This document shows, piece after piece, positions 1 to 64,000 of a DNA stretch of 64,000 nt (its first letter is position 1; every line of letters starts with the position of its first letter). Source of the stretch: Candidatus Acetothermia bacterium (GTDB taxonomy: Bacteria > Bipolaricaulota > Bipolaricaulia > RBG-16-55-9 > DRXL01); contig JACOSB010000035.1 of NCBI GenBank assembly GCA_016179105.1, positions 9,479 through 73,478 of the forward strand. The letters are read 5' to 3'. The notes under the pieces are model-generated. The model ran no database searches. It was not told the origin of the DNA and saw nothing but the letters and a program-made list of their open reading frames with translations. The translations under genes and the position numbers were made by a program.

Positions 1-2034
1 GCGCTGACCAACGGCGTGCGCGTGCTGATGCTCGAGCAACATCAGCTGCCGATGGTCTACATGGCGCTTATGGTGCGCGCCGGGAGCGGCTTCGATCCCG
101 CTGGCAAGGAGGGACTCGCGCGGTTCACGGCCGAGATGTTGACCCAGGGCACAAAAAATCGCACCGCCGACAAGATCGCTGAAGAAATCGACTCGATCGG
201 CGGCGAGCTGGACGCACAGGCCCAAATCGAGCGCACGATCATCTCGGCACGCGTGCTCAAGAAAGATTTTAAGACCGGTTTGCGTCTGCTCGGCGATGTC
301 GTGCGCAATGCCATCTTTCCCGACGCAGAAATGGAGATCGTGCGCAACCAATTGCTCGGTCAAATTTCCGCCGTTCGTGATAACCCGGGTGCTCTCTTAC
401 AGCAACATTTGCTCTATTCGCTCTTTACCTCCGAACATCCGCTCGGCTCCTTCATGAGCATGGATTCGCTAAAGAGCATCACCAAGGACGATTTGCAACA
501 ATTCTACAGCAAATACTATCTTCCCAATGGCGCGATCTTGGTCGTCGCCGGAGACATTAACCCCTCGGATGTGATGAATGAGGTACGGACGGCGTTCATC
601 AACTGGGCGCCAGGAGCCAAAGCGACCAATCTCCCAGCAATCGCCCCTCCCCCGCCGCCCAACGGTTATCAAGTGCGATTCGTGCAAAAAGCGGGACAGA
701 CCCAAGTACAGATCGGCCTCGCCGAGTCGGGCATTACCTTTAAAGATTCGGACTACCTCCCGGCCCAGCTGGCCAACTATATTCTGGGTGGAGGCGGTTT
801 CTCGTCCCGTTTGCTGAAAGTCGTGCGCTCGCAAGAAGGCAAAACTTATAGCATCTCGAGCCGTTTTATCCCGTACAAATTCCCCGGTGTCTTTGAGATT
901 ACGACCTTCTCGCGCAACGAAGAAGCTCTGGCAACACTCGAGCTCGTGATCCGCGAGCTGAAAAAATTCAGAGAAGGCGGCATCACTCCTGATGAACTCA
1001 ACAAGGCTAAGGGCGCGATCGCCGGTAGACACATTCTGCGCTTCGAGACGCTCCCGGGGTTCGCACAGACTGTTTTGGATCAAGAATTTTACGAGCGTGG
1101 CAAGGACTGGCTCAGCAAATTCCCCGATCAAGTGATGCTCGTGAAATTGGACGATGTGAACAAAGCGATCCAAAGCCATTTTGATCCAGATAATATCACC
1201 ATCGTGCTGCTCGGCGATCGCAACATTTTCGAGGGCCACGAGACCATTCTGGGAAACATCCCCACCGGCGAGATCGGCGTGGTCAACTGGAATCAGCCGC
1301 TGACGACGACGACGCGCCCGTTGCGGTTGCTCACGCAAAAGACGAACGCAGCGAATTGTGCGCCTCAGATTTGCGCTTCGATGGATGATAAAACCAGAAC
1401 GATCGTGCAAGCCTGGGTTCAAGCGCAGGGCGGACTGGAAGCGATCTCCAAGATCAACGACCGCACCGCTCATTGGACTGGCCAAATGAATTTTAACCGA
1501 CAACTGAGCCATGCGACGATTACCGAGCGCTGGCAAAACCCGAACAAATTCGAGTTCGCGGTAGAGGTCAGCAACTTCCAGTACGCTCAAGTCGTGAACG
1601 GAGAAGAAGGCTGGACCAAAGTCCAAAATCGCTCCCGAGACTTGAACGCCGAAAATCTCCTAGAGTTGGGAAGCGAACTATTCTTCTTCCAGAGTGAATT
1701 CTTGCCGAAGATACTCTCCAACCCGAACTACCGACTCACTTTGGCTGGGACGGCTACGGTCGAAAAGACGACTACCGCTGTCATCGAGGTGCGATCGGCT
1801 ACAAGCCATCCGTATAAATTCTATCTCGACCAAACGACGCACCGACTCGTCAAGTTAGAGCTGGTCAATGAGAAACAAGAGTATTTCTACACGGATTACA
1901 AGCAAATGGGAAATATCTGGTCTGCATCTCATGTGCGGGTCGTCATCGAAGGGAAGTTGGACAGTGACCTCACGCTCCAAAACGTGCAGTACAACCAAGG
2001 CATCGATCCAAAGACGTTCGAGAGGCCGAAGTAA
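1..2034 (+). CDS. M16 (pitrilysin/insulinase) family zinc protease-like protein, 5'-truncated by window edge, with C-terminal LolA-like/DUF620-like extension
   Basis: Frame open from base 1 (ALTNGVRVLMLEQHQLP, typical M16 'L.NGL.V' start). GKEGLARFTAEMLTQGT sits where HxxEH normally lies. ILGGGGFSSRL and TYSISS match M16 C-domain motifs. About 230 extra C-terminal aa (AQGGLEAISKI...YTDYKQMG...). Confidence 0.8.
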   Translation, partial: ALTNGVRVLMLEQHQLPMVYMALMVRAGSGFDPAGKEGLARFTAEMLTQGTKNRTADKIAEEIDSIGGELDAQAQIERTIISARVLKKDFKTGLRLLGDVVRNAIFPDAEMEIVRNQLLGQISAVRDNPGALLQQHLLYSLFTSEHPLGSFMSMDSLKSITKDDLQQFYSKYYLPNGAILVVAGDINPSDVMNEVRTAFINWAPGAKATNLPAIAPPPPPNGYQVRFVQKAGQTQVQIGLAESGITFKDSDYLPAQLANYILGGGGFSSRLLKVVRSQEGKTYSISSRFIPYKFPGVFEITTFSRNEEALATLELVIRELKKFREGGITPDELNKAKGAIAGRHILRFETLPGFAQTVLDQEFYERGKDWLSKFPDQVMLVKLDDVNKAIQSHFDPDNITIVLLGDRNIFEGHETILGNIPTGEIGVVNWNQPLTTTTRPLRLLTQKTNAANCAPQICASMDDKTRTIVQAWVQAQGGLEAISKINDRTAHWTGQMNFNRQLSHATITERWQNPNKFEFAVEVSNFQYAQVVNGEEGWTKVQNRSRDLNAENLLELGSELFFFQSEFLPKILSNPNYRLTLAGTATVEKTTTAVIEVRSATSHPYKFYLDQTTHRLVKLELVNEKQEYFYTDYKQMGNIWSASHVRVVIEGKLDSDLTLQNVQYNQGIDPKTFERPK

Positions 2035-2646
2035 ATGGATGAGTTTTTCACGATTCGAGAACCCGCCCGCGCTCAGCTACAGCGCGAGCGTTCTCGTTTT
2101 CTAGCGTTTGCGTTTCCCGTGACGAGCCGAAGCGAGGTCGAGAAATGTTTGCACGAGCTTCAGCAAGAGTTTGCTGATGCGACGCATCACTGCTATGCGT
2201 ATCGGTTGATGGAGAGAAATCAATCAGTCGAATGGGTTGAGGATGCGGGAGAGCCAGCGGGCTCGGCGGGCAAGCCCATCTTACGAGTGATTACGGGCCG
2301 CGATTTATGGAACACGCTCGTCGTGGTCGTCAGATATTTTGGCGGCGTCAAGCTCGGGGTCGGCGGGCTCATGCGTGCCTACAGCGACTCGACGAAAGCT
2401 GTCTTAGCGCTGGTTTCAGTCGTGCGGCACGTGCGCGAGACCGAAGTACCGTTGCGTTATCCTCATGCGTTTACGGGAGAAGTGATGCGCTTGGTCAACC
2501 GCTATCGAGCCCAGATCGTTAAGATAGAGTACAGCGAATCGCCCATGGCTGTGGTGAGACTGCCCGCCGCGCAAGCCGAAAATTTTGAGCGCGATCTGCG
2601 CGATGCGACCCGCGGCCAAGTAGAGCTGCTTCCAGTAACTACTTAA
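2035..2646 (+). CDS. YigZ/IMPACT family protein
   Basis: RSRFLAFAFP, DATHHCYAY, EDAGEPAGSAGKPIL, VVRYFGGVKLGVGGLMRAY motifs. Confidence 0.92.
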   Translation: MDEFFTIREPARAQLQRERSRFLAFAFPVTSRSEVEKCLHELQQEFADATHHCYAYRLMERNQSVEWVEDAGEPAGSAGKPILRVITGRDLWNTLVVVVRYFGGVKLGVGGLMRAYSDSTKAVLALVSVVRHVRETEVPLRYPHAFTGEVMRLVNRYRAQIVKIEYSESPMAVVRLPAAQAENFERDLRDATRGQVELLPVTT

Positions 2647-2659
2647 AATAAAAAAATCT

Positions 2660-3250
2660 ATGATTGATTATATTGAAGGCGAAGTTGCAGAGCTATCGGA
2701 TGAGCTAATGGTCCTGAACAAAGACGGGATCGGCTTTCAACTCTTCGTCTCACAAGCGACGCGCGAGAGCCTCAAGCATCACGAAGGCCCCGTGAAAATT
2801 TTCACCTATCTTCATGTGCGTGAGGATGAACTCTCGCTCTACGGCTTCAGCACGCTCGAAGAGCGCAAGCTATTTCGCTTGCTCATTTCTGTCTCCGGCG
2901 TAGGCCCCAAAGGTGCTCTCTCGATTCTGTCCAACGTTACGCCCCAGCGTTTTCAAGAGGCTGTGATCGGTGAGCGACGCGACGTCTTGGAAGAAATCAA
3001 AGGCATCGGCCGAAAAACAGCCGAGCGTCTCATCGTCGAACTCAAAGAAAAAATCAGCAAGATCTCGTTCGGGCCCGAGCCAGTGCGAGCGCTCTCTAAC
3101 CGCGAAGAGATGGCCTTCAAAGCCCTCACGCGCAATCTAGGTTTCGGCGATTCCGAGGCGCGGCGGGCGATTGCTCAAGTCAAAGCGACGGGCGTGGAGT
3201 CGACGGAAGAGCTTGTCAAGCGCGCCCTAAGTCTGCTCGCCAGTCGTTAA
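2660..3250 (+). CDS. ruvA: Holliday junction branch migration protein RuvA
   Basis: MIDYIEG start, TYLHVRED..LYGF, LISVSGVGPKGALSIL and IKGIGRKTAERLIVELK HhH motifs. Confidence 0.96.
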   Translation: MIDYIEGEVAELSDELMVLNKDGIGFQLFVSQATRESLKHHEGPVKIFTYLHVREDELSLYGFSTLEERKLFRLLISVSGVGPKGALSILSNVTPQRFQEAVIGERRDVLEEIKGIGRKTAERLIVELKEKISKISFGPEPVRALSNREEMAFKALTRNLGFGDSEARRAIAQVKATGVESTEELVKRALSLLASR

Positions 3251-3256
3251 TCACCG

Positions 3257-4096
3257 ATGAAGCTCGTCTATTCTCCCAAGTCCCTGGAGTACGAGGAGCC
3301 CGGCCACCCGGAGAGCCCCGAGCGCCTGCGTCGAGCCTATGCCTATCTCAAAGACAAGTATGAATTTTTCGAGCCCGCGCTTGCGACTGATGATGATTTG
3401 TTGAGAGTCCATTCACTCAAGCATATCGCGCAAGTGCGAGCGAATGAGTTCTATGATCCAGATTCTCCTCGCTATCCCAAGATCGATCTGTATGCGCGCT
3501 TGGCCGCCGGCGCGGCGATCCTGGCTGCCCAAGAGCACGCTTTTTCGCTGATGCGTCCGCCGGGACACCACGCGGCTCGTGAGCGCGTCGCCGGGTTTTG
3601 CTACTTCAACAACATTTCAATTGCCGTGAAAAGCACGAACAAAAAGACACTCATCATCGACTTCGATGGGCACCATGGCGACGGCACGCAAGCGATCTTC
3701 CTCGGCGATGAGCAAGTAAGCATTATCTCGCTCCATCGCTCGCCGTGGTATCCCGGCACGGGGCTGAGATCAGATCAAAACTGCTCCAATTATCCATTAC
3801 ACGCCTTCTGTGGGGACTCAACCTATCTTCAAACGTTGGACAAGGCGCTAGACAAAATAGACTTACGAGATGTCGAACAAATCGCGGTCTCCGCCGGATT
3901 CGATGCGTTTATCGACGATCCTTTGGCTTCACTTGGGCTCTCGACAGAATGCTTCTACGAGATTGGGAAGCGCATCGCCCAACTGAAACTTCCTACCTTT
4001 GCCGTGCTCGAAGGCGGCTACAACGTGACGCACCTTGGCCCCAACATTCACGCGTTTCTGCAAGGCCTCAGCAGTCGGGAATTTCAGCAAGGTTAA
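3257..4096 (+). CDS. Histone deacetylase / AcuC family Zn-dependent deacetylase
   Basis: HPESPERL, RPPGHHA, GFCYFNN, IDFDGHHGDGT, SAGFD, LEGGY. Confidence 0.93.
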   Translation: MKLVYSPKSLEYEEPGHPESPERLRRAYAYLKDKYEFFEPALATDDDLLRVHSLKHIAQVRANEFYDPDSPRYPKIDLYARLAAGAAILAAQEHAFSLMRPPGHHAARERVAGFCYFNNISIAVKSTNKKTLIIDFDGHHGDGTQAIFLGDEQVSIISLHRSPWYPGTGLRSDQNCSNYPLHAFCGDSTYLQTLDKALDKIDLRDVEQIAVSAGFDAFIDDPLASLGLSTECFYEIGKRIAQLKLPTFAVLEGGYNVTHLGPNIHAFLQGLSSREFQQG

Positions 4097-5420
4097 TCTT
4101 AACTTTTAGCTGGAGCACTTCTGTTTCTAGTTCCCAACTTTCGCTCTGAATCTTAAGTTTGGCAGTCGGCAAATCGTCAAACTTCATTGTCCTTATAGCG
4201 ATCATCGCTCCCAGCGCTTTTGTCTGGTCCTTGCCGTACACATCCACTACATAGCCATCCGAGAGAGCGATCGCTCGCAAGGCTTCCGTCAGCGTCGTGA
4301 TCGCCGTCTTTTTGCAAAGCTTTTCGGATTCCAAAAATACTTCGGCTTTCGCTATATGAAACTGTCCGCAAACTCGACATTCTGAATCATTGGCGTCGAG
4401 AGTTTGTTGGTTGAGTTGATAGCCGTACACAGCGAGCGCCGTTCCATCAAAGTATTTCTCGTTGTAGAGAATTTGGGTCTTCAGCGGATCGGCGGGTTGC
4501 TCCCAGTTGGCCAGCCCCAAGTAGTGATCGAAATCACTGGGAGCCATGAAATTGCTTTTCGCTTCTGCAAAGAGCCATATGGTCGCCCGCCCCACTTTGG
4601 GGGCGGCGGCCACGCGTTTAACCGCGTCCATCAAAATATCTCGCACTTGTTCTTTAGTAAACCGCCCCTCGGCCGGTCTCGACAAAGGGTCAATAATGTA
4701 TCGATACAAGAGCGATTTTAGTCCCTGTTCGGCTGAGTTCAGCTGATTCTTGTTCTCGAGATAGTATTTGAGCCCGTTGACAGAAAAGCTTGTCTTTTCT
4801 GGCTCATTCACGCGCACGGAGACCGAGTCTCGATCCGCGAGACCGGCGCTGTCTGTCACGGTGAGCATCACTTCGTAATCTCCGGGGATCGTGTATTTGT
4901 AAATCAGCTTGGGTTCGTCGCTGGTTTGACCGTCTCCAAGGTCCCAGTGATACGATTTGATAGAAGTTTCCGAGCTTTGCGAGCGCGAGGCGTCCAGCTC
5001 CACTAACAATGGAAAATCCCCGGAGATAAATTTGAGGGGAACCGCCTCTTTGCTCGTCAAGAGATGGACTGTGGCTTCGGCTTTGGGGCCGGCGCTGATT
5101 TTGATATGAACCTCTGCGTGGTTCGTCTGTTTTTTATTGTCAGTCACTGCCAAGCTGACCAGATATTCACCATTCTTTTGATATTTATGTTCTGGAGCGG
5201 CTTCGGCGCTCGTTCCCCCGTCGCCAAAGTTCCACTCGATCTTTTCTACTTTGCCAGCGGGATCGCTCCATTGACCTTGGAATTTGACGGTCTTCTCAGA
5301 AAACTTCTGACCATCCGCGGGAGCCAAAATCTTCACCGTAGGAGATTGATTCGTTTGACTGGAACAACCACCGACAACTAAGAAAATTGATGCAATTAAT
5401 GAGCATAGAATCGCTTTCAT
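4068..5420 (-). CDS. PKD-domain lipoprotein (two PKD domains plus unknown C-terminal region)
   Basis: Signal peptide with lipobox VVGG-C. PKD motifs WNFGDG...Y...G.Y.V.L.VTD and WDLGDG...PGDYEVMLTVTD. 3' end overlaps the deacetylase by 29 nt. Confidence 0.8.
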   Translation of the reverse strand: MKAILCSLIASIFLVVGGCSSQTNQSPTVKILAPADGQKFSEKTVKFQGQWSDPAGKVEKIEWNFGDGGTSAEAAPEHKYQKNGEYLVSLAVTDNKKQTNHAEVHIKISAGPKAEATVHLLTSKEAVPLKFISGDFPLLVELDASRSQSSETSIKSYHWDLGDGQTSDEPKLIYKYTIPGDYEVMLTVTDSAGLADRDSVSVRVNEPEKTSFSVNGLKYYLENKNQLNSAEQGLKSLLYRYIIDPLSRPAEGRFTKEQVRDILMDAVKRVAAAPKVGRATIWLFAEAKSNFMAPSDFDHYLGLANWEQPADPLKTQILYNEKYFDGTALAVYGYQLNQQTLDANDSECRVCGQFHIAKAEVFLESEKLCKKTAITTLTEALRAIALSDGYVVDVYGKDQTKALGAMIAIRTMKFDDLPTAKLKIQSESWELETEVLQLKVKINLAEIPDC

Positions 5421-5434
5421 ATAAATCCTTTACC

Positions 5435-5524
5435 TCACGGAGGTCGCAGAAATTCCACAGAAGACACAGAAAACGGCTCGTCGTTTTGTCCGTGCCTTCT
5501 GTACGTCTTGGTGCGCTCCGTGAT
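5435..5524. repeat. Degenerate ~90-bp palindromic intergenic element (copy 1)
   Basis: Terminal inverted repeat TCACGGAG...CTCCGTGA. Internal CACAGAAGACACAGAAAACGG is alignable with 12803-12896. Confidence 0.65.
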
Positions 5525-5542
5525 TCTATCCCTCTAATTGCG

Positions 5543-5587
5543 AAAAAGAAAGCAGCCCGGTCAGCTCTACAGACTGTTCCGGGCTGC
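5543..5587 (-). terminator. Intrinsic terminator after hppA
   Basis: Stem GCAGCCCGG/CCGGGCTGC followed on the minus strand by TTTCTTTTT, 13 nt after the hppA stop. Confidence 0.75.
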
Positions 5588-5600
5588 GCTAGTCTGTTTT

Positions 5601-7688
5601 CTACTTTAAGAACGGCACCAGCAACAGCGCGACGATGTTCGCTACTTTGATCATGGGGTTGATCGCGGGACCCGCTGTGTCTTTGTATGGGTCGCCCACG
5701 GTGTCGCCCGTGACGGCCGCTTGATGGGCAAAAGATTTCTTCGCATGCCCCGGCAACATGCCCGCTTCGATGTATTTTTTCGCGTTGTCCCAGGCCGCAC
5801 CACCCGTCGTCATCGAGATCGCGACGAAGATGCCCGTGACGATCGAGCCCACGAGCAATCCGCCGAGTGCTTTTGCGCCCAAAAAAGGAATCAAGCCCAC
5901 GATGATCGGCACCAAGACGGGGATGAGCGCGGGTACGATCATCTGTCTCTGCGCAGCCGCCGTGACGATGCGCACGCAGGCCGCATAATCTGGCTTCGCT
6001 TTGCCCGTCATAATGCCCTTGATCTCTTTGAACTGCCGGCGCACCTCTTGGATGATCGCTCCGGCCGCTTCGCCAACGGCATCCAGCGCGAGAGCCGCGA
6101 AGATAAACGGCATCGCTCCGCCGAGGAAGAGCCCGATCAAGACTGTCGGGTCCGAGAGCAAGAACTGCACTTGCTTGCCGGCATTGGCTAACTCTTGCGA
6201 GTACGCTGAGAAGAGAACGAGCGCGGCGAGTCCGGCAGAACCGATAGCGTAACCCTTCGTGACCGCTTTCGTTGTGTTGCCCACAGCGTCTAGGGGGTCA
6301 GTTACATCTCGCACAGACTCCGGCAAATCGGCCATTTCAGCGATGCCGCCGGCGTTGTCCGTGATCGGGCCATAAGCGTCAATCGCGACAATGATGCCGG
6401 TCATCGAGAGCATGGCGGTAGCGGCGATAGCAATTCCATAAAGCCCGGCTAGATTGTTGCTGAGCCCTCCCGCGAGATAATATGCCACCAGCGTCGCGGC
6501 TGAAATCAAGAGAATCGGAGCTACAGTCGCGCGTAGCGAAACGGCCAAGCCTGCAATGATGTTCGTGGCGTGACCCGTCACCGAAGCGCGGGCAATCTTA
6601 CGTACAGAGCCAAAACGAGTGGCCGTATAAAAATCCGTAATCGCGACCATGCCAATGGTCACGAGAATGCCCAAAAGTGCGCATAACCATAGCGCGAAGG
6701 GGGAAGCCGGCGTGGGATTGTCGGCCATTAACCATTGTGTAATAGGCAAGAAACCAAGTGCTGCCAGGAAGGCTGCCACTCCCATTCCCCGGTAAAGCGC
6801 TCCCATAATACTCTGGCTTTTCGGCAGGCGCACAAAGAGAGTGCCGACGATCGAACATAGAATGGAAACGCCTCCGATCACCAGCGGGAAGATCACAGCG
6901 TTGTTGAAGCCCGGCATTGCCAGATTTGCGAGCACCATGGATGCGACGGAGGTCACGGCGTAAGTTTCGAACAAATCGGCAGCCATGCCCGCGTCGTCAC
7001 CCACGTTGTCACCGACGTTGTCGGCGATCACCGCCGGGTTGCGTGGGTCATCTTCGGGAATGCCCGCCTCGATCTTGCCGACCAAATCAGCGCCCGCGTC
7101 CGCGCCCTTGGTGAAGATACCTCCGCCCAAGCGCGCGAAGACCGAGATCAGCGAACCGCCAAAGCTCAAGCCGACCAAAGCTTTCAAGACATCATCGACT
7201 TTTAAGCCGAGAGCTGTGAGAATCCCATAGTATCCAGCAACTGAGATCAAGCCCAATCCGACGACGAAAAGACCCGTGACTGCGCCGCCTTTGAATGCGA
7301 CCGAGAGCGCGTAGGCCAAGCCTCCTTTGGCAGCTTCGGCCGTGCGCACGTTGGCGCGGACAGCTACGTTCATGCCCGCATAGCCCGCGACCGCGGAGGA
7401 GATCGCGCCGATCACGAAGCCGATGGCCGTCGACCAGCCTAAGGTCCAACCTTGAGTTAAGCCGAACCCTAGCAAAATCACGAAGAAGAGTAGGGCTGCG
7501 ACTCCGGCGATGATCGAATACTGGCGATTCAGATAGGCTTGCGCGCCCTCTTGAATCGCTCGGGCGATCGATTTCATCTTTTCATCGCCTTGCGGCAAGC
7601 GCAAAATATAGAACGTCAAAATCAGTCCGTAAGCGATCGCCGCGATGCCGCAAACCACCGCCAAAAGAATCAACCACATTCCATCCAT
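5601..7688 (-). CDS. hppA: Membrane-bound H+-translocating pyrophosphatase, K+-independent type
   Basis: [48 protein letters not shown] (Lys form), [11 protein letters not shown]. Start set at ATG 7688, 8 nt after GGAGG. Confidence 0.96.
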
Positions 7689-7726
7689 CCAGAAAACCTC
7701 CCCAGGTTTCACCGCGAATTTGAGTC

Positions 7727-7755
7727 ATTATAGCAGTGAGCCTCGGGTCTGACAA
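7727..7755 (-). promoter_or_regulatory. Sigma70-type promoter for hppA
   Basis: TTGTCA-N17-TATAAT with TG extension on the minus strand. Confidence 0.75.
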
Positions 7756-7838
7756 ATTCAACGACGAGCGCCCGACTGTTCAAAACAACACTGGAATTCA
7801 GATAAAAGAGCTTGAGCCGCCTCGTTTTCTCCTGGCAC

Positions 7839-7867
7839 TTGGCAAACTGATTCCTAAGTGCTATGAT
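7839..7867 (+). promoter_or_regulatory. Sigma70-type promoter for the methyltransferase gene
   Basis: TTGGCA-N17-TATGAT with TG extension. It overlaps the ORF-track start at 7863, so the true start is downstream. Confidence 0.6.
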
Positions 7868-7916
7868 AAAGAAAAAATTAGAACCGTTTTCAGACTCGCT
7901 TGGTCTGATGGGGATT

Positions 7917-8567
7917 ATGAGTAAAAGGGTTTCTCAAGTACTTCCTAGCATAATGATCAGTGGGTTCGCGTTTGGGGTCCCGCTTTTCATCACTGACCAT
8001 CTCTCGATTCTCTTGAGCAATTTCGCGGGATTCGGGTTCATGCTGGTCTTCACCGCCTGGCTCTGGGTCGAAGTCGCGTTCGCGAACCATCTGTCGGTGA
8101 CTACTGTCCGCGATCGAATCTGGCGCGTCATCTTTGGCGTGATGATCTACGGCGGACTACTCCTGACCTTGCTGGAGTACGCCCGAGAACCTCTGCATCT
8201 TCATCCTTTGATTACTATTCTGGGCTTAGTCCTATCTGCCTCAGGAGCCATCACCCGATACTTGTCTATACGTGCGCTTGGGGTCTACTTCACCTATGAG
8301 CTGCGTGTGGAGGCGGGACAGCAAATCATCCAAGAGGGTCCATATCGCTACATCCGTCATCCGGGCTATACGGGCATCCTGTTGCTACTCGCCGGGCTAC
8401 CTTTGATCTTCCAGAGTTGGTACGGGTTTTTCTGGCTTGGTCTGGTCTGCGGCAGCTTCATGCTGATCCGCATTCCTCACGAGGAAACGATGCTGCTCGA
8501 CGCCTTCGGTGAGACGTATCGAGTCTACACGAAGCGCACCAAGCGACTGATCCCGTTTATCTATTGA
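7917..8567 (+). CDS. Isoprenylcysteine carboxylmethyltransferase (ICMT/Ste14) family membrane protein
   Basis: Multiple TM helices. LG.YFT.EL..., GPYRYIRHPGYTG and EE..L...FGE.Y..Y..RTKRLIPFIY motifs. Start is 7908 or 7917. Confidence 0.88.
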   Translation: MSKRVSQVLPSIMISGFAFGVPLFITDHLSILLSNFAGFGFMLVFTAWLWVEVAFANHLSVTTVRDRIWRVIFGVMIYGGLLLTLLEYAREPLHLHPLITILGLVLSASGAITRYLSIRALGVYFTYELRVEAGQQIIQEGPYRYIRHPGYTGILLLLAGLPLIFQSWYGFFWLGLVCGSFMLIRIPHEETMLLDAFGETYRVYTKRTKRLIPFIY

Positions 8568-8641
8568 TGAGACGATAATCTACCGATTTCACTTATTGGG
8601 AGATAATAATTGTCAAACGACTTGTGCAGGCGAAGCCCCCC

Positions 8642-8670
8642 TTGAATAAATGCGCATCTTGAATTATACT
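8642..8670 (+). promoter_or_regulatory. Sigma70-type promoter for the acidic microprotein
   Basis: TTGAAT(8642-8647)-N17-TATACT(8665-8670). Confidence 0.65.
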
Positions 8671-8698
8671 CCGTGCGCCAAAAAGGAGGATGATCTTG

Positions 8699-8875
8699 AT
8701 GAAAGCGCTGATGACCGCTGAAGAAGAGCTTAGGATTAAACGTCATACGGAGGACGAAGACGATGAGGATTGGGAGGAAGACGACTGGGAAGATGATGAG
8801 GACGAGTGGGACGATATCGACGAAGAAGAATGGGATGCCAAGAAAGAAGAGGATGACGACGAAGAGGATGATTGA
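8699..8875 (+). CDS. Small hyper-acidic protein (58 aa), function unknown
   Basis: AAGGAGG SD before ATG 8699 and its own promoter. The C-terminal 41 aa contain 33 D/E and four Trp. Confidence 0.65.
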   Translation: MKALMTAEEELRIKRHTEDEDDEDWEEDDWEDDEDEWDDIDEEEWDAKKEEDDDEEDD

Positions 8876-8936
8876 CAGCTTGTCTTTACCAGAATCTTAA
8901 ACCCTGAGCGACTTTTTCTGCAATCACGAGTTTACG

Positions 8937-11570
8937 TCAAAGTTGAGCTTTCTCGCGGACCCAGGTTTCTCCAGCTTTGAGGGCTCGATCGAGTTGAGTC
9001 AAGTCCGTGCCTCCGCCCTGGGCGAAGCGCGGGCTACCGCCGCCGCCTCCCTTGACAATCGACGTCATCGTCTTGACAATTTCCCCCGCGTGAAATTTTT
9101 TGATGAGCTGAGCCGTCACTTTTGAGACAAGAGCAACTTTTCCCTTATTTGTTCCGCCTAAGATGATAACTCCCGATTCAATCTGCGGTTCGAGCAAATC
9201 TGCCATCATTTTGAGGTCGTCCATCGAAAGATCGAGCCGCGCGCATACGAGCGTCGTGCCGTTGATTGACTGCTTCTGCGAGAACAAACTGTCTTTCTTA
9301 ATCGAGAGCCATTCGCGCTTGAGCGAATCTAACTCTTTTGAGAGTTGGTCGCGCTCTTTCAGTAAAGTCTCGACGCGCGTGAGTAATTCCTTCTCTGTAG
9401 ACTTGAGCATCTGCGCGAGCTGGCGCAATTGATTCTCTTTTTCTCCAAATTGAGCGATCAATTTTTCTCCTACGGCGACATGCACACGACGCACACCGGC
9501 AGCCACGCCCTCTTCGCCGATAATCTTGAAGCCACCGATCTCGCCCGTGCGCGAGACATGTGTGCCTCCACAAAGTTCAATGCTGAACGGTTTTTCATTG
9601 CCAATCTGGACGACACGAACTTTCTCTTTGCCTTGATAATCTTCATTGAAGAGAGCCATCGCGCCGCGCGCTTTCGCGTCTTCTAGGTTTTCAAATGAGA
9701 CCAACACGGGCAGATTATCAAGTATCACATCATTTGTCCGGGCTTCAACCAGATCAATCTCGTCTTTTCTGAGAGGTGCAAAATGCTTAAAGTCAAAGCG
9801 CAGCTCAAAGGGCGCAACGAGCGAACCAGCTTGGATACCCTGGGAATAACCCAGCACTTGTCGGAGCGCCGCATGCAGAATGTGAGTAGCTGTGTGGTTG
9901 CGCATCGTGCGCTTGCGTTTCTCAACGTCAACTCGCAAGCGACACTTGTCGCCCACTTCAAAAGAGCCACTCAGCACTTTAATTTTGTGTAAATGGATAC
10001 CCTGCTCATTGTGTTTGGTATCCAAGACTTCGGCCTGGCCGGGGCGCGAGAGATTCTCAATCCAGCCTGTGTCACCAACTTGGCCTCCGCCGTCGGCATA
10101 GAAAGGTGTCTCAGCGAAAGCGATGAGATCTTTCGCTTGACCCACCATCGATGATTCACAATCAAGGCGGTCATAACCAACGAAGTGTGTCGCGGGTGCA
10201 CTGATCGTTGGCCTAGCTTCGGTGGTCTTTCCGCGAGTGGCGATCTGTCCGCGCGAGCGCTCGCGCTGTTTCTCCATCTCTTGCTCATAGCCCGAGCGAT
10301 CGACGGAAAAGCTGCGCTCACGAGCGACGTCCATCGTGAGCTCAAATGGGAAGCCGAACGTATCGTGCAGCTTGAACGCTTCTGATCCCGGAATCACTTT
10401 CTGCTTTTGTTTTTCGAGCCCAGTCATCAATTCAGAGAGACGCACCAAGCCTTCGTCGAGCGTGCGCTCAAAGCGTTCTTCTTCTTGAGCGATCGCTTTC
10501 AAAATGAAATCCTTTCGTTCATTCAATTCGCGATAGTGCCCGCCCATCTGTTCGATCACAGTCTTGGAAATCTCACCCAAGAATGGATCTTTGAAGCCCA
10601 GTTTCTTGCCAAACCGGATCGCGCGGCGCATGACCATTCTGAGCACGTAGCCGTGCTTTTCGTTGCTGGGCATGACACCCTCAGCGAGCAGAAAAGTCAT
10701 TGCTCGTCCATGGTCAGCGAGCACGCGATAGGGCACGTACTGCGCGCGCATTTGCTCTTCGCTATGCTTCAGCAGTTGGCGGGTCTTTTGGAAGATCGGC
10801 TGAAAGAGATCTGTCTCATAGATGGTAGACGCGTTCTGCAAGACAGCTACGATACGCTCTAGCCCCATTCCCGTATCGACGCCGGGTTTGGGCAGAAGCG
10901 CGCGTTTCCCAGAATCATCTTGGTTGAACTCCATGAAGACAAGATTCCAAACTTCGAGCCAGCGATTGCAGTCGTTATCCAAAGCAGGAGAGCAATCCGG
11001 ACATCCACAGTCGCAATACGTGAGTCCACGATCCCACAGCAATTCGCTGTTTGGTCCACAGGGTCCTGTCTCACCCATCATCCAGAAATTGGTCTTTTCT
11101 CCTAAGCGATGAATGCACTCTTTGGGAACGCCTGCAATCTCTTGCCAGAGCTTGAAGGATTCTTCGTCGTCGCGATACACCGTGAAATGGAATCTGTCTT
11201 TGGGCAGTCCATAGACTTTCGTCAGTAATTCCCAGGCGTAGTGAATCGCCTCGCGCTTAAAATAAGCTCCAAATGAGAAATTACCGAGCATCTCGAAGAA
11301 CGTATTATGTCTGGGCGAAGGGCCGACGTTCTCCAGATCGTTGTGCTTACCCGAGACGCGCATACATTTCTGTACGGTCGCCGCGCGGCTGTAATTCTTC
11401 TTTTCTACTCCCAGAAAAGCTTTCTTGAATTGAACCATGCCGGCGTTCGTGAAGAGCAACGTTGGATCATCGGGCACCAAAGAAGAGCTAGGGACTTCGG
11501 TGTGGCCCTGCTTCTTAAAGTATTCTAGAAACGATGCACGCAGTTCAGACGCCGTCCATTTCTGTGACAT
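8937..11570 (-). CDS. alaS: Alanine--tRNA ligase
   Basis: DPTLLFTNAGMVQFK, RHNTFFEMLGNFSFG, DTGMGLER, editing HTATH...ELCGGTH, C-terminal GGGGG DHHA1. Confidence 0.98.
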   Translation of the reverse strand: MSQKWTASELRASFLEYFKKQGHTEVPSSSLVPDDPTLLFTNAGMVQFKKAFLGVEKKNYSRAATVQKCMRVSGKHNDLENVGPSPRHNTFFEMLGNFSFGAYFKREAIHYAWELLTKVYGLPKDRFHFTVYRDDEESFKLWQEIAGVPKECIHRLGEKTNFWMMGETGPCGPNSELLWDRGLTYCDCGCPDCSPALDNDCNRWLEVWNLVFMEFNQDDSGKRALLPKPGVDTGMGLERIVAVLQNASTIYETDLFQPIFQKTRQLLKHSEEQMRAQYVPYRVLADHGRAMTFLLAEGVMPSNEKHGYVLRMVMRRAIRFGKKLGFKDPFLGEISKTVIEQMGGHYRELNERKDFILKAIAQEEERFERTLDEGLVRLSELMTGLEKQKQKVIPGSEAFKLHDTFGFPFELTMDVARERSFSVDRSGYEQEMEKQRERSRGQIATRGKTTEARPTISAPATHFVGYDRLDCESSMVGQAKDLIAFAETPFYADGGGQVGDTGWIENLSRPGQAEVLDTKHNEQGIHLHKIKVLSGSFEVGDKCRLRVDVEKRKRTMRNHTATHILHAALRQVLGYSQGIQAGSLVAPFELRFDFKHFAPLRKDEIDLVEARTNDVILDNLPVLVSFENLEDAKARGAMALFNEDYQGKEKVRVVQIGNEKPFSIELCGGTHVSRTGEIGGFKIIGEEGVAAGVRRVHVAVGEKLIAQFGEKENQLRQLAQMLKSTEKELLTRVETLLKERDQLSKELDSLKREWLSIKKDSLFSQKQSINGTTLVCARLDLSMDDLKMMADLLEPQIESGVIILGGTNKGKVALVSKVTAQLIKKFHAGEIVKTMTSIVKGGGGGSPRFAQGGGTDLTQLDRALKAGETWVREKAQL

Positions 11571-11671
11571 AGTATGTGATCCCTCAAAGAAAGTTCTGCA
11601 GTACTTCTTGACTGCAGCACTCGATTCGCGCCCAGTTTAGTCTGTGAGAACATGCGGCGCAAGGCCCGCGC

Positions 11672-11700
11672 TTGGAGAAGAGCCTCACGCTCTCTATAAT
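11672..11700 (+). promoter_or_regulatory. Sigma70-type promoter for the M42 peptidase
   Basis: TTGGAG-N17-TATAAT, followed by AAGGAGG and ATG 11728. Confidence 0.6.
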
Positions 11701-11727
11701 GGCCGCATCATAAGGAGGAATTTTTCA

Positions 11728-12798
11728 ATGGAGACGCGTTCGTTGGAATTCTTGAAACGCTTGATGGATACGATCAGCCCTTCCGGCTATGAAGACGAAG
11801 CGGCGAAAGTCTGGATGGAAGAAGCCAAGACGTTCGCTGACGACGTCACGATGGACCTGCACGGCAACGTGATCGCTGTGGTCAATAAGGGCGGAAGCCC
11901 CCGTGTGATGCTCGCCGGCCATATGGACGAGATCGGTTTTCAAGTTAATTATATCGATGAGAAGGGTTTTATTTGGTTTACGACGATCGGCGGATGGGAT
12001 CCACAAATTGCGCAGGGACAGCGCGTCTGGATTCGCGCCAAGAATGGGCGCGTGCCCGGTGTGATCGGCAAGAAACCCATCCACTTGCTCACCCCTGAGG
12101 ATCGCAACAAGGTGGTGACGATCGACCAGTGCTGGATCGATATCGGTGTCAAAGATAAGAAAGAAGCCGAAAAACTCGTAAGCATTGGTGATCCCGTCGT
12201 GCTCGCGTATGGCTTCGAGCAGATGCGTAATGGGTACGCGGTCTCGCGTGGGTTCGACGACAAGGCCGGCGCGTTCGTCTCGCTCGAAGCGGCGCGTATG
12301 CTCTCTAAGCTCAAGCCTAAAGCGGAGATTCACGCCGTCGCAACCGTGCAAGAAGAGATTGGCCTGCGCGGGGCCACGACGAGTGCGTACGGCATCGATC
12401 CCAAAGTGGGCATCGCGATCGACGTCGAGTTTGCCACAGATTTCCCGACGATGGAAGACCCGAAAAAGCGCATCGGCGACGTGAAGATGGGCAAAGGGCC
12501 GGTGGTCGTCCGTGGCGCGAACATCAGCCCGAAAGTCTTCGATCTTTTAGTGAACACGGCCAAAAAGAAGAAGATTCCCTGTCAAGTGATCGGCGAGGCG
12601 AGAGGCACAGGCACCGATGCGAACGCGATTCAATTGAATCGTGCAGGCGTCGCCACGGGCTTGATTGGCGTTCCCAATCGCTACATGCACAGCCCGTGTG
12701 AGGTTGTAAGCTTGGACGACCTGAAAAATTCTTATGAGCTCTTAGCGTACACGCTCGCAGAAATCACTAACAAGACGGATCTCACTCCGTTTGTGTAG
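11728..12798 (+). CDS. M42 family (TET/FrvX-like) aminopeptidase
   Basis: SPSGYE, MLAGHMDEIG, GFDDKAG, TVQEEIGLRGA, GTGTDA, PNRYMHSP. Strong SD before 11728. Confidence 0.93.
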   Translation: METRSLEFLKRLMDTISPSGYEDEAAKVWMEEAKTFADDVTMDLHGNVIAVVNKGGSPRVMLAGHMDEIGFQVNYIDEKGFIWFTTIGGWDPQIAQGQRVWIRAKNGRVPGVIGKKPIHLLTPEDRNKVVTIDQCWIDIGVKDKKEAEKLVSIGDPVVLAYGFEQMRNGYAVSRGFDDKAGAFVSLEAARMLSKLKPKAEIHAVATVQEEIGLRGATTSAYGIDPKVGIAIDVEFATDFPTMEDPKKRIGDVKMGKGPVVVRGANISPKVFDLLVNTAKKKKIPCQVIGEARGTGTDANAIQLNRAGVATGLIGVPNRYMHSPCEVVSLDDLKNSYELLAYTLAEITNKTDLTPFV

Positions 12799-12802
12799 AT
12801 CT

Positions 12803-12896
12803 GAATCACGGAAGTCACGGAAGCTCCACGGAAGACACGGAAAACGGCCTGGATTTCTTCCGTGTTTTCCGCACTACTCAGCGCATTCCGTGATTC
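12803..12896. repeat. Degenerate ~94-bp palindromic intergenic element (copy 2)
   Basis: 11-bp terminal inverted repeat GAATCACGGAA...TTCCGTGATTC. Four internal CACGGAA units. Similar to 5435-5524. Confidence 0.7.
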
Positions 12897-13030
12897 TAGA
12901 CAATCCACGAGATAGGACATAGGTAAAACCCCGAAGGGTCTCTTGTAGTGGCAAAAGTCGGACAATTTTAGTATCTTTTTTAGCTGTCTTCAGTATGGTT
13001 TCTCTGTGAGATTGAGGAGGAAGATTTTCC

Positions 13031-14995
13031 ATGTCCCAACGTACGAACTCGCTGGCCTGGCTCCTAGGCGGTGCGCAATACAGCGGCGTTGAGTCATCCG
13101 TCACACTCTTCGCCCGTGCGTGCGCAGCCGGCGGCCTTCATATCTACAGCCAGCGTGAGTATTATTCGAACATCATGGGTGAGCACAGTTATTTTCAAGT
13201 GCGTGTCGATGAAAAGCCCATCCATTCTATCCGTTCTACTGCTGACCTGATTGTCTCTGCCGATGCTGAAACCGTCTTTATTCATGGACGAAACGTCAAT
13301 CCCAACGGCGGCATTATCTACGATTCAAAATTGGTTGACACACCCATCAGCAAAGTCCCCATGATGGAACACCAAGCCCGCGAAGAGATTCTCCACTATC
13401 TAAAATCCAAGGGCTTGGGCGAAACGGTGGGAGATATGATAAAAGACGCCGAGAAGCGCGGCGTCCGGCTCTATCCCATCCCGTATGACGAGCTCTTGCA
13501 AAAGATGGCATCAGGCCAAATGATTCAACTCGCTCAAGGCCGACGCATTGCCAATGCCATGGCGGTCGCGGCTTCATTAGCCGTTTTGAACTATGATATT
13601 AAGAAACTTGAGGAAGCACTCACGGAGATCTTCCAGGGCAAAAAGAAGATCATCGATCTCAACATGAAAGCCGTTGAGATCACTTACGATTACGTGCGCA
13701 AGACGTTTAAGAATGACTTCCTTGTTCAGCTGGTGCCCATAGCAACCAAAGAAACGCGGCTCTATGTCGGCGGCAACCAAGCTGTGGCTCTGGGCAAGAT
13801 CGCCGCCGGATGCACGGTCCAAACATACTATCCGATCAGCCCAGCCACCGACGAGAGCACGTATCTTGAAGCGCACGGCGTCTTCCCGCACACGCGAGAA
13901 GCTCAAGATGTCTCGGGAGCCGAGAAGGGTTCGATCTTAGTCATACAAACGGAAGACGAGATCGCGGCCATCACGATGGCCACGGGCGCGACCCTCACGG
14001 GCGCTCGCGCCGCCACGAGCACGTCTGGTCCTGGCTTCTCACTGATGGTGGAAGCACTCGGCTGGGCGGGCATCAATGAAGTTCCGGTCGTCGTCCAGCT
14101 CTATCAACGCGGCAGTCCAAGTACGGGTCTGCCGACGCGCCACGAGCAGGGCGATCTCAGATTCGTCTTGCACGCAGGTCACGGTGAGTTCCCTAGAATT
14201 GTACTCGCTTCGGGCGATCTCGAAGAGTGCTTCTACGATGCGATGCGCATCTTCAATTACGCCGAGCGTTACCAGACACCCGCGATTCATCTCCTGGATA
14301 AAGCACTCGCGAGCAGCAGCCAGACGCTCGCTCCCTTCAGGTCCGAGATGGTGAAGATCGATCGCGGGGCTCTGCTGGGCGAACGAGAAGTGATGGCCAA
14401 GAGTAGCAATGGTGGTTTCAAACGCTTTGAGTACACGGATTCCGGGGTCTCGGAGCGCACCGGGCTTGGCACGAAGGGCGGCATCTTCTGGAACACAGGC
14501 GACGAGCACGATGAGTACGGGCACATCATCGAAGATCCGACCGTACGTGTTCAGATGATGGAGAAGCGAGCCAAAAAATTAGAGCTGGCTGCGAAAGAGA
14601 TCCCGCTCTCAGAGAAGATGAACATATTCGGCGATCCCAAAGCCGAGACCGTGATTTTGAGCTGGGGCTCAACCAAGGGCGCGATCTTGGATGCGATGGA
14701 AGTGTTGAAAGCCGAGGGTGTTAACGTCTGCTTCGTGCAAGTGCGATTGATTCAGCCCTTGCCCTCCGAAGAGCTACGTCAGGCTGTGATCAATGCAAAA
14801 CGCCGGCTCTGCATAGAGAACAATTTTTCGGGCCAATTCGCCGGTTGGGTGCGCGAGCACACGGGTTTGACGATGGATCATCTGATTGTGAAGTACAACG
14901 GGCGCCCAATGTCGATGGACGAGATTGTTAATGCCGTCAAGCAATCAGTCAAGGGCAAAGCGCCCAAGAGAATTGTGCTCACTGATGGTGAGTAA
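13031..14995 (+). CDS. 2-oxoacid:ferredoxin oxidoreductase alpha subunit (gamma-alpha fused type)
   Basis: N-terminal gamma-like domain (GGAQYSGV, YSNIMGEHS), YYPISPATD, QTEDEIAA, ATSTSGPGFSLM, QRGSPSTGLPT. Confidence 0.93.
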   Translation: MSQRTNSLAWLLGGAQYSGVESSVTLFARACAAGGLHIYSQREYYSNIMGEHSYFQVRVDEKPIHSIRSTADLIVSADAETVFIHGRNVNPNGGIIYDSKLVDTPISKVPMMEHQAREEILHYLKSKGLGETVGDMIKDAEKRGVRLYPIPYDELLQKMASGQMIQLAQGRRIANAMAVAASLAVLNYDIKKLEEALTEIFQGKKKIIDLNMKAVEITYDYVRKTFKNDFLVQLVPIATKETRLYVGGNQAVALGKIAAGCTVQTYYPISPATDESTYLEAHGVFPHTREAQDVSGAEKGSILVIQTEDEIAAITMATGATLTGARAATSTSGPGFSLMVEALGWAGINEVPVVVQLYQRGSPSTGLPTRHEQGDLRFVLHAGHGEFPRIVLASGDLEECFYDAMRIFNYAERYQTPAIHLLDKALASSSQTLAPFRSEMVKIDRGALLGEREVMAKSSNGGFKRFEYTDSGVSERTGLGTKGGIFWNTGDEHDEYGHIIEDPTVRVQMMEKRAKKLELAAKEIPLSEKMNIFGDPKAETVILSWGSTKGAILDAMEVLKAEGVNVCFVQVRLIQPLPSEELRQAVINAKRRLCIENNFSGQFAGWVREHTGLTMDHLIVKYNGRPMSMDEIVNAVKQSVKGKAPKRIVLTDGE

Positions 14996-15006
14996 GGAGA
15001 GAGATT

Positions 15007-15978
15007 ATGCCCGTCAAGGTACAAGATTTTAAGACAGCCGTACACAACAACTGGTGCCCCGGTTGTGGTGATTTTGGTATTCTGAACTCAGTCCAGATGG
15101 CGCTTGCCGAGATGAATTTGGAACCACACCAAGTAGCTGTTTTCTCTGGCATCGGCTGTTCGGGCAAGACGCCGCACTATATCAATGCCTATGGTGTGCA
15201 CACGCTGCACGGTCGTGTGCTGCCCTTTGCAATTGGTGGGAAGCTCGCCAATCCCGAGCTCACGGTCGTGGCCGTCGGTGGAGATGGCGATGGGATGGGC
15301 ATTGGCGGCGGACACTTCGTGAATGCCGGACGTCGCAACGTGGATATGACCTATATTTTGCATAACAATGGCGTCTACGGTCTCACCAAGGGTCAAGCTT
15401 CGCCAACGCTCAAGCTGGGGGTTCAAACAAAAAGCTTGCCGATGCCGAACATCAACGAAGGCATTAACCCGCTCTTCTTGTCGCTCGCTGCGGGGTACAC
15501 GTTCATCGCGCGCGGCTACGCCTATGACATCAAACATTTGGTCGGGCTCATCAAGCAAGCGATCAATCATCGGGGTGCTTCGTTCGTCGAAGTGTTGCAA
15601 CCCTGCCCGACCTACAACGACATCAACACCAAAGACTGGTACGGCGGAGAAGATCGCAAAGACGCGACGGGTCGAGCCGCGCCGCGCGTCTACAAAGTTG
15701 ACGAGAAAAGCTACAATCCCGACATCAAGCCGGGCATGAGCGCCGAAGAAGTCAATGGGAAGTTAGCGAATTTTGTCAGCAAAGCGATGGAATGGGGCGA
15801 TCGCATCCCGATCGGTATCTTTATGAAGAACGAGACAACCTCGAGCTATGACGAGCGCATCCTGGAGCGAATCCCGTTCTATATGCAGGTGCCGCCGGCC
15901 AAGCGCTTGATCGCCGATGAAGCAAACCGCTCAAGCGCAGATTTGACGCCGCTCTTTAATGAACTAAAAGTTCGATAA
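15007..15978 (+). CDS. 2-oxoacid:ferredoxin oxidoreductase beta subunit (TPP-binding)
   Basis: WCPGCGDFG, SGIGCS, HTLHGR, GGDGD, NNGVYGLTKGQASPT, QPCPTYN. Confidence 0.94.
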   Translation: MPVKVQDFKTAVHNNWCPGCGDFGILNSVQMALAEMNLEPHQVAVFSGIGCSGKTPHYINAYGVHTLHGRVLPFAIGGKLANPELTVVAVGGDGDGMGIGGGHFVNAGRRNVDMTYILHNNGVYGLTKGQASPTLKLGVQTKSLPMPNINEGINPLFLSLAAGYTFIARGYAYDIKHLVGLIKQAINHRGASFVEVLQPCPTYNDINTKDWYGGEDRKDATGRAAPRVYKVDEKSYNPDIKPGMSAEEVNGKLANFVSKAMEWGDRIPIGIFMKNETTSSYDERILERIPFYMQVPPAKRLIADEANRSSADLTPLFNELKVR

Positions 15979-16004
15979 ATCGAGTCATATAATACACTCG
16001 GAAT

Positions 16005-16038
16005 ACAAAAGGGAAGGCCTAGTCGCCTTGCCTTTTGT
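16005..16038. terminator. Probable bidirectional intrinsic terminator between convergent OFOR beta and glnS
   Basis: ACAAAAGG-GAAGGC-loop-GCCTTG-CCTTTTGT inverted repeat with A/T tracts on both sides. Confidence 0.75.
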
Positions 16039-16067
16039 CAATTTCCATAGACAATCGTTCCCAACTT

Positions 16068-17771
16068 TTATTTCTTCTGACCCTTCTGAATCTTCGCCCA
16101 CTCGTCACGCAAAGTCACCGTGCGATTGAAGACAAGTTTTCCTGAAGTAGATTCAGGGTCAACGCAAAAGTAGCCCTTGCGTTCGAACTGGAAGTGATCG
16201 CCAGACTTGGCTGAGGCAAGGCTCGGCTCCAGCTTGCAGCCCTGAAGCACGATGAGTGAATTCGGGTTGATATTTTCCAGAAAGCTCTTGCCTTCTTCGA
16301 CGTCCAGCGGATCTTCTTTGGTAAACAGGTGTTCGTAGCGGCGCACTTCGGCATCGATCGCGTGCTTAGCTGAGACCCAATGGAGTGTCGCTTTTACTTT
16401 ACGACCGTCGGGGGCCTCGCCGCCTCTAGAAGCTGGATCAAAGGTGCAATGCAACTCCACGATTTTGCCGGATGCATCCTTCACGACGTTAGTGCATCTG
16501 GCCAAGCACGCATATCGTAGTCGGACTTCCCGTCCCGGAGCCAAGCGGAAGAAATCCTTCGGTGGGTTTTCCATGAAATCCTCGCGCTCGATATAAAGCA
16601 TCTTGGAGAAGGGTACCTTGCGAGTCCCAGCACTCAGGTCTTCCGGGTTGTTCACAGCGTCGAATTCCTCGACTTGATTATCGGGATAGTTCGCAATAGT
16701 AACTTTCAGTGGATCGAGCACGGCCATCGCACGCTGTGCTCGCTTGTTCAAATCCTGGCGCAAGCAATACTCCAGCAGCTCGAATTCGACGATGCTCTCG
16801 GTTTTCGTGACCCCGGTGCGTTTGACTAATTCTTGAATCGCTTCGGGGGTGTAGCCGCGCCGGCGCAACCCGGCGATCGTGTGCATCCGCGGATCATCCC
16901 AGCCGCGCACATGACCTTCCTGCACCAATTGCAAGAGCAGACGCTTGCTCATCACTGTATACGTTAGTCTGAGTCGTGCGAACTCGATCTGCTGCGGGTG
17001 ATGTATGCCCAGTTGATCCAAGTACCAATCGTAGAGCGGCCTGTGATTCTCGAACTCTAACGTGCAAATGGAGTGAGTGATTTCTTCGATAGAATCAGAT
17101 TGCCCGTGGGCCCAATCGTAGGTTGGATAGATGCACCATTTGTCCCCCGCACGTTGATGGGGAGTGTGCAAGATCCGATACATGACTGGGTCGCGCATGT
17201 TCAAATTGGGATGAGCCATATCGATCTTGGCTCTCAGTGTTTTCGAACCGTTGGGGAATTCTCCGGCGCGCATTCGCAGGAAGAGGTCTAAGTTTTCTTC
17301 CACAGAACGGTTGCGATACGGGCTATCTTTCCCCGGCGGAGTGATAATCTTGTCGCCCACTTTAACGGCCTTGCCGCGGTATTCGCTGATCTCCTCCGAC
17401 GAGAGATCACACACATAGGCTTTCCCCGCGCGAATCAGCTGCTCGGCCCAATCATAGAGCCGATCGAAATAATCAGCCGCATAGAATTCGCGATCTTCCC
17501 AGTCCGCGCCGAGCCAGTGCATGTCGCGCTTGAACGCATCGACGTACTCTTGATCCTCTTTTTCTGGGTTAGTGTCGTCGAAACGCAGGTTGAATTTCCC
17601 ATTGAACTCTTTAGCGATCCCATAATTGAGCAAAACGCTCTTGGCGTGGCCGATATGCATATACCCGTTGGGCTCTGGGGGAAAGCGCGTGTGCACACGG
17701 CCGCCATTTTTTCCCTTTTTCACGTCTTCGGTGATGATCTCACGAATGAAATCTAGAGAAGCTTCGCTCAT
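16068..17771 (-). CDS. glnS: Glutamine--tRNA ligase
   Basis: [70 protein letters not shown]. Confidence 0.97.
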
Positions 17772-17772
17772 C

Positions 17773-19224
17773 TTAATTTTCCCTCGATGCTTGGCTAATC
17801 AACGTATTCGCCTGCCGGAGCCGAGTGATGACTTTGTCACGTCCGAGGATCTCCATCGTCTCAAAGAGTCCCGCTCCCGTCGTCCGCCCCGTGATGGCCA
17901 CGCGGCAACTCTGCGCGACATCTTTGAGCGTCTTGCCCTTGGTCTCCAGATAGCCGCGGGCTACATGATCGAGCGTCGCGGTTTTGAACTCGGGCACATC
18001 AGAGAAGGCTATCGCAAGCCCTTCCAGAAGTGGAAACTTGTCCGGCGTCAAGAATTTTTTCACACCCTCGGGGTCGTATGAAATACTGTCCTTCAGCAAA
18101 TAGCTCGCTGAATCGGCTAACTCGACGAGAGTGCGATTGCGCTCTTTGAAGAAATCGACGATCTTTGCCAAGGTCTCGCTCGGCACCGCTTGTGCGTCAG
18201 ACTCGCTCATGTGTCCACGCTTGACCAAGAACGCTCTCACCTGCTCGCCGATCTTCTTGGGGTCGCCGGACTTGATATAGTGATGGTTCAGCCACAAGAG
18301 TTTTTCTTCATCAAAGATTGCTGCTGAAGGGTGCACCTGCTCCAATGCGAAATGTTGAATCAGCTCGTCGATAGTAAAAATCTCTTGGTCTCCATGAGAC
18401 CAGCCTAAACGCGCCAGATAATTGACGAGCGCCTCCGGCAAGATGCCACGGTCTTGAAACTCGGAAACAGCCGTCGATCCGTGACGCTTCGAAAGCTTGC
18501 TTCTATCTTTGGCTAGGACCATCGGCACATGAGCGAAGACGGGCAAGGGATAATTGAGCGCCCGATAGATTAAAATCTGCTTCGGCGTGTTGTTCAGATG
18601 TTCGTCGGCGCGAATCACGTGGGTGATCTTCATCAAGACATCATCGACGACCACCGCAAAGTTATACGTCGGACGCCCGTCGCCGCGCTGAATGATGAAG
18701 TCGTCCAAATCGGTGCTGTCAAACTCGACACGGCCACGGATGAGATCATCGACGACCGTGACGCCCGTCGAAGGAGCTTTGATTCTAAGAGCCGGCTTTC
18801 GTCCTTCTTTAATAAAGGCTTGCTCTTGCTCGGGCGTCAGATCGCGACATCGGCGATCATACCTGGGATTGCGCTTGGCGGCCATCGCTTCTTTGCGCCT
18901 CGCCTCAAGCTCTTCCGGAGTGCAATAGCATTTGTAGGCGTGCCCTTGCTCTAAGAGTTTCTGAGCGTGTTGCCGATATAGTTCAAAACGCTGGCTTTGA
19001 AAATAGGGGCCCTCGTCCCAAAGCAACCCCAGCCACCGGTAACTCTCCATGATTGGCTCTACAAGTTCCGGTCGATTGCGCTCGGTATCCGTATCTTCGA
19101 AGCGCAAAATATAAGTGCCCCGCTGATGCTTCGCAAAGAGCCAGTTGAAGAGCGTAGTTCTGGCACTTCCTACGTGCAGCTCTCCCGTGGGACTCGGAGC
19201 AAAACGCACCCGTACTTCCGCCAT
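17773..19224 (-). CDS. gltX: Glutamate--tRNA ligase
   Basis: [23 protein letters not shown] zinc motif, [15 protein letters not shown]. Confidence 0.97.
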
Positions 19225-19264
19225 GTTCGCACCTCGTTGAAAAATGTGTTCGCCCTGAAAGGCA

Positions 19265-19289
19265 GGGGCAACCCCCCGTTGGTTGCCCC
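19265..19289. repeat. REP-like palindrome
   Basis: GGGGCAACC-N7-GGTTGCCCC between ilvE and gltX. Confidence 0.5.
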
Positions 19290-19344
19290 AATCACTTGAC
19301 TTGCCACATGGTTTTTAAGAACAGGCACGGGGTCCTGTTCTTAT

Positions 19345-20241
19345 CTATTGCTTCGCCACTGCTTCATAGATCGCGGTCCCCGTCTCGGGGATGCCAGTGA
19401 TGGATTTGAAGAGGTCGCGCAGTCGATCCGTGATCGGGCCGGGTTTGCCGGTGCCGATCCTGCGCCCGCTGATCTCGGCTACAGGCGCAATCTCAGCCGC
19501 CGTGCCCGTGATGAAGCACTCATCGGCCACGAAAAGATTCGCGACTCCAAAATACTCTTCCGAGACGTCGAGTCCGTCCTTGCGCGCCAGTTCAATGACC
19601 GTGTCGCGCGTGATTCCCGGAAGCGCTGTCACCGTCGGCGGCGTCAGCAATCTTCCATCCTTCACGATGAAGATATTATCGGCACTGCCTTCAGCCACAA
19701 AGCCGTTCTGATCGAGCATAATGGCTTCATCCGCGCCGACCATGTTCGCTTCGATCTTGGCCATGATGTTCGCCAAGTAGTTGAGCGATTTCACATTGGG
19801 TGGGCAACTGTCCATCGCTTTGTTGCGCGTGCTCGCGACGATCGCTTTCAAGCCACGCGCCAGCACTTCTTCGGGGAAGAGCGAGCGCCACGGCTTGGTG
19901 ATGACAAAAACCGTCGGTTTGCCCTTGCATTTGCGCGGGTCGATACCCAAATCGCCTGCACCACGGGTGACGACGGGACGGATATAAGAGCTTTCTAGCT
20001 CGTTCACGCGCAGCGTCTCCAAGATCGCGTCGCTCATTTCTCTCTTCGTGAGCGGGATGTCGATCATGATCGCGTGCGCACTTGCGTAGAGCCGGTCGAT
20101 ATGTTGGTCGAGTTTGAAGACGTAGCCGTCGTAGGCGCGGATGCCCTCGAAGACACCATCTCCGTAGAGCAATCCATGATCGAAGACGCTGACCTTGGCC
20201 TCTTCTTCAGGTACGAATCGGCCATCCAAATAGATTTTCAT
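19345..20241 (-). CDS. ilvE: Branched-chain amino acid aminotransferase
   Basis: VSVFDHGLLYGDGVFEGIRAY, KSLNYL (PLP Lys), AEGSADNIF, LPGITR, TGTAAEI. Confidence 0.96.
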   Translation of the reverse strand: MKIYLDGRFVPEEEAKVSVFDHGLLYGDGVFEGIRAYDGYVFKLDQHIDRLYASAHAIMIDIPLTKREMSDAILETLRVNELESSYIRPVVTRGAGDLGIDPRKCKGKPTVFVITKPWRSLFPEEVLARGLKAIVASTRNKAMDSCPPNVKSLNYLANIMAKIEANMVGADEAIMLDQNGFVAEGSADNIFIVKDGRLLTPPTVTALPGITRDTVIELARKDGLDVSEEYFGVANLFVADECFITGTAAEIAPVAEISGRRIGTGKPGPITDRLRDLFKSITGIPETGTAIYEAVAKQ

Positions 20242-20310
20242 AGCTACTGCCTCCTCTCGAACTCATCTAGCCACCGAGATAACTTAGCGAAACACTTCGC
20301 AAAAATCAAC

Positions 20311-20339
20311 TTGGCAATGGAACGCGCACCCGCTATGAT
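20311..20339 (+). promoter_or_regulatory. Sigma70-type promoter
   Basis: TTGGCA-N17-TATGAT upstream of the AsnC-domain gene. Confidence 0.6.
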
Positions 20340-20366
20340 AGTGCCAGAGGAAAGGAGTTTTTCGCG

Positions 20367-20624
20367 ATGGCTGTCAGTGCTTATGTCTTGATTCGCTGCG
20401 AAGGGAGCAAAGCCGAAGACGTGATGCGTGAGCTGCGCAAAAAAGAGCACGTCGTGCGCGCCGACACGGTCTTTGGCGATTACGATGTTGTCGCCGTGCT
20501 AGAAGTTTCCGAGCTACCGTCGACATTTTCGATACGCACTCTGGAAAAGATCGTGCTCGACGAAATTCAAAAAGTGCGCGGGGTTGCTCACACGAACACG
20601 CATATCGTGACCTCCCCGGATTAA
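20367..20624 (+). CDS. Stand-alone Lrp/AsnC ligand-binding (RAM) domain protein
   Basis: AYVLI...V...L......V..A..VFGDYDVVA...I....GV..TNTHIV. No HTH. AGGAG SD present. Confidence 0.85.
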   Translation: MAVSAYVLIRCEGSKAEDVMRELRKKEHVVRADTVFGDYDVVAVLEVSELPSTFSIRTLEKIVLDEIQKVRGVAHTNTHIVTSPD

Positions 20625-20643
20625 CGAATATCCCCAGAACGCC

Positions 20644-22251
20644 ATGAAGCTCGCCAAATTTCTTCTCGTCGGATTCTTGATGCTCGCACTTACTCTTGCG
20701 TTTGCCAACTCATCCTATATTTCTGTGTCGGCTCAAAACGCTTCGCTCGACGATCCAACGGTGCAGCGCATCGCCCAAGCCATTCAAGACGTCGTTCAAA
20801 GCAAAGTGAAGCTGCTGCCCGTCGACAACTCGATTGGCTTTGCGAAGGGCGCTACCTGGGGCATAACGGCTCTACGCGATCCTACGCTCGCTCTCGGACT
20901 GAACGACGTTGCCGTGCTGGCTCTGGTGGACGTGAAACAGAATGTTTACGTTAACAATAGTCTGATCGCGCCGGGTAGTTATTATCTCGTCAAATTTTTT
21001 GTCGGTCCCAATCGCACCGAAGCTCAGCTAGAAAAAGACCCCAACAGCGTACGCGTGATCTTTATCTCGATTCCTCCCGCAGGAGCGAATGTAGATTTGG
21101 CCCAACAAGTGCGTGGTAGCTCTACGCGTACAGCAGCAGCGACAGTCGCACGCAAACTGACCCAAGTCACCAGCTTCAATCTGATTCGATCTGAAGGTAT
21201 TCTGGCCAAGGCTCCCGCATCGGGAGAGTTCACCTTGGGAATGACGTTCGGATCGCTGGCCGCGTGCTGGGCCATCAGTCCGCGAACACTGCCCTCGATA
21301 CGTACGGTTGCGACAAACCAAGCCCCGACGCTCACGATGAGGCCTACAACACCCCAAAGCTTTGCCGCCATCGACGATGATATTACCGTCGATGCGTCTG
21401 CCTCGCGAGACCCGGACGGTCAGATTCACGCAACGGCTTGGGATTTTGGCGATGATACCAGCCCCATTACGGGACACTTTTTGACGTCTCCAGTCTCGCT
21501 CAAAACCACGCATCGTTACGAACACGTGGGCAAGTACAGCCTGCAATTCAGAGCGATCGACGACCAGTGCGGTTACTCGCAACTATCTCAATCCATCGAG
21601 ATTCGTCCTTGGCTGGCAGTGGCGATAACGCTCAACCCTGATTTTTTCCAAGTCCCAGCCAAAGGCCCGATTGGGTTGCGCACCGACATCTTTAATAACA
21701 GCCTGTCACACAGGTTCGAAGGCCAGACCATCATCGACGTCGACGAAAGCCCGCTCTTCGGACCGGCTCCCGTACAAATTGACCCGCAGCAAGGGCTCGC
21801 AGGGGTCCCGGCCAGTTTTGAGTTTCCGCAACCGCTCGGGCTCGGTCGCCATCGTCTGTCCGTCATCTTGCGCGATAACAAGGGCATCGAGCGCGGTCGC
21901 GACGACGCTTCGTTTGAAGTGCCCGTCGTGGCTGTTGCGCTTGACGCTGTCGGCGAGACTACAGTGAAACCGACAGCACAGATTCATTTCGATACGATTC
22001 TGCAAAATAATACTCGCGATGATTTCAAGGGTACGATCGAACTCTTTTTGACCAAGCCCGACAGAACAAAAAAATCTCTTGCACCCAAACAGCCGGTCAG
22101 TCTTGCGGGCGGGCAGCAATTGACGTTACCCGCCATGTTCTCGGCGGCGGGGCTCCCTTTAGGTAATCTGATCTTCACGGTAGAGCTGCGATCGAACGCG
22201 ACGGGTGCAAAGATAGACCAAGCGTCGATTTATTATACAATCAAAAAGTAG
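20644..22251 (+). CDS. Secreted PKD/Ig-like domain protein
   Basis: N-terminal signal peptide, central PKD (DASASRDPDG...WDFGD...Y..VGKY), beta-rich C-terminal domains. Confidence 0.72.
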   Translation: MKLAKFLLVGFLMLALTLAFANSSYISVSAQNASLDDPTVQRIAQAIQDVVQSKVKLLPVDNSIGFAKGATWGITALRDPTLALGLNDVAVLALVDVKQNVYVNNSLIAPGSYYLVKFFVGPNRTEAQLEKDPNSVRVIFISIPPAGANVDLAQQVRGSSTRTAAATVARKLTQVTSFNLIRSEGILAKAPASGEFTLGMTFGSLAACWAISPRTLPSIRTVATNQAPTLTMRPTTPQSFAAIDDDITVDASASRDPDGQIHATAWDFGDDTSPITGHFLTSPVSLKTTHRYEHVGKYSLQFRAIDDQCGYSQLSQSIEIRPWLAVAITLNPDFFQVPAKGPIGLRTDIFNNSLSHRFEGQTIIDVDESPLFGPAPVQIDPQQGLAGVPASFEFPQPLGLGRHRLSVILRDNKGIERGRDDASFEVPVVAVALDAVGETTVKPTAQIHFDTILQNNTRDDFKGTIELFLTKPDRTKKSLAPKQPVSLAGGQQLTLPAMFSAAGLPLGNLIFTVELRSNATGAKIDQASIYYTIKK

Positions 22252-22452
22252 AAGACCTGTCTTCAAGATCTACTCTGGTGATTAGCCAGGAGAATATCAA
22301 CACGTCAGTTTGTTCCACAAAGTAAATTAGCTTTGAGCTTTTTTGTTACGCCAAACCTGTTGCTTCTTTTTGCGCTTCCTAGTATAACTCAGCACAGCGG
22401 AGGAGAGCAAAAAACTTCCAGTCACCAACTCTATATGCTTTAAGGGGGCACA

Positions 22453-23628
22453 ATGTCTAGGTTCTTTCGTGTCTTGGCCATCTTGGCGTGTGTGAGCTTT
22501 ATACTCCCAGCAGCTTCCGAGTTCTCTAATATCAGTAAATCCGGAGCCGTCATAATTCCCGGCGCGTCGATTCAAGCGTTGAAAACCTGTGGCACCAAAG
22601 TCTTTGTGATTGCGGAGTTGCGCAACAATCGCGTTTTCCTGCATCAAATTGACGCCGCCACTCGCAAAATCGAAGGAACGCAGGTTCCCAATGCGACAGC
22701 CCCAGCGTTGTTAGAATTGCCCTTCTTGAGCGACCCCAAGAGCTTGGAGCTGAGCCCAGATTGCTCGACTGCTTATGTCCCAGGGTTCAGCGACGGAAAC
22801 CTCTACATCATCAATCTCCTCAATAAGCAAATCGTCCAGAAAATCGCAGTGGGAAAAGGATCACAAGACTTAGCTCTGTCAAGCACGGGCAAAGTCTTCG
22901 TCGTCAACTCACTGGACAATGAAGTGGCGATCGTGGACCTCAGCACCAGCTCTGTCAAATCTAAAATACCCGTGGGGAACGTTCCTACCTCCATTGCCCT
23001 CTACGAGTCGGGAGCTTACTTCCGCGGTTTTGTGACGAATTTCCAAGACGACTCCATCAGCGTGCTCGATACTTTTAACGATCGGGAAATCAGACGTATC
23101 CCTTCGGCTGGCAGTCGTCCCTTCGCGATTGCGACTGCTGTTCACACGATGCTGGGCGACTTGTATGCGTATTACGTGACCTCGGTCGATGACTCATTGA
23201 ATCGGATCAATATTACGACGCTCGAGATAGATACTCCGGTTTCAGTCGGGAATACCCCTCGCGCGGTCCTGCTGAGTAATTATGCCTACACAGACCCGAA
23301 TGGGAATATCGTCCAGCTGATTTACACGGCCAACTCTGGCGTGAGCGATGGCCGTAGCGGCATCTCTCTATCGTTGCCAGCCTACATCGCTTCCTCGGCA
23401 GAACGAGCAGAATTCCATAAGACGCTAAGCTGGGGGACGAGTGAACTTTTGGACAAAGCGACCGTTGTTTGTCTTAACAGCGACAAAGGCACCGATCTTT
23501 TCCCCAACCCTGTAACTTGCGGGCAGGCAAATGAGCTGTGGGCCGCGAACCTGGCCAACCGTGGAGAAATTGCTATCTATGACATAAAATCCATGGCGCG
23601 CGAACTCGGCGTTCGCCCCTTAGAATGA
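22453..23628 (+). CDS. Secreted YVTN/YncE-type beta-propeller protein
   Basis: Signal peptide. Repeats I.VGKGS..LAL, IPVGNVPTSIA, VSVGNTPRAV with VVNS.DN.V.IVD. Confidence 0.8.
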   Translation: MSRFFRVLAILACVSFILPAASEFSNISKSGAVIIPGASIQALKTCGTKVFVIAELRNNRVFLHQIDAATRKIEGTQVPNATAPALLELPFLSDPKSLELSPDCSTAYVPGFSDGNLYIINLLNKQIVQKIAVGKGSQDLALSSTGKVFVVNSLDNEVAIVDLSTSSVKSKIPVGNVPTSIALYESGAYFRGFVTNFQDDSISVLDTFNDREIRRIPSAGSRPFAIATAVHTMLGDLYAYYVTSVDDSLNRINITTLEIDTPVSVGNTPRAVLLSNYAYTDPNGNIVQLIYTANSGVSDGRSGISLSLPAYIASSAERAEFHKTLSWGTSELLDKATVVCLNSDKGTDLFPNPVTCGQANELWAANLANRGEIAIYDIKSMARELGVRPLE

Positions 23629-23772
23629 ATCCAATATAGCAGGAACGAGAATCGCCCCGATAGTCTCCACTAGCTATTCCAGCGAAATTCTTTTACCGGG
23701 ACCGGATGCTTCAGCCCGTAGAGGCAGCCGAGTAGTTGGTAGTAATTTGTAAAACTTGCTAAGCTCGCTCAC

Positions 23773-24627
23773 ATGGAAGCTAAAAAGATTATGCAAGTGA
23801 GCGAGCACATCTGGATTGTCCCTCCACAGTGGAAATATGTCGAGCCCACGATCGGGTTTATTATCTCAAACGAAGGCGTTGTGGTCATCGACACGGGAAA
23901 CTCTCCAGAGCATGGTCGCCGCGCACTCGCGGCACTCCGCACCGTCACCGACCAGCCGATCAAATATGTGATTAACACGCATCGGCACTGGGATCACACC
24001 TTCGGAAATCAGATTTTCGCAGCACCGATTATCGCCCATACTTACTGCAAAGACAAGATGATCTCGAACATGAAGGACGATTGGGCCGACGATCAAGTCT
24101 ACACCTGGGTCACCGGGTTTGTCTTGCAGCATGTGAAGACCCTCGGTGTGGAACGATTTGAGGGCGTTCGTGTCGTGCTCCCGCAAATTTCGTTCTCTGG
24201 AACGATGCGACTTGACATCGGTAAAATACCGCTTGATCTCTACTACGCGGGCAGTGGCCACACGCGAGACTCGATCGTCGTCCACCTGCCGAGCGAGAGT
24301 GCACTCTTCTTGAGCGATTGCGTCTACCCCAACCCAGAGGGCAAGATTCATAAATTGGCGATGCTCTTCCCTAAGCTCAGCCAACTCTCGGCTGATACAT
24401 ACATTCCTGGTCACGAGCTGCCCTACGGAAAAGAAAAATGGGCGCTTCGCGCGGATTATTATCGCGAACTCATCGAGAGCGTGAAGCGGCTGCGGCGACA
24501 GCACGCCGCGCGCGAGAAAATTTTGGAATACCCATTGGATCGTCGATTCAAGAGCGTCAGCGGCTTGAATGAAAAATCTCATCGCGAGATGATCAGCCGC
24601 GTCCTCGGAGAAATTCGTAAAAAGTAG
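23773..24627 (+). CDS. MBL-fold metallo-hydrolase (cyclase-like)
   Basis: VVIDTG, INTHRHWDHTFGN (HxHxDH), GHT, IPGH. Confidence 0.9.
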   Translation: MEAKKIMQVSEHIWIVPPQWKYVEPTIGFIISNEGVVVIDTGNSPEHGRRALAALRTVTDQPIKYVINTHRHWDHTFGNQIFAAPIIAHTYCKDKMISNMKDDWADDQVYTWVTGFVLQHVKTLGVERFEGVRVVLPQISFSGTMRLDIGKIPLDLYYAGSGHTRDSIVVHLPSESALFLSDCVYPNPEGKIHKLAMLFPKLSQLSADTYIPGHELPYGKEKWALRADYYRELIESVKRLRRQHAAREKILEYPLDRRFKSVSGLNEKSHREMISRVLGEIRKK

Positions 24628-24672
24628 GAAGAAGACAGCACTTCGTATCGTAACGCCAACGGCGTAACTATT

Positions 24673-25557
24673 TTACTTTCCTTCCTTGCTCTCGGCTTTG
24701 GGAGCCAAACTCTCGAAGAATTTAAAGTAATCAGATTCGGTCGAGAGTATGATCGTGTCCCCTTCTTTGAAAGATACTTTGTAAGACTGGAGCGTGCGCC
24801 AGAATCTGTAAAACTCGGGGTCACGGTTGTAAGCGTTCGCGTACACTTCAAGGGCTTGAGCATCGCCCTCACCCTTAAGTTGTTCGGCCTTTTGGCGCGC
24901 GTCCGCTAGAAGGATGTCGCGTTCCTTGTCTGCCTGAGAACGAATGTTCCGGGCTTGTTGATCGCCCTCTGCACGAAAGAGAGCAGCCTCGCGTTGACGC
25001 TCAGTTTGCATTCTCGAAAAGACTGCATCTTCGTTCTCTTGAGGCAGGTCCGCGCGGCGAATCCGTACATCGATGATCTTCATGCCAAATCCCTTGACTT
25101 GCTCTTGAGTCAAGCGCGCCACGTCTTTAAGGAAGGCCTGCCGTTTGCCGGAGACAATGTCTTCTAGCTTTTGTTTGGCCAAGACATCGCGCAAGTTAGC
25201 GTAGACCAAGTCATCGAGCCGGCTTTGCGCGCTCGGAATGTTCCCTCCCAACGTCACTGCGAAGAGCTTCGGGTCGTCAATACGCCACAGCGCATAGTTA
25301 TCGATCACCAAGCGCTTCTGGTCACCCGTGATCAGCGGACGAGGCTGGATGTCATAAATCAAGATTCGCTTATCCAAATAAACAATGTTTTGGGTGAAAG
25401 GAGTCCGCGCGTACAATCCGGGCTCTTGGATCTCCCGGACGATATTCCCGAACTCCTGGACTAAAGCCATCTGGGTCTGATCTACCGTGAAGAAGACGGA
25501 ATTATAGGCCACCAATGCCAAGACGCCGAGGACTACCAAAACGATCAAAACTCTCAT
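24673..25557 (-). CDS. hflC: FtsH protease modulator HflC
   Basis: N-terminal TM, SPFH domain, ITGDQKRLVID, DVRIRRADLP, RMQTER, DPEFYRFWRTLQSY. Confidence 0.94.
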   Translation of the reverse strand: MRVLIVLVVLGVLALVAYNSVFFTVDQTQMALVQEFGNIVREIQEPGLYARTPFTQNIVYLDKRILIYDIQPRPLITGDQKRLVIDNYALWRIDDPKLFAVTLGGNIPSAQSRLDDLVYANLRDVLAKQKLEDIVSGKRQAFLKDVARLTQEQVKGFGMKIIDVRIRRADLPQENEDAVFSRMQTERQREAALFRAEGDQQARNIRSQADKERDILLADARQKAEQLKGEGDAQALEVYANAYNRDPEFYRFWRTLQSYKVSFKEGDTIILSTESDYFKFFESLAPKAESKEGK

Positions 25558-26600
25558 TTCTTCTCCCTTGCGGCTCGCAGCAGGCTTTCGAGGTCCAGAT
25601 ACTGCACGGTGCTGCCGCTCGTGCCCTTGGTCAATATCAGTTTGTTCAGCTTGGGCAAAATCTCTTCCATGGTTTCTAAGTAAAGACGCACTCGGGTGAC
25701 ATCTTGGCCCAGCTTATACCGATCTAAGATGTCCACAAAGCGGGCCACATCGCCTTGTGCGATCTTCTGGCGCGTCTGTTTATACGCTTCGGCTTGATTG
25801 AGGAGCTCTTGGGCGACACCCTGGGCTTTGGGAATGACATCGTTTCGATAGCGCTCCGCCTCGTTGATGAGACGCTCTTTATCTTGACGAGCGCTGTTCA
25901 CATCATCAAAAGCACCTTTTACTTGAGTGGGCGGGCGAACGTCTTGCAGCGCGATCTTGCTCACTTTGACGCCGATCTCGTAAGCATTCAACAATTCTTG
26001 CAAGGCCTGCTGCACTTCCAAGGCGAGCGTGTCGCGTTCGGTGGTCAAGACCTCATCAATCTTTCGCTCAGCCACTTTCTCGCGCAAAAGCGATTCGGTG
26101 GCCTGTCGAATCACGGTCTCCGCATCGCCGGCGAGGTTCAAATTAAACGCGAACTTGACAGGATCGCTGATCTCGTATTGGACGACGACTTCGGTGTGCA
26201 CGATGTTGTTGTCCCCGGTCAGCATCAATGCTTCTTCATCGACATCTTTGTATTGGGGATTGGGTGGCGGGGTGATGGTGCGAAACCCGAGCTCTTCTTT
26301 GCGCACTTGTGATTGATTGATGATAACGACGCTCTCCAAGGGCCACGGCAAGTGATAATTCAGCCCAGGTCCCTTCGGAGGGCCGACATAGCGTCCGAAT
26401 TGTTTGACCAGCCCGACCTCCTGAGGGCTTATCTGATAAACTCCGCTGCTCCCGTACCAGATCAAAAGTCCCAGGACGACCAACCAACCGATGACGACTA
26501 CTCCGCCTGAAAATCGTGGCAATCGCGGTAACCTCTCCCACCAGAACGACGGCCCTGGCTCCGGCTCCCGTTCGAATCGTCCGCGCATTGGATCATGCAT
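25554..26600 (-). CDS. hflK: FtsH protease modulator HflK
   Basis: PGLNYHLPWPLE, LMLTGDNNIV, QDVRPP.QV..AFDDV, RLYLETME. 4-nt overlap with hflC. Confidence 0.94.
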   Translation of the reverse strand: MHDPMRGRFEREPEPGPSFWWERLPRLPRFSGGVVVIGWLVVLGLLIWYGSSGVYQISPQEVGLVKQFGRYVGPPKGPGLNYHLPWPLESVVIINQSQVRKEELGFRTITPPPNPQYKDVDEEALMLTGDNNIVHTEVVVQYEISDPVKFAFNLNLAGDAETVIRQATESLLREKVAERKIDEVLTTERDTLALEVQQALQELLNAYEIGVKVSKIALQDVRPPTQVKGAFDDVNSARQDKERLINEAERYRNDVIPKAQGVAQELLNQAEAYKQTRQKIAQGDVARFVDILDRYKLGQDVTRVRLYLETMEEILPKLNKLILTKGTSGSTVQYLDLESLLRAAREKK

Positions 26601-26690
26601 CTACTTCACCCTCCCTAGAATTGTGCCGTTATGTGATCTCGATTGTAACCGCAGCTTAAGGCTCCAGCCAAATGAGTAGCGCTATCTTTA

Positions 26691-26719
26691 TTGCGTTACG
26701 CTCCTTGGCTTTTTATAAT
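26691..26719 (+). promoter_or_regulatory. Sigma70-type promoter for the oligoendopeptidase
   Basis: TTGCGT-N17-TATAAT. Confidence 0.6.
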
Positions 26720-26780
26720 CCTAGCGTGTGAGTGAGAATTTTTCGCATTACCCATCATCCAAGAAATGCTAGGTGAATCC

Positions 26781-28595
26781 ATGACGAACGAAAAATATGT
26801 CAACAGTGCGACGGGTATTGTCTGGGATTTGACGGACCTTTATGAATCACTTGCGGACCCAGCGATCGATCGCGATCTCCAGAGGGCCCTTGAGCGTGCG
26901 GTCGCTTTCGAGAAAGCCTACAGGGGCAAGATCAAATCGAGAAAAACCATCCAGCCGCAAAAGCTCCTGAAAGCGCTCGAAAAACTTGAAGAAATTCATG
27001 TGCAGATGAGTCGTCCCGTGCACTATGCAAGCCTCTTGCACGCGGGACAAAGTCAAGATCCGAAGCACGGTGCGTTGCTGCAATCTACGCTAGAACGAAC
27101 GACTGAGATCAAGCAGCATTTGCTCTTTTTTGACCTAGAGTGGATGTCCGTCTCTAGCGCAACGGCGCTGCGCTTGGTAGACACACCCAAGCTGAAAAAA
27201 TATCGACATTATCTCGAAGTCGTGCGGAAGTTTAAGCCCTATCGGCTGTCGGAGCCCGAAGAGAAAATTTTGCAAGAGAAGGCGAACACAGGGTCGCGCG
27301 CCTTCGTGCGTCTCTTCGACGAGGTGACTTCTTCACTTTTGTTCGATGTGCGTTTGAATGGGCACACGGAGAAACTTAATTTAGAAGCGACACTGTCTCA
27401 TCTCTACCAACCCGACCGAACCGCGCGTCGCGCGGCGGCCGATGGGCTCACGGAAGGGCTGAAATCCCAGTCGCGCGTGCTCACGTATATTTTCAACACG
27501 CTGGTCCAAGAGCATAAAACCAATGATCGGTTACGATCGTTTGCAACGCCCATGGCGTCACGCAATCTTGCCAACGAGATCAACCAAAGGACCGTCGATG
27601 CGCTCATCAACGCCTGCAATTCATATTTCCCCCTCGTCCAAGAATATTATGCCCTCAAAGCAAAATTGTTAGGACTGGATAGGCTCTACGACTACGATCG
27701 TTACGCGCCAGTCTTTCCCGAAGTCATGCCTCGATGCGATTGGAAGCGCTGCCAAGAGATTGTCTTAAACGCTTATGGAGCGTTCTCTCCCAAGGTGCGC
27801 GAAGTCGCCGAAAAATGCTTTAGCCACGCTTGGATCGACGCAGAAATCCGAGCGGGCAAGCAGGGTGGAGCCTTCTGCGCGTCCACCGTTCCCGACGTTC
27901 ATCCGTATATCTTGACCAACTTTAACGATCGCTTGAGAGATGTCACGGTCGTCGCGCACGAGCTGGGCCACGCGCTGCACGCCTATCTCTCGCGAAAACT
28001 TGGGTACTTGCAGTGGGATACGCCGCTCACGCTCTCCGAGACTGCGAGCGTCTTCGGGGAAATGCTGGTCTTCAAAGAGCTCGTCGAGCAAGAACGGGAC
28101 CCCAAAGTCAAGCTCAGCCTGCTCTGTAGCAAGATCGAAGACTCGTTTGCGACCGTCTTCAGACAAATTGTGTTGACCAACTTTGAGCAAAAGCTCCACG
28201 CCGCTCGTCGCAGCGAGGGCGAGCTCACGGCGGAGCGCATCGGCCAGCTCTGGACGGAAGCGAATCAACCGATGCACGGCTCTGCGGTAGAGCTCACGGA
28301 CAATTACTCCTGGTGGTGGCTCTACATTTCGCATTTCATCCACGCGCCCTTTTACTGTTACGCCTACGCCTTCGGAGAGCTCTTGGTCCTCTCGCTCTAT
28401 CAACAGTACCGGGAGGAGGGCGAGAAATTTGTACCTAAATATCTCAAGCTGCTCGCGTCGGGCGGCTCCGATTCGCCTAAGAACCTACTCGCGCCCTTGG
28501 GGATCGACACGAGCGAACCCGATTTCTGGGTAGGTGGGCTAGAGCTGATCAAGAGTTTCGTGGTCGAAGCGAAACGCTTGGCGCAGAGTCTCTAA
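26781..28595 (+). CDS. M3 family oligoendopeptidase F
   Basis: WDLTDLY start, GKQGGAFC, HPYIL.N, VAHELGH (HExxH), ETASVFGE, HFIHAPFYCYAY. Start is 26766 or 26781. Confidence 0.93.
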   Translation: MTNEKYVNSATGIVWDLTDLYESLADPAIDRDLQRALERAVAFEKAYRGKIKSRKTIQPQKLLKALEKLEEIHVQMSRPVHYASLLHAGQSQDPKHGALLQSTLERTTEIKQHLLFFDLEWMSVSSATALRLVDTPKLKKYRHYLEVVRKFKPYRLSEPEEKILQEKANTGSRAFVRLFDEVTSSLLFDVRLNGHTEKLNLEATLSHLYQPDRTARRAAADGLTEGLKSQSRVLTYIFNTLVQEHKTNDRLRSFATPMASRNLANEINQRTVDALINACNSYFPLVQEYYALKAKLLGLDRLYDYDRYAPVFPEVMPRCDWKRCQEIVLNAYGAFSPKVREVAEKCFSHAWIDAEIRAGKQGGAFCASTVPDVHPYILTNFNDRLRDVTVVAHELGHALHAYLSRKLGYLQWDTPLTLSETASVFGEMLVFKELVEQERDPKVKLSLLCSKIEDSFATVFRQIVLTNFEQKLHAARRSEGELTAERIGQLWTEANQPMHGSAVELTDNYSWWWLYISHFIHAPFYCYAYAFGELLVLSLYQQYREEGEKFVPKYLKLLASGGSDSPKNLLAPLGIDTSEPDFWVGGLELIKSFVVEAKRLAQSL

Positions 28596-28602
28596 ATTTT
28601 CC

Positions 28603-29496
28603 GTGTCCCCTGAACGTTCTGGCTCGCACGCGCGGGTTTATCTCGCGATGTTCGCGACCATTCTGATTTGGTCGCTCAATTATATTTTTGCGAAAGCGGC
28701 GCTTGGCTATCTCGATGCATTGGCATTCAATGCGCTGCGTTATCCGATCGCCGCGATGATCGTACTGATATGGTGGCGCTGGAAAGCAACGCCTCAACCT
28801 CTGGACAAGCGTCACTTGATCGTTATGCTACTGGTCGGGCTATGGGGCTACGGCGTCTACCAAATTCTCTTCATCCAAGGGCTTCACTATACGACGGCGG
28901 GCAACTCGGCGCTCTTTGGCTCCACGGCTCCGCTCTGGACGGCTGTCATCGGGCTTGTCTTGGGGCGAGAGCGCTTAGGAAAGCTTAGCTGGGCCGGCAT
29001 TGCTCTCGCGTTCGTGGGAGTCAGTTTTGTGATCATCGGCGGTCAAGCGCACGTCTCGATCAACCCTGGACAGACGTTGGGCGATTTGCTGTCGTTGTCC
29101 GCGGCGCTCGTCTGGGCAAGCTTTACGGTTCTTTCGAAGGCTCCTCTGGCACGGCACTCTTATTCTCAGTTCGTCGCGTTTGGAGTGACCGCCGGAGCCG
29201 TCCTATTACTGATTTCTGGCGGTCCTTCGTTGTTCACCGTCCGCTGGGATTTGATTCCTTGGTGGGTTTATTTGGTGATTATTTTTTCTGGCGCTTTGTC
29301 GAACGCTCTCGCCTATTTGGTATGGGCCAATGCCGTGGCGAAAGTCGGCTCGGCGCGCACCGCGATCTTTCTCAATTTGACACCGGTGATCACGCTTAGC
29401 CTTGGAGTTCTCGCGCTTCATGAACCCATCGCGTGGGTGCAAATCGTGGGCGCTGCGGGAGTCTTGCTCGGCGTCTGGCTCACGGCTCGATCTTAG
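28603..29496 (+). CDS. EamA/DMT family transporter
   Basis: About 10 TM helices in two EamA repeats; IWSLNY, GL.YTTAG, G..RTAIF.NL.PV. Confidence 0.9.
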   Translation: MSPERSGSHARVYLAMFATILIWSLNYIFAKAALGYLDALAFNALRYPIAAMIVLIWWRWKATPQPLDKRHLIVMLLVGLWGYGVYQILFIQGLHYTTAGNSALFGSTAPLWTAVIGLVLGRERLGKLSWAGIALAFVGVSFVIIGGQAHVSINPGQTLGDLLSLSAALVWASFTVLSKAPLARHSYSQFVAFGVTAGAVLLLISGGPSLFTVRWDLIPWWVYLVIIFSGALSNALAYLVWANAVAKVGSARTAIFLNLTPVITLSLGVLALHEPIAWVQIVGAAGVLLGVWLTARS

Positions 29497-30053
29497 TTTT
29501 TCTGTTTGCTTCTAGGTTGCTTGGGCAAGGCGAAGTGCGCTTGGATTATCTGGGCTGTCCGATGCGCAGATAACTTCGTGTTATCGATGCTCAAATTATT
29601 TGCATACTGCACGGGTGCAAAGAGCTCGTATTGTTTCATCACGGCCTTGAGCGTCGTGATCTTCGTCAGCTTACCGAATTTATTTCGTGAAGGTTTTTTC
29701 AATCGGCGAAACAACACCGTCGATCGACAACAGAGCTGGACAAACAAAACCTCACCGCCGTGTGTTTCGACACGACGGATAATTTTCTTGATGAAACGAT
29801 CATCGCTGGTTTTGGCATACACAAACGTGAAGATCAGCCCGGGAATACGCTCTCTGGCTGCTGCTTCTATCAATTCAAGCCGGTATTTCCCCACCAGCTG
29901 CCAGAAGATTCGAGTGCCCCACTCAAAAATCGACCCCACGAGATCAATTGTCAAATGATTATGAAAGACTTTATAGCCTGTGAGTTTTGCCAGCTCTTGG
30001 GCGACGGTTAATTTCCCCGCCGCCGGAGGCCCGTATAAGAAGATCAATTTCAT
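29493..30053 (-). CDS. P-loop kinase (AAA_33/shikimate-kinase-like)
   Basis: MKLIFLYGPPAAGKLT Walker A, FHNHL. Confidence 0.82.
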   Translation of the reverse strand: MKLIFLYGPPAAGKLTVAQELAKLTGYKVFHNHLTIDLVGSIFEWGTRIFWQLVGKYRLELIEAAARERIPGLIFTFVYAKTSDDRFIKKIIRRVETHGGEVLFVQLCCRSTVLFRRLKKPSRNKFGKLTKITTLKAVMKQYELFAPVQYANNLSIDNTKLSAHRTAQIIQAHFALPKQPRSKQKN

Positions 30054-30096
30054 AGGTTGAGCTACTTTAGCAAAAGGGGAATCTCGTGCCAAACGT

Positions 30097-30771
30097 TCAC
30101 TGCGGTCGCTGTCTGATTTTCTGAGCCAACGACTCCACGTTTTCTCCTACGATGCGCTGGGCTTCTGTCTCAGAGAGCCCCGCCCCGAGAGCGATCCTCA
30201 AAGCCGTCTCAACATTTATCAAATCAGATGGCTCATGCGCGTCCGTATTGACGAGCATCTTCGCGCCAGCTTGATGAGCCATTTGCGCGACATGACCATT
30301 CGTTAAGCAATGCCCGCGCCGCGCGCTGAGCTCCAGAAATTTCCCATTCTGCTCTGCTAATTGGGCGTCTTCCAACATGATGAGACCCGGATGGGCTACG
30401 ACATCTACCTCAGGGCAGCTCGCGGCTGCACGATTCGTCCCCGGCTCCACAGGTTCGGCCAGCGTTTCACCATGCACCAGGATGATCTCTGCCCCAGCTC
30501 GCCTCGCGCGCTGTGCGACTTCGGCAATCAGTGGCGCGGGCACGTGAGTGATCTCGACGCCGATGAAAACTTCGATGTCAGACCAAATTTTCGCGGCCTC
30601 GCGCTCGCGTCGCAGCGCTTCGAGCACCGGCTCTACGTTGGAAACACCCACATGGTCAGTAAGCGCGATAGACGCTTGGCCTCGGTCGCGCGCGCAGCGA
30701 ATCATCTCTAAGGGAGCCCAGGTGCCGTCGCTACTCAAGCCTGTGTGACTATGAAATTCTCTGCGCTTCAT
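30097..30771 (-). CDS. PHP-domain protein, putative histidinol-phosphate phosphatase
   Basis: FHSHT..SDG, ALTDH, GVEITH, VHGET..EPV..GTN, AHPG, NTDAH. ATGA-coupled to hisIE. Confidence 0.8.
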
Positions 30772-31346
30772 CGCCGCCTCCGCGCTAGCTCCGCGAGCAC
30801 TTCGGACCACTGGAGCCCCCGTGCGAACAAGAGCACGCACAAATGAAAGACCAAATCGGCCGACTCGCGCACAAGCTCTTCATTGGATTGAGCTAACGCC
30901 ACTTCCACACCCTCTTCACCAATTTTTTGGCGCAGGCGGCGCTCATCGCTCAGTAAGAGATTCACGTACGAGTCAGCTTTCGGAGTTCGGGCACGATCGG
31001 CAAAAACTCTCCACAGCTCTTGAACTACATCGGGCGCAAGATCACCAAAGCACGTCGGAGCACCTGTGTGGCACGCCGGACCCGTTTGTTCGACGCGGGC
31101 GAGGACCACATCTTGGTCACAGTCCAAATGCAAAGAAATGAGATGCTGCGTGTGACCAGATGTCTCCCCCTTACGCCAAAGCTTTTGTCGCGAGCGGCTC
31201 CAGTAGTGCATCCAGCCGGTTGCGATTGTTTTCTCTAAAGCTTCGCGGTTCGCGTAGGCCAGCATGAGCACACGTCCATCCACTTCCTGGACAATAACAG
31301 GGACAAGCCCGTCGCTGTTCCATTTGATTAGATCTACGTTAATCAT
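30768..31346 (-). CDS. hisIE: Bifunctional phosphoribosyl-AMP cyclohydrolase / phosphoribosyl-ATP pyrophosphatase
   Basis: [55 protein letters not shown]. Confidence 0.94.
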
Positions 31347-32101
31347 CGTACGGTCACGCCTCGCTCACGCAAAAAATCTTTCACTTGGGCCACCGTATAT
31401 TGATCGTAATGAAAAATCGACGCAGCCAGAGCCGCTTGTGCTCTTCCTTCCGTCAAAGCCAGATACAAATCGTTCGGCGTGCCTCCGCCGCCGGAAGCGA
31501 TCACGGGGACATCCACGGCTTCGACGACCGCGCGCGTGAGTTCGAGATCGTACCCGCGCTGGGTGCCGTCGGCGTCGATACTCGTCAAAAGAATCTCGCC
31601 AGCACCCAATTCTGCTGCTTGATGGGCCCAGGCGATCGCCTCTAAGCCTGTAGGCTTTCGTCCGCCGTGAGTATATACTTCCCATTTTTGGGGGCTTACT
31701 CGCTTGGCATCAATCGCTACCACAACACATTGTTTCCCAAAGCGAGCCGCACACCGTGAGATCAAATTCGGGTCACGCACGGCTGCCGTGTTGATCGCGA
31801 CTTTCTCAGCACCCGCGCGCAAGGTCGCGTGCATCTCTTCTACCGAAGAAATTCCACCGCCGACTGTCAATGGGATGAACAGCTTTTCGGCTGTGCGTTG
31901 CACGACATCCAAGAGCGTGCGACGATTTTCGACCGAGGCACTTATGTCCAGAAAGACAACTTCGTCTGCTCCCTGGGCTTCGTAACGCGTGGCCAATTCC
32001 GAGGGCTCGCCCACTTCTCTAAGGCTCTCAAATTTAATGCCTTTCACGACACAGCCGTTGTCTACATCGAGGCAGGGAATGATGCGTTTGGCCAAACTCA
32101 T
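31343..32101 (-). CDS. hisF: Imidazole glycerol phosphate synthase cyclase subunit
   Basis: [47 protein letters not shown]. Confidence 0.97.
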
Positions 32102-32649
32102 CGCCACTCGACCTCCCCTTTTGTACTGGAAACGCGAGCCACTGGACGGACTGCTTGACGCAACGCTCGCCCCAGCCCCTTGAACGCCGCTTCGACGACA
32201 TGGTGCGAATCCAGGCCCGCGAGTGGGCGCACATGCAAAGTGAATTTCCCTTCGAGTGCCATCGAGCGCAAGAAGTGCGCGTAGATCGCAATGGGAAGTT
32301 CAATCTGCGCGAAGGGTCGGTCGACTAAGTCCAGCGCCACGAGCACCAGCGCATCATCCATCGCGACGATCGCATGACTGATACGCTCAATTTTCAGAGT
32401 GGGAATCGCCTGCCGAATCGCCTGCCCCAAGCTGATCCCGACGTCTTCGATGAGATGATGCTCATCCTCTCCTTGAGCTTTTACGTCCAAATGAAACCCT
32501 CCGTGGAGCGCGAAGCTTTCGAGCATGTGCCTCAAAAAATACGGCTCGACGGATAGTTTGACTTGACCTGAGCCGTTCAGTCTCAGCTTCAAATCAATTT
32601 CCGTCTCTCGCGTACGTCGTTGCACCTGAACCCGGTCATTCTTTGCCAT
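32098..32649 (-). CDS. hisB: Imidazoleglycerol-phosphate dehydratase
   Basis: [46 protein letters not shown]. Confidence 0.93.
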
Positions 32650-32667
32650 GATTGTTCCTTACCTTGG

Positions 32668-33363
32668 CTAGACGCGAAGCTCCGCCAAGTGCACGGTTCC
32701 CGCGTATAACGCCGTGCCCAAGACGACCCCAGCCGCTCCTAATTGATAAGCTAAACGCACGTCGTCTGCATGGCGCAGCCCGCCGGAGATGAGCACTGGT
32801 GTTCGAACAGACTCACAGAGTTGTCTTATAGGCTTGGGATCGATCCCTTGCAATAAGCCCTCGACGCCCACATTCGTATAGAGCAACGCTGCCAATCCGA
32901 AATCGTCAACGCTTCGAGCCACATCCAGCAATTTCTTTCCCGATCTTTGCGTCCAGCCTGCGATGGTCACTTCATCACCGCGCGCGTCGACTGCTAGAAC
33001 GATTTTCTTGGGAAAACGCATCGTAATCTCTCTCAACCAATCCGGTTCCCGAACTCCTTTTGTTCCAACGATGACGCGCTCGGCACCGAAACTCAGCCAA
33101 CGATCAACGGTCTCTGTATCGCGTACGCCGCCACCGACCTGCACTGGAACTCTCACGGTGCGAATCATTTTTTTTAGCACGGAACGATTCTCTCCTTTAC
33201 CGAGGGCAGCATCCAAATCGATAAGATGAAGACCGTCAGCACCCTCATCGGCCCAGCGCTGCATGGCTTCGACAGGGTCTTGAAGGTAGCGTGCCGTCTG
33301 CGGATCGCCGCCGCGTAGTTGGACACAGCGCCCTTCCAAGATGTCTACGGCTGCCCAAATCAT
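32668..33363 (-). CDS. hisA: ProFAR isomerase
   Basis: AAVDILEGRCVQL, LHLIDLD, QVGGGVR, LAVD, TNV..EG...G, ISGG. Start 33363 is ATGA-coupled to hisH. Confidence 0.94.
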   Translation of the reverse strand: MIWAAVDILEGRCVQLRGGDPQTARYLQDPVEAMQRWADEGADGLHLIDLDAALGKGENRSVLKKMIRTVRVPVQVGGGVRDTETVDRWLSFGAERVIVGTKGVREPDWLREITMRFPKKIVLAVDARGDEVTIAGWTQRSGKKLLDVARSVDDFGLAALLYTNVGVEGLLQGIDPKPIRQLCESVRTPVLISGGLRHADDVRLAYQLGAAGVVLGTALYAGTVHLAELRV

Positions 33364-33959
33364 CGTGACTCCTTGGACAAAGTCAGAAAGTTTTCCAAGA
33401 GTTTTAAACCCCACTGCCCGCTCTTCTCTGGATGAAATTGCACTCCGAAACTGATCGCTCCAGCTTGCACCGCAGAGATAATTCGGCTTTCGTAGACCGT
33501 CCAAGCCAAGGCCGCGTCGCTCTCCAGAGTCCCATAAGTGTGCACAAAATAGAAATAAGCATTCTGCGGGATGTCATCAAAGAGACCATCTTCTTTGTGT
33601 TGCACGGTGTTCCAGCCCAAGTGGGGCAAGCGTTGTGCGGGCAACTTCACTACCGTGCCGGGCAGCACACCCAACCCTGAGACGCCCGGTGCTTCTTCGC
33701 TACGTTCAAAGAGCAACTCCATCCCAAGACAGATCCCAAGAGTGGGTCGCTCACGCACGCGCTGCCGCAGCAATTCCCGCACTTCGGCCACCGGCTTCAA
33801 GACCGCGCCGAACGCGCCAACGCCGGGCAAGACTAAAACTTGAGATTCAACCCAGCGATCGGCTTCTTCTGTGACTTCGACCGTTGCTCCTAAACGCTCA
33901 AATGCTTTTCTCAAGCTATGCAAATTGCCCACACCATAGTCAGCGATCGTGACCTTCAT
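33360..33959 (-). CDS. hisH: Imidazole glycerol phosphate synthase glutaminase subunit
   Basis: DYGVGNLHS, LPGVGAF, LGICLGM, PHLGWN, YFVH.Y, QFHPEKS. Confidence 0.96.
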   Translation of the reverse strand: MKVTIADYGVGNLHSLRKAFERLGATVEVTEEADRWVESQVLVLPGVGAFGAVLKPVAEVRELLRQRVRERPTLGICLGMELLFERSEEAPGVSGLGVLPGTVVKLPAQRLPHLGWNTVQHKEDGLFDDIPQNAYFYFVHTYGTLESDAALAWTVYESRIISAVQAGAISFGVQFHPEKSGQWGLKLLENFLTLSKESR

Positions 33960-34984
33960 GGCAACACCTCATCGATAGCTTTCAACAGAATCGCGCGATC
34001 GTCCGGAGTGCCCACAGTGATCCGAACGCACTCTCGTAATCGCGGGTGTTCTCCAAGCGTACGAACGAGCACGCCCTTTGTCTCTAATTCTGCGACAAAC
34101 AAATCTCGTTCCACGCCATCGGGCATCGCTACTAACAAGAAGTTCGCTTGTGAAGGCCAGACGTGAAATCCACGCTCGGTCAGCGTTTCTGCCCAGCGAG
34201 GGCGCTCCTCGCGAATCAGCCTCGTGTAAGCACGCACAAACTCTTGCTCGCGGAGCGCCTCGGCAGCCAGCGCTTGACTGAATGCGTTCAGATTGAACGG
34301 CAGGCGAACCAGCTCAATCGGTTCAATCAGCTTGGGATTGGCAACGACATAACCGACACGTAACCCCGCCAATCCGTAAGCTTTAGAAAACGTGCGTACA
34401 ACCATCAAGTTGGGAAAATCGCGCACGGCTCGAATCCAGTCGTGTCCTCCAAATTCTGCATAAGCTTCGTCGATGACAACCAATTGACCCGAGCGAAGTA
34501 CCTTCTCAATCGACTGAGCGTGCAGTGTGTTCCCCGTGGGATTATTGGGTGTGCAGAGCACGAGCAACTTCGCTTTAGTCTTGACTAGCGCTTGAGCCTT
34601 GAGATCAAATGCTTCATCCAATGGCACTTCGACCGCGTTGGCTCCATTCGTTAACGCATAGTGTCTGTACATGGAGTACGTCGGCCCGGGGTACGCGACG
34701 GTCTCGTCGGGGTTCAAGTACGTTTTGAAAATTAGATCGAAAACTTCGTCAGAACCGTTGCCCGCGAGAAAATACTCTGGGCCAAGATCGTAATGAGTGG
34801 CCAGAGCTTGGCGTAGCGGCATCGCATCGCGGTCTGCGTAGATACTGAGATCGATCTTCTCTAGTAACTGGCTCGCCCGTTGGATGACCGGATTTACTCC
34901 TAAACGATTCGTGTTCAAATGCAACGGCAGACCCCGTGCTTTGGTGGTAACATACGGCGCGAGTTGCCTCAAACTCTCTCTCAT
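33956..34984 (-). CDS. hisC: Histidinol-phosphate aminotransferase
   Basis: GNGSDE, PNNPTG, IDEAYAEF, RTFSKAYGLAGLRVG, ANF, RITVG. Confidence 0.95.
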   Translation of the reverse strand: MRESLRQLAPYVTTKARGLPLHLNTNRLGVNPVIQRASQLLEKIDLSIYADRDAMPLRQALATHYDLGPEYFLAGNGSDEVFDLIFKTYLNPDETVAYPGPTYSMYRHYALTNGANAVEVPLDEAFDLKAQALVKTKAKLLVLCTPNNPTGNTLHAQSIEKVLRSGQLVVIDEAYAEFGGHDWIRAVRDFPNLMVVRTFSKAYGLAGLRVGYVVANPKLIEPIELVRLPFNLNAFSQALAAEALREQEFVRAYTRLIREERPRWAETLTERGFHVWPSQANFLLVAMPDGVERDLFVAELETKGVLVRTLGEHPRLRECVRITVGTPDDRAILLKAIDEVLP

Positions 34985-34986
34985 AC

Positions 34987-36252
34987 TTAGAGCCTTTCCA
35001 GACGTACTCTTACGGACTCCGCGTGCGCCGCCATGCCTTCAACTTTCGCGAGTACTGCGACCGTGGGGGCCAGCGATTTATAGCCTTCAGGGCTCACGTG
35101 CTGATACGAAATTTTTTTCAGAAAATCGCTCACGCCAAGGCCACTACTCACGCGTGCTCCGCGTGCAGTGGGCAGAATATGATTCGTCCCCGAGGCATAG
35201 TCCCCAAACGCGACGGGTGACCACGGGCCCAAGAAGACGGAGCCCGCGTTTTGTATCTTTTCGAGTAGCTCTTCTGCGTCTTCTGTCCACAAGCCTAAAT
35301 GTTCAGGCGCGTACTCATTGGCGAATTCTAGCGCTGACTCTCGATCAGAGTAACAAAGCACAGCGAGATGACGATCTTTCGTCAACGCGGCATCCAGTTT
35401 TTGCACTACGCCTTGGGCAAGCTCAGGCAGATTGGTCAGGAGTAACGCCGAGGTGCCCGGTCCATGCTCCAGTTGTGCCTTCAGCTCAGCCAATGCCCAG
35501 TGCATCAAAGTTTCCGGAGAAAAGCCAGAGAGTTTTTCTACGAGCAGTAAGACCTCGCTGGGGCCAGCCAAAAGATCAATCGCAACTTGATCGCGCACGA
35601 GCGCCTTCGCCGCCGTGACGTAGGCATTGCCCGGTCCCACGATCTTCTCGACTCTTGGGATTGATTGTGTTCCATAAGCAAACGCCGCGATCGCCTGTGC
35701 CCCGCCGACAGCATACACTTCATCGATTCCGAGCAAAGTCGCCGCGGCTCGCACAGCGACTGGGATTTTGCCATCGACTCCGGGCGGAGTGCATACAGCC
35801 AACTCCTTCACTCCCGCGAGATGCGCCGGGACTCCGGCCATAAGCAAAGACGAGAACAGATTTCGGGGAACGTAAATCCCGACTCGTCTGAATGGTCTTA
35901 TTAATTGGCCCAGCCGCAGACTCCGTAACGGCTCGATCTCGTAGCTCTTCGAAAGTTGTGGCCGGTGGAACGCTTCGATCTGTGCCTTCGCCGTTTCCAA
36001 TGCAGCCCCTAGTTCCGCAGAAATCTCCTGGAGAGATTGCGTGATCTCTACCTTCGGCACGCGTAGCACCTTGAGCCGCACGCAATCAAACCGCTCCGTG
36101 TATGCTTGAAGAGCTTCATCGCTCTGTTCGCGCACTGTTTTCAGTATTTCTTGCACTCGCGCTTTGACAGCCTCATCGAAAGGACTGGGCCTATTCAAGA
36201 GTCGCTCTCTCGTTTTCGCATCCAACGTTTCCAACTGGAGCACATCCATCAC
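34987..36252 (-). CDS. hisD: Histidinol dehydrogenase
   Basis: VGIYVP, GGAQAIAA.AYG, KIVGPGNAYV, AGPSE, AQLEH, YAPEHL, GDYASGTNHILPT, EG..AH. Confidence 0.96.
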   Translation of the reverse strand: MMDVLQLETLDAKTRERLLNRPSPFDEAVKARVQEILKTVREQSDEALQAYTERFDCVRLKVLRVPKVEITQSLQEISAELGAALETAKAQIEAFHRPQLSKSYEIEPLRSLRLGQLIRPFRRVGIYVPRNLFSSLLMAGVPAHLAGVKELAVCTPPGVDGKIPVAVRAAATLLGIDEVYAVGGAQAIAAFAYGTQSIPRVEKIVGPGNAYVTAAKALVRDQVAIDLLAGPSEVLLLVEKLSGFSPETLMHWALAELKAQLEHGPGTSALLLTNLPELAQGVVQKLDAALTKDRHLAVLCYSDRESALEFANEYAPEHLGLWTEDAEELLEKIQNAGSVFLGPWSPVAFGDYASGTNHILPTARGARVSSGLGVSDFLKKISYQHVSPEGYKSLAPTVAVLAKVEGMAAHAESVRVRLERL

Positions 36253-37109
36253 GAGACCATCCTTTCGATGGGCAGAATGAGCAAGCCCTCAACCCCGCAA
36301 CGCTTGAGCGCAGGAATCAGACGATTGACTTCGCTCTCGTGCACGACCGCATGCAGCGCAACCCAGTCCTCCCGGCCCAATAGATTCATCACCGTGGGTG
36401 CAGTCACGCCGGGCAAAAGCGCTTTGACGGATTCTAGTTGTGACCGTGGGACGTTGACCATCAAGTAACGCCTTGCCTTCGCGTCGAGCACGCTCTTGAG
36501 AGCTGCCTGCAGTTCATCCAAGAGAGCTTTTTGCGTATGCAGGCTCAGGTTATTCGCAATCAAGACGGCTTCGGATTGCAGCATCGTTTCCAGCTCGACG
36601 AGTCCGTTCTGTTGCAAGGTTGAGCCCGTTTCGACCAGGTCTACAATCGCTTCAGCCACGCCCACGTGCGGCGCGACTTCGGTTGCTCCTGAAAGCGGGA
36701 TGACTGCAACGTTTACAGAACGCTCTTTGAAGAAGCGCGCGGTCAAATTGGGGAAGACCGTCGCGATTCGTTGCCCTTGCAACTGACTTAATTGTTTGAT
36801 CTGGCTGAGTCGCGGCACAGCGAGCACGAGACGACAGCGCCCGAAGCCCATCTTAAGTAAAGTCTCTACCGAAGCGCCGTGTTCAGCGACTAAATCTAGC
36901 CCCGTAATGCCCGCATCGGCCGAGCCGGTAGCGACATATTCGGGGATGTCTTGTGTACGCACGAAGAGCAGTCGCCACTGGCCGTTGACATCGGCTAATA
37001 AGCTTCGGGCGTGGAGCGGAACGTGCAAGCCTGCTTTCGAAAGCAACTCCAACGCTTGCTCGCTCAATCGCCCTTTGTTCGGAACCGCGATCTTGAGAGG
37101 AGCACTCAT
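36249..37109 (-). CDS. hisG: ATP phosphoribosyltransferase, long form
   Basis: IAVPNKGRL, VRTQDIP, GITG.D, GATE.AP..G.A.AIVDLVETGSTL, C-terminal regulatory domain (APTV..L). Confidence 0.96.
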   Translation of the reverse strand: MSAPLKIAVPNKGRLSEQALELLSKAGLHVPLHARSLLADVNGQWRLLFVRTQDIPEYVATGSADAGITGLDLVAEHGASVETLLKMGFGRCRLVLAVPRLSQIKQLSQLQGQRIATVFPNLTARFFKERSVNVAVIPLSGATEVAPHVGVAEAIVDLVETGSTLQQNGLVELETMLQSEAVLIANNLSLHTQKALLDELQAALKSVLDAKARRYLMVNVPRSQLESVKALLPGVTAPTVMNLLGREDWVALHAVVHESEVNRLIPALKRCGVEGLLILPIERMVS

Positions 37110-37159
37110 GGTGATGGCCTCCTCATGAAATTGAGTTCTAGCGTAAACAGCGCTCGATC

Positions 37160-37185
37160 AAAAGCAATCGGTGGAAGACCGACTG
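37160..37185 (-). terminator. Attenuator-like hairpin in the his leader
   Basis: Minus strand CAGTCGGT-CTTCC-ACCGATTG then CTTTT, between the leader-peptide stop and hisG. Confidence 0.55.
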
Positions 37186-37205
37186 AAAAAATTGTTTGCG
37201 GGAGT

Positions 37206-37283
37206 TTAATGAAGCCAGTAGGCGGAGTGATGATGCGCGGCGAGAACTCCTGAGCAAAGGTTCACGACATTTAGTGTTGCCAT
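37206..37283 (-). CDS. hisL: His-operon leader peptide MATLNVVNLCSGVLAAHHHSAYWLH (not in ORF track)
   Basis: AAGGAG SD 8 nt before ATG 37283. CAT CAT CAC run plus a terminal CAT before TAA. Lies between the promoter and hisG. Confidence 0.8.
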   Translation of the reverse strand: MATLNVVNLCSGVLAAHHHSAYWLH

Positions 37284-37337
37284 CGCAATCACTCCTTAGA
37301 TTGAAGCCACGATACGATCGCAGCGTAAAGTGGGACT

Positions 37338-37366
37338 ATTATAGAACGCTTCGCTGTCAATATCAA
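37338..37366 (-). promoter_or_regulatory. Sigma70 promoter of the his operon
   Basis: TTGATA-N17-TATAAT on the minus strand. Confidence 0.75.
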
Positions 37367-37389
37367 GCGAGGCTTCCTCGGACGTTCGG

Positions 37390-37420
37390 CCCCCTCCCCT
37401 GCTTAGTCGCAGGGGAGGGG
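37390..37420. repeat. REP-like GC-rich hairpin, possible terminator of the sulfur operon
   Basis: CCCCTCCCCTGC-TTAGTC-GCAGGGGAGGGG inverted repeat (coordinates approximate), with GGGTGGGGTC nearby. Confidence 0.55.
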
Positions 37421-37490
37421 ATCGGCGCGAACGATTCGGGTCACCTAGCTTGCTACGCAAGTTAGGGTGGGGTCGGGCATCTCAAATTTC

Positions 37491-38462
37491 TTAGTAAGTC
37501 CGGGTCAATGATCGGTCGGATGCTTTTTCTTGCTCCCGCGTCAGGAAGCGCGCGACGGCCACCATTCCGTTCAAGCCGTGCTTCTCTTCAACCCCGGGAG
37601 AGTAATTGGTCGTTCCATTCACGTCATACGTAATTTTGTGGCCGAAGCGGTCTTCGATGAATTCGATGCCTGCCAAGTCGATCTCGTTCTCGCGCATGAA
37701 CGAGATGTACTGGTCAAGAATTGGGTCATCAAAGCCCTGGCGCAATTCAAAGAGATTTTGACGATCTGCACCTGTCGGCACAGCATCGGCTGTAGGACAG
37801 AACGCGTCTCCCGTCTCACAGCGCTCGGCAGGGCAGAGTTGGAAGCCTTTACTTGTGTCTGATTTTATCGCGTACAAAAATTCGCCGTCGACGATCTCTA
37901 CGCGCGTGATGAAGGGCTCCGCCGGCTCGACGTACTCTTGCAAGAGTGTGATGTGATCTCGTGGTACCTCAAAATCCGCCGAATCTACGTAGAGATCGAA
38001 CGCGTCGAGCGAACGGAAAAGTTGAACGCCGAGTCCCTTTCCCCCGCGATTGTGTTTGGTGATGAAAGGCAGAGGCATCTTGCGAGCTGCTATCTTTAGC
38101 TCTTCACCGTATCCAGAGACGGCAATTGTGTGCGGTGTGCGAATTCCCGCTCGTTGTAGCGCCGCGTATTGGCGTACCTTGCTGATCTCTAGAGCGAATG
38201 CTCGACTGCCGTTGATAACGCGTCGACCATAGCCCTCCAGCCAGGCGATCAACTCACGGTTATAATCGACACTCTCGATATGCCCGCGCGTGTGCGACGA
38301 GGGGCTCATGCGATTCAAGAAAATGCCTTCGGGCGGCTCTGAGTCTAAATCAAAGTGCCCGGTCTGAATGAACCACTCTTCGTGAGGCAAACCCGCGCGA
38401 TCGAGTTCGCGCACCAACGGAGGTAACCAATCCGGATTTTCGTACAGTACATAAATCTTCAT
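37491..38462 (-). CDS. ATP-grasp (RimK/glutathione-synthetase-like) ligase
   Basis: RVING..A..LE.SK..Q, PFITKHNRGGKGLGV, LQEYV, RVE.V.G, AGIEFI, DVNGTTNY. Start 38462 lies 2 nt after the TusA stop. Confidence 0.82.
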   Translation of the reverse strand: MKIYVLYENPDWLPPLVRELDRAGLPHEEWFIQTGHFDLDSEPPEGIFLNRMSPSSHTRGHIESVDYNRELIAWLEGYGRRVINGSRAFALEISKVRQYAALQRAGIRTPHTIAVSGYGEELKIAARKMPLPFITKHNRGGKGLGVQLFRSLDAFDLYVDSADFEVPRDHITLLQEYVEPAEPFITRVEIVDGEFLYAIKSDTSKGFQLCPAERCETGDAFCPTADAVPTGADRQNLFELRQGFDDPILDQYISFMRENEIDLAGIEFIEDRFGHKITYDVNGTTNYSPGVEEKHGLNGMVAVARFLTREQEKASDRSLTRTY

Positions 38463-38464
38463 CG

Positions 38465-38713
38465 CTACTGACTTCCTTTCTCCAGCAAGATGCGCCATTC
38501 GGCGTCTCCGGTCTTCTCGATTCCTAAAATCTTGTGTCCAGCGTTCTCGGCCCAACGCGGGATTGTCTCCAACGAGAGGGGATAATCCAACAATACTTCT
38601 AGCTGCTCACCCGGTCGTAATGCTTCTATTTTTTTTTTCGTCATCATCTGCGGATAGGGGCAAATCTCGCCTCGCACATCGAGTTTATGCAACGTCTTTG
38701 TAGCTACTGACAT
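38465..38713 (-). CDS. TusA/SirA (YeeD/TsuB-like) sulfur carrier
   Basis: LDVRGEICPYP (CPxP), G..LEVLLDYP, IP.W....GH. AGGAGAG SD before ATG 38713. Confidence 0.92.
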   Translation of the reverse strand: MSVATKTLHKLDVRGEICPYPQMMTKKKIEALRPGEQLEVLLDYPLSLETIPRWAENAGHKILGIEKTGDAEWRILLEKGSQ

Positions 38714-38736
38714 CAAGTCACTCTCCTATAAGTTTC

Positions 38737-39780
38737 TTACCCTTTGATCGTGGCCGGTACTCTCTGTTCGTCCGGCTTCCGCCCTAATTTCTTAAGTTTC
38801 TCGAATCCTTCCATGAACAAGAAGAAGCTCGCGGTCCACGCGCCCAGCACAATGAATGCCGTGGTCGTTAGGCTACTGAGCGCAAGCACGGAAAGCCCCG
38901 TGAAGCCATGCCCAATGTTGCAGCCGCCCGCGACTTGGGCTCCAAAGCCCATGAGAATACCACCCGCGAGCGCTTGCAACGTCCTACTTGCTGACGGAAG
39001 TCTCAGCTTCGCTTCGCCGCAGAGCCGACTTGCAACAAGAGCTCCAACGAATAATCCGATGAGCAAATAGCTGCCCCAGTCCAGCAACTTAAAATCCCCT
39101 GTAGTGATAAACTCAAAGAGTGAGCGAATTGGGCCGGTGATCGAGAGCCCGTAGGCACGCCCGGTTGCGCTCGAACTGAGCCACGCAGCCAAGCTGATGG
39201 CTCCCAGAATGAGCCCTGTTCTTTTCCAGGACCAGCCCTGTTGATATGTTGAAGGACCAGCTCGTAGCAACCAGACGAAGATCGGGACCCCGATGATGGC
39301 GACCAGAATCCAAACATTCAATCCAGTTAAGTTCGCTAACTGTGGAGTTTCTCCGTTGATCTGGATCGTCTGGGCTCGAAGCAGGTCTTGTAATGGCTTG
39401 AGCACGCCGATGTCAGTTGCAACCGTTGAGAGCCCGAATCCCAAGAGCGCTATGAGTGAACCGATCATGCCCTCGCCGACGCGATAGCACGTGCCGCTGC
39501 CGCAGCTGCCCGCGAGCACCATCCCCATTCCGAAGACGAAGCCACCGACAATGTTGGCTTGCCAGAAGAAAGGCGGCACATCGGGCTTGAGGAGATTCAG
39601 CGAAGCAAAGATCTGAACGCCGATGAGTTGGATCAACAGAGCTGTAGCCCACGCACGCAAAAGCGTCGTGTCACGCAACAATAAAACATCGCGAAAGGCC
39701 GTGTTGATGCAGAAGCGCCCGCGCTGAAGTGTATAACCGAGCGCCACTCCTACTACGAGACCCAATAGAACTGCCGACAC
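38737..39780 (-). CDS. YeeE/YedE (TsuA) family thiosulfate/sulfur transporter
   Basis: LQRGRFC, GGFVFGMGMVLAGSC, LMGFGAQVAGGCNIG, with all three family Cys present. GTG start 39780 after GGAGGAG. Confidence 0.92.
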   Translation of the reverse strand: MSAVLLGLVVGVALGYTLQRGRFCINTAFRDVLLLRDTTLLRAWATALLIQLIGVQIFASLNLLKPDVPPFFWQANIVGGFVFGMGMVLAGSCGSGTCYRVGEGMIGSLIALLGFGLSTVATDIGVLKPLQDLLRAQTIQINGETPQLANLTGLNVWILVAIIGVPIFVWLLRAGPSTYQQGWSWKRTGLILGAISLAAWLSSSATGRAYGLSITGPIRSLFEFITTGDFKLLDWGSYLLIGLFVGALVASRLCGEAKLRLPSASRTLQALAGGILMGFGAQVAGGCNIGHGFTGLSVLALSSLTTTAFIVLGAWTASFFLFMEGFEKLKKLGRKPDEQRVPATIKG

Positions 39781-39793
39781 AGTTTCTCCTCCG

Positions 39794-40762
39794 TTACCAG
39801 CACGTGCTCGTATGGCGGTCACCATTGGCAACTACGCCTCCGGTCGCGACAGGGAATTTTTCGTCACTGCCCCATTCAGCCCAAGAAGCATCATAGACGC
39901 GCACATCTGAATAGCCCAACAGTCTCAATTGAAAGTACGCGAGCGCGGCACGCACGCCCGTCTCGCTGTAGGTCAAGATTGTTCTCGATGGACCGATGTT
40001 GCGATAAAGCAATCTAAGCTCGTTCGCTTTCTTAAAGTATCCGTTCAACTCTAACGCTTTTTCGGCGGGCACGAGCAACGCCCCAGGAATATGTCCAATA
40101 TGCTCTCCGTGCGAATGTCCGCTGCCGTAGCCCATTGCGTATTCTTGAGCTGTGCGCGAGTCGATTACTTGTATGCTTGGGTCTGGTAGATGTTCGAGCA
40201 GCCAATCCCCGGTAACGATCTTCTTCGCGTCGGCGCGCAGATTGAGCTTTGAAGGTGTAAGCGAAGGCGTTTCGTTCGTGAGTCTTCCACCCACAGCGGT
40301 CCACGCAGCCAAACCTCCGTCCAAGAGTTTTACATTCTGAAACTGATAGTATTCGAGAATCCAGAAGAGACGCCCCGCCCAGCGGCTTTGCTCGTCATCG
40401 TACAACACAATCGTCATGTCTCTGTCCATAGCAGCCCGTTCGAGCAAAGGCTGAAGCTGTTCGGGCGAGGCGACTAATCTTGGGAAACCTTGGGTCCACG
40501 TGTTTACGTCTGCGTCCCACAGATTCACAGAATTAGGGATATGCTGGAACCGATACTTGAGCGGGCCACGAGCATCAACGATGCGCACTTTAGACGTCTC
40601 ATCCACGCGCTCCTGAAGCCACTGGGCAGTGACGAGCAAATCGGAATTGGGATAGGTAGCACTGAGCGCTCGAAAGCCGTACAGGCCTGAGCCAATCACG
40701 CTCAAGGCCAAACCCGCTTCTACCGTTCTTTTAAGCAGGTCACGTCGCGAAAGAGTGCTCAT
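39794..40762 (-). CDS. Tat-exported tandem-domain rhodanese (sulfurtransferase) homolog with Cys-to-Ser at the active site
   Basis: SRRDLLK twin-arginine motif; IVDAR....Y...HIP, LDGG..AW, IDSR...EY, GHIPGA, YDASW.EW. Active loop reads TYSETGVRA. Confidence 0.88.
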   Translation of the reverse strand: MSTLSRRDLLKRTVEAGLALSVIGSGLYGFRALSATYPNSDLLVTAQWLQERVDETSKVRIVDARGPLKYRFQHIPNSVNLWDADVNTWTQGFPRLVASPEQLQPLLERAAMDRDMTIVLYDDEQSRWAGRLFWILEYYQFQNVKLLDGGLAAWTAVGGRLTNETPSLTPSKLNLRADAKKIVTGDWLLEHLPDPSIQVIDSRTAQEYAMGYGSGHSHGEHIGHIPGALLVPAEKALELNGYFKKANELRLLYRNIGPSRTILTYSETGVRAALAYFQLRLLGYSDVRVYDASWAEWGSDEKFPVATGGVVANGDRHTSTCW

Positions 40763-40785
40763 GCTTCGTCACTTATCTAGCTCGT

Positions 40786-41976
40786 TTAGCGACTACCGCA
40801 GCAGGGCAAGGCGCACGCCTCACCACCGAGGTTGACGATCGGCAGAGAGTTTAACGCGACACCGAGTAAAGCGGGCACTGAGGTCTTTAGAGCTATAGCG
40901 CCTGCAGGCCGCGGCCCGACGTTGATCGTCTTGATGACTTTCTGCTGCGCCACGTCGACGACGACAACTGTGTTCTGGTTTTGAATCGGGACATAGAATT
41001 TCTTCCCGTCGATCGAAAAATCTCCGGTGATGGGGTTGCCACCCTTGGCCAACTCAATCGTGTTGACGATCTTAAGCTCTTTAAGATCGACCACGCTGAT
41101 CGTCCCGCTGTCGCGGTTGATGATAAAGTTAAACTTCGCGTCGAGGGTGAATTCATCCGTAATTGGGCCCTTGCCCAAACCGTCATCCGGCGTGAGCCGT
41201 TTGACCTCCACAGGCGTTAGTGGGTTGCTCACATCGAAGATGCTCTCGGTCCCGCTTGGCGGTTCGACGTTCTCGACGAAGACCCATTTCCCATCGCGCG
41301 AGGCTGTTCCCATAAAGGGTTCGACTTTTTGATCGGCCTTAGTCAGAACTTTCGGTACCGGCACCGTCGCGATCACTTTAAAGCTCGCCAGATCGATGAC
41401 TGAAAAATTGTCGCTATTGCGGTCTGGGCTGTATGAGTACTTCCCGTCGGGCGAGACGGTGATGTCGCAAGGTCCAGCGTTGTTGTAGGTCTTAAAGTTC
41501 GCGATTACTTCGCCAAAGTTTGGCTTGGATGGATCAGCGCCAATTTTAAAATATGTGTCCGTAAATCGATTGGACGAGATCGTGAACTGCCCATCGGGTG
41601 TTGTCTCTGTGTAGTTCTGGGCCGAGTTGGTCGCGATCTTTTTGACGACCTTACCTTGGGCAAGATCAATCACTTGCACCTCTTTGGCTTGGTCCGCTAG
41701 CAGACCAGTCCAGATTAGGCTGGTCGTCTTAAAGTGCTTATTCGCACCGAAACTAAAGTTGCTCCCGGCGGCGATCGTCTTGACGATCGTGTCAGTCACG
41801 CTGTCGATGAGCGTGACGCTGTTATCGCCTGTGTTGGAGATGGCGATCAAATCCTTGGCTTCGCTTTGTGCAAAGCCCAAAGAGGACCGCGAGAGCACCC
41901 AGGCGACACCCGTCGTAGCACTCATAACTTTGAGGAAAGAACGACGTGAGATCGACTTTTCTTTGCTTCGACTCAT
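40786..41976 (-). CDS. Tat-exported YncE/YVTN-like beta-propeller protein with Cys-rich tail
   Basis: SRRSFLK twin-arginine motif, propeller repeats (SPDGKY.Y, TLDAKF, SIDGKKFYV, INVGPRP), C-terminus CALPCCGSR. AAGGAGG SD before ATG 41976. Confidence 0.82.
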   Translation of the reverse strand: MSRSKEKSISRRSFLKVMSATTGVAWVLSRSSLGFAQSEAKDLIAISNTGDNSVTLIDSVTDTIVKTIAAGSNFSFGANKHFKTTSLIWTGLLADQAKEVQVIDLAQGKVVKKIATNSAQNYTETTPDGQFTISSNRFTDTYFKIGADPSKPNFGEVIANFKTYNNAGPCDITVSPDGKYSYSPDRNSDNFSVIDLASFKVIATVPVPKVLTKADQKVEPFMGTASRDGKWVFVENVEPPSGTESIFDVSNPLTPVEVKRLTPDDGLGKGPITDEFTLDAKFNFIINRDSGTISVVDLKELKIVNTIELAKGGNPITGDFSIDGKKFYVPIQNQNTVVVVDVAQQKVIKTINVGPRPAGAIALKTSVPALLGVALNSLPIVNLGGEACALPCCGSR

Positions 41977-41990
41977 ATGCTTGCCTCCTT

Positions 41991-42010
41991 GGCAGTGACG
42001 CCTCACTGCC
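41991..42010 (-). promoter_or_regulatory. Perfect 8-bp hairpin abutting the Shine-Dalgarno of the beta-propeller gene
   Basis: GGCAGTGA-GGCG-TCACTGCC immediately 5' of AAGGAGG. Confidence 0.5.
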
Positions 42011-42095
42011 TGTCTCAAATAATGCTTATCAGCTACTCATCAAGGTGTGCCATTCTCTTGACAACTAGAGAGAGTTTGACTGAATGACGCTATCT

Positions 42096-42166
42096 AGTGT
42101 ACGCGAGCTGCTAGAACTGTATGCAGGTCTGCCTAAATCAGGCAACCCACATACAGCCCGTACACT
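42096..42166 (-). promoter_or_regulatory. Long imperfect hairpin in the sulfur-operon leader
   Basis: Nested pairs AGTGTACG/CGTACACT, CTGTATG/CATACAG and GCCT/AGGC. Confidence 0.5.
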
Positions 42167-42362
42167 TGCACGGAGAGTGGGGAGCTAATTGGGAAAGAAT
42201 AGGGGGGTGAAACAAGAAAGAGCTCTGACGATTGGATTTAGTGTCCCCTTCGGGGATGGTTGAATCCCCTCGCCTTCTAGGCGAAGGAAAGTTTGGCGAA
42301 ATGTGAGCAAAGCGAACATGAGCCGCCGTTGTCGTTTCTGTACTCGTTCTTTGACTTTGCAT
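42138..42362 (-). CDS. Putative upstream ORF / leader peptide ending CKCTGCMWVA
   Basis: 74-aa ORF just downstream of the promoter at 42389-42417. AAAGGA lies 11 nt before the ATG. All three Cys are in the last 10 codons. Confidence 0.35.
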   Translation of the reverse strand: MQSQRTSTETTTAAHVRFAHISPNFPSPRRRGDSTIPEGDTKSNRQSSFLFHPPILSQLAPHSPCKCTGCMWVA

Positions 42363-42388
42363 TTGGACTCAATTCCTTTAGTGGCTCT

Positions 42389-42417
42389 AAGATATCAGAC
42401 TGTGCCTCACTCGTCAA
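42389..42417 (-). promoter_or_regulatory. Sigma70 promoter of the sulfur operon
   Basis: TTGACG-N17-TATCTT with TG extension on the minus strand, just after the SelD-like stop. Confidence 0.6.
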
Positions 42418-42424
42418 GGATTTC

Positions 42425-43825
42425 TCAATTGGCAACTTGAAATGCCGCCGACCAGTCCGAGATAAAATCTTTAGCAGCCGCGGGCACGGTGAGCGTGCCC
42501 TTGTCGGAGCGCTTACGCTCGATATGCCCGATCACTTGCGGATTGTGTCCCAGTTTTTTCAGCTCTAGCTCGATTTGCTGAATGACTTTGGGGCTGGCGA
42601 CGATTGCGAGCGCCCCGTTCGTGCCAGAAGTTCCGTTTGGAATGATAAACTGCTTGGATGCTTCACGGACTAACTTTTCGTAAATTAACGGGATTCGTTC
42701 GAGCCTCACGTCGACGTTCGCGTTCTCGGCCAGCTCTTGAAAAATGTCCAAGCCGGGGCCGGAGAGATCGCCCGTCGCTTTGATATGCTGACTTGGGTCA
42801 AACGCCTCGTTAAGCTTTGGAGAATGTCCATAGATTACTCGGCCGATTTCCAAATTGGGCTTCGAGAGAAGGTCTACGATATGGTCTTTCGCGCAGCGAA
42901 CTTCTTCGGGTTGAAGACCGAGCTTTTGCAAATAGCCATCGCCCATCACCAATCCCTCGATCCAGAGATTGATCGGGGCGAGATCGCCGAAGGGACGATG
43001 GACAAGAATCAGATCGCCCTTCTGAATTTTGTCGTAGAATGTCGGCGTCTGTCGATCCGTCTCAGCGAAGACGGTCGCGCCGAGCAAAAGCGTTTTCTCC
43101 GAGACGGGCTCGCGCTCCACTAGCTCAAAGCCATAGCGACGTGAATGATCTCGGAGATTCTGCAAGATTTTCTGACGCAGCGATTCGTTGGGGGCGGCAT
43201 AGACTGGATGAATCTGGATATTCTGCACGGCTCCGAGTGAGAAAAGATCATTCAAGGCGTTGTTGATCGCGGCGGCAGTCTGCTGCGGTGCTCCCAGGTC
43301 GATTGTGGGGTCGATCAATTGAATCGTGTCGTTATTCGCGATGAGAAAACCCCGTGGCTGGCCACGCTTCTCGCTCAGGAAAAAATCAAAAAGAGCGAAT
43401 TCGTCTTCGGGCGTATAAGCCTCGATCGTGTGCCCCTTCCCGATCATAATTTGCAGTTGCTTCGCCGGGAATTTTTCATAAAGTTTCAGCCACTTTTGTG
43501 CCAGCGCTTCAGGTTGGCGTGTGCGATAGACCGAAGTGACGGTGATCGCGCGCTCCGGCTTGAATTCACTCACTGAGTCTAGCGAAAACTGTGAGAAAGG
43601 CGCGTGTATGCGCTTGATTTGTGGCGCTCCGTAAAGTGGAGAGATGTCGGCGTCTTCGCGCGGAGCGAGGTTAATGCCCCACTGTTTGAGAGTCGGCTTG
43701 ATCTGATGTAGGGCCGGATAGACAACACGTCGTAAATCAATCTTGACCGCGCAGCCGCAGGCCAATTTATGCGGGTTCAGATTTAAATCAGAAAGATATT
43801 TTTGGATCTCATCCCACGTTTGCAT
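42425..43825 (-). CDS. SelD-related (AIR-synthase/PurM superfamily) putative sulfur-metabolism protein
   Basis: NPHKLACGCAVKIDL..VVYPAL (Cys/Lys loop), REDADI, NNALNDLFSLG (cf. SelD NALSDIYAMG), ATGDLSGPG (cf. TDVTGFG). Longer than canonical SelD. Confidence 0.78.
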   Translation of the reverse strand: MQTWDEIQKYLSDLNLNPHKLACGCAVKIDLRRVVYPALHQIKPTLKQWGINLAPREDADISPLYGAPQIKRIHAPFSQFSLDSVSEFKPERAITVTSVYRTRQPEALAQKWLKLYEKFPAKQLQIMIGKGHTIEAYTPEDEFALFDFFLSEKRGQPRGFLIANNDTIQLIDPTIDLGAPQQTAAAINNALNDLFSLGAVQNIQIHPVYAAPNESLRQKILQNLRDHSRRYGFELVEREPVSEKTLLLGATVFAETDRQTPTFYDKIQKGDLILVHRPFGDLAPINLWIEGLVMGDGYLQKLGLQPEEVRCAKDHIVDLLSKPNLEIGRVIYGHSPKLNEAFDPSQHIKATGDLSGPGLDIFQELAENANVDVRLERIPLIYEKLVREASKQFIIPNGTSGTNGALAIVASPKVIQQIELELKKLGHNPQVIGHIERKRSDKGTLTVPAAAKDFISDWSAAFQVAN

Positions 43826-44329
43826 AGAGCAGGCCCCTTTGAACGCTTGACGTTTTTATTGTGTAGATGGAGACAAAGTTAATAGACGTGCCAACGCTCG
43901 AAAAAATCCCTACGAGACGGATGATTGAAGCTTGAAGATGGGGATAGGCTGCGCGTGAAAAACTAACAGAGTGTGTGCCGACAAAGGCAACCACTGGCGA
44001 GTCTGTTAGCTACGACAAAGGCGATCACCGCACATAAAATTTTCCTCCATTTGGAAACTGTGGGCTATTGTATCACGATAGGTTAGGCCTGTCAAGAAAT
44101 TCAGTGAGTGCCGTTAGCCAAAAAAAGTGATCCTGGTACGATGGGAGTGGGACACGTGGGCTTTAGTCGCACTATAGACTTAGCCTACAATTTTCTTGAG
44201 AGATTGGACGCGAGAAGGTGTATGGAGACAAGAACGGGGCTCACTTCTGCAATGGTCACCTTGCCCAACTTAACTTTTTTTGAATTCCCAACTGATAAAA
44301 GATTTAGTGGTCCTAAGGAGGAGTTTCGC

Positions 44330-47300
44330 GTGTGCACCCATTCTCACACCAAAGATGCTAATGAGCCAAACTGTTTAGCTAGACGCACATGGCTATTATT
44401 CAGTGCATTTCTGTTGACAGCGTTGCTAGTCGGAAGTACGGCTCTAGCTGCTCCCGATCTTTCAATCGCTAAGAGCCACAGCGGTAATTTTACCGTAGGA
44501 ATCAATGGGGTTTACACGATCACGGTCACTAACGTCGGACCGGATAGCACCACCGGAGCAATCACTGTGACGGATACCCTACCCACCGGGTTAAACTTTG
44601 TCTCGGGCACCGGCAGCGGTTGGAGCTGCTCGGCCGTCGGTCAAACCGCGACTTGCACGAATGCCGGCCCGCTCGCCGCCAGTGCCACCAGCAACATTAC
44701 CCTCACCGTGAGCGCAAGCGCTGCGGGAAACTTGACCAATATCGCGAATGTCGCCACATCGGGCGACACAAACTCGGCCAACGATACAGCGAGCGATCCC
44801 ACCACCGTGAACGCGAACCCTCAACCCGATTTGCAGATCACCAAGAGCCATAGCGGAAATTTTACGTTGGGGATCAACAGTGTCTACACCCTAACTGTGA
44901 CCAACGTCGGCTCCGCTAGTACCACAGGCACCATCACTGTCACCGATACTCTTCCGACGGGCTTAAGCTTTGTCTCGGGCATTGGCAGTGGATGGAGCTG
45001 TTCTGCGGTTGTGCTGACCGTGACCTGCACAAACCCTGGTCCCTTGGCTCCGAGCGCAACGGCGAGTATCACACTTACTGTCGGCGTGAACGTAGCTGGC
45101 AACGTAACTAACCTCGCCACTGTCTCGACCTCCGGCGATACCAACGCCTCGAACGATACAGCGAGTGACCCCACTACGGTCAATACAACTCCCCAGCCGG
45201 ACTTAGCGATCAGCAAGAGCCACAGCGGGAATTTTACGGTCGGCGTCAACGGGTCCTATACGCTCACTATCACCAACGTCGGCTCGTCAAGTACGAGTGG
45301 CACAATTACCGTGACGGATACACTGCCTACGGGCCTGAGTTTTGTATCCGGGGTCGGAACGAGTTGGAGCTGCGGAGCGGTGGGACTGACGGTCACTTGT
45401 ACCAACCCCGGCCCGCTCGCGCCGAGCGCCACCAGCACGATCACTCTGACGGTGAGCGTCAGTATCTCAGGGAATGTCACCAATATTGCGACGGTTTCTA
45501 CTGCGGGCGACACGAATGCTGCGAATAATACCGCGAGCAATCCCACAGCCATCAACGCCACCCTCCAACCCGACTTATCGGTCAGCAAGACTCACGCTGG
45601 TAACTTCACCCGAGGAGTGAACGGAACCTACACAATCACAGTCACCAACGTCGGTGCAGCCAGTACCACTGGCACGCTCACGGTAACAGACACGCTCCCC
45701 TCGGGTTTGAGCTTCGTCTCGGGCGCCGGTACTGGCTGGACTTGTTCTGCCGTCGGCCAAACCGTCACTTGCACTAACGCCACCGCGCTTGCTCCCAGCA
45801 CTAGCAGCACGATAACTCTCACCGTCAGTGTTAACGTCGCTGGCAATGTCACCAACATTGCGACCGCCGCGGGCTCTGGTGATACGAACCCAGCGAACGA
45901 TACCACCAGCGACCCGACTACCATCAACACTACGGCACAACCTGATCTTTTGATCAGCAAGAGCCACAGTGGGAATTTTACGGTCGGCGTTAACGGGACC
46001 TATACACTCATTGTCACCAACGTCGGCTCCGCCAGTGCGACGGGGACCCTCACGGTCACGGACACGCTCCCGACGGGCTTGAGCTTTGTCTCGGGCACCG
46101 GCAGCGGCTGGAGCTGCTCGGCCGTCGGTCAAACGGTTACCTGTACTAACCCTGGTCCTTTGGCCGTCAGCGCGAGCAGCACGATTACTCTCACCGTCGG
46201 CGTGAACATCGCGGGCGGGGTGACCAACATCGCGACTGTCACCAACTCTGCCGACACCAATCCAGCGAATAATACTGCCAGTGATCCAACGACTATCGTG
46301 GGAGCCACGGGAGTCGATCTCGCAATTACGAAGAGCCACAGCGGGAATTTTTCTGTTGGGGTGAATGGGACCTATACGATCACGGTGACGAACCTCGGGT
46401 CAGCTAGCACCACTGGAACCATCACCGTGACGGACACGCTGCCCACGGGCATGAGCTTTGTTGCTGGGATCGGCAGCGGCTGGACTTGTTCGGCCAGCGG
46501 TCAGACTGTTAGCTGCACTAATCCCGGCCCACTCGCTCCCAGCGCTAGCAGCACCATTACGCTCACTGTCGGCGTCAATGTCGCCGGAAGCCTGACCAAT
46601 ATTGCCACCGTCGCAGCCTCTGGTGATACAAATTCTGCAAACAATACAGCCAGCGATCTTACGATTATCATGGGCACCAATGGGCTTGACCTGACAATCA
46701 CCAAGAGCCATAGCGGAAATTTCACGCTGGGCGTCAACGGGACCTACACACTTACGGTAACGAACGTCGGCTCCGCCAGCACGACGGGGACCATTACTGT
46801 GACAGACACGTTGCCCACGGGTTTGAGCTTTGTTGCTGGGATCGGCAGCGGCTGGACTTGTTCGACTGTTGGCCCAATTGTCACGTGTACGAACCCCGGC
46901 CCCCTCGCTCCCAGCGCTAGCAGCACGATCACTCTAACAGTGAATGTCAGTCTCGCCGGGAATTTGACGAATATAGCAACTGTTTCGGTCTCAGGTGATA
47001 CCAATTCGACGAACAACATCGCCAGTGATGCCACGACTATCAATGCGACGCCTCAACCCGACCTTTCGATCAGCAAGAGTCACAGCGCGAGTTTTATAGC
47101 CGGGACCGATGGGACCTATACGATCACGGTGACGAACGTGGGCTCCGCCAGCACGACGGGGACCATTACCGTGACGGACACGTTGCCCACGGGCATGAGC
47201 TTTGTTGCTGGGATCGGCAGCGGCTGGACTTGTTCGGCTGTCGGGCAAATTGTCACGTGTACGAACCCCGGCCCACTCGCTCCTAGTGCCACCAGCACTA

Positions 47301-49498
47301 TTACTCTCACGGTGGGTGTCAACGTCGCGGGCAGCCTGACCAATATCGCCACCGTCGCAGCCTTAGGCGATATGAATTCCGCCAACAATATTACGAGTGA
47401 CTCTACTACTGTAAACGCGGCAACTCACCCGGATCTGGCGATAAGCAAGACTCACAGTGGGAATTTTACGGTGGGAATCAATGGGACGTTTACCCTCGCG
47501 GTCACCAACGTGGGCTCGGCCAGCACGACGGGAACGATCACTCTGACGGACACACTGCCTACGGGGTTGGGGTTCGTTTCAGGGACAGGCACGAATTGGA
47601 GCTGTGGAGCTTCCGGGCAGATCATCACTTGCACCAACTCTGGTCCTTTGGCACCAAGCGCGGTCAGTAATCTCACTCTTACAGTGAGTGTGAATATTGC
47701 CGGCAATCTCACGAACACTGCAACCATCTCAACCCAAGATGATACCAATGCCACCAACAACACGGCCACTGATCCGGTGACCATTAACGCTACAGCTCAG
47801 CCAGATCTTTCGATCAGCAAGAGCCACAGCGGAAACTTTACGGTGGGAGTCAATGGAACATACACACTCACCGTGACGAACATGGGCTCCGCGAGTACCA
47901 CCGGAACGATCACCGTCACGGACTCGTTGCCCGCGGGGTTGAGCTTCGTCTCCGGCATAGGTAGCGCCTGGACGTGCAACGCTGTCTCTAAGACCGTCAC
48001 GTGTACCAATCCCGGCCCGCTCGCGCCCAGCGCCACGAGCACAGCCACACTGACCGTCGGCGTGAGTGTCTCGGGCAATCTGACCAACATCGCCACCGTC
48101 GCCTCCACGGGAGATGCCAATGCGACGAACAATACTGCCAGCGATCTCACTACGGTGAACGCAGCCCTGGAACCCGATCTCTCTCTCAGCAAGAGCCACA
48201 GCGGGAATTTTACCGTGGGACTCGTCGGGACCTATACACTCACGGTAACCAATGTCGGCTCGGCGAGCACAACCGGAGTCATCACTGTGACCGATACGTT
48301 GCCATTGGGATTGAGCTTCATATCAGGGACGGGCGCGGGCTGGAATTGCAGTGCGATGAGCTTAACGATTATTTGTACCAATCCGGGGCCGCTCGCACCG
48401 AGCACCAGCAGCACGATCTCTCTTGTGGTCGGCGTGAGCATCGCCGGGAACTGGACGAATATCGCCACGGTCTCGACCGCCGGCGATACGAATCCCTCCA
48501 ACAACGCAGCCAACGATCCCACGATCGTCAACGCCTCGCCTCAACCCGACTTGCAGATCACCAAGAGCCATAACGGGAATTTTACGGTGGGAACGACCGG
48601 CTCGTATGCGCTGACGATCACTAACGTCGGTGCCGCCAGCACGACAAGTCTGATCACTGTGGTCGATACGTTGCCGACGGGCCTGAGCTTTTTGGCAGGC
48701 ACCGGCAGCGGCTGGACCTGCGGAGCCGTGGCCCAGGTTATCACTTGCACCAATCCCGGCCCGCTCGCGTCCACTGCCGCAAGCAATCTCACACTGACAG
48801 TCGGAGTGAGTCTTTCCGGGGGCCTCACCAACGTCGCGACGGCCGCGACTCTCGGAGATACGAACCCGGTCAACAATTTCACGACGGACCCGACGATCGT
48901 CATGCCCGCGAGCAACGTTCTGATCCGCGCGACCATGCGGGCTGATGTGCTAACGCCCTTCATCGCTTACACTGTTATTCTGACTAACGCTGGCACGCAC
49001 GATCAGACGGACAACCCGGGCAACGAATTTGAAGCGCCGATTCCTCCCGGAACTCAGTTTATCCCGGAGCAGAGCAGTGCGACGTCCGGGACGCTCACGT
49101 TTGACGCGGCGACCAACAAAGCCCTTTGGAACGGCTCCATCCCAATCGGCCAGAGCGTGACGATCAGCATCGTCGTCAATGCTCAGACAATCCTGGGAGC
49201 GGCTAGCCAACCTTCCGATCGGCAAGCGAATGCCCTTCCTGTTTCGCTCGTATTTTTGAGCCCGTTGGTAGCCGGTCTTGCTTTAGTATTGAGGAAGAGA
49301 CGCGGGTGGGTCTTAGTTATGCTGCTCTTTTTTTTGGCTACGGCGAGCACCGGATGCACATTGTTCAACTTCAATCATCCGTTGGTCTGCAACCAAGGAC
49401 AAGTGCACTACGATTCGGACGGCAACGGAATCAACGATTCGGTCGAATTGACCAACGACCCGCGAATGCCTCAGCCCGGCACGCCAACGTGTATCTGA
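44330..49498 (+). CDS. Giant surface protein with 12 DUF11-like Ig repeats and a C-terminal membrane anchor
   Basis: GTG start 44330 after AAGGAGGAG, then a signal peptide. Repeats read PDL.I.KSHSGNF..G.NG.Y...VTNVG...VTDTLP.GL.F....W.C......C. TM segments near the C-terminus. Confidence 0.88.
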   Translation: MCTHSHTKDANEPNCLARRTWLLFSAFLLTALLVGSTALAAPDLSIAKSHSGNFTVGINGVYTITVTNVGPDSTTGAITVTDTLPTGLNFVSGTGSGWSCSAVGQTATCTNAGPLAASATSNITLTVSASAAGNLTNIANVATSGDTNSANDTASDPTTVNANPQPDLQITKSHSGNFTLGINSVYTLTVTNVGSASTTGTITVTDTLPTGLSFVSGIGSGWSCSAVVLTVTCTNPGPLAPSATASITLTVGVNVAGNVTNLATVSTSGDTNASNDTASDPTTVNTTPQPDLAISKSHSGNFTVGVNGSYTLTITNVGSSSTSGTITVTDTLPTGLSFVSGVGTSWSCGAVGLTVTCTNPGPLAPSATSTITLTVSVSISGNVTNIATVSTAGDTNAANNTASNPTAINATLQPDLSVSKTHAGNFTRGVNGTYTITVTNVGAASTTGTLTVTDTLPSGLSFVSGAGTGWTCSAVGQTVTCTNATALAPSTSSTITLTVSVNVAGNVTNIATAAGSGDTNPANDTTSDPTTINTTAQPDLLISKSHSGNFTVGVNGTYTLIVTNVGSASATGTLTVTDTLPTGLSFVSGTGSGWSCSAVGQTVTCTNPGPLAVSASSTITLTVGVNIAGGVTNIATVTNSADTNPANNTASDPTTIVGATGVDLAITKSHSGNFSVGVNGTYTITVTNLGSASTTGTITVTDTLPTGMSFVAGIGSGWTCSASGQTVSCTNPGPLAPSASSTITLTVGVNVAGSLTNIATVAASGDTNSANNTASDLTIIMGTNGLDLTITKSHSGNFTLGVNGTYTLTVTNVGSASTTGTITVTDTLPTGLSFVAGIGSGWTCSTVGPIVTCTNPGPLAPSASSTITLTVNVSLAGNLTNIATVSVSGDTNSTNNIASDATTINATPQPDLSISKSHSASFIAGTDGTYTITVTNVGSASTTGTITVTDTLPTGMSFVAGIGSGWTCSAVGQIVTCTNPGPLAPSATSTITLTVGVNVAGSLTNIATVAALGDMNSANNITSDSTTVNAATHPDLAISKTHSGNFTVGINGTFTLAVTNVGSASTTGTITLTDTLPTGLGFVSGTGTNWSCGASGQIITCTNSGPLAPSAVSNLTLTVSVNIAGNLTNTATISTQDDTNATNNTATDPVTINATAQPDLSISKSHSGNFTVGVNGTYTLTVTNMGSASTTGTITVTDSLPAGLSFVSGIGSAWTCNAVSKTVTCTNPGPLAPSATSTATLTVGVSVSGNLTNIATVASTGDANATNNTASDLTTVNAALEPDLSLSKSHSGNFTVGLVGTYTLTVTNVGSASTTGVITVTDTLPLGLSFISGTGAGWNCSAMSLTIICTNPGPLAPSTSSTISLVVGVSIAGNWTNIATVSTAGDTNPSNNAANDPTIVNASPQPDLQITKSHNGNFTVGTTGSYALTITNVGAASTTSLITVVDTLPTGLSFLAGTGSGWTCGAVAQVITCTNPGPLASTAASNLTLTVGVSLSGGLTNVATAATLGDTNPVNNFTTDPTIVMPASNVLIRATMRADVLTPFIAYTVILTNAGTHDQTDNPGNEFEAPIPPGTQFIPEQSSATSGTLTFDAATNKALWNGSIPIGQSVTISIVVNAQTILGAASQPSDRQANALPVSLVFLSPLVAGLALVLRKRRGWVLVMLLFFLATASTGCTLFNFNHPLVCNQGQVHYDSDGNGINDSVELTNDPRMPQPGTPTCI
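44453..48916 (+). repeat. Twelve intragenic tandem repeats of exactly 372 nt (124 aa)
   Basis: KSH/KTH codons at 44471, 44843, 45215, 45587 ... 48563; 48563-44471 = 11 x 372. Confidence 0.92.
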
Positions 49499-49505
49499 GA
49501 CCAGC

Positions 49506-50023
49506 TCAAGGCTGTAGTGCTAATTTTGCTGTACCGAAGAGAACACTGAACGCCTTACACCAGATAATCACGGTCTTGTACTGGGCAAGGTCCGTTCCAG
49601 CGGGGACGGTATAGTTCTGAGAGCCGAGGTTTCCCTTGAGCTTGCCGAGGTCAATATAGCCGTTCTTGACATCGCCGTCTTTCGTGAGCCAGACATAGAG
49701 ATCGGGCCCATTGCTCGCTTTGAAATCATCCTCGAAGCGCACGATGACTTCGGTAGGGCTCGTGCGCACCAGCTTGGCGGTGCCCTCGGCGTGATGAATC
49801 ACGGTGTCCGCGCTTACGAACTGCCCGTGACTCACAGGACAGTGAGAGTCGCAGCGCCCTCTTTTGTTGAGGCTGCGGGCAGCTGCTCGTTCACTTTGAC
49901 GTTGATGAAGAGCGGAGAGATCGTCCACCACGCAAACCATCCACCGCCCGCCAGCACTACTAAGCCAACCAGACTCAATAGAAGCTTGTGGGTCGGGCTC
50001 AACTGACGCAGGAAACTCACCAT
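49506..50023 (-). pseudogene. DM13-domain membrane-anchored protein split by a frameshift near 49833
   Basis: N-terminal frame (TM, WWTISPLFINVKVNEQLP) ends CTG TGA. The DM13 domain (HHAEGTA...NGPDLYVWL...LKGNLGSQNY...IWCKAFSVLFG) continues in an overlapping frame. Confidence 0.8.
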
Positions 50024-50059
50024 CTCAGATCACTTCCCATCTTACTAAATAGAGTGAAA

Positions 50060-50980
50060 TCATCGAATCATCGCTTGTCCTGTCGGGAACGAGCTCGCCT
50101 GATTGTTCATCGTATAGACATAATGATCCTTGGCACTGGTCGGTATCTGGCCTGCCAGCGGTTTTAGGGTGAACGGTGCGGGGCTGTCGTCCGGATCAGG
50201 CTCGACTGAGATCACTGCCGTCGCACCCGAGAGATCGATCGGGAAGGTTAAGCCGCTCGGGCTGTTCTTTAAAAAATCCTCGCCGGGGAAGGGTGGACCG
50301 GGTTGGGAGCTGCTGAAGGGTGCCGCTTCGTCGGCGGCGACTGGATTTCGGAATCTTCCGGTAGAGACGGGCACACCGTTGAAGACGACCCAGCCTTCGT
50401 ATTTCCAGCCCTCGGGCAGCGCTGGCAACTGGAGCCCCTGCGAGGGACTCCCGGTCGCAATATCGAGAAACCAGATACCGCTATTTTCATTGCTGTTGGT
50501 CCCATCAGTGGGAGTAGCGAGAATGTACTTTCCTGAGGCTCCGGCAAAATTGTTACCCAAGGCTTGCGTCGCAGCTACGGTCAAGCTGGCCGATCCGTTG
50601 GTGACATTTCCTGCTGCATAATGAGTTTTCGCCGGGATAACATCCGTGTCACCCGCGGGCTCGATCGTGATCACGATCGCCGTGGCCGGCCGTAGGTCCA
50701 CCTGAGTCATAAAGTCACCGTTGGGAATGGGTTGGCCCGTCAGTGTGACCGGCTTTCCCTGTTGATCGACGTTAAACTTTCCCGTCGAGATAGGCTGTCC
50801 GTGAATGATCGCCCACCCCTCGTAGTGGAAACCGTTTTGTAGCGGCTGAAACCCTTGAAGATCGAGGTGCAGTGTTCGTCCCGGCTCTGGCACGGGGGGA
50901 GTGAGTTCTGTGCATCCGCTCAGGCCAAGCAAACTTATCAAAATTAGAGCAATGGGTGAGAAATGGGTAACTCTTGCCAT
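50060..50980 (-). CDS. Lipoprotein of the RskA-C-related 'anti-sigma factor'-annotated family
   Basis: Lipobox LGLSG-C. Two internal copies of YEGW...G.P.STG.F and ISVEP(.)D/ITIEP.GD. Confidence 0.7.
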   Translation of the reverse strand: MARVTHFSPIALILISLLGLSGCTELTPPVPEPGRTLHLDLQGFQPLQNGFHYEGWAIIHGQPISTGKFNVDQQGKPVTLTGQPIPNGDFMTQVDLRPATAIVITIEPAGDTDVIPAKTHYAAGNVTNGSASLTVAATQALGNNFAGASGKYILATPTDGTNSNENSGIWFLDIATGSPSQGLQLPALPEGWKYEGWVVFNGVPVSTGRFRNPVAADEAAPFSSSQPGPPFPGEDFLKNSPSGLTFPIDLSGATAVISVEPDPDDSPAPFTLKPLAGQIPTSAKDHYVYTMNNQASSFPTGQAMIR

Positions 50981-51043
50981 TTGACTGTCTCCTTCTTACT
51001 TTTATCAAAGAGTACGTTCCAAAGCGTTATCTCTGTATTAACT

Positions 51044-51067
51044 TACGAATCGAGCTGGTCGTTGGAT
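51044..51067 (-). promoter_or_regulatory. Candidate ECF-sigma promoter (copy 2)
   Basis: ATCC-N16-CGTA on the minus strand upstream of the lipoprotein gene. Same motif and spacing as upstream of the sigma gene. Confidence 0.55.
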
Positions 51068-51078
51068 CTCTTCTCGTT

Positions 51079-51831
51079 TCAGCGATAGTCTTTCGCGATC
51101 AGGATCGTTCCCGAGGGTCGATCCGATTGAACGCCCTTTGTCTCTAACGTGACCATCACCGCATCGAACGCACCGGGCTTGTGCGTTACCAACCAGCCCT
51201 TGCCTCCGGTACTCACATAAACGACGCCTGCGTCGGTGAAGGCGCTTGCGGTTTTGAACCAGACGTGGTACTCCGAATCCGACGGAGCCGCGGGCGTATC
51301 CGCCACGAGAATGACGGCCATCTCTGAATCGGGCTGTGTGCAAATGCGTCCCCACGAGCTGGCGTATTGGGCTGGACGCTCCGGCGCACCGGGGAGATGC
51401 GTAGCTTCTTGACACGTGAGCGCAATGCCGATGCCATGCTCCATCTCCTCCACACGCTGCGTCAACTGAGTCACGGTATTCTGATAGTGATAGAACAGCA
51501 GACCCAAAGCCACTAAAAATATAGCGCTCGTCGCCGCCAGAGCCGGCACCCAGACCGGCGCTTTCCACCAGGCACGGCGATGCTCTTTCACAGACTCGGC
51601 TCGCGTGGCGATCGCCTGAAGAATTTTTGCTTTCAACGGTTCGGGCGCATTCAGGGGCACCACGGCTTGAGTCGCATACGGAAGCAGCGTGACAATTTCC
51701 AGATACTCATCGATGCGCTTGCGGCACGCGAGACACTCTTTCAGATGCGACTCCACGCGAGCAGCTTCTCCCGGGTCGAGCGCACCCAGCGCATACGCCT
51801 CACCCAACTCATCGATCTCGCGACAGTTCAT
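51079..51831 (-). CDS. RskA-like zinc-binding anti-sigma factor
   Basis: YALGALD..E...VE.HLKEC.AC (HxxxCxxC), one TM helix, C-terminal YHVW...VTLE..G....P.G. Confidence 0.9.
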   Translation of the reverse strand: MNCREIDELGEAYALGALDPGEAARVESHLKECLACRKRIDEYLEIVTLLPYATQAVVPLNAPEPLKAKILQAIATRAESVKEHRRAWWKAPVWVPALAATSAIFLVALGLLFYHYQNTVTQLTQRVEEMEHGIGIALTCQEATHLPGAPERPAQYASSWGRICTQPDSEMAVILVADTPAAPSDSEYHVWFKTASAFTDAGVVYVSTGGKGWLVTHKPGAFDAVMVTLETKGVQSDRPSGTILIAKDYR

Positions 51832-52406
51832 ACCCGGACAACCCCTTCTTGAATGAGAACAACTCTCAGTTTTTGCAGCCCCAAGCGAACTCTCGTCTTG
51901 ACCGTGCCCAACGGGATATTCAGTTGCGCGGCAATCTGGGATTGTGTCAAGCCCTGAAAATAGGCGAGATCGATCACTTCACGCTGGTCGGCGGACACGG
52001 CAGCTAGGGCTTTTGTGACAGCCACGCGGCGGGCTTCATCCTGCATCTGTTCATCGATGCTCAGCACTTTGTCCGGGATTTCTTCCAGCGGAAAGTCTGC
52101 ATCTTCGGCTAACAGCGTCTGTTTATGCCGCCGACGACGGCGCAGTTCATCGATCGCTCGATAGTGCGCAATCCGCATGAGCCACGTCACAAACGATCCA
52201 CGCTCCGGCTCGAAGAGATTCGCTTTGCACCAGAGTGTCACGAAGACCTCCTGCACGATTTCTTCGGCCGTCTCGCGCCCCAGCATCCGGGCCGCCAAAG
52301 AGTAAATGATGTTCGCATAGCGGTCATAAAGAATCTCAAACGCATCTTGGTTGCCCTCGCGAATCTTTCTCACCAAAATCAGGTCTTCCCGCTCGAACTC
52401 ATTCAC
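51828..52406 (-). CDS. ECF RNA polymerase sigma factor (SigK-like)
   Basis: AFEILYDRY, AEEIVQEVF..LW, F.TWL..IA..RAID, LAYFQGLTQS.IA..L..PLGTVKTR. Overlaps the anti-sigma start. Confidence 0.94.
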   Translation of the reverse strand: MNEFEREDLILVRKIREGNQDAFEILYDRYANIIYSLAARMLGRETAEEIVQEVFVTLWCKANLFEPERGSFVTWLMRIAHYRAIDELRRRRRHKQTLLAEDADFPLEEIPDKVLSIDEQMQDEARRVAVTKALAAVSADQREVIDLAYFQGLTQSQIAAQLNIPLGTVKTRVRLGLQKLRVVLIQEGVVRV

Positions 52407-52468
52407 ACATTGTCCGCCTTCCGTGCACGGATACTCGCTCCATCTGCCACGAATGGATCACTCAGCTA

Positions 52469-52492
52469 TACGATCATCTTTCGTTTTTGGAT
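52469..52492 (-). promoter_or_regulatory. Candidate autoregulatory ECF-sigma promoter (copy 1)
   Basis: ATCC-N16-CGTA on the minus strand, about 60 nt upstream of the sigma start. Confidence 0.55.
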
Positions 52493-52512
52493 TGCTGGGG
52501 TACGAGAAGAGA

Positions 52513-53580
52513 CTAAGGCACGCACACCTGACCGCTTGGCCCATTCTTGAATGTGTGGTTCCCAGGATTGCCCGCGCCGTCTTGCTTACCCAATTTGTTA
52601 TTATGCTCGATCATATTATGCCCCTTGAAGGAGACGCTACCCGTGAATTCGTCTTCGGCATAGCCACACTGTTTTAATGTAGAGCCGATGCCCCAGTCGG
52701 TGTTGCTCGCCACGACGGAGTCGGCCAATCTGAGCTGCGCTTGACCGCTCAGCTCGATACCATTGCAAAACTCCACTCGACATTCGCGGAGGAACCCATT
52801 GTCCGAAATGGTGCTGCCTTGAATCTCTGTCTTCGATGACTCTAGAAGCAGTAACCCCTCCGCTCCGTTGTCGGAGACTTGGGAGTTGCCGAGCATCACG
52901 AAAGCCGTGTCACTGACCAGAAATCCCAGCCGATTGTATCGTATGGCGGAGTTTGTCGCGGCGACTTGAGCGGCCTCTTTAGCATCGACGCCAAAATTGT
53001 TGCTCGTCACCGGAGTGTTCGAGAGACTCGTCTGCGAAAATCCCTTGGCCAAAAGCCCGACGGAATTTCGACAGAGCAAGGAGTTGCTCAGCGTCACTTG
53101 CGCCGCACCGTCAGCGAGCAGGCCCTGCGAGACGTCGCAGACGCGGACATCTTTCAGGGTCACGTTGGCTCTGCCAGAGACACTCACTCCGACGGTGGGG
53201 ACGCTGAGTGTAGAAGTCACCGTAAGCCCCTCGATCGTGACCAGAATATCTACACTGGCATCGATATGCAGAACAGCCAGGCCTAAGTTGGGAGATATCT
53301 CCAAGTAAGTTCGCTCTTGGCCGGCGCCGTGCAGCGTGACGCTCCGGGTGATCTCCACGGTCTCCAGAAAAATCCCCGCGCCTAGGCAGATCACTGCTCC
53401 GGAGGGAGCCATATTGATCGAGGCCTGAATGGGGTCTCCGGGTTGCACGGTGGTGTCGCATTCCGGCTGCGCGCCGCCCCATCGACCGTTGTTCGCGAGA
53501 GCCAGAGTGATAATAATCAAGAAAAAGAGGCAGCCTCGCCGGATTTTGAGAGACCGACTTCCCATAAATACCCCCCGCAT
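52513..53580 (-). CDS. Secreted right-handed parallel beta-helix protein
   Basis: Signal peptide, IQA.IN.A..G..I.L..G.F.E pectin-lyase-like start, repeated I..N..G strands. Start may be 53562. Confidence 0.78.
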   Translation of the reverse strand: MRGVFMGSRSLKIRRGCLFFLIIITLALANNGRWGGAQPECDTTVQPGDPIQASINMAPSGAVICLGAGIFLETVEITRSVTLHGAGQERTYLEISPNLGLAVLHIDASVDILVTIEGLTVTSTLSVPTVGVSVSGRANVTLKDVRVCDVSQGLLADGAAQVTLSNSLLCRNSVGLLAKGFSQTSLSNTPVTSNNFGVDAKEAAQVAATNSAIRYNRLGFLVSDTAFVMLGNSQVSDNGAEGLLLLESSKTEIQGSTISDNGFLRECRVEFCNGIELSGQAQLRLADSVVASNTDWGIGSTLKQCGYAEDEFTGSVSFKGHNMIEHNNKLGKQDGAGNPGNHTFKNGPSGQVCVP

Positions 53581-53709
53581 CTCCAGCCTACACGGTATAA
53601 CCCAATTCTACACGCCGATCCAGTATTTGCTGGAATGCACGCTCATTTCAGCGCATCGGAATCGAAGAAAAGTCTATTTGACACGCTCGCTCGAGACTGA
53701 TCGCAAGCC

Positions 53710-54729
53710 TTACTTCCCAACTCGCCCGAGCTTGCTGTTTCCGAAATTGGCGTACCAGATGCTGTTGTCAGGCGCGATGGTAATAAAGCGCACTTGGGCG
53801 TTAGACGCCGGTGTCTTAAAGACGAGCGTTTGTAGAGTGCGTGGGTCGAATCGAACAATCTGATCGGTCGCGAATTCGCTGTACCAAATAAAATCTTCTT
53901 TGTCGACAGCGATCGCGTAGGGCGCCGAGCGCGCCGAGACTGTGTCGTACTCGGTGAACGAATTATTATTTGGATCGAAGAAGGCGATTTTGTTCGCGCG
54001 GTTGTACGTGATCCAGATGCGTCCCTTGGAGTCGATGCTCACGCGGCGCGTCCCGGAGTTGGGCGTCGGTGGAGAGAATTCTTGGATCTGTCCCGTCGCT
54101 GGGTCGAGCCGTCCCAGCTTGTTCCCGCTCAGCTCGGCGAACCAGACGATGCCATTCTTATCGATCTCGATCCCGTAAGGAGTCGAGTTGGGAGTGGGTA
54201 CAGTAAATTCTGTAAATTTCCCGGTGTTCGGGTCGAGCTTGCCAATTTTGCTGGCCCTTTGTTCTGTGAAGTAGACGTTGCCATCTTTGTCAGGCCAAGG
54301 CGTATGTGGGCCGCCATTGGCAGTGGGGACTGAAAATTCTTTCATCTCGCCCGTAGCCGGAGTCAGTTGTACAATTTTGTTGCCGTTGATGAGCGTCACA
54401 TAGACCAGCCCCGTCTTCGGGTCGACGCAGACTCCATGGGGCTGTGCATTGGGCGTCTTCACGGGGAATTCAGTGAATTTTTCGGTCTTGGGGTCGAAAA
54501 CGCCGATTTTGTTCGCGCTCAGTTCCGCAAAGTAGATTCTTCCGTCAGGAGCAGCCGCGCTCGAATGGGGAGTCGCGTTTGGCGTCGGCATGGTGTATTC
54601 GACAATTTTGAGCTCGTTCTGTCCTAACGGGGCAAACGCCTGTCCCGCAACCAAGAGTAAACCCAGAAAGAATAGAGTCACCGAGACTATTTTCTTCGGA
54701 AGACCCAGCTTGTGACCGAAAGATTTCAT
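53710..54729 (-). CDS. Secreted Vgb (virginiamycin B lyase)-like beta-propeller
   Basis: Repeats P.PN..P.G...D..G..WF.E...NK.G..DP.TG...E. ATG 54729 after AAGGAGG. Confidence 0.85.
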   Translation of the reverse strand: MKSFGHKLGLPKKIVSVTLFFLGLLLVAGQAFAPLGQNELKIVEYTMPTPNATPHSSAAAPDGRIYFAELSANKIGVFDPKTEKFTEFPVKTPNAQPHGVCVDPKTGLVYVTLINGNKIVQLTPATGEMKEFSVPTANGGPHTPWPDKDGNVYFTEQRASKIGKLDPNTGKFTEFTVPTPNSTPYGIEIDKNGIVWFAELSGNKLGRLDPATGQIQEFSPPTPNSGTRRVSIDSKGRIWITYNRANKIAFFDPNNNSFTEYDTVSARSAPYAIAVDKEDFIWYSEFATDQIVRFDPRTLQTLVFKTPASNAQVRFITIAPDNSIWYANFGNSKLGRVGK

Positions 54730-54811
54730 GATGACCTCCTTGGGCATGATACTCTATCTTCTCCCAATCAGCGTAAAAAATCCATAGAAACTCCATCGAC
54801 ATAGAAGCTTC

Positions 54812-55966
54812 TCAGCATAACGCCTTCAGCTTCTGCGCCGCTGCTTCGAGCGTCGCCATCTTCTTGCAGAACGCGAATCGCACTTGCTGAGAGCCTAGCT
54901 CCGGTCGCGAGTAGAAGCTGCTACCCGGCACCACGGCGATGCCGACGTCTTTGACAAGATACTTGGCAAACTCGACATCGTTTGAGTATCCGAATTGCGA
55001 AATGTCAGCAATGATATAATACGCTCCCTGCGGCTTTTCATAGAGCCCGAAGCCGGCCTTTTCTAGAGCGTTCCAAAGAAAGTCACGCCGTTCCAGATAA
55101 TCTTGAGCCAATTGCTGATAGTATTCGTTTCCCAATTTCAAGCCAGCCACGGCTCCTTCTTGGAGCGGCGCGGGCGCGCCCACCGTGAGAAAGTCATGCA
55201 CTTTTCGGATCGAGTTCGTAATTTTTTTCTCGGCGATGCACCAGCCGACGCGCCAGCCTGTGAGCGCATACGTTTTGGAGATCCCGCTAATCGTGATAGT
55301 TCGATCTCTCATGCCCGGCAACGAAGCCATGCTCATGTGCTTCGCTCCGTCGTAGAGAATGTGCTCGTAGATTTCGTCAGTAATAGCCAACGAATCATAT
55401 TTTTGGCAGAGCTCGGCGATCAGCTTCAACTCTTTCTCTGAAAAAACTTTGCCCGCCGGGTTGTGCGGGGTGTTGACAATGATCGCCTTTGTTTTTGAGC
55501 TAAACGCCGACTTTAGTTCATCACTGTCAAACGACCAGTCGGGTGGATGCAGCGTCACGTAACGGACGCTGGCGTCGCACAAGATCCCATCTGGTCCGTA
55601 ATTTTCATAGAATGGCTCGAAGACGATGATCTCATCGCCGGGGTTCGTTACCGCCAAGAGCGCTGCGATCATCGCTTCGGTCGCGCCGCAACACACAGTA
55701 ATATCAGTTTCCGGGTCGATCGCGACGCCGTTATAAGATTTGAATTTTGCAGCGAGCACCTCGCGCAACGACTTATTGCCCCAAGTGATCGCGTACTGAT
55801 TGATGTCTTTGCGAATCGCTGCGATCGCGGCTTCCTTTATGAGATCGGGAGCAGCAAAATCCGGGAAGCCTTGGGAGAGATTGACCGCGCCGTATTGTAG
55901 CGCGAGGCGGGTCATATCTCGGATGACAGATTCGGTAAATGTCTCAGCTCGACGAGAGAGTTGCAC
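54812..55966 (-). CDS. Class I/II PLP-dependent aminotransferase (YbdL/kynurenine aminotransferase-like)
   Basis: AVNLSQGFPDF, NQYA, GATEA, NTPHNPAGK, DEIYE, SKTYALTGWRVG, VRFAFCK. GTG start 55966 after AAGGAGG. Confidence 0.92.
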   Translation of the reverse strand: MQLSRRAETFTESVIRDMTRLALQYGAVNLSQGFPDFAAPDLIKEAAIAAIRKDINQYAITWGNKSLREVLAAKFKSYNGVAIDPETDITVCCGATEAMIAALLAVTNPGDEIIVFEPFYENYGPDGILCDASVRYVTLHPPDWSFDSDELKSAFSSKTKAIIVNTPHNPAGKVFSEKELKLIAELCQKYDSLAITDEIYEHILYDGAKHMSMASLPGMRDRTITISGISKTYALTGWRVGWCIAEKKITNSIRKVHDFLTVGAPAPLQEGAVAGLKLGNEYYQQLAQDYLERRDFLWNALEKAGFGLYEKPQGAYYIIADISQFGYSNDVEFAKYLVKDVGIAVVPGSSFYSRPELGSQQVRFAFCKKMATLEAAAQKLKALC

Positions 55967-56082
55967 AGGTCCTCCTTCAGTGGCCTCCATTATACAACGC
56001 TCCTCTCATGAAGGGGTATCGCAGTTTCATCTGGGCAGAAAGCCAAAGTTGTGCTAAAGTAGAGTCTGAAAAAGGAGCAACA

Positions 56083-56970
56083 GTGCGCACCCTTAAATTC
56101 TTATTCGTTGGGCTGGTACTCTTGGCCATCGGGGCCGGAAGCGCGCATTCCGTGCCAATCTGCTCCATTTCTTCGCTCCAAGCTCTCGTAGACAAGGCCG
56201 AGCCCGGTAGTACTGTGACGCTTACAGCCGGAATCTGTTCAGTCAATCTCGTAATCAACAAGAGCTTGACTTTGCGTGGAGCAAATTTCGAGAAAACGGT
56301 GCTCAAAGGCAGCCAGCCCGGCAAGCCAGTGCTCTACATTGAAAGCGAGAGCCCTATCAAAGTCATGGTGGAGAATCTGAGCCTAGTCGATGCTCCGAAA
56401 TTTTCAGCCGAGAGAGATTGCGCGATCTTCTATCCTGAGCTCATCTGCCCTTCTGGTTTTGAAGTCCGAGGCAAGGCTCATGCAACGCTACGTCACGCGC
56501 GCATCGCGGGAAACGCTTGGGTCGGGGTCTATGTCTTGGATGCTAGTCGTGCGATCGTGCAAGATGCAGAGATTCTGAACAACGGTTGGGGCGTGTATCT
56601 GAGCGGTGAGGCACAAATCTCAGTAGAAGACTCTCGTGTGCTGAATAATAAACAAGTCGGTATCGAAGCATGGGCTTCTGTGAGTGTGACTAATTCTAAA
56701 ATCTCGGGCAACGTCGATGGCATTAAAATTGTGCAAGGTAGCGCGAAGATCTTCAATAATGAGATCCGCGAAAATTCTGGGCACGGTTTACTGGCCACGA
56801 GCACCGTTAGTACGGAGATTCGAGGCAATCAAATCACCCAGAACGTAGGTTGGGGAATCACGGCCTGGCTGCGCCGCTGCGGGTTTTCGAATGATAGTTT
56901 TTCTGGTCAAGTCACTGCGATCGAGAACAAAGTAGAAGAGAATAAACAAGGCCAAGTCTGCCTACCTTAA
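56083..56970 (+). CDS. Secreted right-handed parallel beta-helix protein (paralog of 52513-53580)
   Basis: GTG 56083 after AAGGAG, signal peptide, LQALVD.A.PG..V.L..G, repeated I..N..G strands. Confidence 0.78.
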   Translation: MRTLKFLFVGLVLLAIGAGSAHSVPICSISSLQALVDKAEPGSTVTLTAGICSVNLVINKSLTLRGANFEKTVLKGSQPGKPVLYIESESPIKVMVENLSLVDAPKFSAERDCAIFYPELICPSGFEVRGKAHATLRHARIAGNAWVGVYVLDASRAIVQDAEILNNGWGVYLSGEAQISVEDSRVLNNKQVGIEAWASVSVTNSKISGNVDGIKIVQGSAKIFNNEIRENSGHGLLATSTVSTEIRGNQITQNVGWGITAWLRRCGFSNDSFSGQVTAIENKVEENKQGQVCLP

Positions 56971-58004
56971 GACTTTCCACACTGCAATACCATCCTCGCC
57001 CGCCGATGCGAGCAATTCCCCATCGGGCGAGAAGCTCAGGCCTTTGAGAGCGCGACGATGCCCTCTGTACGTATGCAAGAGCTGGCCATCACTCACGCGC
57101 CAAAGCTTGATCTCTCCAGCGCCGCCGGAGGCCATCAATTGTCCGTCAGGAGAAAACGTGAAACAGCAACCTTCATCCTGCGTGCATCCCTGTCCCTGTG
57201 TACACCCCGCAGAGGCCAGCCATCGATCGTCGGGTGAGAAAGCAAGCGTTTGCCAGCTAGAATATCCCGGCAGAGTGCGTATCTTTTGGCCATTCCTCAA
57301 ATCCCACATGCCGATTGCACGTTCGACACATATCAGCGGGCTTCCTAATTTTTCGCAATAGCTGACCGCCAGCCATTGACCGTTCGAGGAAAATGCCATC
57401 GCACGAAGTTCCCCATCCTGCCAGATCGTGCGCATTTTGCGGCCATCGGCGATGCGCCAGATCTTGATCTTGCTCTGAATACACTCACTCACCGCACCCA
57501 CTTCTTTTCTTGAACACGAGCTGAATGCTGCCATCTGGCCATCAGGTGAGAGCGCTGATGGAAACAAATCTCTCGGCACCCTCCAGCTATGAACGAGTGT
57601 GCCGTCCGCCACTTGCCAGACTTTTACAGTAAAGTCCGACCGACTGGATTGTGCAATAATTTCTCGGCTAAGTACGGTGAGCTGGCCAGTGGACGAGAAT
57701 CCCATATTCCTAACTTCAGCAAATCCATGCGTCCTTAAGACGTGCACAAGGCGGCCACTGGTGACGCGGTAGATGGCAACCTCTCCGAAGCCAGAGGTAC
57801 TTAACGCTAACCACTGTCCATCAGGAGAAAACGCCAATTGTGGAAACAATTGACCCAAAAAAAGTTAGGGCTGAGCCAGACCACATCTTGCAGCCAACCC
57901 TCGTCATCGGCTTCGATAGGAACGAAATCTTGTGCAAGCCAAATCAATATAAGAGCAGCCCCTGCGAGTCCGATGACAACGAGTCCAGCTTTCCACCAGC
58001 GCAT
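56962..58004 (-). pseudogene. Secreted WD40-repeat protein split by a frameshift at a T7 run (57857-57863)
   Basis: Signal-peptide ORF 58004-57807 overlaps WD40 ORF 57858-56962 (AFSPDGQ.LA, IKIW..ADG, GH...L..L.FSPDG). The frames join at AAC TTTTTTT GGG. Confidence 0.72.
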
Positions 58005-58126
58005 GACTCACTCCTCCTTCTCCCGATTGACCAGCTTACTGTATCTCTTGCTGCGCAATCCTATCATAAATCATAAGCGTCACGAAACCGTCACGGGAGG
58101 ATTGAAGATTGGGAGAGCGATAGAAG

Positions 58127-60757
58127 CTAACTGGCTGTCTTGCTCGTAATGCGTTCGTACATTCGTTGCAAGAATCGCTGGCGGTCTTCGGCTTTGATAA
58201 TATCCCCGTGTCCATGCATCAAGATGTGAACCGCAAACGGCGAGGGCGTCGCACTCGTCAGCCCTTCGATCTCAATCTTCCCAGATCGGATTTCTTCGAC
58301 GATCTTTTGTGCGCTCTCGACATCCATCGCATCTTCCATCACTTCGCGATACGCTTCTTTCAGAATGGGGAAATACTCGTCCATGCGCTCGACCGCGTGT
58401 TGCAAAATATGTGCTTTCATCTGCTGTCGGCCTACCGAAGCACGCCTACCCTTATAGTTCCGGAGAATCATCAGAGCGCGGCTGGCACAATGACGGAAGC
58501 GCCGCCGTAAAATTTCGCTCTCGCGCAACGCGTCTTCGAGCACCTCTCGGACGTCTCGCTCCTTGAGCAGGTCAAACGCTTCAATGACTTTCACTTTGCC
58601 TTCGTACGCCAGCGCGAACCCGTGGTCGGTGATGCAGACTTCGACATCGCGATCTTCGCGTCGCGCGATGATCCACGCCATGGCGCGACTCAACGCGTCG
58701 TTCACGCGCCGTCCCCAAAGCGCATGGAAGATCACCCACGTCTTTGGGCCGTCTTGGTAGAACTCAATCAGAATTTTTTGTCGGTGTGGGATTTTCGCAT
58801 AGTGGTCTTGTTCGTAAAAGTAGCGATAGAACGACTCGACGCCGCGCGCGTCGAGAGCCAATTGAGATCGAATGAATCCACGAATCTCGCCGGGCGGAGC
58901 GCCTTTAGCGAACATCTCAGCAAGCTCAGAACGCAATTCTTGAATCGAGAGAGCAAGTTCAAAACTCAAGGGCAGTTGCTCACTGAACCAACTTGGTACG
59001 TTGGGTCGCTCGCTGTAATCGGTCTCGACTTGAGCCGTCATCCCCCGCGAGAATCTGAATTTATAGGTCTGCCCGCCGAGCACGAACGTATCTTGCTTTT
59101 TCAATAGTTCGAGAAAAGCTTCTTCGATGTGGCCGATGCGCTGCTCGCCCATTTTTACGGTGATATAAGACTCATCGGGAATCGTGCCGACATTGGTCAT
59201 ATAGATGACGCGCGCCATTCGCCCGCGCTTACTGATCTGCCCCGTCTCACGATCGTAGTAAATCTTCGCATAAACGTTCCGGTCTTCGAGCGAGGTGTAC
59301 TCGCCGGCCAGATACTCTAAAACTTTCTCGAAGAGATCGCGCGGCAGCTCTGAAAAATTATAACTTCTCGTGACAATTTCATAGAGGTCATCAGCATACG
59401 TGTAATCATCCAGGAGCATTCCGAAAATCTGCTGAGCTAAGACATCCAGACAATTTTTTGGAATGTGAATCTTTTCGAGCTGGTGCTCGAACGCGCCCTT
59501 GAGCATCACGGCACACTCCACCAAATCGTCCTGATCGGTGACAAGCACGCGGCCCTTGATCGTCTCATGCAATTTGTGCCCCGATCGCCCGATGCGTTGC
59601 AGTGCCCGCGAGACGCCTTTGGGTGAGCCGAGCAGAATCACCAAATCTACGTAGCCAATATCGATTCCCAGTTCAAGCGAAGTAGAACTGACGACCACTT
59701 TCAGCTCCCCGCGCTTGAGACGCTGCTCAATGTCGAGCCTCAGTTCTTTCGAGAGCGAGCCATGGTGTGCGCCGATGACATTAAAATATTCTGGATACTT
59801 TTCTTTGAGCGTGTGCACAACCCACTCGGTCCCATGACGCGTGTTGGTGAAAATGAGAGTAGAACGATGCTGTTGGATGAGATCGTGCATCATCTTGAAG
59901 AGATTGCGTGTCAGCTCTTCGTGCGATGAATGAATAAAATCATCGACCGGGCTCAGCACTTTGAGGTCCAATCTCTTCTCAAAGCGCGCATCGATGATCG
60001 TGCAGTCGCGCCAAGGGTCTCTATCGGCTGAGAGAGGATCGAGCACTTTCCCATAGCGTTTTCCGACCAAGAAGCGCGCGATCTCTTCGAGCGGGCTGAT
60101 CGTCGCAGAGAGCCCGATGCGCACATAGTCCGTCCATTCTTGCAATCGTTCCAGTGAAAGCGAGAGATGCACGCCGCGCTTGTTCTCTGCGAGCGAGTGA
60201 ATCTCGTCGATAATCACCCATTGCACTTTCTTCAAATGCTGCGAGAATTGTTTCGAAGACTGCGCGATCGCGAACGACTCCGGCGTGGTGATCAGAATAT
60301 GCGGCGGCTCGCGCAGCATCTTCTCCTTCTGGGCGGCCGTGGTATCTCCCGTGCGAACCTCGACGCGAATCTTCAGATCTTGTCCCGTGATCGCTGCGAT
60401 TTCTGCGAGCGGCTCTTCCAAGTTGCGCTCGATGTCGTTGCCCAGCGCTTTGAGCGGAGAAATATAAACACAGTAGATTTTATTTTCGAGCTTGTTTTGC
60501 ACTGAGAGGTGGATCAACTCGTTGATAACTGAAAGAAACGCCGCGAGCGTCTTGCCCGAGCCCGTTGGGGCCGAGATCAGACAATTTTTATTCTCGTGAA
60601 TGACCGGGATCGCAAGGCGCTGGGGTGGGCTGAATTTCTGAAATTTTTCGGAAAACCAACGGTGAATCCACGGGTGAAGCAACGCGAAAATCTTTTCGTC
60701 GCTTATTTGTTTTTCTTCTTTTTCGGATCGTTCTTCTCGGGCATAGTTAAGGGGCAT
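58127..60757 (-). CDS. lhr: Lhr-family ATP-dependent helicase (short, core-only form)
   Basis: SAPTGSGKT, YISPLKALGNDI, RTGDT, ITTPES, IDEIH, IGLSAT, HHGSLS, SLELGIDIG, QRIGRSGH, LDVLAQ, GTIPD. Confidence 0.92.
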   Translation of the reverse strand: MPLNYAREERSEKEEKQISDEKIFALLHPWIHRWFSEKFQKFSPPQRLAIPVIHENKNCLISAPTGSGKTLAAFLSVINELIHLSVQNKLENKIYCVYISPLKALGNDIERNLEEPLAEIAAITGQDLKIRVEVRTGDTTAAQKEKMLREPPHILITTPESFAIAQSSKQFSQHLKKVQWVIIDEIHSLAENKRGVHLSLSLERLQEWTDYVRIGLSATISPLEEIARFLVGKRYGKVLDPLSADRDPWRDCTIIDARFEKRLDLKVLSPVDDFIHSSHEELTRNLFKMMHDLIQQHRSTLIFTNTRHGTEWVVHTLKEKYPEYFNVIGAHHGSLSKELRLDIEQRLKRGELKVVVSSTSLELGIDIGYVDLVILLGSPKGVSRALQRIGRSGHKLHETIKGRVLVTDQDDLVECAVMLKGAFEHQLEKIHIPKNCLDVLAQQIFGMLLDDYTYADDLYEIVTRSYNFSELPRDLFEKVLEYLAGEYTSLEDRNVYAKIYYDRETGQISKRGRMARVIYMTNVGTIPDESYITVKMGEQRIGHIEEAFLELLKKQDTFVLGGQTYKFRFSRGMTAQVETDYSERPNVPSWFSEQLPLSFELALSIQELRSELAEMFAKGAPPGEIRGFIRSQLALDARGVESFYRYFYEQDHYAKIPHRQKILIEFYQDGPKTWVIFHALWGRRVNDALSRAMAWIIARREDRDVEVCITDHGFALAYEGKVKVIEAFDLLKERDVREVLEDALRESEILRRRFRHCASRALMILRNYKGRRASVGRQQMKAHILQHAVERMDEYFPILKEAYREVMEDAMDVESAQKIVEEIRSGKIEIEGLTSATPSPFAVHILMHGHGDIIKAEDRQRFLQRMYERITSKTAS

Positions 60758-61152
60758 TTCTTATCCGGCAGCGGGTCGGGCAACTGTAGTATTTTGATGC
60801 CAACCTTGACCGTGCCGGGACCAATCATATCAAGTTCTTGGGCAGCTGCGTAGGAAAGATCGATAATCCGTGGCTCGACGAAAGGACCACAGTCGTTGAT
60901 GCGCACGACGACGCTCTTATTGTTGGAGAGATTGGTCACGCGCACAGTGGCCCCCAACGGAATCGTCTTATGCGCCGCCGTCAGTTTATACATATCGTAA
61001 ATCTCTTTCGTGCTCGTTTTTTTTCCGTGGAAGCCCGGCCCGTACCAGGAGGCGATGCCAACTTCATCGTATTGATGCGCCAAGCTGAACGCGATAATGT
61101 GCCCCGCCGTGATCGCGAAGAAGGCCAGCGAGAGAATTATAAATTCACGCAT
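60703..61152 (-). CDS. Septal ring lytic transglycosylase RlpA family protein
   Basis: GIASWYG..FHGKKT, TAAHKTIP, VRVTN, VVVRIND.GPF...RIIDLS..AA. Confidence 0.9.
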   Translation of the reverse strand: MREFIILSLAFFAITAGHIIAFSLAHQYDEVGIASWYGPGFHGKKTSTKEIYDMYKLTAAHKTIPLGATVRVTNLSNNKSVVVRINDCGPFVEPRIIDLSYAAAQELDMIGPGTVKVGIKILQLPDPLPDKKCPLTMPEKNDPKKKKNK

Positions 61153-61679
61153 GTCTTCCTAACTTTATGCTTTTTACGCCTGAAAGCGCTATGTATGCGG
61201 TCAATTAAAATGTGAATCATATTTGGCAACCAGAGCCCGCCGAGGAAGATCGCCAGCCAGTACCAATTATACCCATACGCATTTACTTGCCACTGCGGAA
61301 TCGCGAGCTCACGCCGTAATACATATTGGATCACAGCCCATACAGCGAGCACAATCATCGCTCCAATCAAAGACAAATAGGCCAGTCGCGTAAGCATCCC
61401 GAAAATGAGATTATGGCTGAGGCCCCGGTGCTTGAAAATCTTTGTGTAAGGAATCCAGACGAAACCGAGCACACCCCAATTGTTGCGCGCGCTGTTGTGA
61501 CGCAGATCAAGATCGGGGCTGAGCAATAGACTCGAAAGAAGATAGGCCCCCCCGAAGAGCGAGAACGCCTGCCACTGGTAGCGGAGCTCCAATAATGGGA
61601 AAACCCAGTACCAAAACCCGAACAATGCTACGGGAAATAAGAAAAGCTCAATGCGCAAATGTGTTCTGCCCGATGGCAT
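61137..61679 (-). CDS. DUF2227 family putative metal-binding membrane protein
   Basis: MPSGRTH start, LSPDLD, WG.L..VW.PY...F.HRG.SH, H...D. Confidence 0.85.
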   Translation of the reverse strand: MPSGRTHLRIELFLFPVALFGFWYWVFPLLELRYQWQAFSLFGGAYLLSSLLLSPDLDLRHNSARNNWGVLGFVWIPYTKIFKHRGLSHNLIFGMLTRLAYLSLIGAMIVLAVWAVIQYVLRRELAIPQWQVNAYGYNWYWLAIFLGGLWLPNMIHILIDRIHSAFRRKKHKVRKTCVNL

Positions 61680-61914
61680 GATTTATTGATAGCATCGAGT
61701 TTGCTCAGCAGCTAGGGCAGATGTCCTGAGCGCGTGTGTCGTTGGGAGCGAGGCGCGGTGATGAAGACTACTTTGGGATGCGTAATGCAACATTGAGCAT
61801 CACCACACGCTGTTTGCCCTAACTATCCAATTCTCTTATTTTTTGGATTCGTAGTAGGGACAACTGACCTTCCATTCCTTGCACTAGTTAAGTACGCTGG
61901 GGCGGTGAATCATT

Positions 61915-63384
61915 TTGGGGAAGATTGCATCGATTGCTGCGGCTTCCAAATCGCTCCGTGAGTTATTGAGTGGCGTTCGAATCAGAAAACAATCCGGTGA
62001 GTCGCGGGTCAACGTGAAAAAGATCGTCTTCGATTCACGAGAGGTCGAGCTCGGCAGCCTCTTCGTCGCCATCCCCGGCACGAAAATTGATGGGCATCAG
62101 TACATCGGAACAGTCATTGCCAAGGGAGCCGTCGCGATTGTTGGCGAGCGCGCGGATCTCTCTATTCCTACGAGCGTTGCCCATATCGTCGTCGAAGACA
62201 GCCGTCGCGCGTTGGCTGAGCTTGCTTGTTCTTTCTACAATTTCCCTACACAAGATCTATTCACGGTCGGAGTCACCGGCACCAACGGAAAGACATCGAT
62301 CACGTTCTTATCTCAGAGTGTGTTGGGTTTAGAGAAGACGGCTATCAGCAATACGGTCGTCAACGCGCTCCAGCACGGGATTGATTACACCACCCCGAAT
62401 GCACTGGACCTCCAACGATTCGCGCACGAAGCTTGTATACAACACAAAGAAAATTTCGTCATCGAAGTCTCCGCACACGCCCTCTCTCAAGAACGAGTGC
62501 ACGGGATTGACTTTGACGTCGCCATCTTCACGAACTTGACGCAAGATCACTTTGATTACTATGCCAGCTTTGAGCCCTATCTCCACGCCAAGCTCAGGCT
62601 ATTTCAATCACTGAAAAAGAATGCGACTGCACTCATCAATCACGATGATCCGTACTCAAAGCATTTTGTGAAAAGCACAAAAGCTCAGATCTTGGGGTAT
62701 GGGCTAAAACCAAGCTACGACGTGTGGGCCGATGAAATACAGATGAGCGCCGAGGGCAATCGCTTTGTTGCGCACACTCCCATTGGCCAAATACCCATAC
62801 GTTCTGCATTGCCGGGTGAGTTTTACGTTTACAATATTTTGGCAGCTATCGGAGTCGGTCTGGTGAAAGAGATTCCGTTAGATGAGATCAAAGCGGGCAT
62901 CGAGCGCGTCACGCATATCGAAGGCCGATTCGAGCGCTACAAGACCAGAGCTGGAGTTTCCGTTGTGATCGATTTCGCTCATTCACCCGACTCGCTGGAG
63001 AAAATGATAAGAACTCTAAAAAAATTTTATCCAAGAGTCTTGACAGTCTTCGGCTGCGGCGGAGAATCTGATCCCTACAAACGCCCGATCATGGGTGAAC
63101 TGAGTGGCCGCTTCGCGGACTTCACCATTATTACGAGCGACAACCCCAAGCACGAAGATCCGGAATTCATTGTGCATCAAATCGAAGCAGGAATTGCCAA
63201 GACGAATGCTGGGTACGAAGCCATAGTCGATCGACCGAAAGCTCTCTTGCGCGCTCTTGAATTAGCCAAGCCTGGAGACTGTGTCTTAATCGCGGGCAAG
63301 GGACACGAGCGCACGCAAATTTTCAGTGACCGCGAGATCGCGTTCAACGATCGGGAATTTTTGAGGGCGCGGGGAATTATTTGA
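61915..63384 (+). CDS. murE: UDP-N-acetylmuramoyl-L-alanyl-D-glutamate ligase (MurE)
   Basis: FDSR.V..G.LF.A..G...DGH, GVTGTNGKT, TTP, EVSAHAL.Q.R, FTNLTQDH.DY, V.IDFAHSPD, VFGCGG, TSDNPK, IAGKGHE. Confidence 0.9.
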   Translation: MGKIASIAAASKSLRELLSGVRIRKQSGESRVNVKKIVFDSREVELGSLFVAIPGTKIDGHQYIGTVIAKGAVAIVGERADLSIPTSVAHIVVEDSRRALAELACSFYNFPTQDLFTVGVTGTNGKTSITFLSQSVLGLEKTAISNTVVNALQHGIDYTTPNALDLQRFAHEACIQHKENFVIEVSAHALSQERVHGIDFDVAIFTNLTQDHFDYYASFEPYLHAKLRLFQSLKKNATALINHDDPYSKHFVKSTKAQILGYGLKPSYDVWADEIQMSAEGNRFVAHTPIGQIPIRSALPGEFYVYNILAAIGVGLVKEIPLDEIKAGIERVTHIEGRFERYKTRAGVSVVIDFAHSPDSLEKMIRTLKKFYPRVLTVFGCGGESDPYKRPIMGELSGRFADFTIITSDNPKHEDPEFIVHQIEAGIAKTNAGYEAIVDRPKALLRALELAKPGDCVLIAGKGHERTQIFSDREIAFNDREFLRARGII

Positions 63385-63389
63385 CGCCT

Positions 63390-63418
63390 TGTAGGGGCGA
63401 GGTCACCTCGCCCCTACA
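63390..63418. repeat. REP-like perfect palindrome, likely also a terminator between convergent genes
   Basis: TGTAGGGGCGAGGT-C-ACCTCGCCCCTACA, 14-bp arms with GTAG end. Confidence 0.75.
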
Positions 63419-63433
63419 GAGACAAAATATGCC

Positions 63434-64000
63434 CTACTGAATCCCGTAAACAACTTGCACGGAGACAGAGACACTCAGCTCGCCGCCCTCCACGGGCACA
63501 GCAGCTTGTGGAGCGGCAAAGGCTCTGTCCGCAGGTTGAGGTGCGCTGATGCCCGTCTCAACGATAGAAATCACAGGGCCGAGCTGAACCCCGGCAGCCT
63601 TCGCCAACTCCTGCGCTTTGGCCTGCGCATCGGCGACAGCCTTGGCCCTCGCTTGGCTTTGCAGTGGTCCCGCTTCGCTCACGCCAAACGAGATGCCTCC
63701 CACCGAGTTAGCCCCGGCTGCGATCGCTTGGTCGATCACATTTCCAACTTTGTCGAGTTGGCGAATCGTCGCGCGCACGCTGTTGGAGACGCGATAACCC
63801 GTGATGGGGCCGGGAACTCCACGGTCGAATGAGCGCTCCACCGAGACGTTAAAATTCACCGTCTGAATATCTTTGTCGGCGATGCCCAGTTCTTTGAGTT
63901 TAGCGATGACCGAGCTCATCAATCGGTTATTCTCGGCGAGCGCGGCCTGCAGCGTCGGCAAGAACGTCTCGACGCCAAACGTGGCTCGTGCGACGTCGGG
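63434..64000 (-). CDS. SIMPL (DUF541) domain protein, 5'-truncated by window edge
   Basis: Frame open to base 64000 (PDVARATFGVET...). GI...DIQT, Y.VSNSV, GAN.V.GI.F, A..KA..LA...G..LG, V.V.V.Y. Confidence 0.9.
   Translation of the reverse strand, partial: PDVARATFGVETFLPTLQAALAENNRLMSSVIAKLKELGIADKDIQTVNFNVSVERSFDRGVPGPITGYRVSNSVRATIRQLDKVGNVIDQAIAAGANSVGGISFGVSEAGPLQSQARAKAVADAQAKAQELAKAAGVQLGPVISIVETGISAPQPADRAFAAPQAAVPVEGGELSVSVSVQVVYGIQ

What the first reader, a model, noticed from the sequence alone, without database searches (positions are those of the whole stretch)
37491..43825. Candidate new sulfur-trafficking system: SelD-like, Tat beta-propeller, Tat Ser-rhodanese, YeeE, TusA and ATP-grasp
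Seen: six co-oriented genes, the last five separated by only 2-23 nt. Two carry twin-arginine signals, YeeE keeps all three Cys, TusA keeps CPxP, and the ATP-grasp gene starts 2 nt after TusA. Established: YeeE/YeeD (TsuA/TsuB) pairs import thiosulfate and hand sulfur to a TusA-like carrier; SelD/PurM-fold enzymes activate Se or S with ATP; ATP-grasp ligases form amide bonds. Inference: an extracytoplasmic capture step (propeller plus rhodanese), membrane import, a cytoplasmic carrier, ATP-dependent activation and a ligase together could build a sulfur-containing (or selenium-containing) small molecule or peptide conjugate. I do not recognise this six-gene combination as a described pathway.
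Basis: partly seen in the sequence, partly recalled or inferred. Interest (0 to 1): 0.85.

Follow-up and report, generated by a model that had tools for sequence, protein, structure and literature searches.

The report
SelD-like sulfur uptake and activation operon
A groundwater Acetothermia bacterium carries a conserved six-gene operon that pairs a thiosulfate-type membrane importer and its sulfur carrier with a rare, never-tested relative of selenophosphate synthetase, most likely to capture sulfur and activate it with ATP for assimilation. The enzyme family and its link to the carrier were already predicted by computer in 2014.

Summary
Six co-oriented minus-strand genes occupy 37491-43825, with two Tat signals, a YeeE that keeps all three relay cysteines, a TusA with CPYP, and an ATP-grasp gene 2 nt after TusA. 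The "SelD-like" gene belongs to a named but uncharacterised family: NCBIfam NF038049, predicted in silico by Li et al. 2014, who already linked it to TusA/SirA.

Synteny is far above chance. TusA lies within 5 kb in 90 of 125 non-redundant SelD-like loci, against 0 of 84 control loci. All six genes recur in the same order in two other bacterial contigs. Five of the six families co-cluster in about 8 marine Thaumarchaeota loci.

Three points appear to be undescribed:
- Orthologs of the Tat propeller all end in CxLPCCG.
- The Tat rhodanese has Ser in place of the catalytic Cys and a conserved ...CW tail.
- In 12 of 18 bacterial relatives a CysK/M-like gene sits directly upstream of SelD-like. 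In some, an SsuABC-like importer replaces the propeller/rhodanese/YeeE module.

This points to sulfur assimilation into cysteine rather than a peptide conjugate. The ATP-grasp belongs to a very large family that is otherwise unlinked to sulfur genes, so its membership is uncertain. The biochemistry is untested. I rate it a new variant of a known kind.

The parts
44067..44095 (-). Promoter-like site (TTGACA, 17 nt, TACAAT, TG extension) upstream of the SelD-like gene; candidate operon promoter
   Evidence: 11 of 12 matches, the best in the scanned region. This is a consensus match only, not evidence of function.
42425..43825 (-). SelD-related putative sulfur metabolism protein (PurM/SelD fold, 466 aa). 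The N-terminal G-C25-A-V-K28 loop and the Asp/Asn ATP-metal motifs are invariant across the family.
   Evidence: NF038049 scores 453 bits against a cutoff of 250; true SelD models score far below their cutoffs. Invariant residues come from alignment A1. The AF2 model has pLDDT 92.6. The best Foldseek matches are SelD structures (5l16, E 2e-17), followed by ThiL and HypE. The family has only 95 clusters at E<=1e-30 among 1.84 billion representatives.
41977..42424 (-). 448-nt intergenic leader between SelD-like and the propeller gene. Its 3' ~200 nt are conserved with the 80%-identity relative L081. It contains a 19-bp hairpin at 42116-42157 and a weak promoter-like site at 42389-42417.
   Evidence: Sequence read, alignment, fold (z-score for the whole region only -1.5), promoter scan. 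No Rfam match. Function unknown.
40786..41976 (-). Tat-exported 7-bladed YVTN beta-propeller with an invariant internal P-C170-D and an invariant C-terminal C388-x-L-P-C392-C393-G tail
   Evidence: Pfam YNCE and TIGR02276. The Tat motif SRRSFLK is read from the sequence. Only about 15 ortholog clusters exist, and all carry RRxFLK and the CxLPCCG tail. The AF2 model has pLDDT 85 with a low-confidence tail. Foldseek returns only generic YVTN and lactonase propellers.
39794..40762 (-). Tat-exported tandem-rhodanese protein with the catalytic Cys replaced by Ser (YSETGVRA) and a conserved C-terminal H-x-S-T-C-W tail
   Evidence: Pfam Rhodanese in two stretches. The same Ser plus CW-tail variant occurs in L005, in L081 (in a shifted frame) and in L174.
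38737..39780 (-). YeeE/TsuA-like sulfur (thiosulfate) importer with all three relay cysteines
   Evidence: PF04143 at 280 bits. It scores below the NCBIfam TsuA cutoffs, 281 bits against 400. It matches 6LEO at E 3e-58 with C22, C91 and C293 aligned.
38465..38716 (-). TusA/YeeD-like cytoplasmic sulfur carrier with the CPYP motif
   Evidence: PF01206 at 87 bits. It scores below the cutoffs of YedF, TsuB and TusA. A TusA gene lies next to SelD-like in 90 of 125 loci.
37491..38462 (-). ATP-grasp ligase of an uncharacterised, widespread RimK-related family. It starts 2 nt after the TusA stop. Membership in the system is uncertain.
   Evidence: It recurs after SelD-like or TusA in 6 of 18 bacterial-clade loci, across three architectures. 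The family is unlinked to sulfur genes elsewhere.
37338..37366 (-). Promoter-like site between the ATP-grasp gene and hisG. It marks the probable downstream boundary of the unit.
   Evidence: 11 of 12 matches, with terminator-like hairpins just upstream at 37368-37380. The 80%-identity relative L081 has different genes downstream, not the his operon.

Best explanation
This is an assimilatory sulfur-acquisition operon built around the SelD-like/TusA pair.

Proposed sequence of steps:
1. Two folded proteins are exported by the Tat pathway: the YVTN propeller with the CxLPCCG tail and the Ser-variant rhodanese with the ...CW tail. They bind an external inorganic sulfur species (thiosulfate, polysulfide or S0). 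They carry it on their C-terminal cysteines, much as SoxY carries sulfur on its C-terminal Cys arm. This step is inferred.
2. The TsuA-like YeeE passes the sulfur across the membrane along its three-cysteine relay. This rests on homology to a solved and tested protein.
3. The CPxP cysteine of the YeeD/TusA-like carrier takes the sulfur as a persulfide or thiosulfonate. This rests on homology.
4. The SelD-like enzyme spends ATP to convert carrier-bound sulfane sulfur or sulfide into an activated form. By analogy with selenophosphate synthesis this is most simply monothiophosphate. The step makes uptake irreversible and supplies a sulfur donor. It is inferred from the fold, the conserved Cys-x-x-Lys loop, the metal-binding Asp residues and the synteny.
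5. The sulfur is used for cysteine synthesis. In most bacterial relatives a CysK/M-like enzyme is encoded directly upstream of SelD-like. In this genome it must be encoded elsewhere. This step is inferred from relatives.

The ATP-grasp ligase may act on the product, or it may only be co-transcribed.
For: Domain identities.

SelD fold and conserved catalytic-type residues: and Li et al. 2014 (PMC4210487).

Synteny:
- TusA lies within 5 kb of SelD-like in 90 of 125 non-redundant loci, YeeE in 47 and rhodanese in 37. The control set gave 0 of 84.
- The identical six-gene order occurs in L081-83 (80% identity) and in L005 (49-71% identity).
- Thaumarchaeota loci carry [TusA-YeeE-propeller-propeller] divergent from [SelD-like-TusA-TusA-rhodanese].

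Modularity: in L169, L170 and L178 an SsuABC-like ABC importer plus DsrE replaces the propeller/rhodanese/YeeE module, next to the same CysK/M-like-SelD-like(-TusA)(-ATP-grasp) core; only L169 and L170 carry the ATP-grasp. In L174 a Cys-active Tat rhodanese replaces the propeller.

Cysteine link: a CysK/M-like gene sits immediately upstream of SelD-like, often overlapping it, in 12 of 18 bacterial-clade loci.

C-terminal Cys tails are invariant in the exported proteins.

Published chemistry: YeeD forms a persulfide or perthiosulfonate on its Cys and releases H2S (PMC11073785). Hand-over of sulfur from periplasmic SoxYZ to a YeeE-like importer has been proposed (PMC11582611).
Against: - No member of the SelD-like family has been assayed, and thiophosphate is not a known metabolite.
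- This window has no CysK/M-like gene within 64 kb.
- Archaeal loci almost never carry CysK/M-like (1 of 107). They carry an acylphosphatase gene instead (56 of 107).
- In Sulfolobales the family sits near DsrE/TusA genes usually associated with sulfur oxidation (Li 2014).
- The propeller fold gives no functional clue, and its tail is modelled with low confidence.
- Co-transcription could not be tested, because no RNA runs hold this sequence.
- The 448-nt gap and a weak internal promoter-like site allow SelD-like to be transcribed separately.
Confidence: 0.45

Rival explanations
1. Feeder for dissimilatory sulfur oxidation or disproportionation. Imported sulfane sulfur on TusA would be passed to an energy-conserving system encoded elsewhere (sHdr, rDsr or similar), with SelD-like as an accessory activator.
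For: TusA, DsrE and rhodanese are the standard sulfur-relay set of sulfur oxidisers. In Sulfolobales and Thermoproteales SelD-like lies near DsrE-like, DSR and APS-reductase genes (Li 2014). DsrE occurs in 14 of 125 loci.
Against: No Hdr, Dsr, Sox, SQR or APS-reductase gene recurs among neighbours in the 125 loci. The strongest bacterial neighbour is a cysteine-synthase-like gene. The family also occurs in marine Thaumarchaeota and in Acetothermia, which are not known sulfur oxidisers (my own knowledge). An ATP-spending step is hard to reconcile with an energy-yielding pathway.
Confidence: 0.15
2. Biosynthesis of a sulfur-containing small molecule or peptide conjugate, with the ATP-grasp ligase as the committed step.
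For: The ATP-grasp starts 2 nt after TusA. It follows SelD-like or TusA in 6 of 18 bacterial-clade loci with three different importer architectures. L171 pairs SelD-like with a methyltransferase and MetK.
Against: The ATP-grasp is absent from all 107 non-bacterial-clade loci. Its family is very large and shows no TusA, YeeE or SelD-like neighbours in 84 loci. In L089 the same DUF3179-ATP-grasp-SDR arrangement lacks the sulfur cassette that L170 has in front of the ATP-grasp. The adjacency may therefore be inherited position rather than function. No precursor peptide, NRPS or tailoring genes are present.
Confidence: 0.15
3. A selenium system. SelD-like would be a divergent selenophosphate synthetase fed by a YedE/YedF-like importer-carrier pair.
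For: The best NCBIfam hit of the TusA is YedF, at 61 bits (cutoff 79). YeeE partly matches YedE/FdhT. The rhodanese weakly matches ExtH of a selenite/tellurite operon. SelD-YedE-YedF association is known (my own knowledge; Lin et al. 2015).
Against: All these scores are below their cutoffs, and YeeE scores much higher to TsuA (281 bits against 115). SelD models score only 24-36 bits against cutoffs of 125-291. No selA, selB, ybbB or yqeBC-type gene appears among the recurrent neighbours. The family is present in Crenarchaeota that lack every known selenium trait (Li 2014).
Confidence: 0.08
4. Sulfane-sulfur homeostasis or detoxification. The system would remove or buffer reactive sulfur rather than acquire it.
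For: Rhodaneses and TusA-type proteins limit sulfane-sulfur accumulation in some bacteria (PMC9163753, title listed). In such a scheme, ATP-dependent conversion followed by an acylphosphatase-type hydrolysis in archaea would amount to a disposal route.
Against: YeeE homologs characterised so far are importers (PMC11073785, PMC11582611). Linkage to CysK/M-like and SsuABC-like importers points to acquisition.
Confidence: 0.07

Closest known systems
SelD-like family of Li et al. 2014 (BMC Genomics 15:908), equal to NCBIfam NF038049 'SelD-related putative sulfur metabolism protein'
   Same: The window protein passes the curated model (453 bits against 250). It keeps the Cys-x-x-Lys loop and the Asp/Asn motifs, and it sits in an operon with a TusA/SirA-like gene and a rhodanese.
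   Different: The family was described only in Sulfolobales and Thermoproteales and was stated to be absent from bacteria. Here it is in an Acetothermia bacterium. It has no acylphosphatase partner. It is joined to YeeE, two Tat-exported Cys-tailed proteins and an ATP-grasp gene, and in relatives to a CysK/M-like gene. The family has no experimental function.
TsuA/TsuB (YeeE/YeeD) thiosulfate uptake pair of E. coli and Spirochaeta thermophila
   Same: The YeeE has the same fold family with all three relay cysteines (6LEO, E 3e-58). It is followed by a TusA-family carrier with the CPxP Cys.
   Different: Both proteins score below the NCBIfam TsuA and TsuB cutoffs. The pair is embedded with exported partner proteins and an ATP-dependent SelD-like enzyme, which TsuAB systems lack.
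Selenophosphate synthetase SelD with YedE/YedF
   Same: A PurM-fold enzyme with an N-terminal Cys-Lys loop is encoded together with a YeeE/YedE-family membrane protein and a TusA/YedF-family carrier. The logic of 'import, carry, activate with ATP' is the same.
   Different: Sequence identity to SelD is about 16-18%, and the SelD models are failed. The protein has about 120 extra residues in its N-terminal half. No selenium-utilisation genes are linked.
SoxYZ periplasmic sulfur carrier handing sulfur to SoxT (a YeeE-like importer)
   Same: Extracytoplasmic proteins with a cysteine at the extreme C-terminus are encoded next to a YeeE-family importer. One Thaumarchaeota propeller ends in ...NFNCGG, which resembles the GGCGG arm of SoxY (my own knowledge).
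   Different: There is no sequence or fold relationship. The carriers here are a YVTN propeller and a Ser-variant rhodanese, and no Sox enzymes are present.
Periplasmic rhodaneses (Sud, PspE, YnjE, ExtH)
   Same: An exported rhodanese-fold protein in a sulfur or selenium context.
   Different: [quoted passage not shown]
RimK/LysX-type ATP-grasp ligases
   Same: ATP-grasp fold. The nearest solved relatives are RimK (E about 8e-6), GshAB and LysX/ArgX-type proteins.
   Different: It fails the rimK_fam model (52 bits against 143). It carries its own invariant GFxLCPxxC motif. The substrate is unknown.

Membership tests
NF038049 SelD_rel_HyperS (SelD-like, Li 2014) | Score above the curated whole-protein cutoff of the equivalog model | tested here: met
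   453.5 bits against a cutoff of 250, covering residues 7-457.
NF038049 SelD_rel_HyperS (SelD-like, Li 2014) | N-terminal Cys-x-x-Lys loop and conserved Asp/Asn ATP-metal ligands on a PurM/SelD fold | tested here: met
   G24, C25, K28, D30, D58, D60, N164-D166, D172, N189, N192-D193 and D353 are invariant or nearly invariant in 25 sequences. The best fold matches are SelD structures.
NF038049 SelD_rel_HyperS (SelD-like, Li 2014) | Genomic association with a SirA/TusA-like gene | tested here: met
   TusA is in the same operon. Across the family, TusA lies within 5 kb in 90 of 125 loci.
NF038049 SelD_rel_HyperS (SelD-like, Li 2014) | Enzymatic activity (proposed thiophosphate synthesis) | not testable with these tools
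   No experimental report was found.
Selenophosphate synthetase SelD (TIGR00476 / NF010705) | Score above the curated cutoff | tested here: not met
   24 bits against 125, and 36 bits against 291.
Thiosulfate transporter TsuA/YeeE | Sulf_transp fold with the three conserved relay cysteines (C22, C91, C293 of StYeeE) | tested here: met
   PF04143 at 280 bits. The alignment to 6LEO places Cys at all three positions.
Thiosulfate transporter TsuA/YeeE | Score above the NCBIfam TsuA cutoffs | tested here: not met
   NF052577 scores 281 against 400. NF041049 scores 219 against 645.
TusA / YeeD (TsuB) sulfur carrier | TusA fold with the CPxP active-site cysteine | tested here: met
   PF01206 at 86.6 bits. 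The sequence reads EICPYPQ.
TusA / YeeD (TsuB) sulfur carrier | Score above the cutoff of a specific equivalog (TsuB, TusA or YedF) | tested here: not met
   TsuB 51 against 147.5, TusA 40.5 against 78, YedF 61 against 79.
Catalytic rhodanese (thiosulfate/3-MP sulfurtransferase) | Tandem rhodanese domains | tested here: met
   PF00581, two stretches, 125 bits.
Catalytic rhodanese (thiosulfate/3-MP sulfurtransferase) | Catalytic cysteine in the C-terminal domain active-site loop | tested here: not met
   The loop reads YSETGVRA, where relatives have C(Q/R)xGxR(A/S). The same Ser occurs in L005, L081 and L174.
Tat-exported proteins | Twin-arginine motif S/T-R-R-x-F/L-L-K followed by a hydrophobic stretch | tested here: met
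   SRRSFLK in the propeller and SRRDLLK in the rhodanese. RRxFLK is invariant in the propeller orthologs. Actual export was not tested.
RimK-family alpha-L-glutamate ligase | Score above the TIGR00768 cutoff | tested here: not met
   51.6 bits against 143.4. Pfam RimK scores 23 against 21, which is borderline.
YVTN beta-propeller repeat proteins | YVTN repeats forming a 7-bladed propeller | tested here: met
   TIGR02276 at 65 bits against 27.85. The AF2 model matches 1l0q at E 3e-19.

The most novel reading that the evidence does not exclude
The SelD-like enzyme makes monothiophosphate (or another phospho-activated sulfur) from TusA-bound sulfane sulfur and ATP. This would be a previously unknown biological sulfur donor. 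It would both trap sulfur imported through YeeE and feed a dedicated CysK/M-like enzyme, giving an ATP-driven, high-affinity route of sulfur assimilation. The route would be shared by Acetothermia, Fraserbacteria, many Crenarchaeota and abundant marine Thaumarchaeota. The Cys-tailed Tat propeller and the Ser-rhodanese would be a new class of extracytoplasmic sulfur carriers.
Probability: 0.25. Interest if true: 0.85.

Novelty: new variant of a known kind. Interest (0 to 1): 0.6.

Why it matters
The function of the SelD-like family has been open since 2014, and it is the only close sister of selenophosphate synthetase. This operon and its relatives turn a vague 'sulfur metabolism' label into a testable chain with defined partners. 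The chain runs from exported Cys-tailed carriers to YeeE, TusA, SelD-like and then a CysK/M-like enzyme.

If SelD-like makes thiophosphate, that would add a new activated sulfur metabolite and a new cysteine route. It would also bear on how selenium and sulfur activation diverged.

The presence of five of the six families in marine Thaumarchaeota suggests the system matters for sulfur acquisition in oligotrophic water. If instead it is only an importer with accessory proteins, the finding is an ordinary variant of TsuAB-type uptake.

Tried and rejected
- A single-protein genome scan for SelD-like found only one distant locus. The alignment-based scan was needed.
- Rfam at a permissive threshold found nothing in 36-45 kb. 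The conserved leader between SelD-like and the propeller therefore matches no known riboswitch. Its overall fold energy is not unusual (z -1.5).
- The propeller structure search returned only generic YVTN, lactonase, NirN and AztD propellers. The model could not place the Cys tail with confidence. The idea that the tail plugs into the propeller next to Cys170 remains untested.
- Sequencing-run search found only groundwater and cave DNA runs and no RNA. Co-transcription is therefore untested.
- I searched the window for CysK/M-like, acylphosphatase, ThiF-like and DsrE-like genes that accompany SelD-like elsewhere. None is present within 64 kb.
- I checked whether the ATP-grasp family is generally sulfur-linked. 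None of the six families appeared in 84 loci. The only recurrent neighbour was an SfnG/SsuD-like monooxygenase, in 17 of 84 loci. This is suggestive of organosulfur metabolism but weak.
- Four literature searches found no experimental work on the SelD-like family.
It was rerun without that sequence.

Full report
**What is there**

- The SelD-like gene (42425-43825) is followed by a 448-nt non-coding stretch.
- Five tightly packed genes come next: a propeller (40786-41976), a tandem rhodanese (39794-40762), YeeE (38737-39780), TusA (38465-38716) and an ATP-grasp gene (37491-38462).
- The gaps between those five are 23, 13, about 20 and 2 nt.
- Pfam and NCBIfam confirm each family.
- Both exported proteins carry classic twin-arginine motifs (SRRSFLK, SRRDLLK).
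- YeeE aligns with the solved Spirochaeta thermophila YeeE (6LEO, E 3e-58), with cysteines at all three relay positions.
- TusA has CPYP.
- The rhodanese active-site loop reads YSETGVRA, with Ser where active relatives have Cys.

The strongest promoter-like site of the region lies upstream of SelD-like (44095-44067). Another lies between the ATP-grasp gene and hisG (37366-37338). An 80%-identity relative has the same six genes but different genes downstream. The unit therefore ends at the ATP-grasp gene, and the his operon is unrelated.

The propeller protein is 100% identical to an NCBI entry from a Candidatus Acetothermia bacterium. The DNA is held in groundwater metagenome runs.

**The SelD-like gene is a member of a known, untested family**

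- It passes NCBIfam NF038049, 'SelD-related putative sulfur metabolism protein', at 453 bits against a cutoff of 250. It fails the true SelD models.
- Li et al. 2014 (PMC4210487) defined this family in Sulfolobales and Thermoproteales. They noted the conserved Cys, Lys, Asp and Asn residues. They found SirA/TusA-like, DsrE-like ('Prx-like') and rhodanese genes nearby, and an acylphosphatase fusion. They proposed synthesis of a thiophosphate compound, and they reported the family absent from bacteria.
- My alignment of 25 members shows G24, C25, K28 and the Asp/Asn motifs invariant.
- The AlphaFold model is confident (pLDDT 92.6). Its best structural matches are SelD structures, followed by ThiL and HypE.
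- At the sequence level, only human SEPHS1 in the PDB is detectable, and only over the C-terminal two thirds.
- The family is rare: 95 clusters at E<=1e-30 among 1.84 billion representative proteins.
- I found no experimental paper on it.

**Synteny**

I collected 168 loci with SelD-like homologs from genomes and metagenomes, of which 125 are non-redundant.

Within 5 kb of SelD-like, over all 125 loci:
- TusA occurs in 90.
- YeeE occurs in 47.
- Rhodanese occurs in 37.
- A YVTN propeller occurs in 14.

As a background control, 84 loci centred on ATP-grasp homologs contained none of these families.

The full six-gene order recurs in L081-83 (80% identity) and in a Bipolaricaulota MAG, L005 (49-71% identity).

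About eight marine Thaumarchaeota loci carry a divergent pair of operons. One reads [TusA-YeeE-propeller-propeller] and the other [SelD-like-TusA-TusA-rhodanese], with 68 nt between the two start codons in L015. Five of the six families therefore co-cluster in both domains of life.

**What appears to be new**

1. The window's propeller belongs to a small ortholog group of about 15 clusters. All have a Tat signal, an invariant internal P-C-D and an invariant C-terminal C-x-L-P-C-C-G tail. One Thaumarchaeota propeller ends in ...NFNCGG.
2. The Ser-variant rhodanese is also a conserved type. L005, L081 and L174 share the Tat signal, the Ser, and a C-terminal ...(S/L)CW tail. In L174 a second Tat rhodanese with an active Cys takes the place of the propeller.
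3. In the bacterial clade (18 loci), a cysteine-synthase-like PLP enzyme sits immediately upstream of SelD-like in 12 loci, often overlapping it. It scores 287 bits to TIGR01136 cysKM, below the cutoff of 344.
4. In L169, L170 and L178 an SsuABC-like ABC importer with DsrE replaces the propeller/rhodanese/YeeE module next to the same core. The swap supports reading that module as the uptake part and CysK/M-like + SelD-like + TusA as the cytoplasmic core.
5. Archaeal loci have an acylphosphatase gene after SelD-like (56 of 107) and almost never CysK/M-like. Bacterial loci show the reverse.

**The ATP-grasp gene**

- Its family is very large: 6979 hits at E<=1e-5 in the protein database, and more than 593 species-level genome loci at about 50-79% identity. 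These span Bacillaceae, Burkholderiaceae, Myxococcota and others.
- It shows no sulfur-relay neighbours in 84 loci. The only recurrent neighbour is an SfnG/SsuD-like monooxygenase, in 17 of 84 loci. In one Acetothermia genome the neighbour is a PAPS reductase.
- Within the bacterial SelD-like clade it follows SelD-like or TusA in 6 of 18 loci, across three architectures.
- A Fraserbacteria genome has DUF3179-ATP-grasp-SDR without any sulfur cassette. L170 has the cassette inserted between DUF3179 and the same ATP-grasp-SDR pair.
- The adjacency may therefore be functional, or it may be inherited position. I put this at roughly even odds.

**Most likely mechanism**

The sequence is capture, import, carriage, ATP-dependent activation, and use for cysteine.
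- The import and carrier steps rest on homology to tested proteins. YeeD forms a Cys persulfide or perthiosulfonate and releases H2S (PMC11073785).
- The idea of an exported carrier handing sulfur to a YeeE-type importer has a published parallel in SoxYZ and SoxT (PMC11582611).
- The activation step is inferred from the SelD fold, the conserved residues and the near-obligate TusA partner.
- The link to cysteine is inferred from relatives only. This window has no CysK/M-like gene within 64 kb.

An ATP-spending trap behind a channel-like importer would make sense in sulfur-poor groundwater and deep ocean water. That is reasoning, not evidence.

**Rivals**

- Feeding dissimilatory sulfur oxidation: no energy-conserving sulfur enzymes recur nearby.
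- A selenium system: all selenium-family scores are below cutoff, no sel genes are linked, and the family occurs in lineages without selenium traits.
- A sulfur-containing conjugate made by the ATP-grasp: that gene is absent from all archaeal-type loci.
- Sulfane-sulfur detoxification.

**Verdict**

Its core is already in the literature and in NCBI's annotation as a prediction, so it is not categorically new. The bacterial six-gene form is a new variant of a known kind, resting on three features:
- the two Cys-tailed Tat proteins;
- the link to a cysteine-synthase-like gene;
- the recurrence in Thaumarchaeota.

This variant gives a clear experimental route to the function of the SelD-like family.

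Noticed in passing
window 41977-42424 (hairpin 42116-42157, minus strand); L081 11402-11746: The 448-nt spacer between SelD-like and the propeller gene is conserved over its 3' ~200 nt with the 80%-identity relative, including 30-nt identical runs. It contains a 19-bp hairpin. The window copy has an extra ~95 nt. It has no Rfam match and occurs once in the window.
   Followed up: partly
window 44108-49498 (+): A 1796-aa protein with 12 DUF11/CLIPPER repeats is transcribed divergently from SelD-like. A similar 1110-aa repeat protein and the ECF-sigma/anti-sigma (RskA) genes beyond it hold the same position in L081. This upstream synteny is therefore conserved in close relatives only.
   Followed up: partly
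L081/L082/L083 12947-13910: The rhodanese gene of the 80%-identity relative is interrupted by a 1-nt frameshift. The shifted frame continues with YSETGVRA...RHSSTCW. The same break appears in three independent assemblies, so it is either a real pseudogene or a shared assembly error.
   Followed up: partly
L009-L016, L019, L186, L190 (marine Thaumarchaeota/Nitrososphaerales): An eight-gene divergent cluster: [TusA-YeeE-propeller-propeller] against [SelD-like-TusA-TusA-rhodanese]. One propeller has a Tat-like RRDFIK signal. The other is membrane-anchored and ends in ...NFNCGG. The rhodanese there is cytoplasmic with an active Cys.
   Followed up: partly
L002, L004, L005, L007, L027, L169, L170, L173, L174, L177, L178, L180: A divergent cysteine-synthase-like (CysK/M) gene lies immediately upstream of SelD-like, often overlapping it. 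It is absent from the window and from archaeal loci.
   Followed up: yes
archaeal SelD-like loci, e.g. L020 11400-11678, L022 11430-11729: A small acylphosphatase gene (Pfam PF00708, 102 bits) directly follows SelD-like in 56 of 107 non-bacterial loci, and is fused to it in Thermoproteales. It is never present in the bacterial clade, which complements the CysK/M-like gene.
   Followed up: partly
L173 3801-4874; L171 9001-14409: Two variant architectures. L173 has a cytoplasmic rhodanese-TusA fusion after SelD-like. L171 reads SelD-like, a 173-aa unknown protein, an ArsM/UbiE-like methyltransferase, rhodanese, TusA and SAM synthetase.
   Followed up: no
L113-L166 (Bacillaceae and others), e.g. 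L154 4694-5755: Homologs of the ATP-grasp gene sit next to an SfnG/SsuD-like flavin monooxygenase in 17 of 84 loci. In Acetothermia locus L087 the neighbour is a PAPS reductase. This is a weak hint that this uncharacterised ATP-grasp family is tied to sulfur assimilation.
   Followed up: partly
window 52513-54747 (-): A NosD-like beta-helix protein and a Vgb-lyase/SGL-type beta-propeller protein lie a few kb upstream of the cluster, beyond the anti-sigma genes. L081 has another YVTN propeller on the opposite strand just after its ATP-grasp gene (16282-17310).
   Followed up: no
proteins P0373-P0433: A second tier of more distant SelD-like relatives (150-330 bits, 430-515 aa) exists in the representative library. 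It may be a sister subfamily, and its genomic context was not examined.
   Followed up: no

Follow-up and report, generated by a model that had tools for sequence, protein, structure and literature searches.

The Cys-Trp-tailed rhodanese and its locus

The 64,000-nucleotide stretch of Candidatus Acetothermia DNA analysed here (the window) carries on its minus strand a run of genes around a rhodanese-like protein that combines an N-terminal twin-arginine (Tat) motif with a C-terminal Cys-Trp (C-W) end (Table 1). The NCBI entry identical to this protein is named "sulfurtransferase" and comes from Candidatus Acetothermia bacterium. Downstream, yeeE begins with a GTG codon (39778-39780) only 13 nt past the rhodanese stop and has a GGAGGAG ribosome-binding site.

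Table 1. Genes of the rhodanese locus and features of the rhodanese (window positions; residue numbers refer to the rhodanese).
Feature	Position	Strand	Details
SelD-related putative sulfur-metabolism protein	42425..43825	-	466 aa; NCBIfam NF038049, 453.5 bits (cut-off 250); upstream, same strand
Tat-exported 7-bladed YVTN-type beta-propeller (predicted)	40786..41976	-	396 aa; ends C-A-L-P-C-C-G-S-R; Pfam YNCE, Cytochrom_D1
C-W-tail pseudo-rhodanese	39794..40762	-	322 aa; ATG start; putative Tat signal/anchor, two rhodanese domains, C-terminal Cys-Trp arm
Twin-arginine motif S-R-R-D-L-L-K	40730..40750	-	residues 5-11; read from sequence
Weakly hydrophobic N-terminal helix	40658..40729	-	residues 12-35; signal h-region or uncleaved membrane anchor
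G-S-G-H-S-H-G-E-H segment	40100..40126	-	residues 213-221; variant of the substrate-binding Arg loop, before I-G-H-I-P-G-A
Active-site loop Y-S-E-T-G-V-R-A	39947..39970	-	codons TAC AGC GAG ACG GGC GTG CGT GCC
C-terminal arm	39797..39850	-	residues 305-322; variable linker and invariant S-T-C-W end
YeeE/TsuA-family sulfur transporter	38737..39780	-	347 aa; PF04143, E 4.5e-83
TusA/YeeD-like sulfur carrier	38465..38716	-	83 aa; C-P-Y-P motif; PF01206, E 1e-24
RimK-like ATP-grasp protein	37491..38462	-	323 aa; ATG 38460-38462 abuts the tusA stop; Pfam RimK, E 5e-5

Pfam model PF00581 matches the rhodanese twice (E 2e-36), which defines a tandem-domain architecture, and the AF2 model has an overall pLDDT of 93.2. 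Its closest solved structures by both phmmer and Foldseek are 1UAR and 3HZU. No family or structure other than rhodaneses matched the protein, and it does not show the type II periplasmic binding-protein fold of Sbp and CysP.

The loop Cys of TST/MPST enzymes carries the persulfide. The first-pass annotation had read a Ser in its place from the codons, and alignment to solved tandem rhodaneses bears this out: Ser266 (AGC, 39965-39967) aligns exactly with the catalytic Cys of 1UAR, 8K55, and 3HZU (YCRIAERS or YCRIGERS; phmmer alignments). The protein therefore lacks the Cys that stands first in the six-residue loop of the C-terminal domain in TST/MST enzymes, and it scores 117 bits against the NCBIfam 3-mercaptopyruvate sulfurtransferase model, which has a cut-off of 250. 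The loop Arg is kept (S-E-T-G-V-R), and a second Arg, which normally precedes the GHIPGA motif, is replaced by Ile (E-H-I-G-H-I-P-G-A).

The other end of the protein reads ...H-T-S-T-C-W, with Cys321 (39800-39802), its sole Cys, and Trp322 (39797-39799) directly before the TAA stop (39794-39796). Along the arm the pLDDT falls from 65 to 48, compared with 93 for the whole AF2 model. An AlphaFold prediction for the mature rhodanese gave a confident fold, placed the tail nowhere with confidence, and is neutral on docking. The tail was also considered as a C-terminal sorting signal, which we rejected given that no transmembrane segment follows it.

Conservation of the tail and the N-terminus

A census of the C-W tail among the best 150 representatives of the rhodanese-family matches yielded a family of at least 15 proteins that are 24-100% identical. 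Conservation in this family is highest in S-[TL]-C-W, whose Cys is penultimate in 14 members and antepenultimate in one, which ends C-W-Q. The linker from Pro304 to this Cys measures 16-19 residues in all 15 and varies in sequence. Fourteen of the 15 have no Cys besides the one in the tail, as expected of a dedicated carrier thiol. The loop position is occupied by Ser in 12 members, Gly in two, Ala in one, and Cys in none; conversely, a C-W end occurs in none of 278 related aligned domains that have the loop Cys. Two of the features singled out in the first-pass annotation are thus family-wide, the loss of the loop Cys (Ser or another non-Cys residue in 15/15) and the C-terminal Cys (S-[TL]-C-W invariant in the 15 members).

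A third feature, the His-rich insert, fared differently. The homolog alignment limits this form to the window protein and, partly, one close relative (P0002), and in the window protein the loop exceeds that of most close relatives by 4-5 residues and has about the length of the 1UAR loop (pLDDT 69-76 in the AF2 model). Being lineage-specific, the segment is not a feature of the C-W family and has no general significance; on the same ground we discarded it as a conserved metal site.

The 15 sequences mostly form one lineage. A distance tree that left out the Cys-type rhodaneses of loci L010, L016, and L012 recovered 14 members as monophyletic in 36 of 100 bootstraps and placed the L095 protein on a long branch; the nearest relatives of the family in this tree are the Cys-type rhodaneses of L002, L090, L092, and L095. 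A profile search of the genome contigs with generic rhodanese motifs brought up no family members, only Cys-type rhodaneses with identities no higher than 35%. From these alignments, the tail/loop switch is best read as a single ancient change, not as 15 independent ones, that selection has maintained to core identities as low as about 32%; a rhodanese would then be able to shed its loop Cys without escaping selection.

Cys (TGC) and Ser (AGC) codons are one base apart, and one relative (P0005) is truncated, so that a sequencing error, a private mutation, or a decaying pseudogene without function comes to mind. The first-pass annotation had named error or private mutation, seen as Cys in close homologs or reads, as one outcome that would undo its reading; homologs and reads both contradict error and private mutation. 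Separate assemblies and environments supplied the 15 proteins that share the tail and a non-Cys loop residue, the gene lies on contigs from four groundwater metagenome runs, and the read data from these independent runs agree, without variants, on the codons for Ser266 and Cys321. With the fold also predicted at high confidence, error or decay is by far the least probable explanation that we weighed.

The N-terminus of the window protein, M-S-T-L-S-R-R-D-L-L-K, matches the canonical S/T-R-R-x-F/L-L-K motif and is followed by the weakly hydrophobic stretch T-V-E-A-G-L-A-L-S-V-I-G-S-G; the Tat motif is intact, as the first reading had it. RR is present in 13 of the 15 members, with K-R in P0007 and the L095 protein, and members without RR have a hydrophobic N-terminal helix. 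This helix is clearly hydrophobic in the distant members (P0182, P0190, and the L095 protein). Conserved across the family are E15 (Glu in 13/15), L18, and L33, and in several members an Arg precedes the putative cleavage site. Judged from these sequence features, the window protein is probably extracytoplasmic and tethered to the membrane by its N-terminal helix.

Linkage to YeeE and possible roles of the tail

yeeE directly follows the C-W rhodanese in 11 of 12 loci, the exception being P0190 (L091), which is followed by a beta-lactamase-family gene. A tusA/yeeD-like gene comes after yeeE in 10 loci, that is, in all those that extend far enough. As a background set, we used the 80 loci from the profile search of the genome contigs, which surround generic Cys-type tandem rhodaneses, and only four of them have yeeE nearby. 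Together with the short gap and the ribosome-binding site in the window, this arrangement strengthens the functional tie to YeeE that had been suggested earlier. The window protein, as a member of a small conserved family encoded directly upstream of YeeE/YeeD, is probably an outside, sulfur-carrying partner of the transporter.

The window YeeE aligns with S. thermophila YeeE (StYeeE; 6LEO) at 200 bits, and the pathway cysteines C22, C91, and C293 are all conserved. Its NCBIfam scores are 281 (cut-off 400) and 219 bits for the TsuA models and 115 and 43 bits for the selenium YedE models. The adjacent TusA-like protein stays under the cut-off of the NCBIfam YedF, YeeD, and TusA models, with YedF matching best, and reaches 51 bits against the YeeD equivalog (cut-off 147.5). 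The pair has the YeeE/TsuA-YeeD/TsuB layout, a PF04143 protein with three pathway Cys beside a C-P-x-P TusA-like protein, at scores below the equivalog cut-offs.

The first-pass annotation had offered two roles for the protein, a non-catalytic binder that feeds YeeE and a swinging Cys carrier. As a binder, the rhodanese body would present thiosulfate or another oxyanion to YeeE in the manner of CysP or Sbp, and the tail Cys would be accessory, either as a hydrogen-bond donor to the anion or as a plug of the entrance. Such a role fits the tight YeeE linkage, the transport of intact thiosulfate by StYeeE (PMC7449682), and the x-T-G-V-R-A loop backbone, which the window protein still shares with its closest relatives; Ser, a conservative swap, would keep the anion cradle and abolish turnover. 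However, the residues that make up the canonical pocket are not maintained. The loop Arg is kept in only eight of the 15 members and is Glu, Gln, or Asp in the other seven; six lack the Arg-bearing loop that precedes GHIPGA, and the window protein and P0002 have another residue in place of its Arg, whereas both arginines are present in all nine Cys-type comparators. These losses argue against a conserved canonical oxyanion pocket, as do the members with Gly or Ala at the Ser position and their degenerate loops (G-N-T-P-I-E-A is one example of the degenerate loops found in the family). A binder would also leave unexplained both the invariant tail and the purge of all other Cys, and we regard this role as unlikely. 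Of the two original options, the swinging carrier is the one favoured by the invariant, sole-Cys tail, and the binder is the one weakened by the loss of oxyanion-binding residues in many members.

Our preferred reading, to which we assign a probability of roughly 0.45, is that the extracytoplasmic pseudo-rhodanese is the outside partner of YeeE-YeeD sulfur import and that Cys321 substitutes for the missing active-site Cys. By analogy with SoxY or DsrC, the penultimate Cys would, on the best reading, be a swinging sulfur-carrier arm that feeds YeeE-YeeD. The literature searched holds no description of a rhodanese with a C-terminal Cys arm or of a YeeE-linked periplasmic rhodanese without the catalytic Cys, and the papers among it on Bipolaricaulota sulfur genes do not describe the C-W family.

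The Tat motif suggests that the folded protein would leave the cell through the Tat pathway and probably stay tethered by its N-terminal helix. Its two-domain body, in which the canonical catalytic pocket is eroded, may serve mainly as a scaffold or docking module, and Cys321, borne by a flexible arm some 17 residues long, would take up sulfane sulfur as a persulfide. Candidate donors are polysulfide or thiosulfate directly, the tri-Cys tail of the propeller, and, where present, a co-encoded Cys-type rhodanese; the window cluster itself encodes no loop-Cys rhodanese. In StYeeE, the outermost pathway Cys lies within an indentation on the periplasmic side that carries positive charge (PMC7449682). 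The end of the arm, anionic through its persulfide and terminal carboxylate and with Trp as an anchor, could enter the corresponding indentation of the window YeeE and hand its sulfur to the outermost pathway Cys287 (C293 in StYeeE), by analogy with the step proposed from SoxY to SoxT. The sulfur would then pass along the YeeE cysteines to the Cys of cytoplasmic TusA/YeeD and on to cysteine synthesis. Two findings speak against such a hand-off: StYeeE moves thiosulfate itself in liposomes without an outside partner, and its cysteines have been proposed to work by hydrogen bonds rather than by a covalent relay (PMC7449682; PMC11073785). The complete covalent relay, in which the propeller tri-Cys tail loads the arm and the sulfur then runs through the outer YeeE funnel and its cysteine ladder to TusA/YeeD, is a possible but doubtful extension.

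The propeller that would stand at the start of this relay lies directly upstream of the C-W rhodanese, with its tri-Cys tail, in eight of the 12 loci, and all 15 propeller homologues have an RR signal and a C-x-x-x-C-C-G-x-x end. The AF2 model has a pLDDT of 89.3, falling from 70 to 57 along the tail; Foldseek matched it to generic 7-bladed propellers only (YVTN, lactonase, and cd1-type) and to no specific enzyme. Since both proteins have Tat signals and tails of lowered pLDDT, their tails might be joined by intermolecular di- or polysulfide bridges, either to open S8 or polysulfide chains or to keep the pair associated in an extracellular sulfur-mobilising complex. We consider this complex distinctly unlikely, and equally so the hand-off to YeeE that would go with it, by the propeller or by a released soluble species: loci L087, L092, and L002 keep the C-W rhodanese, YeeE, and TusA with the propeller absent or tailless, and the propeller fold suggests no specific chemistry.

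Weak NCBIfam matches of the propeller to the quinohemoprotein amine dehydrogenase beta subunit raised the idea of a cysteine tryptophylquinone-type cofactor at Cys-Trp. We dropped this idea, as the two residues are adjacent, maturation genes are absent, and the match that prompted it is far under the cut-off. Another Cys-tailed exported protein, ending in G-S-F-A-C-F, is encoded beside an anchored Cys-type rhodanese in yeeE loci of Spirochaetes; its comparison (367-374 aa) with the window propeller gave a BLASTP E of 0.11 and nothing significant in Pfam, so that homology between them is not shown. We count both the propeller tail and this Spirochaete tail in favour of the preferred reading, as further Cys tails in the system.

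Cysteine-synthesis genes often adjoin the cluster. The neighbours are PALP, SelD-related, or JAB with ThiS-ThiF-rhodanese genes, and in related loci they suggest the link to cysteine synthesis. The SelD-related gene is syntenic in L001, L087, L002, L096, and L090, and a PDB sequence search with its product gave no significant match. L094 has a ThiS-ThiF-rhodanese-JAB-PALP cysteine-synthesis set in its place and, adjoining the cluster, an SBP56 gene (selenium-binding protein family). The RimK-like gene, whose product scores under the NCBIfam rimK_fam cut-off, occupies the same position in L001, L087, and L096. None of the loci showed any Sox genes.

These neighbourhoods bear on two further explanations. 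YeeE and TusA could work in reverse and deliver sulfane sulfur to the tail Cys on the outside, either to dispose of it or for an extracellular reaction, and the cytoplasmic Cys-type rhodaneses of some clusters (L092, L095) could load TusA from inside. This direction is very unlikely, given that the characterised YeeE/TsuA proteins are importers (PMC11073785; PMC7449682) and that the PALP, ThiS-ThiF-JAB, and SelD-related neighbours suggest assimilation into cysteine. Slightly less probable still is a selenium route, in which the tail and propeller thiols would take up selenite as a selenotrisulfide or perselenide and pass it through a YedE-like channel to a SelD-like enzyme. The neighbours do resemble a YedE/YedF/SelD set, with YedF as the best model for the TusA-like protein, the SelD-related gene upstream, and SBP56 next to the L094 cluster. 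The transporter, however, scores far higher on the thiosulfate TsuA models than on the YedE models, and the substitution seen in L094 puts a cysteine-synthesis set where the SelD-related gene would be. Moreover, the SelD-related match is to a family that NCBIfam annotates as putative sulfur metabolism and that stems from organisms without selenium use (PMC4210487).

The partner role for the pseudo-rhodanese bears on what YeeE/YedE proteins carry, intact thiosulfate or sulfane sulfur passed from Cys to Cys, and on how external sulfur arrives. To our knowledge, YeeE/TsuA has no known extracytoplasmic partner, and the C-W family offers a compact, genetically linked, single-thiol candidate. It would also outline how sulfur is assimilated in Bipolaricaulota/Acetothermia, a groundwater lineage that is largely uncultivated. 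If the covalent relay is true, some YeeE-family proteins are persulfide relays with dedicated outside carriers rather than simple thiosulfate channels, and the loop-to-tail switch is a natural case of a catalytic residue that migrated onto a mobile arm.

Comparison with known sulfur carriers and rhodaneses

The sulfur that SoxY carries on a C-terminal Cys is proposed to go to SoxT, a YeeE-like importer, and from there to TusA (PMC11582611). The window protein resembles SoxY in being (probably) extracytoplasmic and in having a single, presumably functional Cys near the C-terminus on a mobile arm; the folds are unrelated, and in neither system is the hand-off more than a hypothesis. SoxY has the motif G-G-C-G-G, compared with S-T-C-W here. 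DsrC/TusE likewise has a penultimate, sulfur-carrying Cys on a flexible C-terminal arm, followed by one hydrophobic residue, but DsrC is cytoplasmic, has an unrelated fold and a second Cys ten residues upstream, and its partner is DsrAB rather than a transporter. The window protein thus shares with both a conserved Cys at or near the C-terminus on an arm of low pLDDT, and differs from both in its rhodanese fold and S-[TL]-C-W motif, with neither G-G-C-G-G nor C-x10-C-V. At most, it works like a SoxY/DsrC carrier; it belongs to neither family.

Among rhodanese-fold proteins, Sud of Wolinella and PspE and YnjE of E. coli are exported and handle extracytoplasmic sulfane sulfur, and Sud is a single-Cys polysulfide carrier that serves a membrane enzyme. 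All three have the canonical loop Cys, and we know of none with a C-terminal Cys arm or a link to YeeE. YnjE structures (2WLR, 3IPO) are among the structural matches of the window rhodanese.

The tandem TST/MST enzymes (T. thermophilus rhodanese, 1UAR; M. tuberculosis SseA, 3HZU, and CysA2/3; A. vinelandii RhdA, 1E0C) have the same two-domain fold, with Foldseek TM scores of 0.85-0.88 at 27-33% identity; for 1UAR and 3HZU, superposition of the AF2 model gives TM 0.86-0.88. The window protein has a loop of the same length and keeps the GHIPGA and YDGSW-EW motifs. Unlike these enzymes, it has Ser for Cys, has lost the Arg before GHIPGA, and has gained a putative Tat signal/anchor and the penultimate-Cys arm. 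Closer in genomic context are the uncharacterised Cys-type rhodaneses of yeeE-tusA clusters, which are exported or anchored in Spirochaetes (L010, L016), SAR324 (L012), and L002 and cytoplasmic in L092, L095, and L090. They share the YeeE/TusA association but have no C-W tail, and neither the loop Cys nor either arginine is lost.

Catalytically inactive rhodanese homology domains, in which the active-site Cys is replaced, are presumed to be non-catalytic modules. Those known to us are N-terminal or regulatory parts of larger proteins. In the C-W family, by comparison, it is the normally catalytic C-terminal domain that is affected, and a new conserved Cys at another site accompanies the loss.

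The C-W family and its descent

The loop serine and tail cysteine of the C-W rhodanese were checked in several ways. Among solved structures the protein is closest to the tandem rhodaneses 1UAR, 8K55 and 3HZU, and Ser266 of its Y-S-E-T-G-V-R-A loop aligns with their catalytic cysteine (Y-C-R-I-A/G-E-R-S). The loop codons are TAC AGC GAG ACG GGC, as the first-pass annotation had read them; the protein begins with M-S-T-L-S-R-R-D-L-L-K and ends with H-T-S-T-C-W. NCBI holds an identical protein from Candidatus Acetothermia (Bipolaricaulota) bacterium, and the gene recurs in contigs of four groundwater metagenome runs, where the codons for Ser266 and Cys321 are invariant. The rival view that the loop and tail pattern is an artefact is thus met by sequence, alignment and independent assemblies, all of which indicate that both residues are real, and the earlier observation is confirmed. 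Contigs from three of the four runs differ from the window at two single bases, C>A at 39763 in yeeE and C>T at 40168 in the rhodanese gene, which leave loop and tail unaffected and imply that closely related strains co-occur.

A word-indexed homologue search and a profile search run exhaustively over 1.84 billion representatives (best 150 considered), together with three further genes from neighbouring loci, yielded 15 proteins with a Cys-Trp tail, 24-100% identical to the window protein and one of them ending C-W-Q. The loop cysteine is absent from all 15 in the homologue alignment (Ser in 12, Gly in two, Ala in one), and none of 278 aligned domains with a loop cysteine ends in C-W. The tail cysteine is the sole cysteine of 14 members, the remaining one having an extra cysteine in a membrane helix. 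In a neighbour-joining analysis restricted to the core domains, from which tail, N-terminus and catalytic column were left out, 14 of the 15 group together with a weak bootstrap of 36/100, and the member from locus L095 has a long branch. Closest to the family in this tree are rhodaneses that retain the loop cysteine (Cys-type), from the same kind of locus. Loss of the loop cysteine and the C-W tail are best read from these sequences as one old switch, possibly two, selected through deep divergence, and the 15 proteins are not to be counted as 15 independent events. A homologue of 258 residues (P0005, 64% identical) stops short of the active-site loop, its last residues being unrelated; either the frame has shifted, the gene is a pseudogene or the assembly is wrong. 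It shares a 30-kb contig with a propeller protein, P0270.

Export signals, tail and pocket

An R-R motif is present in 13 of the 15 members, and the other two carry K-R followed by a hydrophobic helix. For a signal peptide, the stretch behind the motif shows unusual conservation, including a Glu shared by 13 members; an Arg precedes the presumed cleavage site in several members, and the N-terminal helix is clearly hydrophobic in distant ones. We infer from these features that the C-W rhodanese is exported with its catalytic-side domains outside, the N-terminal helix probably being kept as an anchor.

When the family was compared with nine Cys-type rhodaneses, the tail S-[TL]-C-W was invariant in all 15 members and absent from the comparators. 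Conversely, the loop Arg of C-x-x-G-x-R is present in all nine comparators but in only eight members (otherwise Glu, Gln or Asp), and the Arg-bearing loop preceding GHIPGA, also found in 9/9 comparators, is deleted in six members, its Arg being replaced in the window protein and in homologue P0002. The His-rich G-S-G-H-S-H-G-E-H highlighted in the first-pass annotation is a local variant of this loop; it is present in the window protein, otherwise only partly in P0002, and is not a family feature. Among the residues whose conservation is specific to the clade are Glu15 of the N-terminal helix and, within the N-domain, Asp83, Arg95 and Trp128. The linker from Pro304 to the tail cysteine spans 16-19 residues of variable sequence. 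In the AlphaFold model of the window protein (pLDDT 93.2, pTM 0.91), the His-rich loop scores 69-76 and the tail 65 then 48, and the tail looks mobile, without confident docking. A rival reading takes the C-W rhodanese for a pure binding protein; the eroded pocket and the invariant tail cysteine speak against it. The earlier interpretation is supported in part: binding in the canonical pocket is weakened, and the ideas of a functional tail cysteine and a YeeE link are strengthened.

Gene neighbourhood and partner proteins

On the minus strand of the window, the C-W rhodanese lies between a beta-propeller gene and yeeE, within the cluster listed in the table.

Features of the sulfur cluster and its surroundings, in minus-strand order of the cluster
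Feature	Position	Strand	Remarks
1796-aa ORF	44108-49498	+	Divergent from the cluster
SelD-related protein, 466 aa	42425-43825	-	NCBIfam NF038049, 453 bits (cut-off 250)
Tat-exported 7-bladed beta-propeller	40786-41976	-	Ends C-A-L-P-C-C-G-S-R
C-W rhodanese, 322 residues	39794-40762	-	ORF; two Pfam rhodanese domains, E 2e-36
YeeE	38737-39780	-	GTG start 13 nt past rhodanese stop, preceded by GGAGGAG
YeeE Cys98 codon	39487-39489	-	Fourth cysteine
TusA/YeeD	38465-38716	-	Downstream of yeeE
RimK-like ATP-grasp	37491-38462	-	ATG abuts tusA stop

Across 12 C-W loci, yeeE directly follows the rhodanese gene in 11, bearing out the proposed link, and tusA follows yeeE in ten; one locus, a 1.8-kb contig, deviates by a beta-lactamase-family gene downstream. 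As a control, YeeE was found near generic Cys-type tandem rhodaneses in only 4 of 80 loci. Some C-W loci hold an extra Cys-type rhodanese, exported in L002 and cytoplasmic in L092 and L095.

The window YeeE matches the S. thermophila protein (StYeeE, 6LEO) with 200 bits and retains the three pathway cysteines. It scores higher with thiosulfate TsuA models than with selenium YedE models, all scores being below the NCBIfam equivalog cut-offs; this ranking speaks against the rival of selenium uptake. Cytoplasmic neighbours of the clusters include a PALP (cysteine-synthase-type) enzyme, accompanied by the SelD-related protein or by a JAB and ThiS-ThiF-rhodanese set (L094). These neighbours connect the cluster with the assimilation of sulfur into cysteine and speak against a further rival, export instead of uptake.

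All 11 YeeE proteins adjoining C-W rhodaneses (window, L001, L002, L004, L087-L089, L092, L094-L096) have a fourth cysteine in C-x-x-G-x-C-Y-R, five residues past the C91 equivalent, where StYeeE has Thr and Spirochaete MAG YeeEs have Tyr.

A member of a sharply set apart propeller subfamily (15 members, all with an R-R signal and a C-x-x-x-C-C-G-x-x end) lies immediately upstream of the rhodanese in 8 of 12 loci. This adjacency is compatible with a rival in which propeller and rhodanese form a sulfur-mobilising complex; the propeller folds as a generic 7-bladed protein of the YVTN type, its tail modelled with lowered confidence, and comparison with known structures returned no specific enzyme family. 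Aligned members share one more cysteine, in a G-P-C-D motif, giving four or five in total.

The RimK-like gene occupies the same position in L001, L087, L096 and probably L088. ATP-grasp enzymes of this family frequently modify protein C-termini, and the gene is notable beside genes for proteins with conserved C-terminal tails. The L094 locus (867-8780) reads PALP, JAB, ThiS-ThiF-rhodanese fusion, propeller, C-W rhodanese, YeeE, TusA and SBP56 (selenium-binding-protein family), a protein-thiocarboxylate type cysteine-synthesis set replacing the SelD-related gene. L090 (16-3506) carries PALP, the SelD-related protein and a cytoplasmic Cys-type rhodanese-TusA fusion, with YeeE absent downstream of the fusion on this contig. 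The SelD-related protein of the window has an N-terminal A-C-G-C-A-V-K motif; its family was described in Crenarchaeota (PMC4210487), and the gene is found here in Bipolaricaulota. Synteny with the YeeE cluster extends to at least five other loci, where the gene often comes directly after PALP. The divergent 1796-aa ORF consists almost wholly of ~90-100-residue repeats (S-H-S-G-N-F-T-V-G ... T-V-T-D-T-L-P-T-G-L-S-F-V-S-G), with a hydrophobic N-terminal segment and a C-terminal transmembrane stretch.

Proposed role and known systems

The lost loop cysteine, eroded canonical pocket, sole invariant penultimate cysteine on a mobile arm, export signals, tight coupling with yeeE-tusA and a second exported protein with a Cys-rich tail argue that the C-W rhodanese is an outside partner of YeeE-YeeD (probability roughly 0.8). 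That the tail cysteine is the functional residue is likely, if somewhat less so. In StYeeE, the outermost pathway cysteine (C293) lies on the periplasmic side, in a positively charged indentation holding thiosulfate (PMC7449682), and a conserved YeeD cysteine accepts sulfur adducts (PMC11073785). We tentatively propose, going beyond sequence and synteny, that Cys321 would carry sulfane sulfur and that the anionic arm end would dock in the YeeE funnel and hand the sulfur inward, the rhodanese body serving as a scaffold; this entire chain is possible rather than probable. The family would give direct access to the question of how sulfur is supplied to YeeE-family transporters, and the literature searched gave no description of it or of an outside YeeE partner.

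The C-W rhodanese belongs to the rhodanese fold family and lacks the loop cysteine that defines sulfurtransferase enzymes. On paper it resembles the C-terminal-arm carriers SoxY and DsrC, whose fold and motifs it does not share. A published proposal for the YeeE-like SoxT has SoxY deliver sulfane sulfur from its C-terminal cysteine, with the channel cysteines relaying it to TusA (PMC11582611). In Spirochaetes, the phylum of the crystallised YeeE, and in SAR324, exported or anchored rhodaneses also adjoin yeeE but keep the loop cysteine. Two Spirochaete loci (L010:1343-4705 and L016:4453-7893) encode, in order, an exported protein of 367-374 residues, YeeE, a membrane-anchored Cys-type tandem rhodanese and TusA. 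The exported protein, which has no significant match in Pfam, ends in G-S-F-A-C-F, a separate case of a penultimate cysteine and an aromatic residue beside YeeE. Together with the C-W tail, this suggests that cysteine-bearing C-terminal tails recur in proteins that act on the outer side of YeeE.

What the first reader, a model, noticed from the sequence alone, without database searches (positions are those of the whole stretch)
42425..43825. Non-canonical SelD homolog resembling the archaeal SelD-like sulfur family, in a bacterium
Seen: 466 aa with ACGCAVKIDL..VVYPAL rather than the canonical GCGCK/UGUK loop, no in-frame TGA, and retained Asp-containing motifs (REDADI, NALNDLFSLG, GDLSGPG). 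Established: a SelD-like family separate from selenophosphate synthetase is described mainly from Sulfolobales/Thermoproteales, linked to SirA/TusA-type sulfur genes and proposed to make thiophosphate. Inference: this is a bacterial member of that family with matching sulfur-gene context. No selA, selB, selU or tRNA-Sec was recognised in this window.
Basis: partly seen in the sequence, partly recalled or inferred. Interest (0 to 1): 0.75.

Follow-up and report, generated by a model that had tools for sequence, protein, structure and literature searches.

The report
Bacterial SelD-like putative sulfur-activating enzyme
A groundwater bacterium (Candidatus Bipolaricaulota/Acetothermia) carries a clear member of the small, already catalogued "SelD-like" family, relatives of selenophosphate synthetase thought to activate sulfur instead of selenium, inside a sulfur import/transfer gene cluster; nobody has tested the family's chemistry.

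Summary
Window 42425-43825 (minus strand) is an intact 466-aa ORF with the quoted motifs. The protein scores 453.5 bits against NCBIfam NF038049 "SelD-related putative sulfur metabolism protein" (cutoff 250) and only 24-36 bits against canonical SelD models. Its predicted fold (pLDDT 93.7) is closest to solved selenophosphate synthetases. The contig is bacterial: AlaRS is 99% identical to one from Ca. Acetothermia, and the source is groundwater. The downstream same-strand genes are a TAT-exported beta-propeller, an exported rhodanese-like protein, a YeeE/TsuA-type importer, TusA and an ATP-grasp protein. TusA lies within 2 kb of the SelD-like gene in 62 of 81 related loci. The family is not confined to hyperthermophilic Crenarchaeota, as papers up to 2026 still state. 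It also occurs in Bipolaricaulota, Fraserbacteria, Acidobacteriota, Thaumarchaeota and others. NCBI already auto-names such bacterial proteins, so this is a new member of a known kind. New details: a ~95-aa family-specific insertion carrying an invariant GKGH motif; a CysK/M-like PLP enzyme directly upstream in 9 of 15 loci of the window's clade; and no Sec-containing members. Thiophosphate synthesis remains the best mechanism but is unproven.

The parts
42425..43825 (-). SelD-like (NF038049) CDS, 466 aa. N-terminal G24-C25-x-x-K28 loop; R56/D58; a ~95-aa family-specific insertion (residues ~62-160) with invariant G129-K130-G131-H132; N164-N-D166; N189/N192/D193; D353-LSGPG; T399-x-G-T-N-G404.
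44067..44095 (-). Promoter-like site TTGACA-17-TACAAT (11 of 12 matches, TG-extended), ~240 nt upstream of the SelD-like ATG.
   Evidence: consensus match only
43979..44022 (-). Two copies of GCCTTTGTCG, 34 nt apart, in the SelD-like 5' region. The same pair with the same spacing occurs in the 80%-identical relative L082. Candidate operator.
   Evidence: 3 matches in the window against 0.15 expected; 4 in L082 against 0.03 expected
42389..42417 (-). Promoter-like site TTGACG-17-TATCTT directly after the SelD-like stop codon, conserved in L082. Probable start of the downstream operon transcript.
42043..42277 (-). Conserved ~235-nt non-coding block (candidate long 5' leader of the beta-propeller operon). 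It is more conserved between the window and L082 than expected from 80% protein identity. No Rfam match.
   Evidence: (z -2.67)
40786..42018 (-). Exported YVTN/YncE-type beta-propeller. TAT motif SRRSFLK. The true start is probably the ATG at 41976.
39794..40762 (-). Exported (TAT motif SRRDLLK) two-domain rhodanese-like protein. The position of the catalytic Cys is Ser (YSETGVRA).
38737..39831 (-). YeeE/TsuA-type (Sulf_transp) membrane importer, with the conserved Cys motifs FCINTAFRD and GGCNIGHG.
   Evidence: (TsuA model 281 bits, below the cutoff of 400)
38465..38716 (-). TusA-family sulfur carrier, with the CPxP cysteine (GEICPYP).
37491..38459 (-). RimK-like ATP-grasp protein whose gene abuts tusA. 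It recurs beside SelD-like or TusA in 5 of 15 loci of the window's clade.

Best explanation
The gene encodes a bona fide member of the SelD-like family: a PurM-superfamily, ATP-dependent enzyme that keeps the selenophosphate-synthetase catalytic apparatus. That apparatus is a mobile N-terminal Gly-Cys-x-x-Lys loop plus the Asp/Asn metal- and ATP-binding residues. The protein also has a family-specific inserted sub-domain carrying an invariant GKGH strand.

Most likely it works in sulfur trafficking, not selenium trafficking. Sulfur taken up by the YeeE/TsuA-type importer encoded in the same cluster (thiosulfate or another sulfane source) is loaded as a persulfide onto the TusA carrier. TusA hands it to Cys25 of the SelD-like enzyme, which uses ATP to phosphorylate it. 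The product would be thiophosphate, or an enzyme-bound equivalent, serving as an activated sulfur donor. In most sister Bipolaricaulota loci the probable consumer is a CysK/CysM-like PLP enzyme encoded directly upstream, which suggests assimilation into cysteine. That gene is absent from this window.

Shown here: family membership, fold, residue conservation, bacterial origin, conserved gene neighbourhood. Inferred: the sulfur substrate, the TusA-to-Cys25 transfer, thiophosphate as the product, and its consumer.
For: Family and fold: NF038049 at 453.5 bits against a cutoff of 250. The AF2 model has pLDDT 93.7. Foldseek ranks 1-13 are all selenophosphate synthetases, E 1.6e-17 to 6.4e-14, ahead of ThiL, HypE and PurM. 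The family profile hits human SEPHS1 at 3.7e-8.

Catalytic residues: hhalign against E. coli SelD pairs N189 with N87, D193 with D91 and D353 with D227. G24, C25 and K28 are 80/80, with the same Cys-to-Lys spacing as E. coli C17-K20.

Sulfur context: TusA is within 2 kb in 62 of 81 loci spanning both domains. YeeE-type genes occur in 32 loci, rhodanese in 28 and DsrE-like in 12. At least one sulfur-trafficking neighbour lies within 5 kb in 71 of 81 loci. The six-gene order is retained in an 80%-identical relative and in a 49%-identical one.

Assimilatory link: a CysK/M-family PALP gene lies directly upstream on the same strand in 9 of 15 loci of the window's clade, with a 4-nt overlap in two of them. 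Sulfonate/nitrate-type ABC importers occur in two of those loci.

Precedents: YeeE with the TusA-like YeeD imports and decomposes thiosulfate (PMC11073785). Mammalian SPS2 can make thiophosphate from sulfide, and the PLP enzyme SecS then makes Cys from it (PMC8300636).

Against selenium: no member has Sec at position 25. All sequenced Crenarchaeota that carry the family lack known Se traits (PMC4210487).
Against: No biochemical or genetic data exist for any family member. The product is inferred only by analogy.

In this window the SelD-like gene is separated from the sulfur operon by 406 bp containing its own promoter-like site. TusA is 3.7 kb away, not adjacent. No CysK/M-like, DsrE or acylphosphatase gene occurs anywhere in the 64 kb.

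The exported rhodanese has Ser in place of the catalytic Cys, so that step of a classical persulfide relay is missing.

The N-terminal loop cannot be aligned to SelD with statistical significance, and two registers are possible.

The TusA paralogue scores highest, although below cutoff, against the selenium-linked YedF model.

The rest of the genome is unseen, so a Sec or selenouridine pathway cannot be excluded.
Confidence: 0.55

Rival explanations
1. It acts on protein-bound sulfur and releases no free thiophosphate, in the manner of HypE. Using ATP, it activates a group carried on its own Cys25 or on TusA (a persulfide, thiosulfonate or thiocarboxylate), for example to release or transfer sulfur or to build a thio-acyl or thiocarbamate species. 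Acyl-phosphate-handling partners assist: acylphosphatase in archaea and the ATP-grasp protein in this bacterial clade.
For: HypE is a close structural relative (Foldseek 5.8e-13) and modifies a group on its own cysteine. An acylphosphatase is adjacent in 29 loci and fused in 10. The same domain type heads HypF, the partner of HypE; the acylphosphatase neighbour hits TIGR00143 hypF at 43.6 bits. ATP-grasp enzymes, present in 5 of 15 window-clade loci, form acyl-phosphates. TusA sits immediately beside the gene in most loci. Li et al. offered an acyl-phosphate model as their Model 1.
Against: The reactive Cys is in the SelD-type N-terminal loop with the essential Lys, not at the C-terminus as in HypE. 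SelD structures rank above HypE. Neither acylphosphatase nor ATP-grasp is universal: Sulfolobales and Thaumarchaeota mostly lack both. No carbamoyl-phosphate or HypF-like transferase genes were seen nearby.
Confidence: 0.2
2. It is a divergent but genuine selenium enzyme. It makes selenophosphate, or handles selenium delivered by YedE/YedF-like proteins, for an unrecognised selenium-utilisation trait.
For: All SelD catalytic residues are retained. In canonical selenium metabolism selD is often linked to YedE/YedF, which are homologues of the YeeE and TusA proteins here. The window's TusA scores best against the YedF model: 61.4 bits against a cutoff of 79. Li et al. state that a selenium role cannot be completely excluded.
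Against: Canonical SelD models score 24-36 bits, far below their cutoffs. The transporter is much closer to the thiosulfate importer TsuA (281 bits) than to the selenium YedE/FdhT model (115 bits). Neighbours are sulfur enzymes and carriers: rhodanese, DsrE and CysK/M-like. No Sec form of the enzyme was found in more than 80 sequences. Carriers among complete crenarchaeal genomes lack every known Se trait. No Se genes occur in the window.
Confidence: 0.12
3. It is a small-molecule kinase or cyclo-ligase of the PurM superfamily (ThiL- or PurM-like) or a non-catalytic paralogue, and the sulfur-gene neighbourhood is coincidental.
For: ThiL and PurM are also strong structural matches (6.8e-14 and below). 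In this window a 406-bp gap and a separate promoter-like site divide the gene from the sulfur operon. Two short contigs of divergent subfamilies show no sulfur genes.
Against: The invariant Cys-x-x-Lys loop is a feature of SelD and not of other PurM-superfamily families (PMC4210487). TusA lies within 2 kb in 62 of 81 loci across both domains, which is far beyond coincidence. ThiL scores 24.5 bits against a cutoff of 184. Invariance of all metal- and ATP-binding residues argues against a pseudo-enzyme.
Confidence: 0.06

Closest known systems
SelD-like family of Li et al. 2014 (BMC Genomics 15:908, PMC4210487); NCBIfam NF038049 'SelD-related putative sulfur metabolism protein'
   Same: The window protein matches the full-length HMM far above cutoff. 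It has the Cys-x-x-Lys loop, the Asp/Asn ligands, a length of ~460-480 aa, and a TusA (SirA-like) and rhodanese neighbourhood.
   Different: The host is a mesophilic groundwater bacterium (Bipolaricaulota), not a hyperthermophilic crenarchaeon. There is no fused or adjacent acylphosphatase. A second cysteine (C23, giving a CGC motif) is specific to the bacterial clade plus Baldrarchaeota and Methanoperedens. The partners are an exported beta-propeller, an exported Cys-less rhodanese, YeeE, TusA and an ATP-grasp protein. In sister loci a CysK/M-like PLP enzyme is also present.
Canonical selenophosphate synthetase SelD/SPS (E. coli b1764; A. aeolicus 2ZOD/2YYE; human SEPHS1 3FD5)
   Same: It is the best structural match. 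The PurM fold is shared, as are the N-terminal Gly-Cys/Sec-x-x-Lys loop and the equivalents of E. coli D51, D68, N87, D91 and D227.
   Different: Identity is only 15-18% and SelD HMM scores are far below cutoff. About 91 extra residues lie between the D51 and D68 equivalents; they fold like half of a PurM N-domain and carry GKGH. The resident position of SelD's AGGHSI strand lacks that motif. There are no Sec forms and no Sec or selenouridine genes nearby.
Mammalian SPS2 acting on sulfide (thiophosphate leading to Cys-tRNA[Ser]Sec via SecS)
   Same: It shows that a SelD-type active site can make thiophosphate, and that a PLP enzyme can use thiophosphate to make cysteine (PMC8300636).
   Different: That is a side reaction under selenium shortage on a tRNA-bound substrate. 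Here it would be the dedicated reaction, with a CysK/M-type enzyme as the proposed consumer. This is untested.
YeeE(TsuA)/YeeD(TsuB) thiosulfate uptake system
   Same: A Sulf_transp membrane protein is encoded next to a small TusA-fold protein with a reactive cysteine (PMC11073785).
   Different: Both window proteins score below the equivalog cutoffs (281 against 400; 51 against 147.5). They are embedded in a larger cluster with exported proteins and the SelD-like gene.
HypE/HypF hydrogenase maturation pair
   Same: A PurM-superfamily ATPase working on a cysteine-bound group is partnered with an acylphosphatase-type domain.
   Different: The reactive Cys is at the N-terminus, not the C-terminus. 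There are no hydrogenase genes. The window has no acylphosphatase.

Membership tests
SelD-like (NF038049 / Li et al. 2014) | Scores above the curated whole-protein cutoff of the family HMM over its full length | tested here: met
   453.5 bits against a cutoff of 250, residues 7-457 on profile positions 7-456 of 465
SelD-like (NF038049 / Li et al. 2014) | [quoted passage not shown] | tested here: met
   G24-C25-A-V-K28. G24, C25 and K28 are 80/80 in the family. The register relative to E. coli C17/K20 rests on spacing and invariance, not on a significant alignment.
SelD-like (NF038049 / Li et al. 2014) | Retention of the SelD Asp/Asn metal- and ATP-binding residues | tested here: met
   hhalign pairs N189 with N87, D193 with D91 and D353 with D227. 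D58 with D51 and D166 with D68 rest on motif matches. All are conserved in 79-80 of 80 sequences.
SelD-like (NF038049 / Li et al. 2014) | Forms a branch separate from SelD, ThiL, HypE and PurM | tested here: met
   SelD models score 24-36 bits and ThiL 24.5 bits, all far below cutoff. In the exhaustive search, SelD-pattern proteins score at most ~56 bits against 110-673 bits for family members. The window groups with other family members in an NJ tree (no outgroup, no bootstrap).
SelD-like (NF038049 / Li et al. 2014) | SirA/TusA-type sulfur carrier and other sulfur genes nearby | tested here: met
   TusA, a YeeE-type importer and a rhodanese-like protein are downstream on the same strand. TusA is within 2 kb in 62 of 81 family loci.
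SelD-like (NF038049 / Li et al. 2014) | Host genome lacks known selenium-utilisation traits (selA/selB/selC, selU/ybbB, yqeB/yqeC) | tested here: inconclusive
   None is present in the 64-kb window. The rest of the genome was not available.
SelD-like (NF038049 / Li et al. 2014) | Acylphosphatase domain fused or adjacent (Thermoproteales and Desulfurococcales-type members only; not universal) | tested here: not met
   There is no acylphosphatase anywhere in the window (tblastn) and none in 15 loci of the window's clade. It is also absent from core Sulfolobales loci, so it does not define the family.
SelD-like (NF038049 / Li et al. 2014) | Makes thiophosphate from ATP and a sulfur donor (proposed activity) | not testable with these tools
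   No experimental report was found. It needs enzymology.
Canonical selenophosphate synthetase SelD (TIGR00476 / NF010705) | Scores above the curated cutoff of the SelD equivalog models | tested here: not met
   24.1 bits against 125, and 36.1 bits against 291. E. coli SelD is hit at E 0.62 by the family profile.
Canonical selenophosphate synthetase SelD (TIGR00476 / NF010705) | Compact N-domain, with ~17 residues between the first two metal-binding Asp | tested here: not met
   The D58-to-D166 spacing is 108 residues here and 98-137 across the family, against 17 in E. coli.
ThiL / HypE / PurM | Scores above family cutoffs, or is the best structural match | tested here: not met
   ThiL scores 24.5 bits against a cutoff of 184. 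Foldseek ranks these families below all SelD structures.

The most novel reading that the evidence does not exclude
SelD-like enzymes are dedicated thiophosphate synthases. In the bacterial clade their product is consumed by the translationally coupled CysK/CysM-like PLP enzyme to make cysteine, or a cysteine-derived thiol finished by the ATP-grasp ligase. This would be a sulfur counterpart of selenocysteine biosynthesis that assimilates sulfane sulfur or thiosulfate without free sulfide. It would make thiophosphate a genuine cellular metabolite in bacteria, ammonia-oxidising archaea and Crenarchaeota.
Probability: 0.2. Interest if true: 0.85.

Novelty: new member of a known kind. Interest (0 to 1): 0.5.

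Why it matters
Whether cells ever make thiophosphate on purpose has been open since the family was described in 2014. Reviews up to 2026 still present the family as a peculiarity of hyperthermophilic sulfur-reducing Crenarchaeota that is absent from bacteria.

This locus and its relatives show the family in mesophilic bacteria and in ammonia-oxidising archaea. It is consistently tied to TusA, and in bacteria to a cysteine-synthase-like enzyme and to sulfur importers. That points to sulfur assimilation or trafficking, not to dissimilatory sulfur reduction.

A mesophilic bacterial representative with a defined partner set (TusA, the PALP enzyme, the ATP-grasp protein) should be easier to express in E. 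coli and assay than the hyperthermophilic archaeal proteins. The hypothesis therefore becomes directly testable. The gene itself is not a new kind of thing, since a curated HMM already names it.

Tried and rejected
- Pfam and single-sequence PDB searches of the protein gave nothing useful. Only the NCBIfam model, a family profile and a fold search were informative.
- A pairwise alignment of the N-terminal loop to E. coli SelD is not significant (score 31, best shuffle 34). It prefers the register C23-G-C25 on C17-G-C19. I preferred the C25/K28 register because C23 is Cys in only 12 of 80 sequences.
- I looked for Sec-containing family members among apparently N-terminally truncated proteins (P0042, P0044). 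Both read through with TGC codons, so the truncations are gene-calling artefacts.
- I looked for acylphosphatase, CysK/M-like, DsrE and ThiF genes in the window and found none.
- The contexts of two divergent subfamilies (P0279, P0315) were on short contigs and showed no sulfur genes, so they were not informative.
- Rfam searches of the conserved leader found nothing.
- No RNA-seq run holds the gene, so there is no expression evidence.
- Cluster-member names gave no taxonomy. Taxonomy came from AlaRS.
- My first HMM neighbour count undercounted genes that overlap the SelD-like start by a few bases. It was corrected.
- The reading of the insertion as a duplicated half N-domain rests on a fold match at E ~2e-4 and a weak sequence match (hhalign E 0.017; 6 of 500 shuffles).
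Full report
**1. Observation.**
The window has an ORF at 42425..43825 on the minus strand, 466 aa with an ATG start. AAAGGGG lies 8 nt upstream of the ATG, and a near-consensus promoter-like site (TTGACA-17-TACAAT) lies about 240 nt upstream. Homologues of 464-475 aa align over the full length, so the gene model is sound. ARAGORN finds no tRNA and Rfam finds nothing at gathering thresholds. Pfam scans of 36 ORFs show no SelA, SelB or SelU domains.

**2. Family.**
Pfam has no model that hits the protein. NCBIfam NF038049, "SelD-related putative sulfur metabolism protein" (SelD_rel_HyperS), matches end to end at 453.5 bits against a cutoff of 250. Canonical SelD models give 36.1 bits (cutoff 291) and 24.1 bits (cutoff 125), and ThiL gives 24.5 bits (cutoff 184).

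A 35-sequence family profile searched against 1.84 billion representative proteins finds only 195 hits at E <= 1e-3 and 94 at E <= 1e-30. Full-architecture members score 110-673 bits. Proteins of 300-390 aa that match only the C-terminal two thirds, which is the SelD pattern, score at most about 56 bits. The family is therefore small and discrete, and the window protein lies well inside it.

**3. Structure and residues.**
AlphaFold2 on the family alignment gives pLDDT 93.7 and pTM 0.93. Foldseek against PDB ranks selenophosphate synthetases 1-13 (5L16, 3FD5, 3U0O, 2ZOD, 2YYE; E 1.6e-17 to 6.4e-14). ThiL, HypE and PurM follow. Target-normalised TM-scores are 0.6-0.7 but query-normalised scores are about 0.5, because part of the protein has no counterpart in SelD.

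I fetched E. coli SelD. hhalign pairs window residues 185-440 with E. coli 83-337, giving N189=N87, D193=D91 and D353=D227. By motif, R56-E-D58 matches R49-D-D51 and N164-N-D166 matches T66-T-D68.

Across 80 genome-derived sequences, G24, C25, K28, N189, N192 and D193 are 80/80, and D58, D166 and D353 are 79/80. The loop G24-C25-x-x-K28 has the spacing of E. coli G16-C17-x-x-K20. A pairwise alignment of the N-terminus is not significant, however, and prefers another register. C23 is Cys in only 12 of 80 sequences: the bacterial clade, Baldrarchaeota, Methanoperedens and one Thermofilaceae sequence.

**4. The insertion.**
The spacing between the first two metal-binding Asp is 108 residues here, 98-137 in the family and 17 in E. 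coli. The inserted ~95 residues contain G129-K130-G131-H132, conserved 80/80/78/80. K130 and H132 remain invariant even in divergent subfamilies of 23-30% identity.

Modelled alone, the insertion folds as beta-beta-alpha-beta-beta with pLDDT 89.6. Its best PDB matches are the N-domains of ThiL, HypE, PurM and SelD (E about 2e-4, TMq up to 0.64). hhalign and a local alignment both pair window 124-141 (LQIMIGKGHTIEAYTPED) with E. coli 132-149 (AGIALAGGHSIDAPEPIF). The statistics are weak: E 0.017, and 6 of 500 shuffles reach the pairwise score. In the main alignment, the resident position of that E. coli strand is GFELVEREPVSEKT, which lacks the motif.

My reading, marked as inference: the second half of the N-domain was partially duplicated internally. 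The inserted copy keeps the GGHS-type strand and the resident copy has lost it.

**5. Organism.**
The AlaRS gene on the same contig (8937-11570) is 99% and 88% identical to proteins named "Candidatus Acetothermia bacterium". The next hits are from Bipolaricaulota. A Mur ligase, an ECF sigma/anti-sigma pair, GluRS/GlnRS and a his operon are also present. The runs that hold the gene are groundwater metagenomes. The host is therefore a bacterium from a non-thermal habitat.

**6. Distribution.**
A scan of one genome per GTDB species found 95 loci, of which 80 were kept. Eight are bacterial: Bipolaricaulota or Bipolaricaulia (five), Fraserbacteria, Acidobacteriota and one unclassified bacterium. 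Many are Thaumarchaeota/Nitrososphaerales, including Nitrosopumilales. Others are Halobacteria MAGs, Methanoperedens, Hydrothermarchaeales and Baldrarchaeota, besides Sulfolobales, Desulfurococcales-type and Thermoproteales archaea.

A midpoint-rooted NJ tree, with no bootstrap and no outgroup, shows a coherent Bipolaricaulota/Fraserbacteria clade that contains the window. The Acidobacteriota sequence sits inside the Thaumarchaeota clade.

Li et al. 2014 reported the family as exclusive to Sulfolobales and Thermoproteales and absent from bacteria. Reviews from 2022 and 2026 repeat the archaeal picture. NCBI already names bacterial MAG proteins with this family name (P0049). I found no paper on the family in bacteria or Thaumarchaeota, and no experimental work on it.

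**7. Gene neighbourhood in the window.**
Downstream on the same strand lie, in order:
- a TAT-exported YVTN/YncE-type beta-propeller;
- a TAT-exported two-domain rhodanese-like protein;
- a YeeE/TsuA-type Sulf_transp importer;
- TusA, with its CPxP cysteine;
- a RimK-like ATP-grasp protein that abuts tusA.

An 80%-identical relative keeps exactly this order and then loses synteny. A 49%-identical Bipolaricaulota locus (L004) has the same set with only about 22 nt between SelD-like and the propeller gene. In the window the gap is 406 bp, with a promoter-like site and a conserved ~235-nt block. Here the gene is probably a separate transcription unit beside the operon.

**8. Gene neighbourhood across the family.**
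With profile HMMs over 81 loci:

| Neighbour | Loci |
|---|---|
| TusA within 2 kb | 62 |
| TusA within 5 kb | 66 |
| YeeE-type importer | 32 |
| Rhodanese | 28 |
| Acylphosphatase, adjacent | 29 |
| Acylphosphatase, fused (all Thermoproteales) | 10 |
| DsrE-like | 12 |
| Beta-propeller (8 Thaumarchaeota, 3 bacteria) | 11 |
| ThiF/MoeB | 4 |
| At least one sulfur-trafficking neighbour within 5 kb | 71 |

Neighbour identities were confirmed.

In the window's own clade (15 loci including six extra contigs), every partner found is on the same strand:

| Partner | Loci of 15 |
|---|---|
| TusA | 12 |
| CysK/CysM-family PALP enzyme, directly upstream | 9 |
| Rhodanese | 7 |
| Beta-propeller | 6 |
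| ATP-grasp | 5 |
| YeeE-type importer | 4 |
| DsrE-like | 4 |
| Acylphosphatase | 0 |

The PALP enzyme scores 287-302 bits against the cysKM model, below its cutoff of 344. Its gene overlaps the SelD-like start by 4 nt in two loci. The count of 9 is 8 plus L027. Sulfonate/nitrate-type ABC importers occur in two loci. The window has no PALP, DsrE, ThiF or acylphosphatase gene.

**9. Mechanism.**
The retained SelD apparatus argues for ATP-dependent phosphoryl transfer to a chalcogen held at or near Cys25. The near-universal TusA neighbour argues that the chalcogen is sulfane sulfur delivered as a persulfide. The importer resembles the thiosulfate importer TsuA (281 bits) much more than the selenium YedE/FdhT model (115 bits). 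YeeE with the TusA-like YeeD is an experimentally shown thiosulfate uptake and decomposition pair (PMC11073785).

A SelD-type site can make thiophosphate. Mammalian SPS2 does so from sulfide, and the PLP enzyme SecS then forms Cys-tRNA (PMC8300636). The translationally coupled CysK/M-like PLP enzyme in sister loci fits the same logic for free cysteine.

The family also occurs in ammonia-oxidising archaea and groundwater bacteria. That favours assimilation or trafficking over the dissimilatory sulfur reduction proposed in 2014.

No member has Sec at position 25. Complete crenarchaeal carriers lack Se traits.

I put 0.55 on this sulfur-activation reading with thiophosphate as product, 0.2 on a HypE-like protein-bound chemistry, 0.12 on a genuine selenium role and 0.06 on an unrelated activity.

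**10. Weak points.**
- Nothing is experimentally known about any family member.
- The window lacks the PALP partner, and TusA is 3.7 kb away.
- The exported rhodanese has Ser where the catalytic Cys should be, as does its 39%-identical orthologue in L004. It is probably a binding module and not a sulfurtransferase.
- TusA scores best, although below cutoff, against the selenium-linked YedF model.
- MAG taxonomic labels of related loci may contain binning errors. The window's own assignment rests on genes on the same contig.

**11. Verdict.**
It is a new bacterial member of a known, curated, functionally untested family. It carries useful new context: a broad distribution, the PALP and ATP-grasp partners, and the GKGH insertion. 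It is of moderate interest as an entry point to the question of whether cells make thiophosphate.

Noticed in passing
window 42043-42277 (minus strand), within the 42019-42424 gap: A ~235-nt non-coding block between the SelD-like stop and the beta-propeller start is nearly identical in the 80%-identical relative L082. It is preceded by a conserved promoter-like site (42417-42389). The window has ~95 extra nt that L082 lacks. More distant relatives (L003, L004) have only ~22-26 nt at this position. The block folds with z = -2.67, includes a long hairpin, and has no Rfam match. It is a candidate long 5' leader or cis-regulatory RNA of the sulfur operon.
   Followed up: partly
window 43979-43988 and 44013-44022 (minus strand); also 23481-23490; L082 9732, 9766, 11478, 17527: The 10-mer GCCTTTGTCG occurs twice, 34 nt apart, between the promoter-like site and the SelD-like start. 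The same pair with the same spacing occurs in L082, which has a third copy in the leader before the beta-propeller gene. There are 3 matches in the window against 0.15 expected, and 4 in L082 against 0.03 expected. It is a candidate operator that co-regulates the SelD-like gene and the sulfur operon.
   Followed up: partly
window 39794-40762 (minus strand): The TAT-exported two-domain rhodanese has Ser at the catalytic-Cys position (YSETGVRA). Its 39%-identical L004 orthologue does too (YSNTGLRA). Rhodaneses next to SelD-like genes in other clades keep the Cys. The L082 orthologue is split into two ORFs at that point.
   Followed up: partly
window 43346-43642 (SelD-like residues 62-160): The family-specific insertion folds on its own like half of a PurM-type N-domain. 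Its invariant GKGH(S/T)I strand resembles SelD's AGGHSI strand, which the resident position has lost. This suggests an internal partial duplication, so that the monomer might mimic part of the PurM-type dimer.
   Followed up: partly
loci L009-L016, L018, L019, L021, L026, L042 (Thaumarchaeota/Nitrososphaerales, including Nitrosopumilales): Ammonia-oxidising archaea carry the SelD-like gene with TusA (13 of 13 loci), rhodanese (12 of 13), a beta-propeller (8 of 13) and YeeE (7 of 13). These organisms are not known for dissimilatory sulfur metabolism. No literature on this was found.
   Followed up: partly
proteins P0267-P0344 (alignment A4): At least two divergent full-length subfamilies exist (23-31% identity, 110-320 bits). 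They keep G-C-x-x-K, K-G-H, N-D, D-x-S-G-x-G and T-N-G. Two short contigs show no sulfur genes beside them. Their biology is unknown.
   Followed up: partly
window 44108-49498 (plus strand): A 1796-aa protein made of about 14 tandem ~115-aa repeats (DUF11/CLIPPER type in the L082 counterpart), with a C-terminal membrane anchor. It is divergently transcribed from the SelD-like gene. The relative L082 has an 1110-aa version in the same position.
   Followed up: no
window 50060-52406 (minus strand): An ECF sigma factor, a zf-HC2/RskA anti-sigma factor and a further RskA_C protein form a cluster that is syntenic with L082.
   Followed up: no
window 16068-19224 (minus strand): Two class-I Glu/Gln-type tRNA synthetase genes lie side by side. 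One has GlnRS-type C-terminal domains and the other a bacterial GluRS-type anticodon domain.
   Followed up: no
L088 3001 and L089 3001 (proteins P0042, P0044): Gene callers truncated these SelD-like genes by ~50 codons. The upstream frame reads through the CGC loop without any ATG/GTG/TTG start after the preceding PALP gene. This suggests an unusual start codon or tight coupling with the PALP gene.
   Followed up: partly
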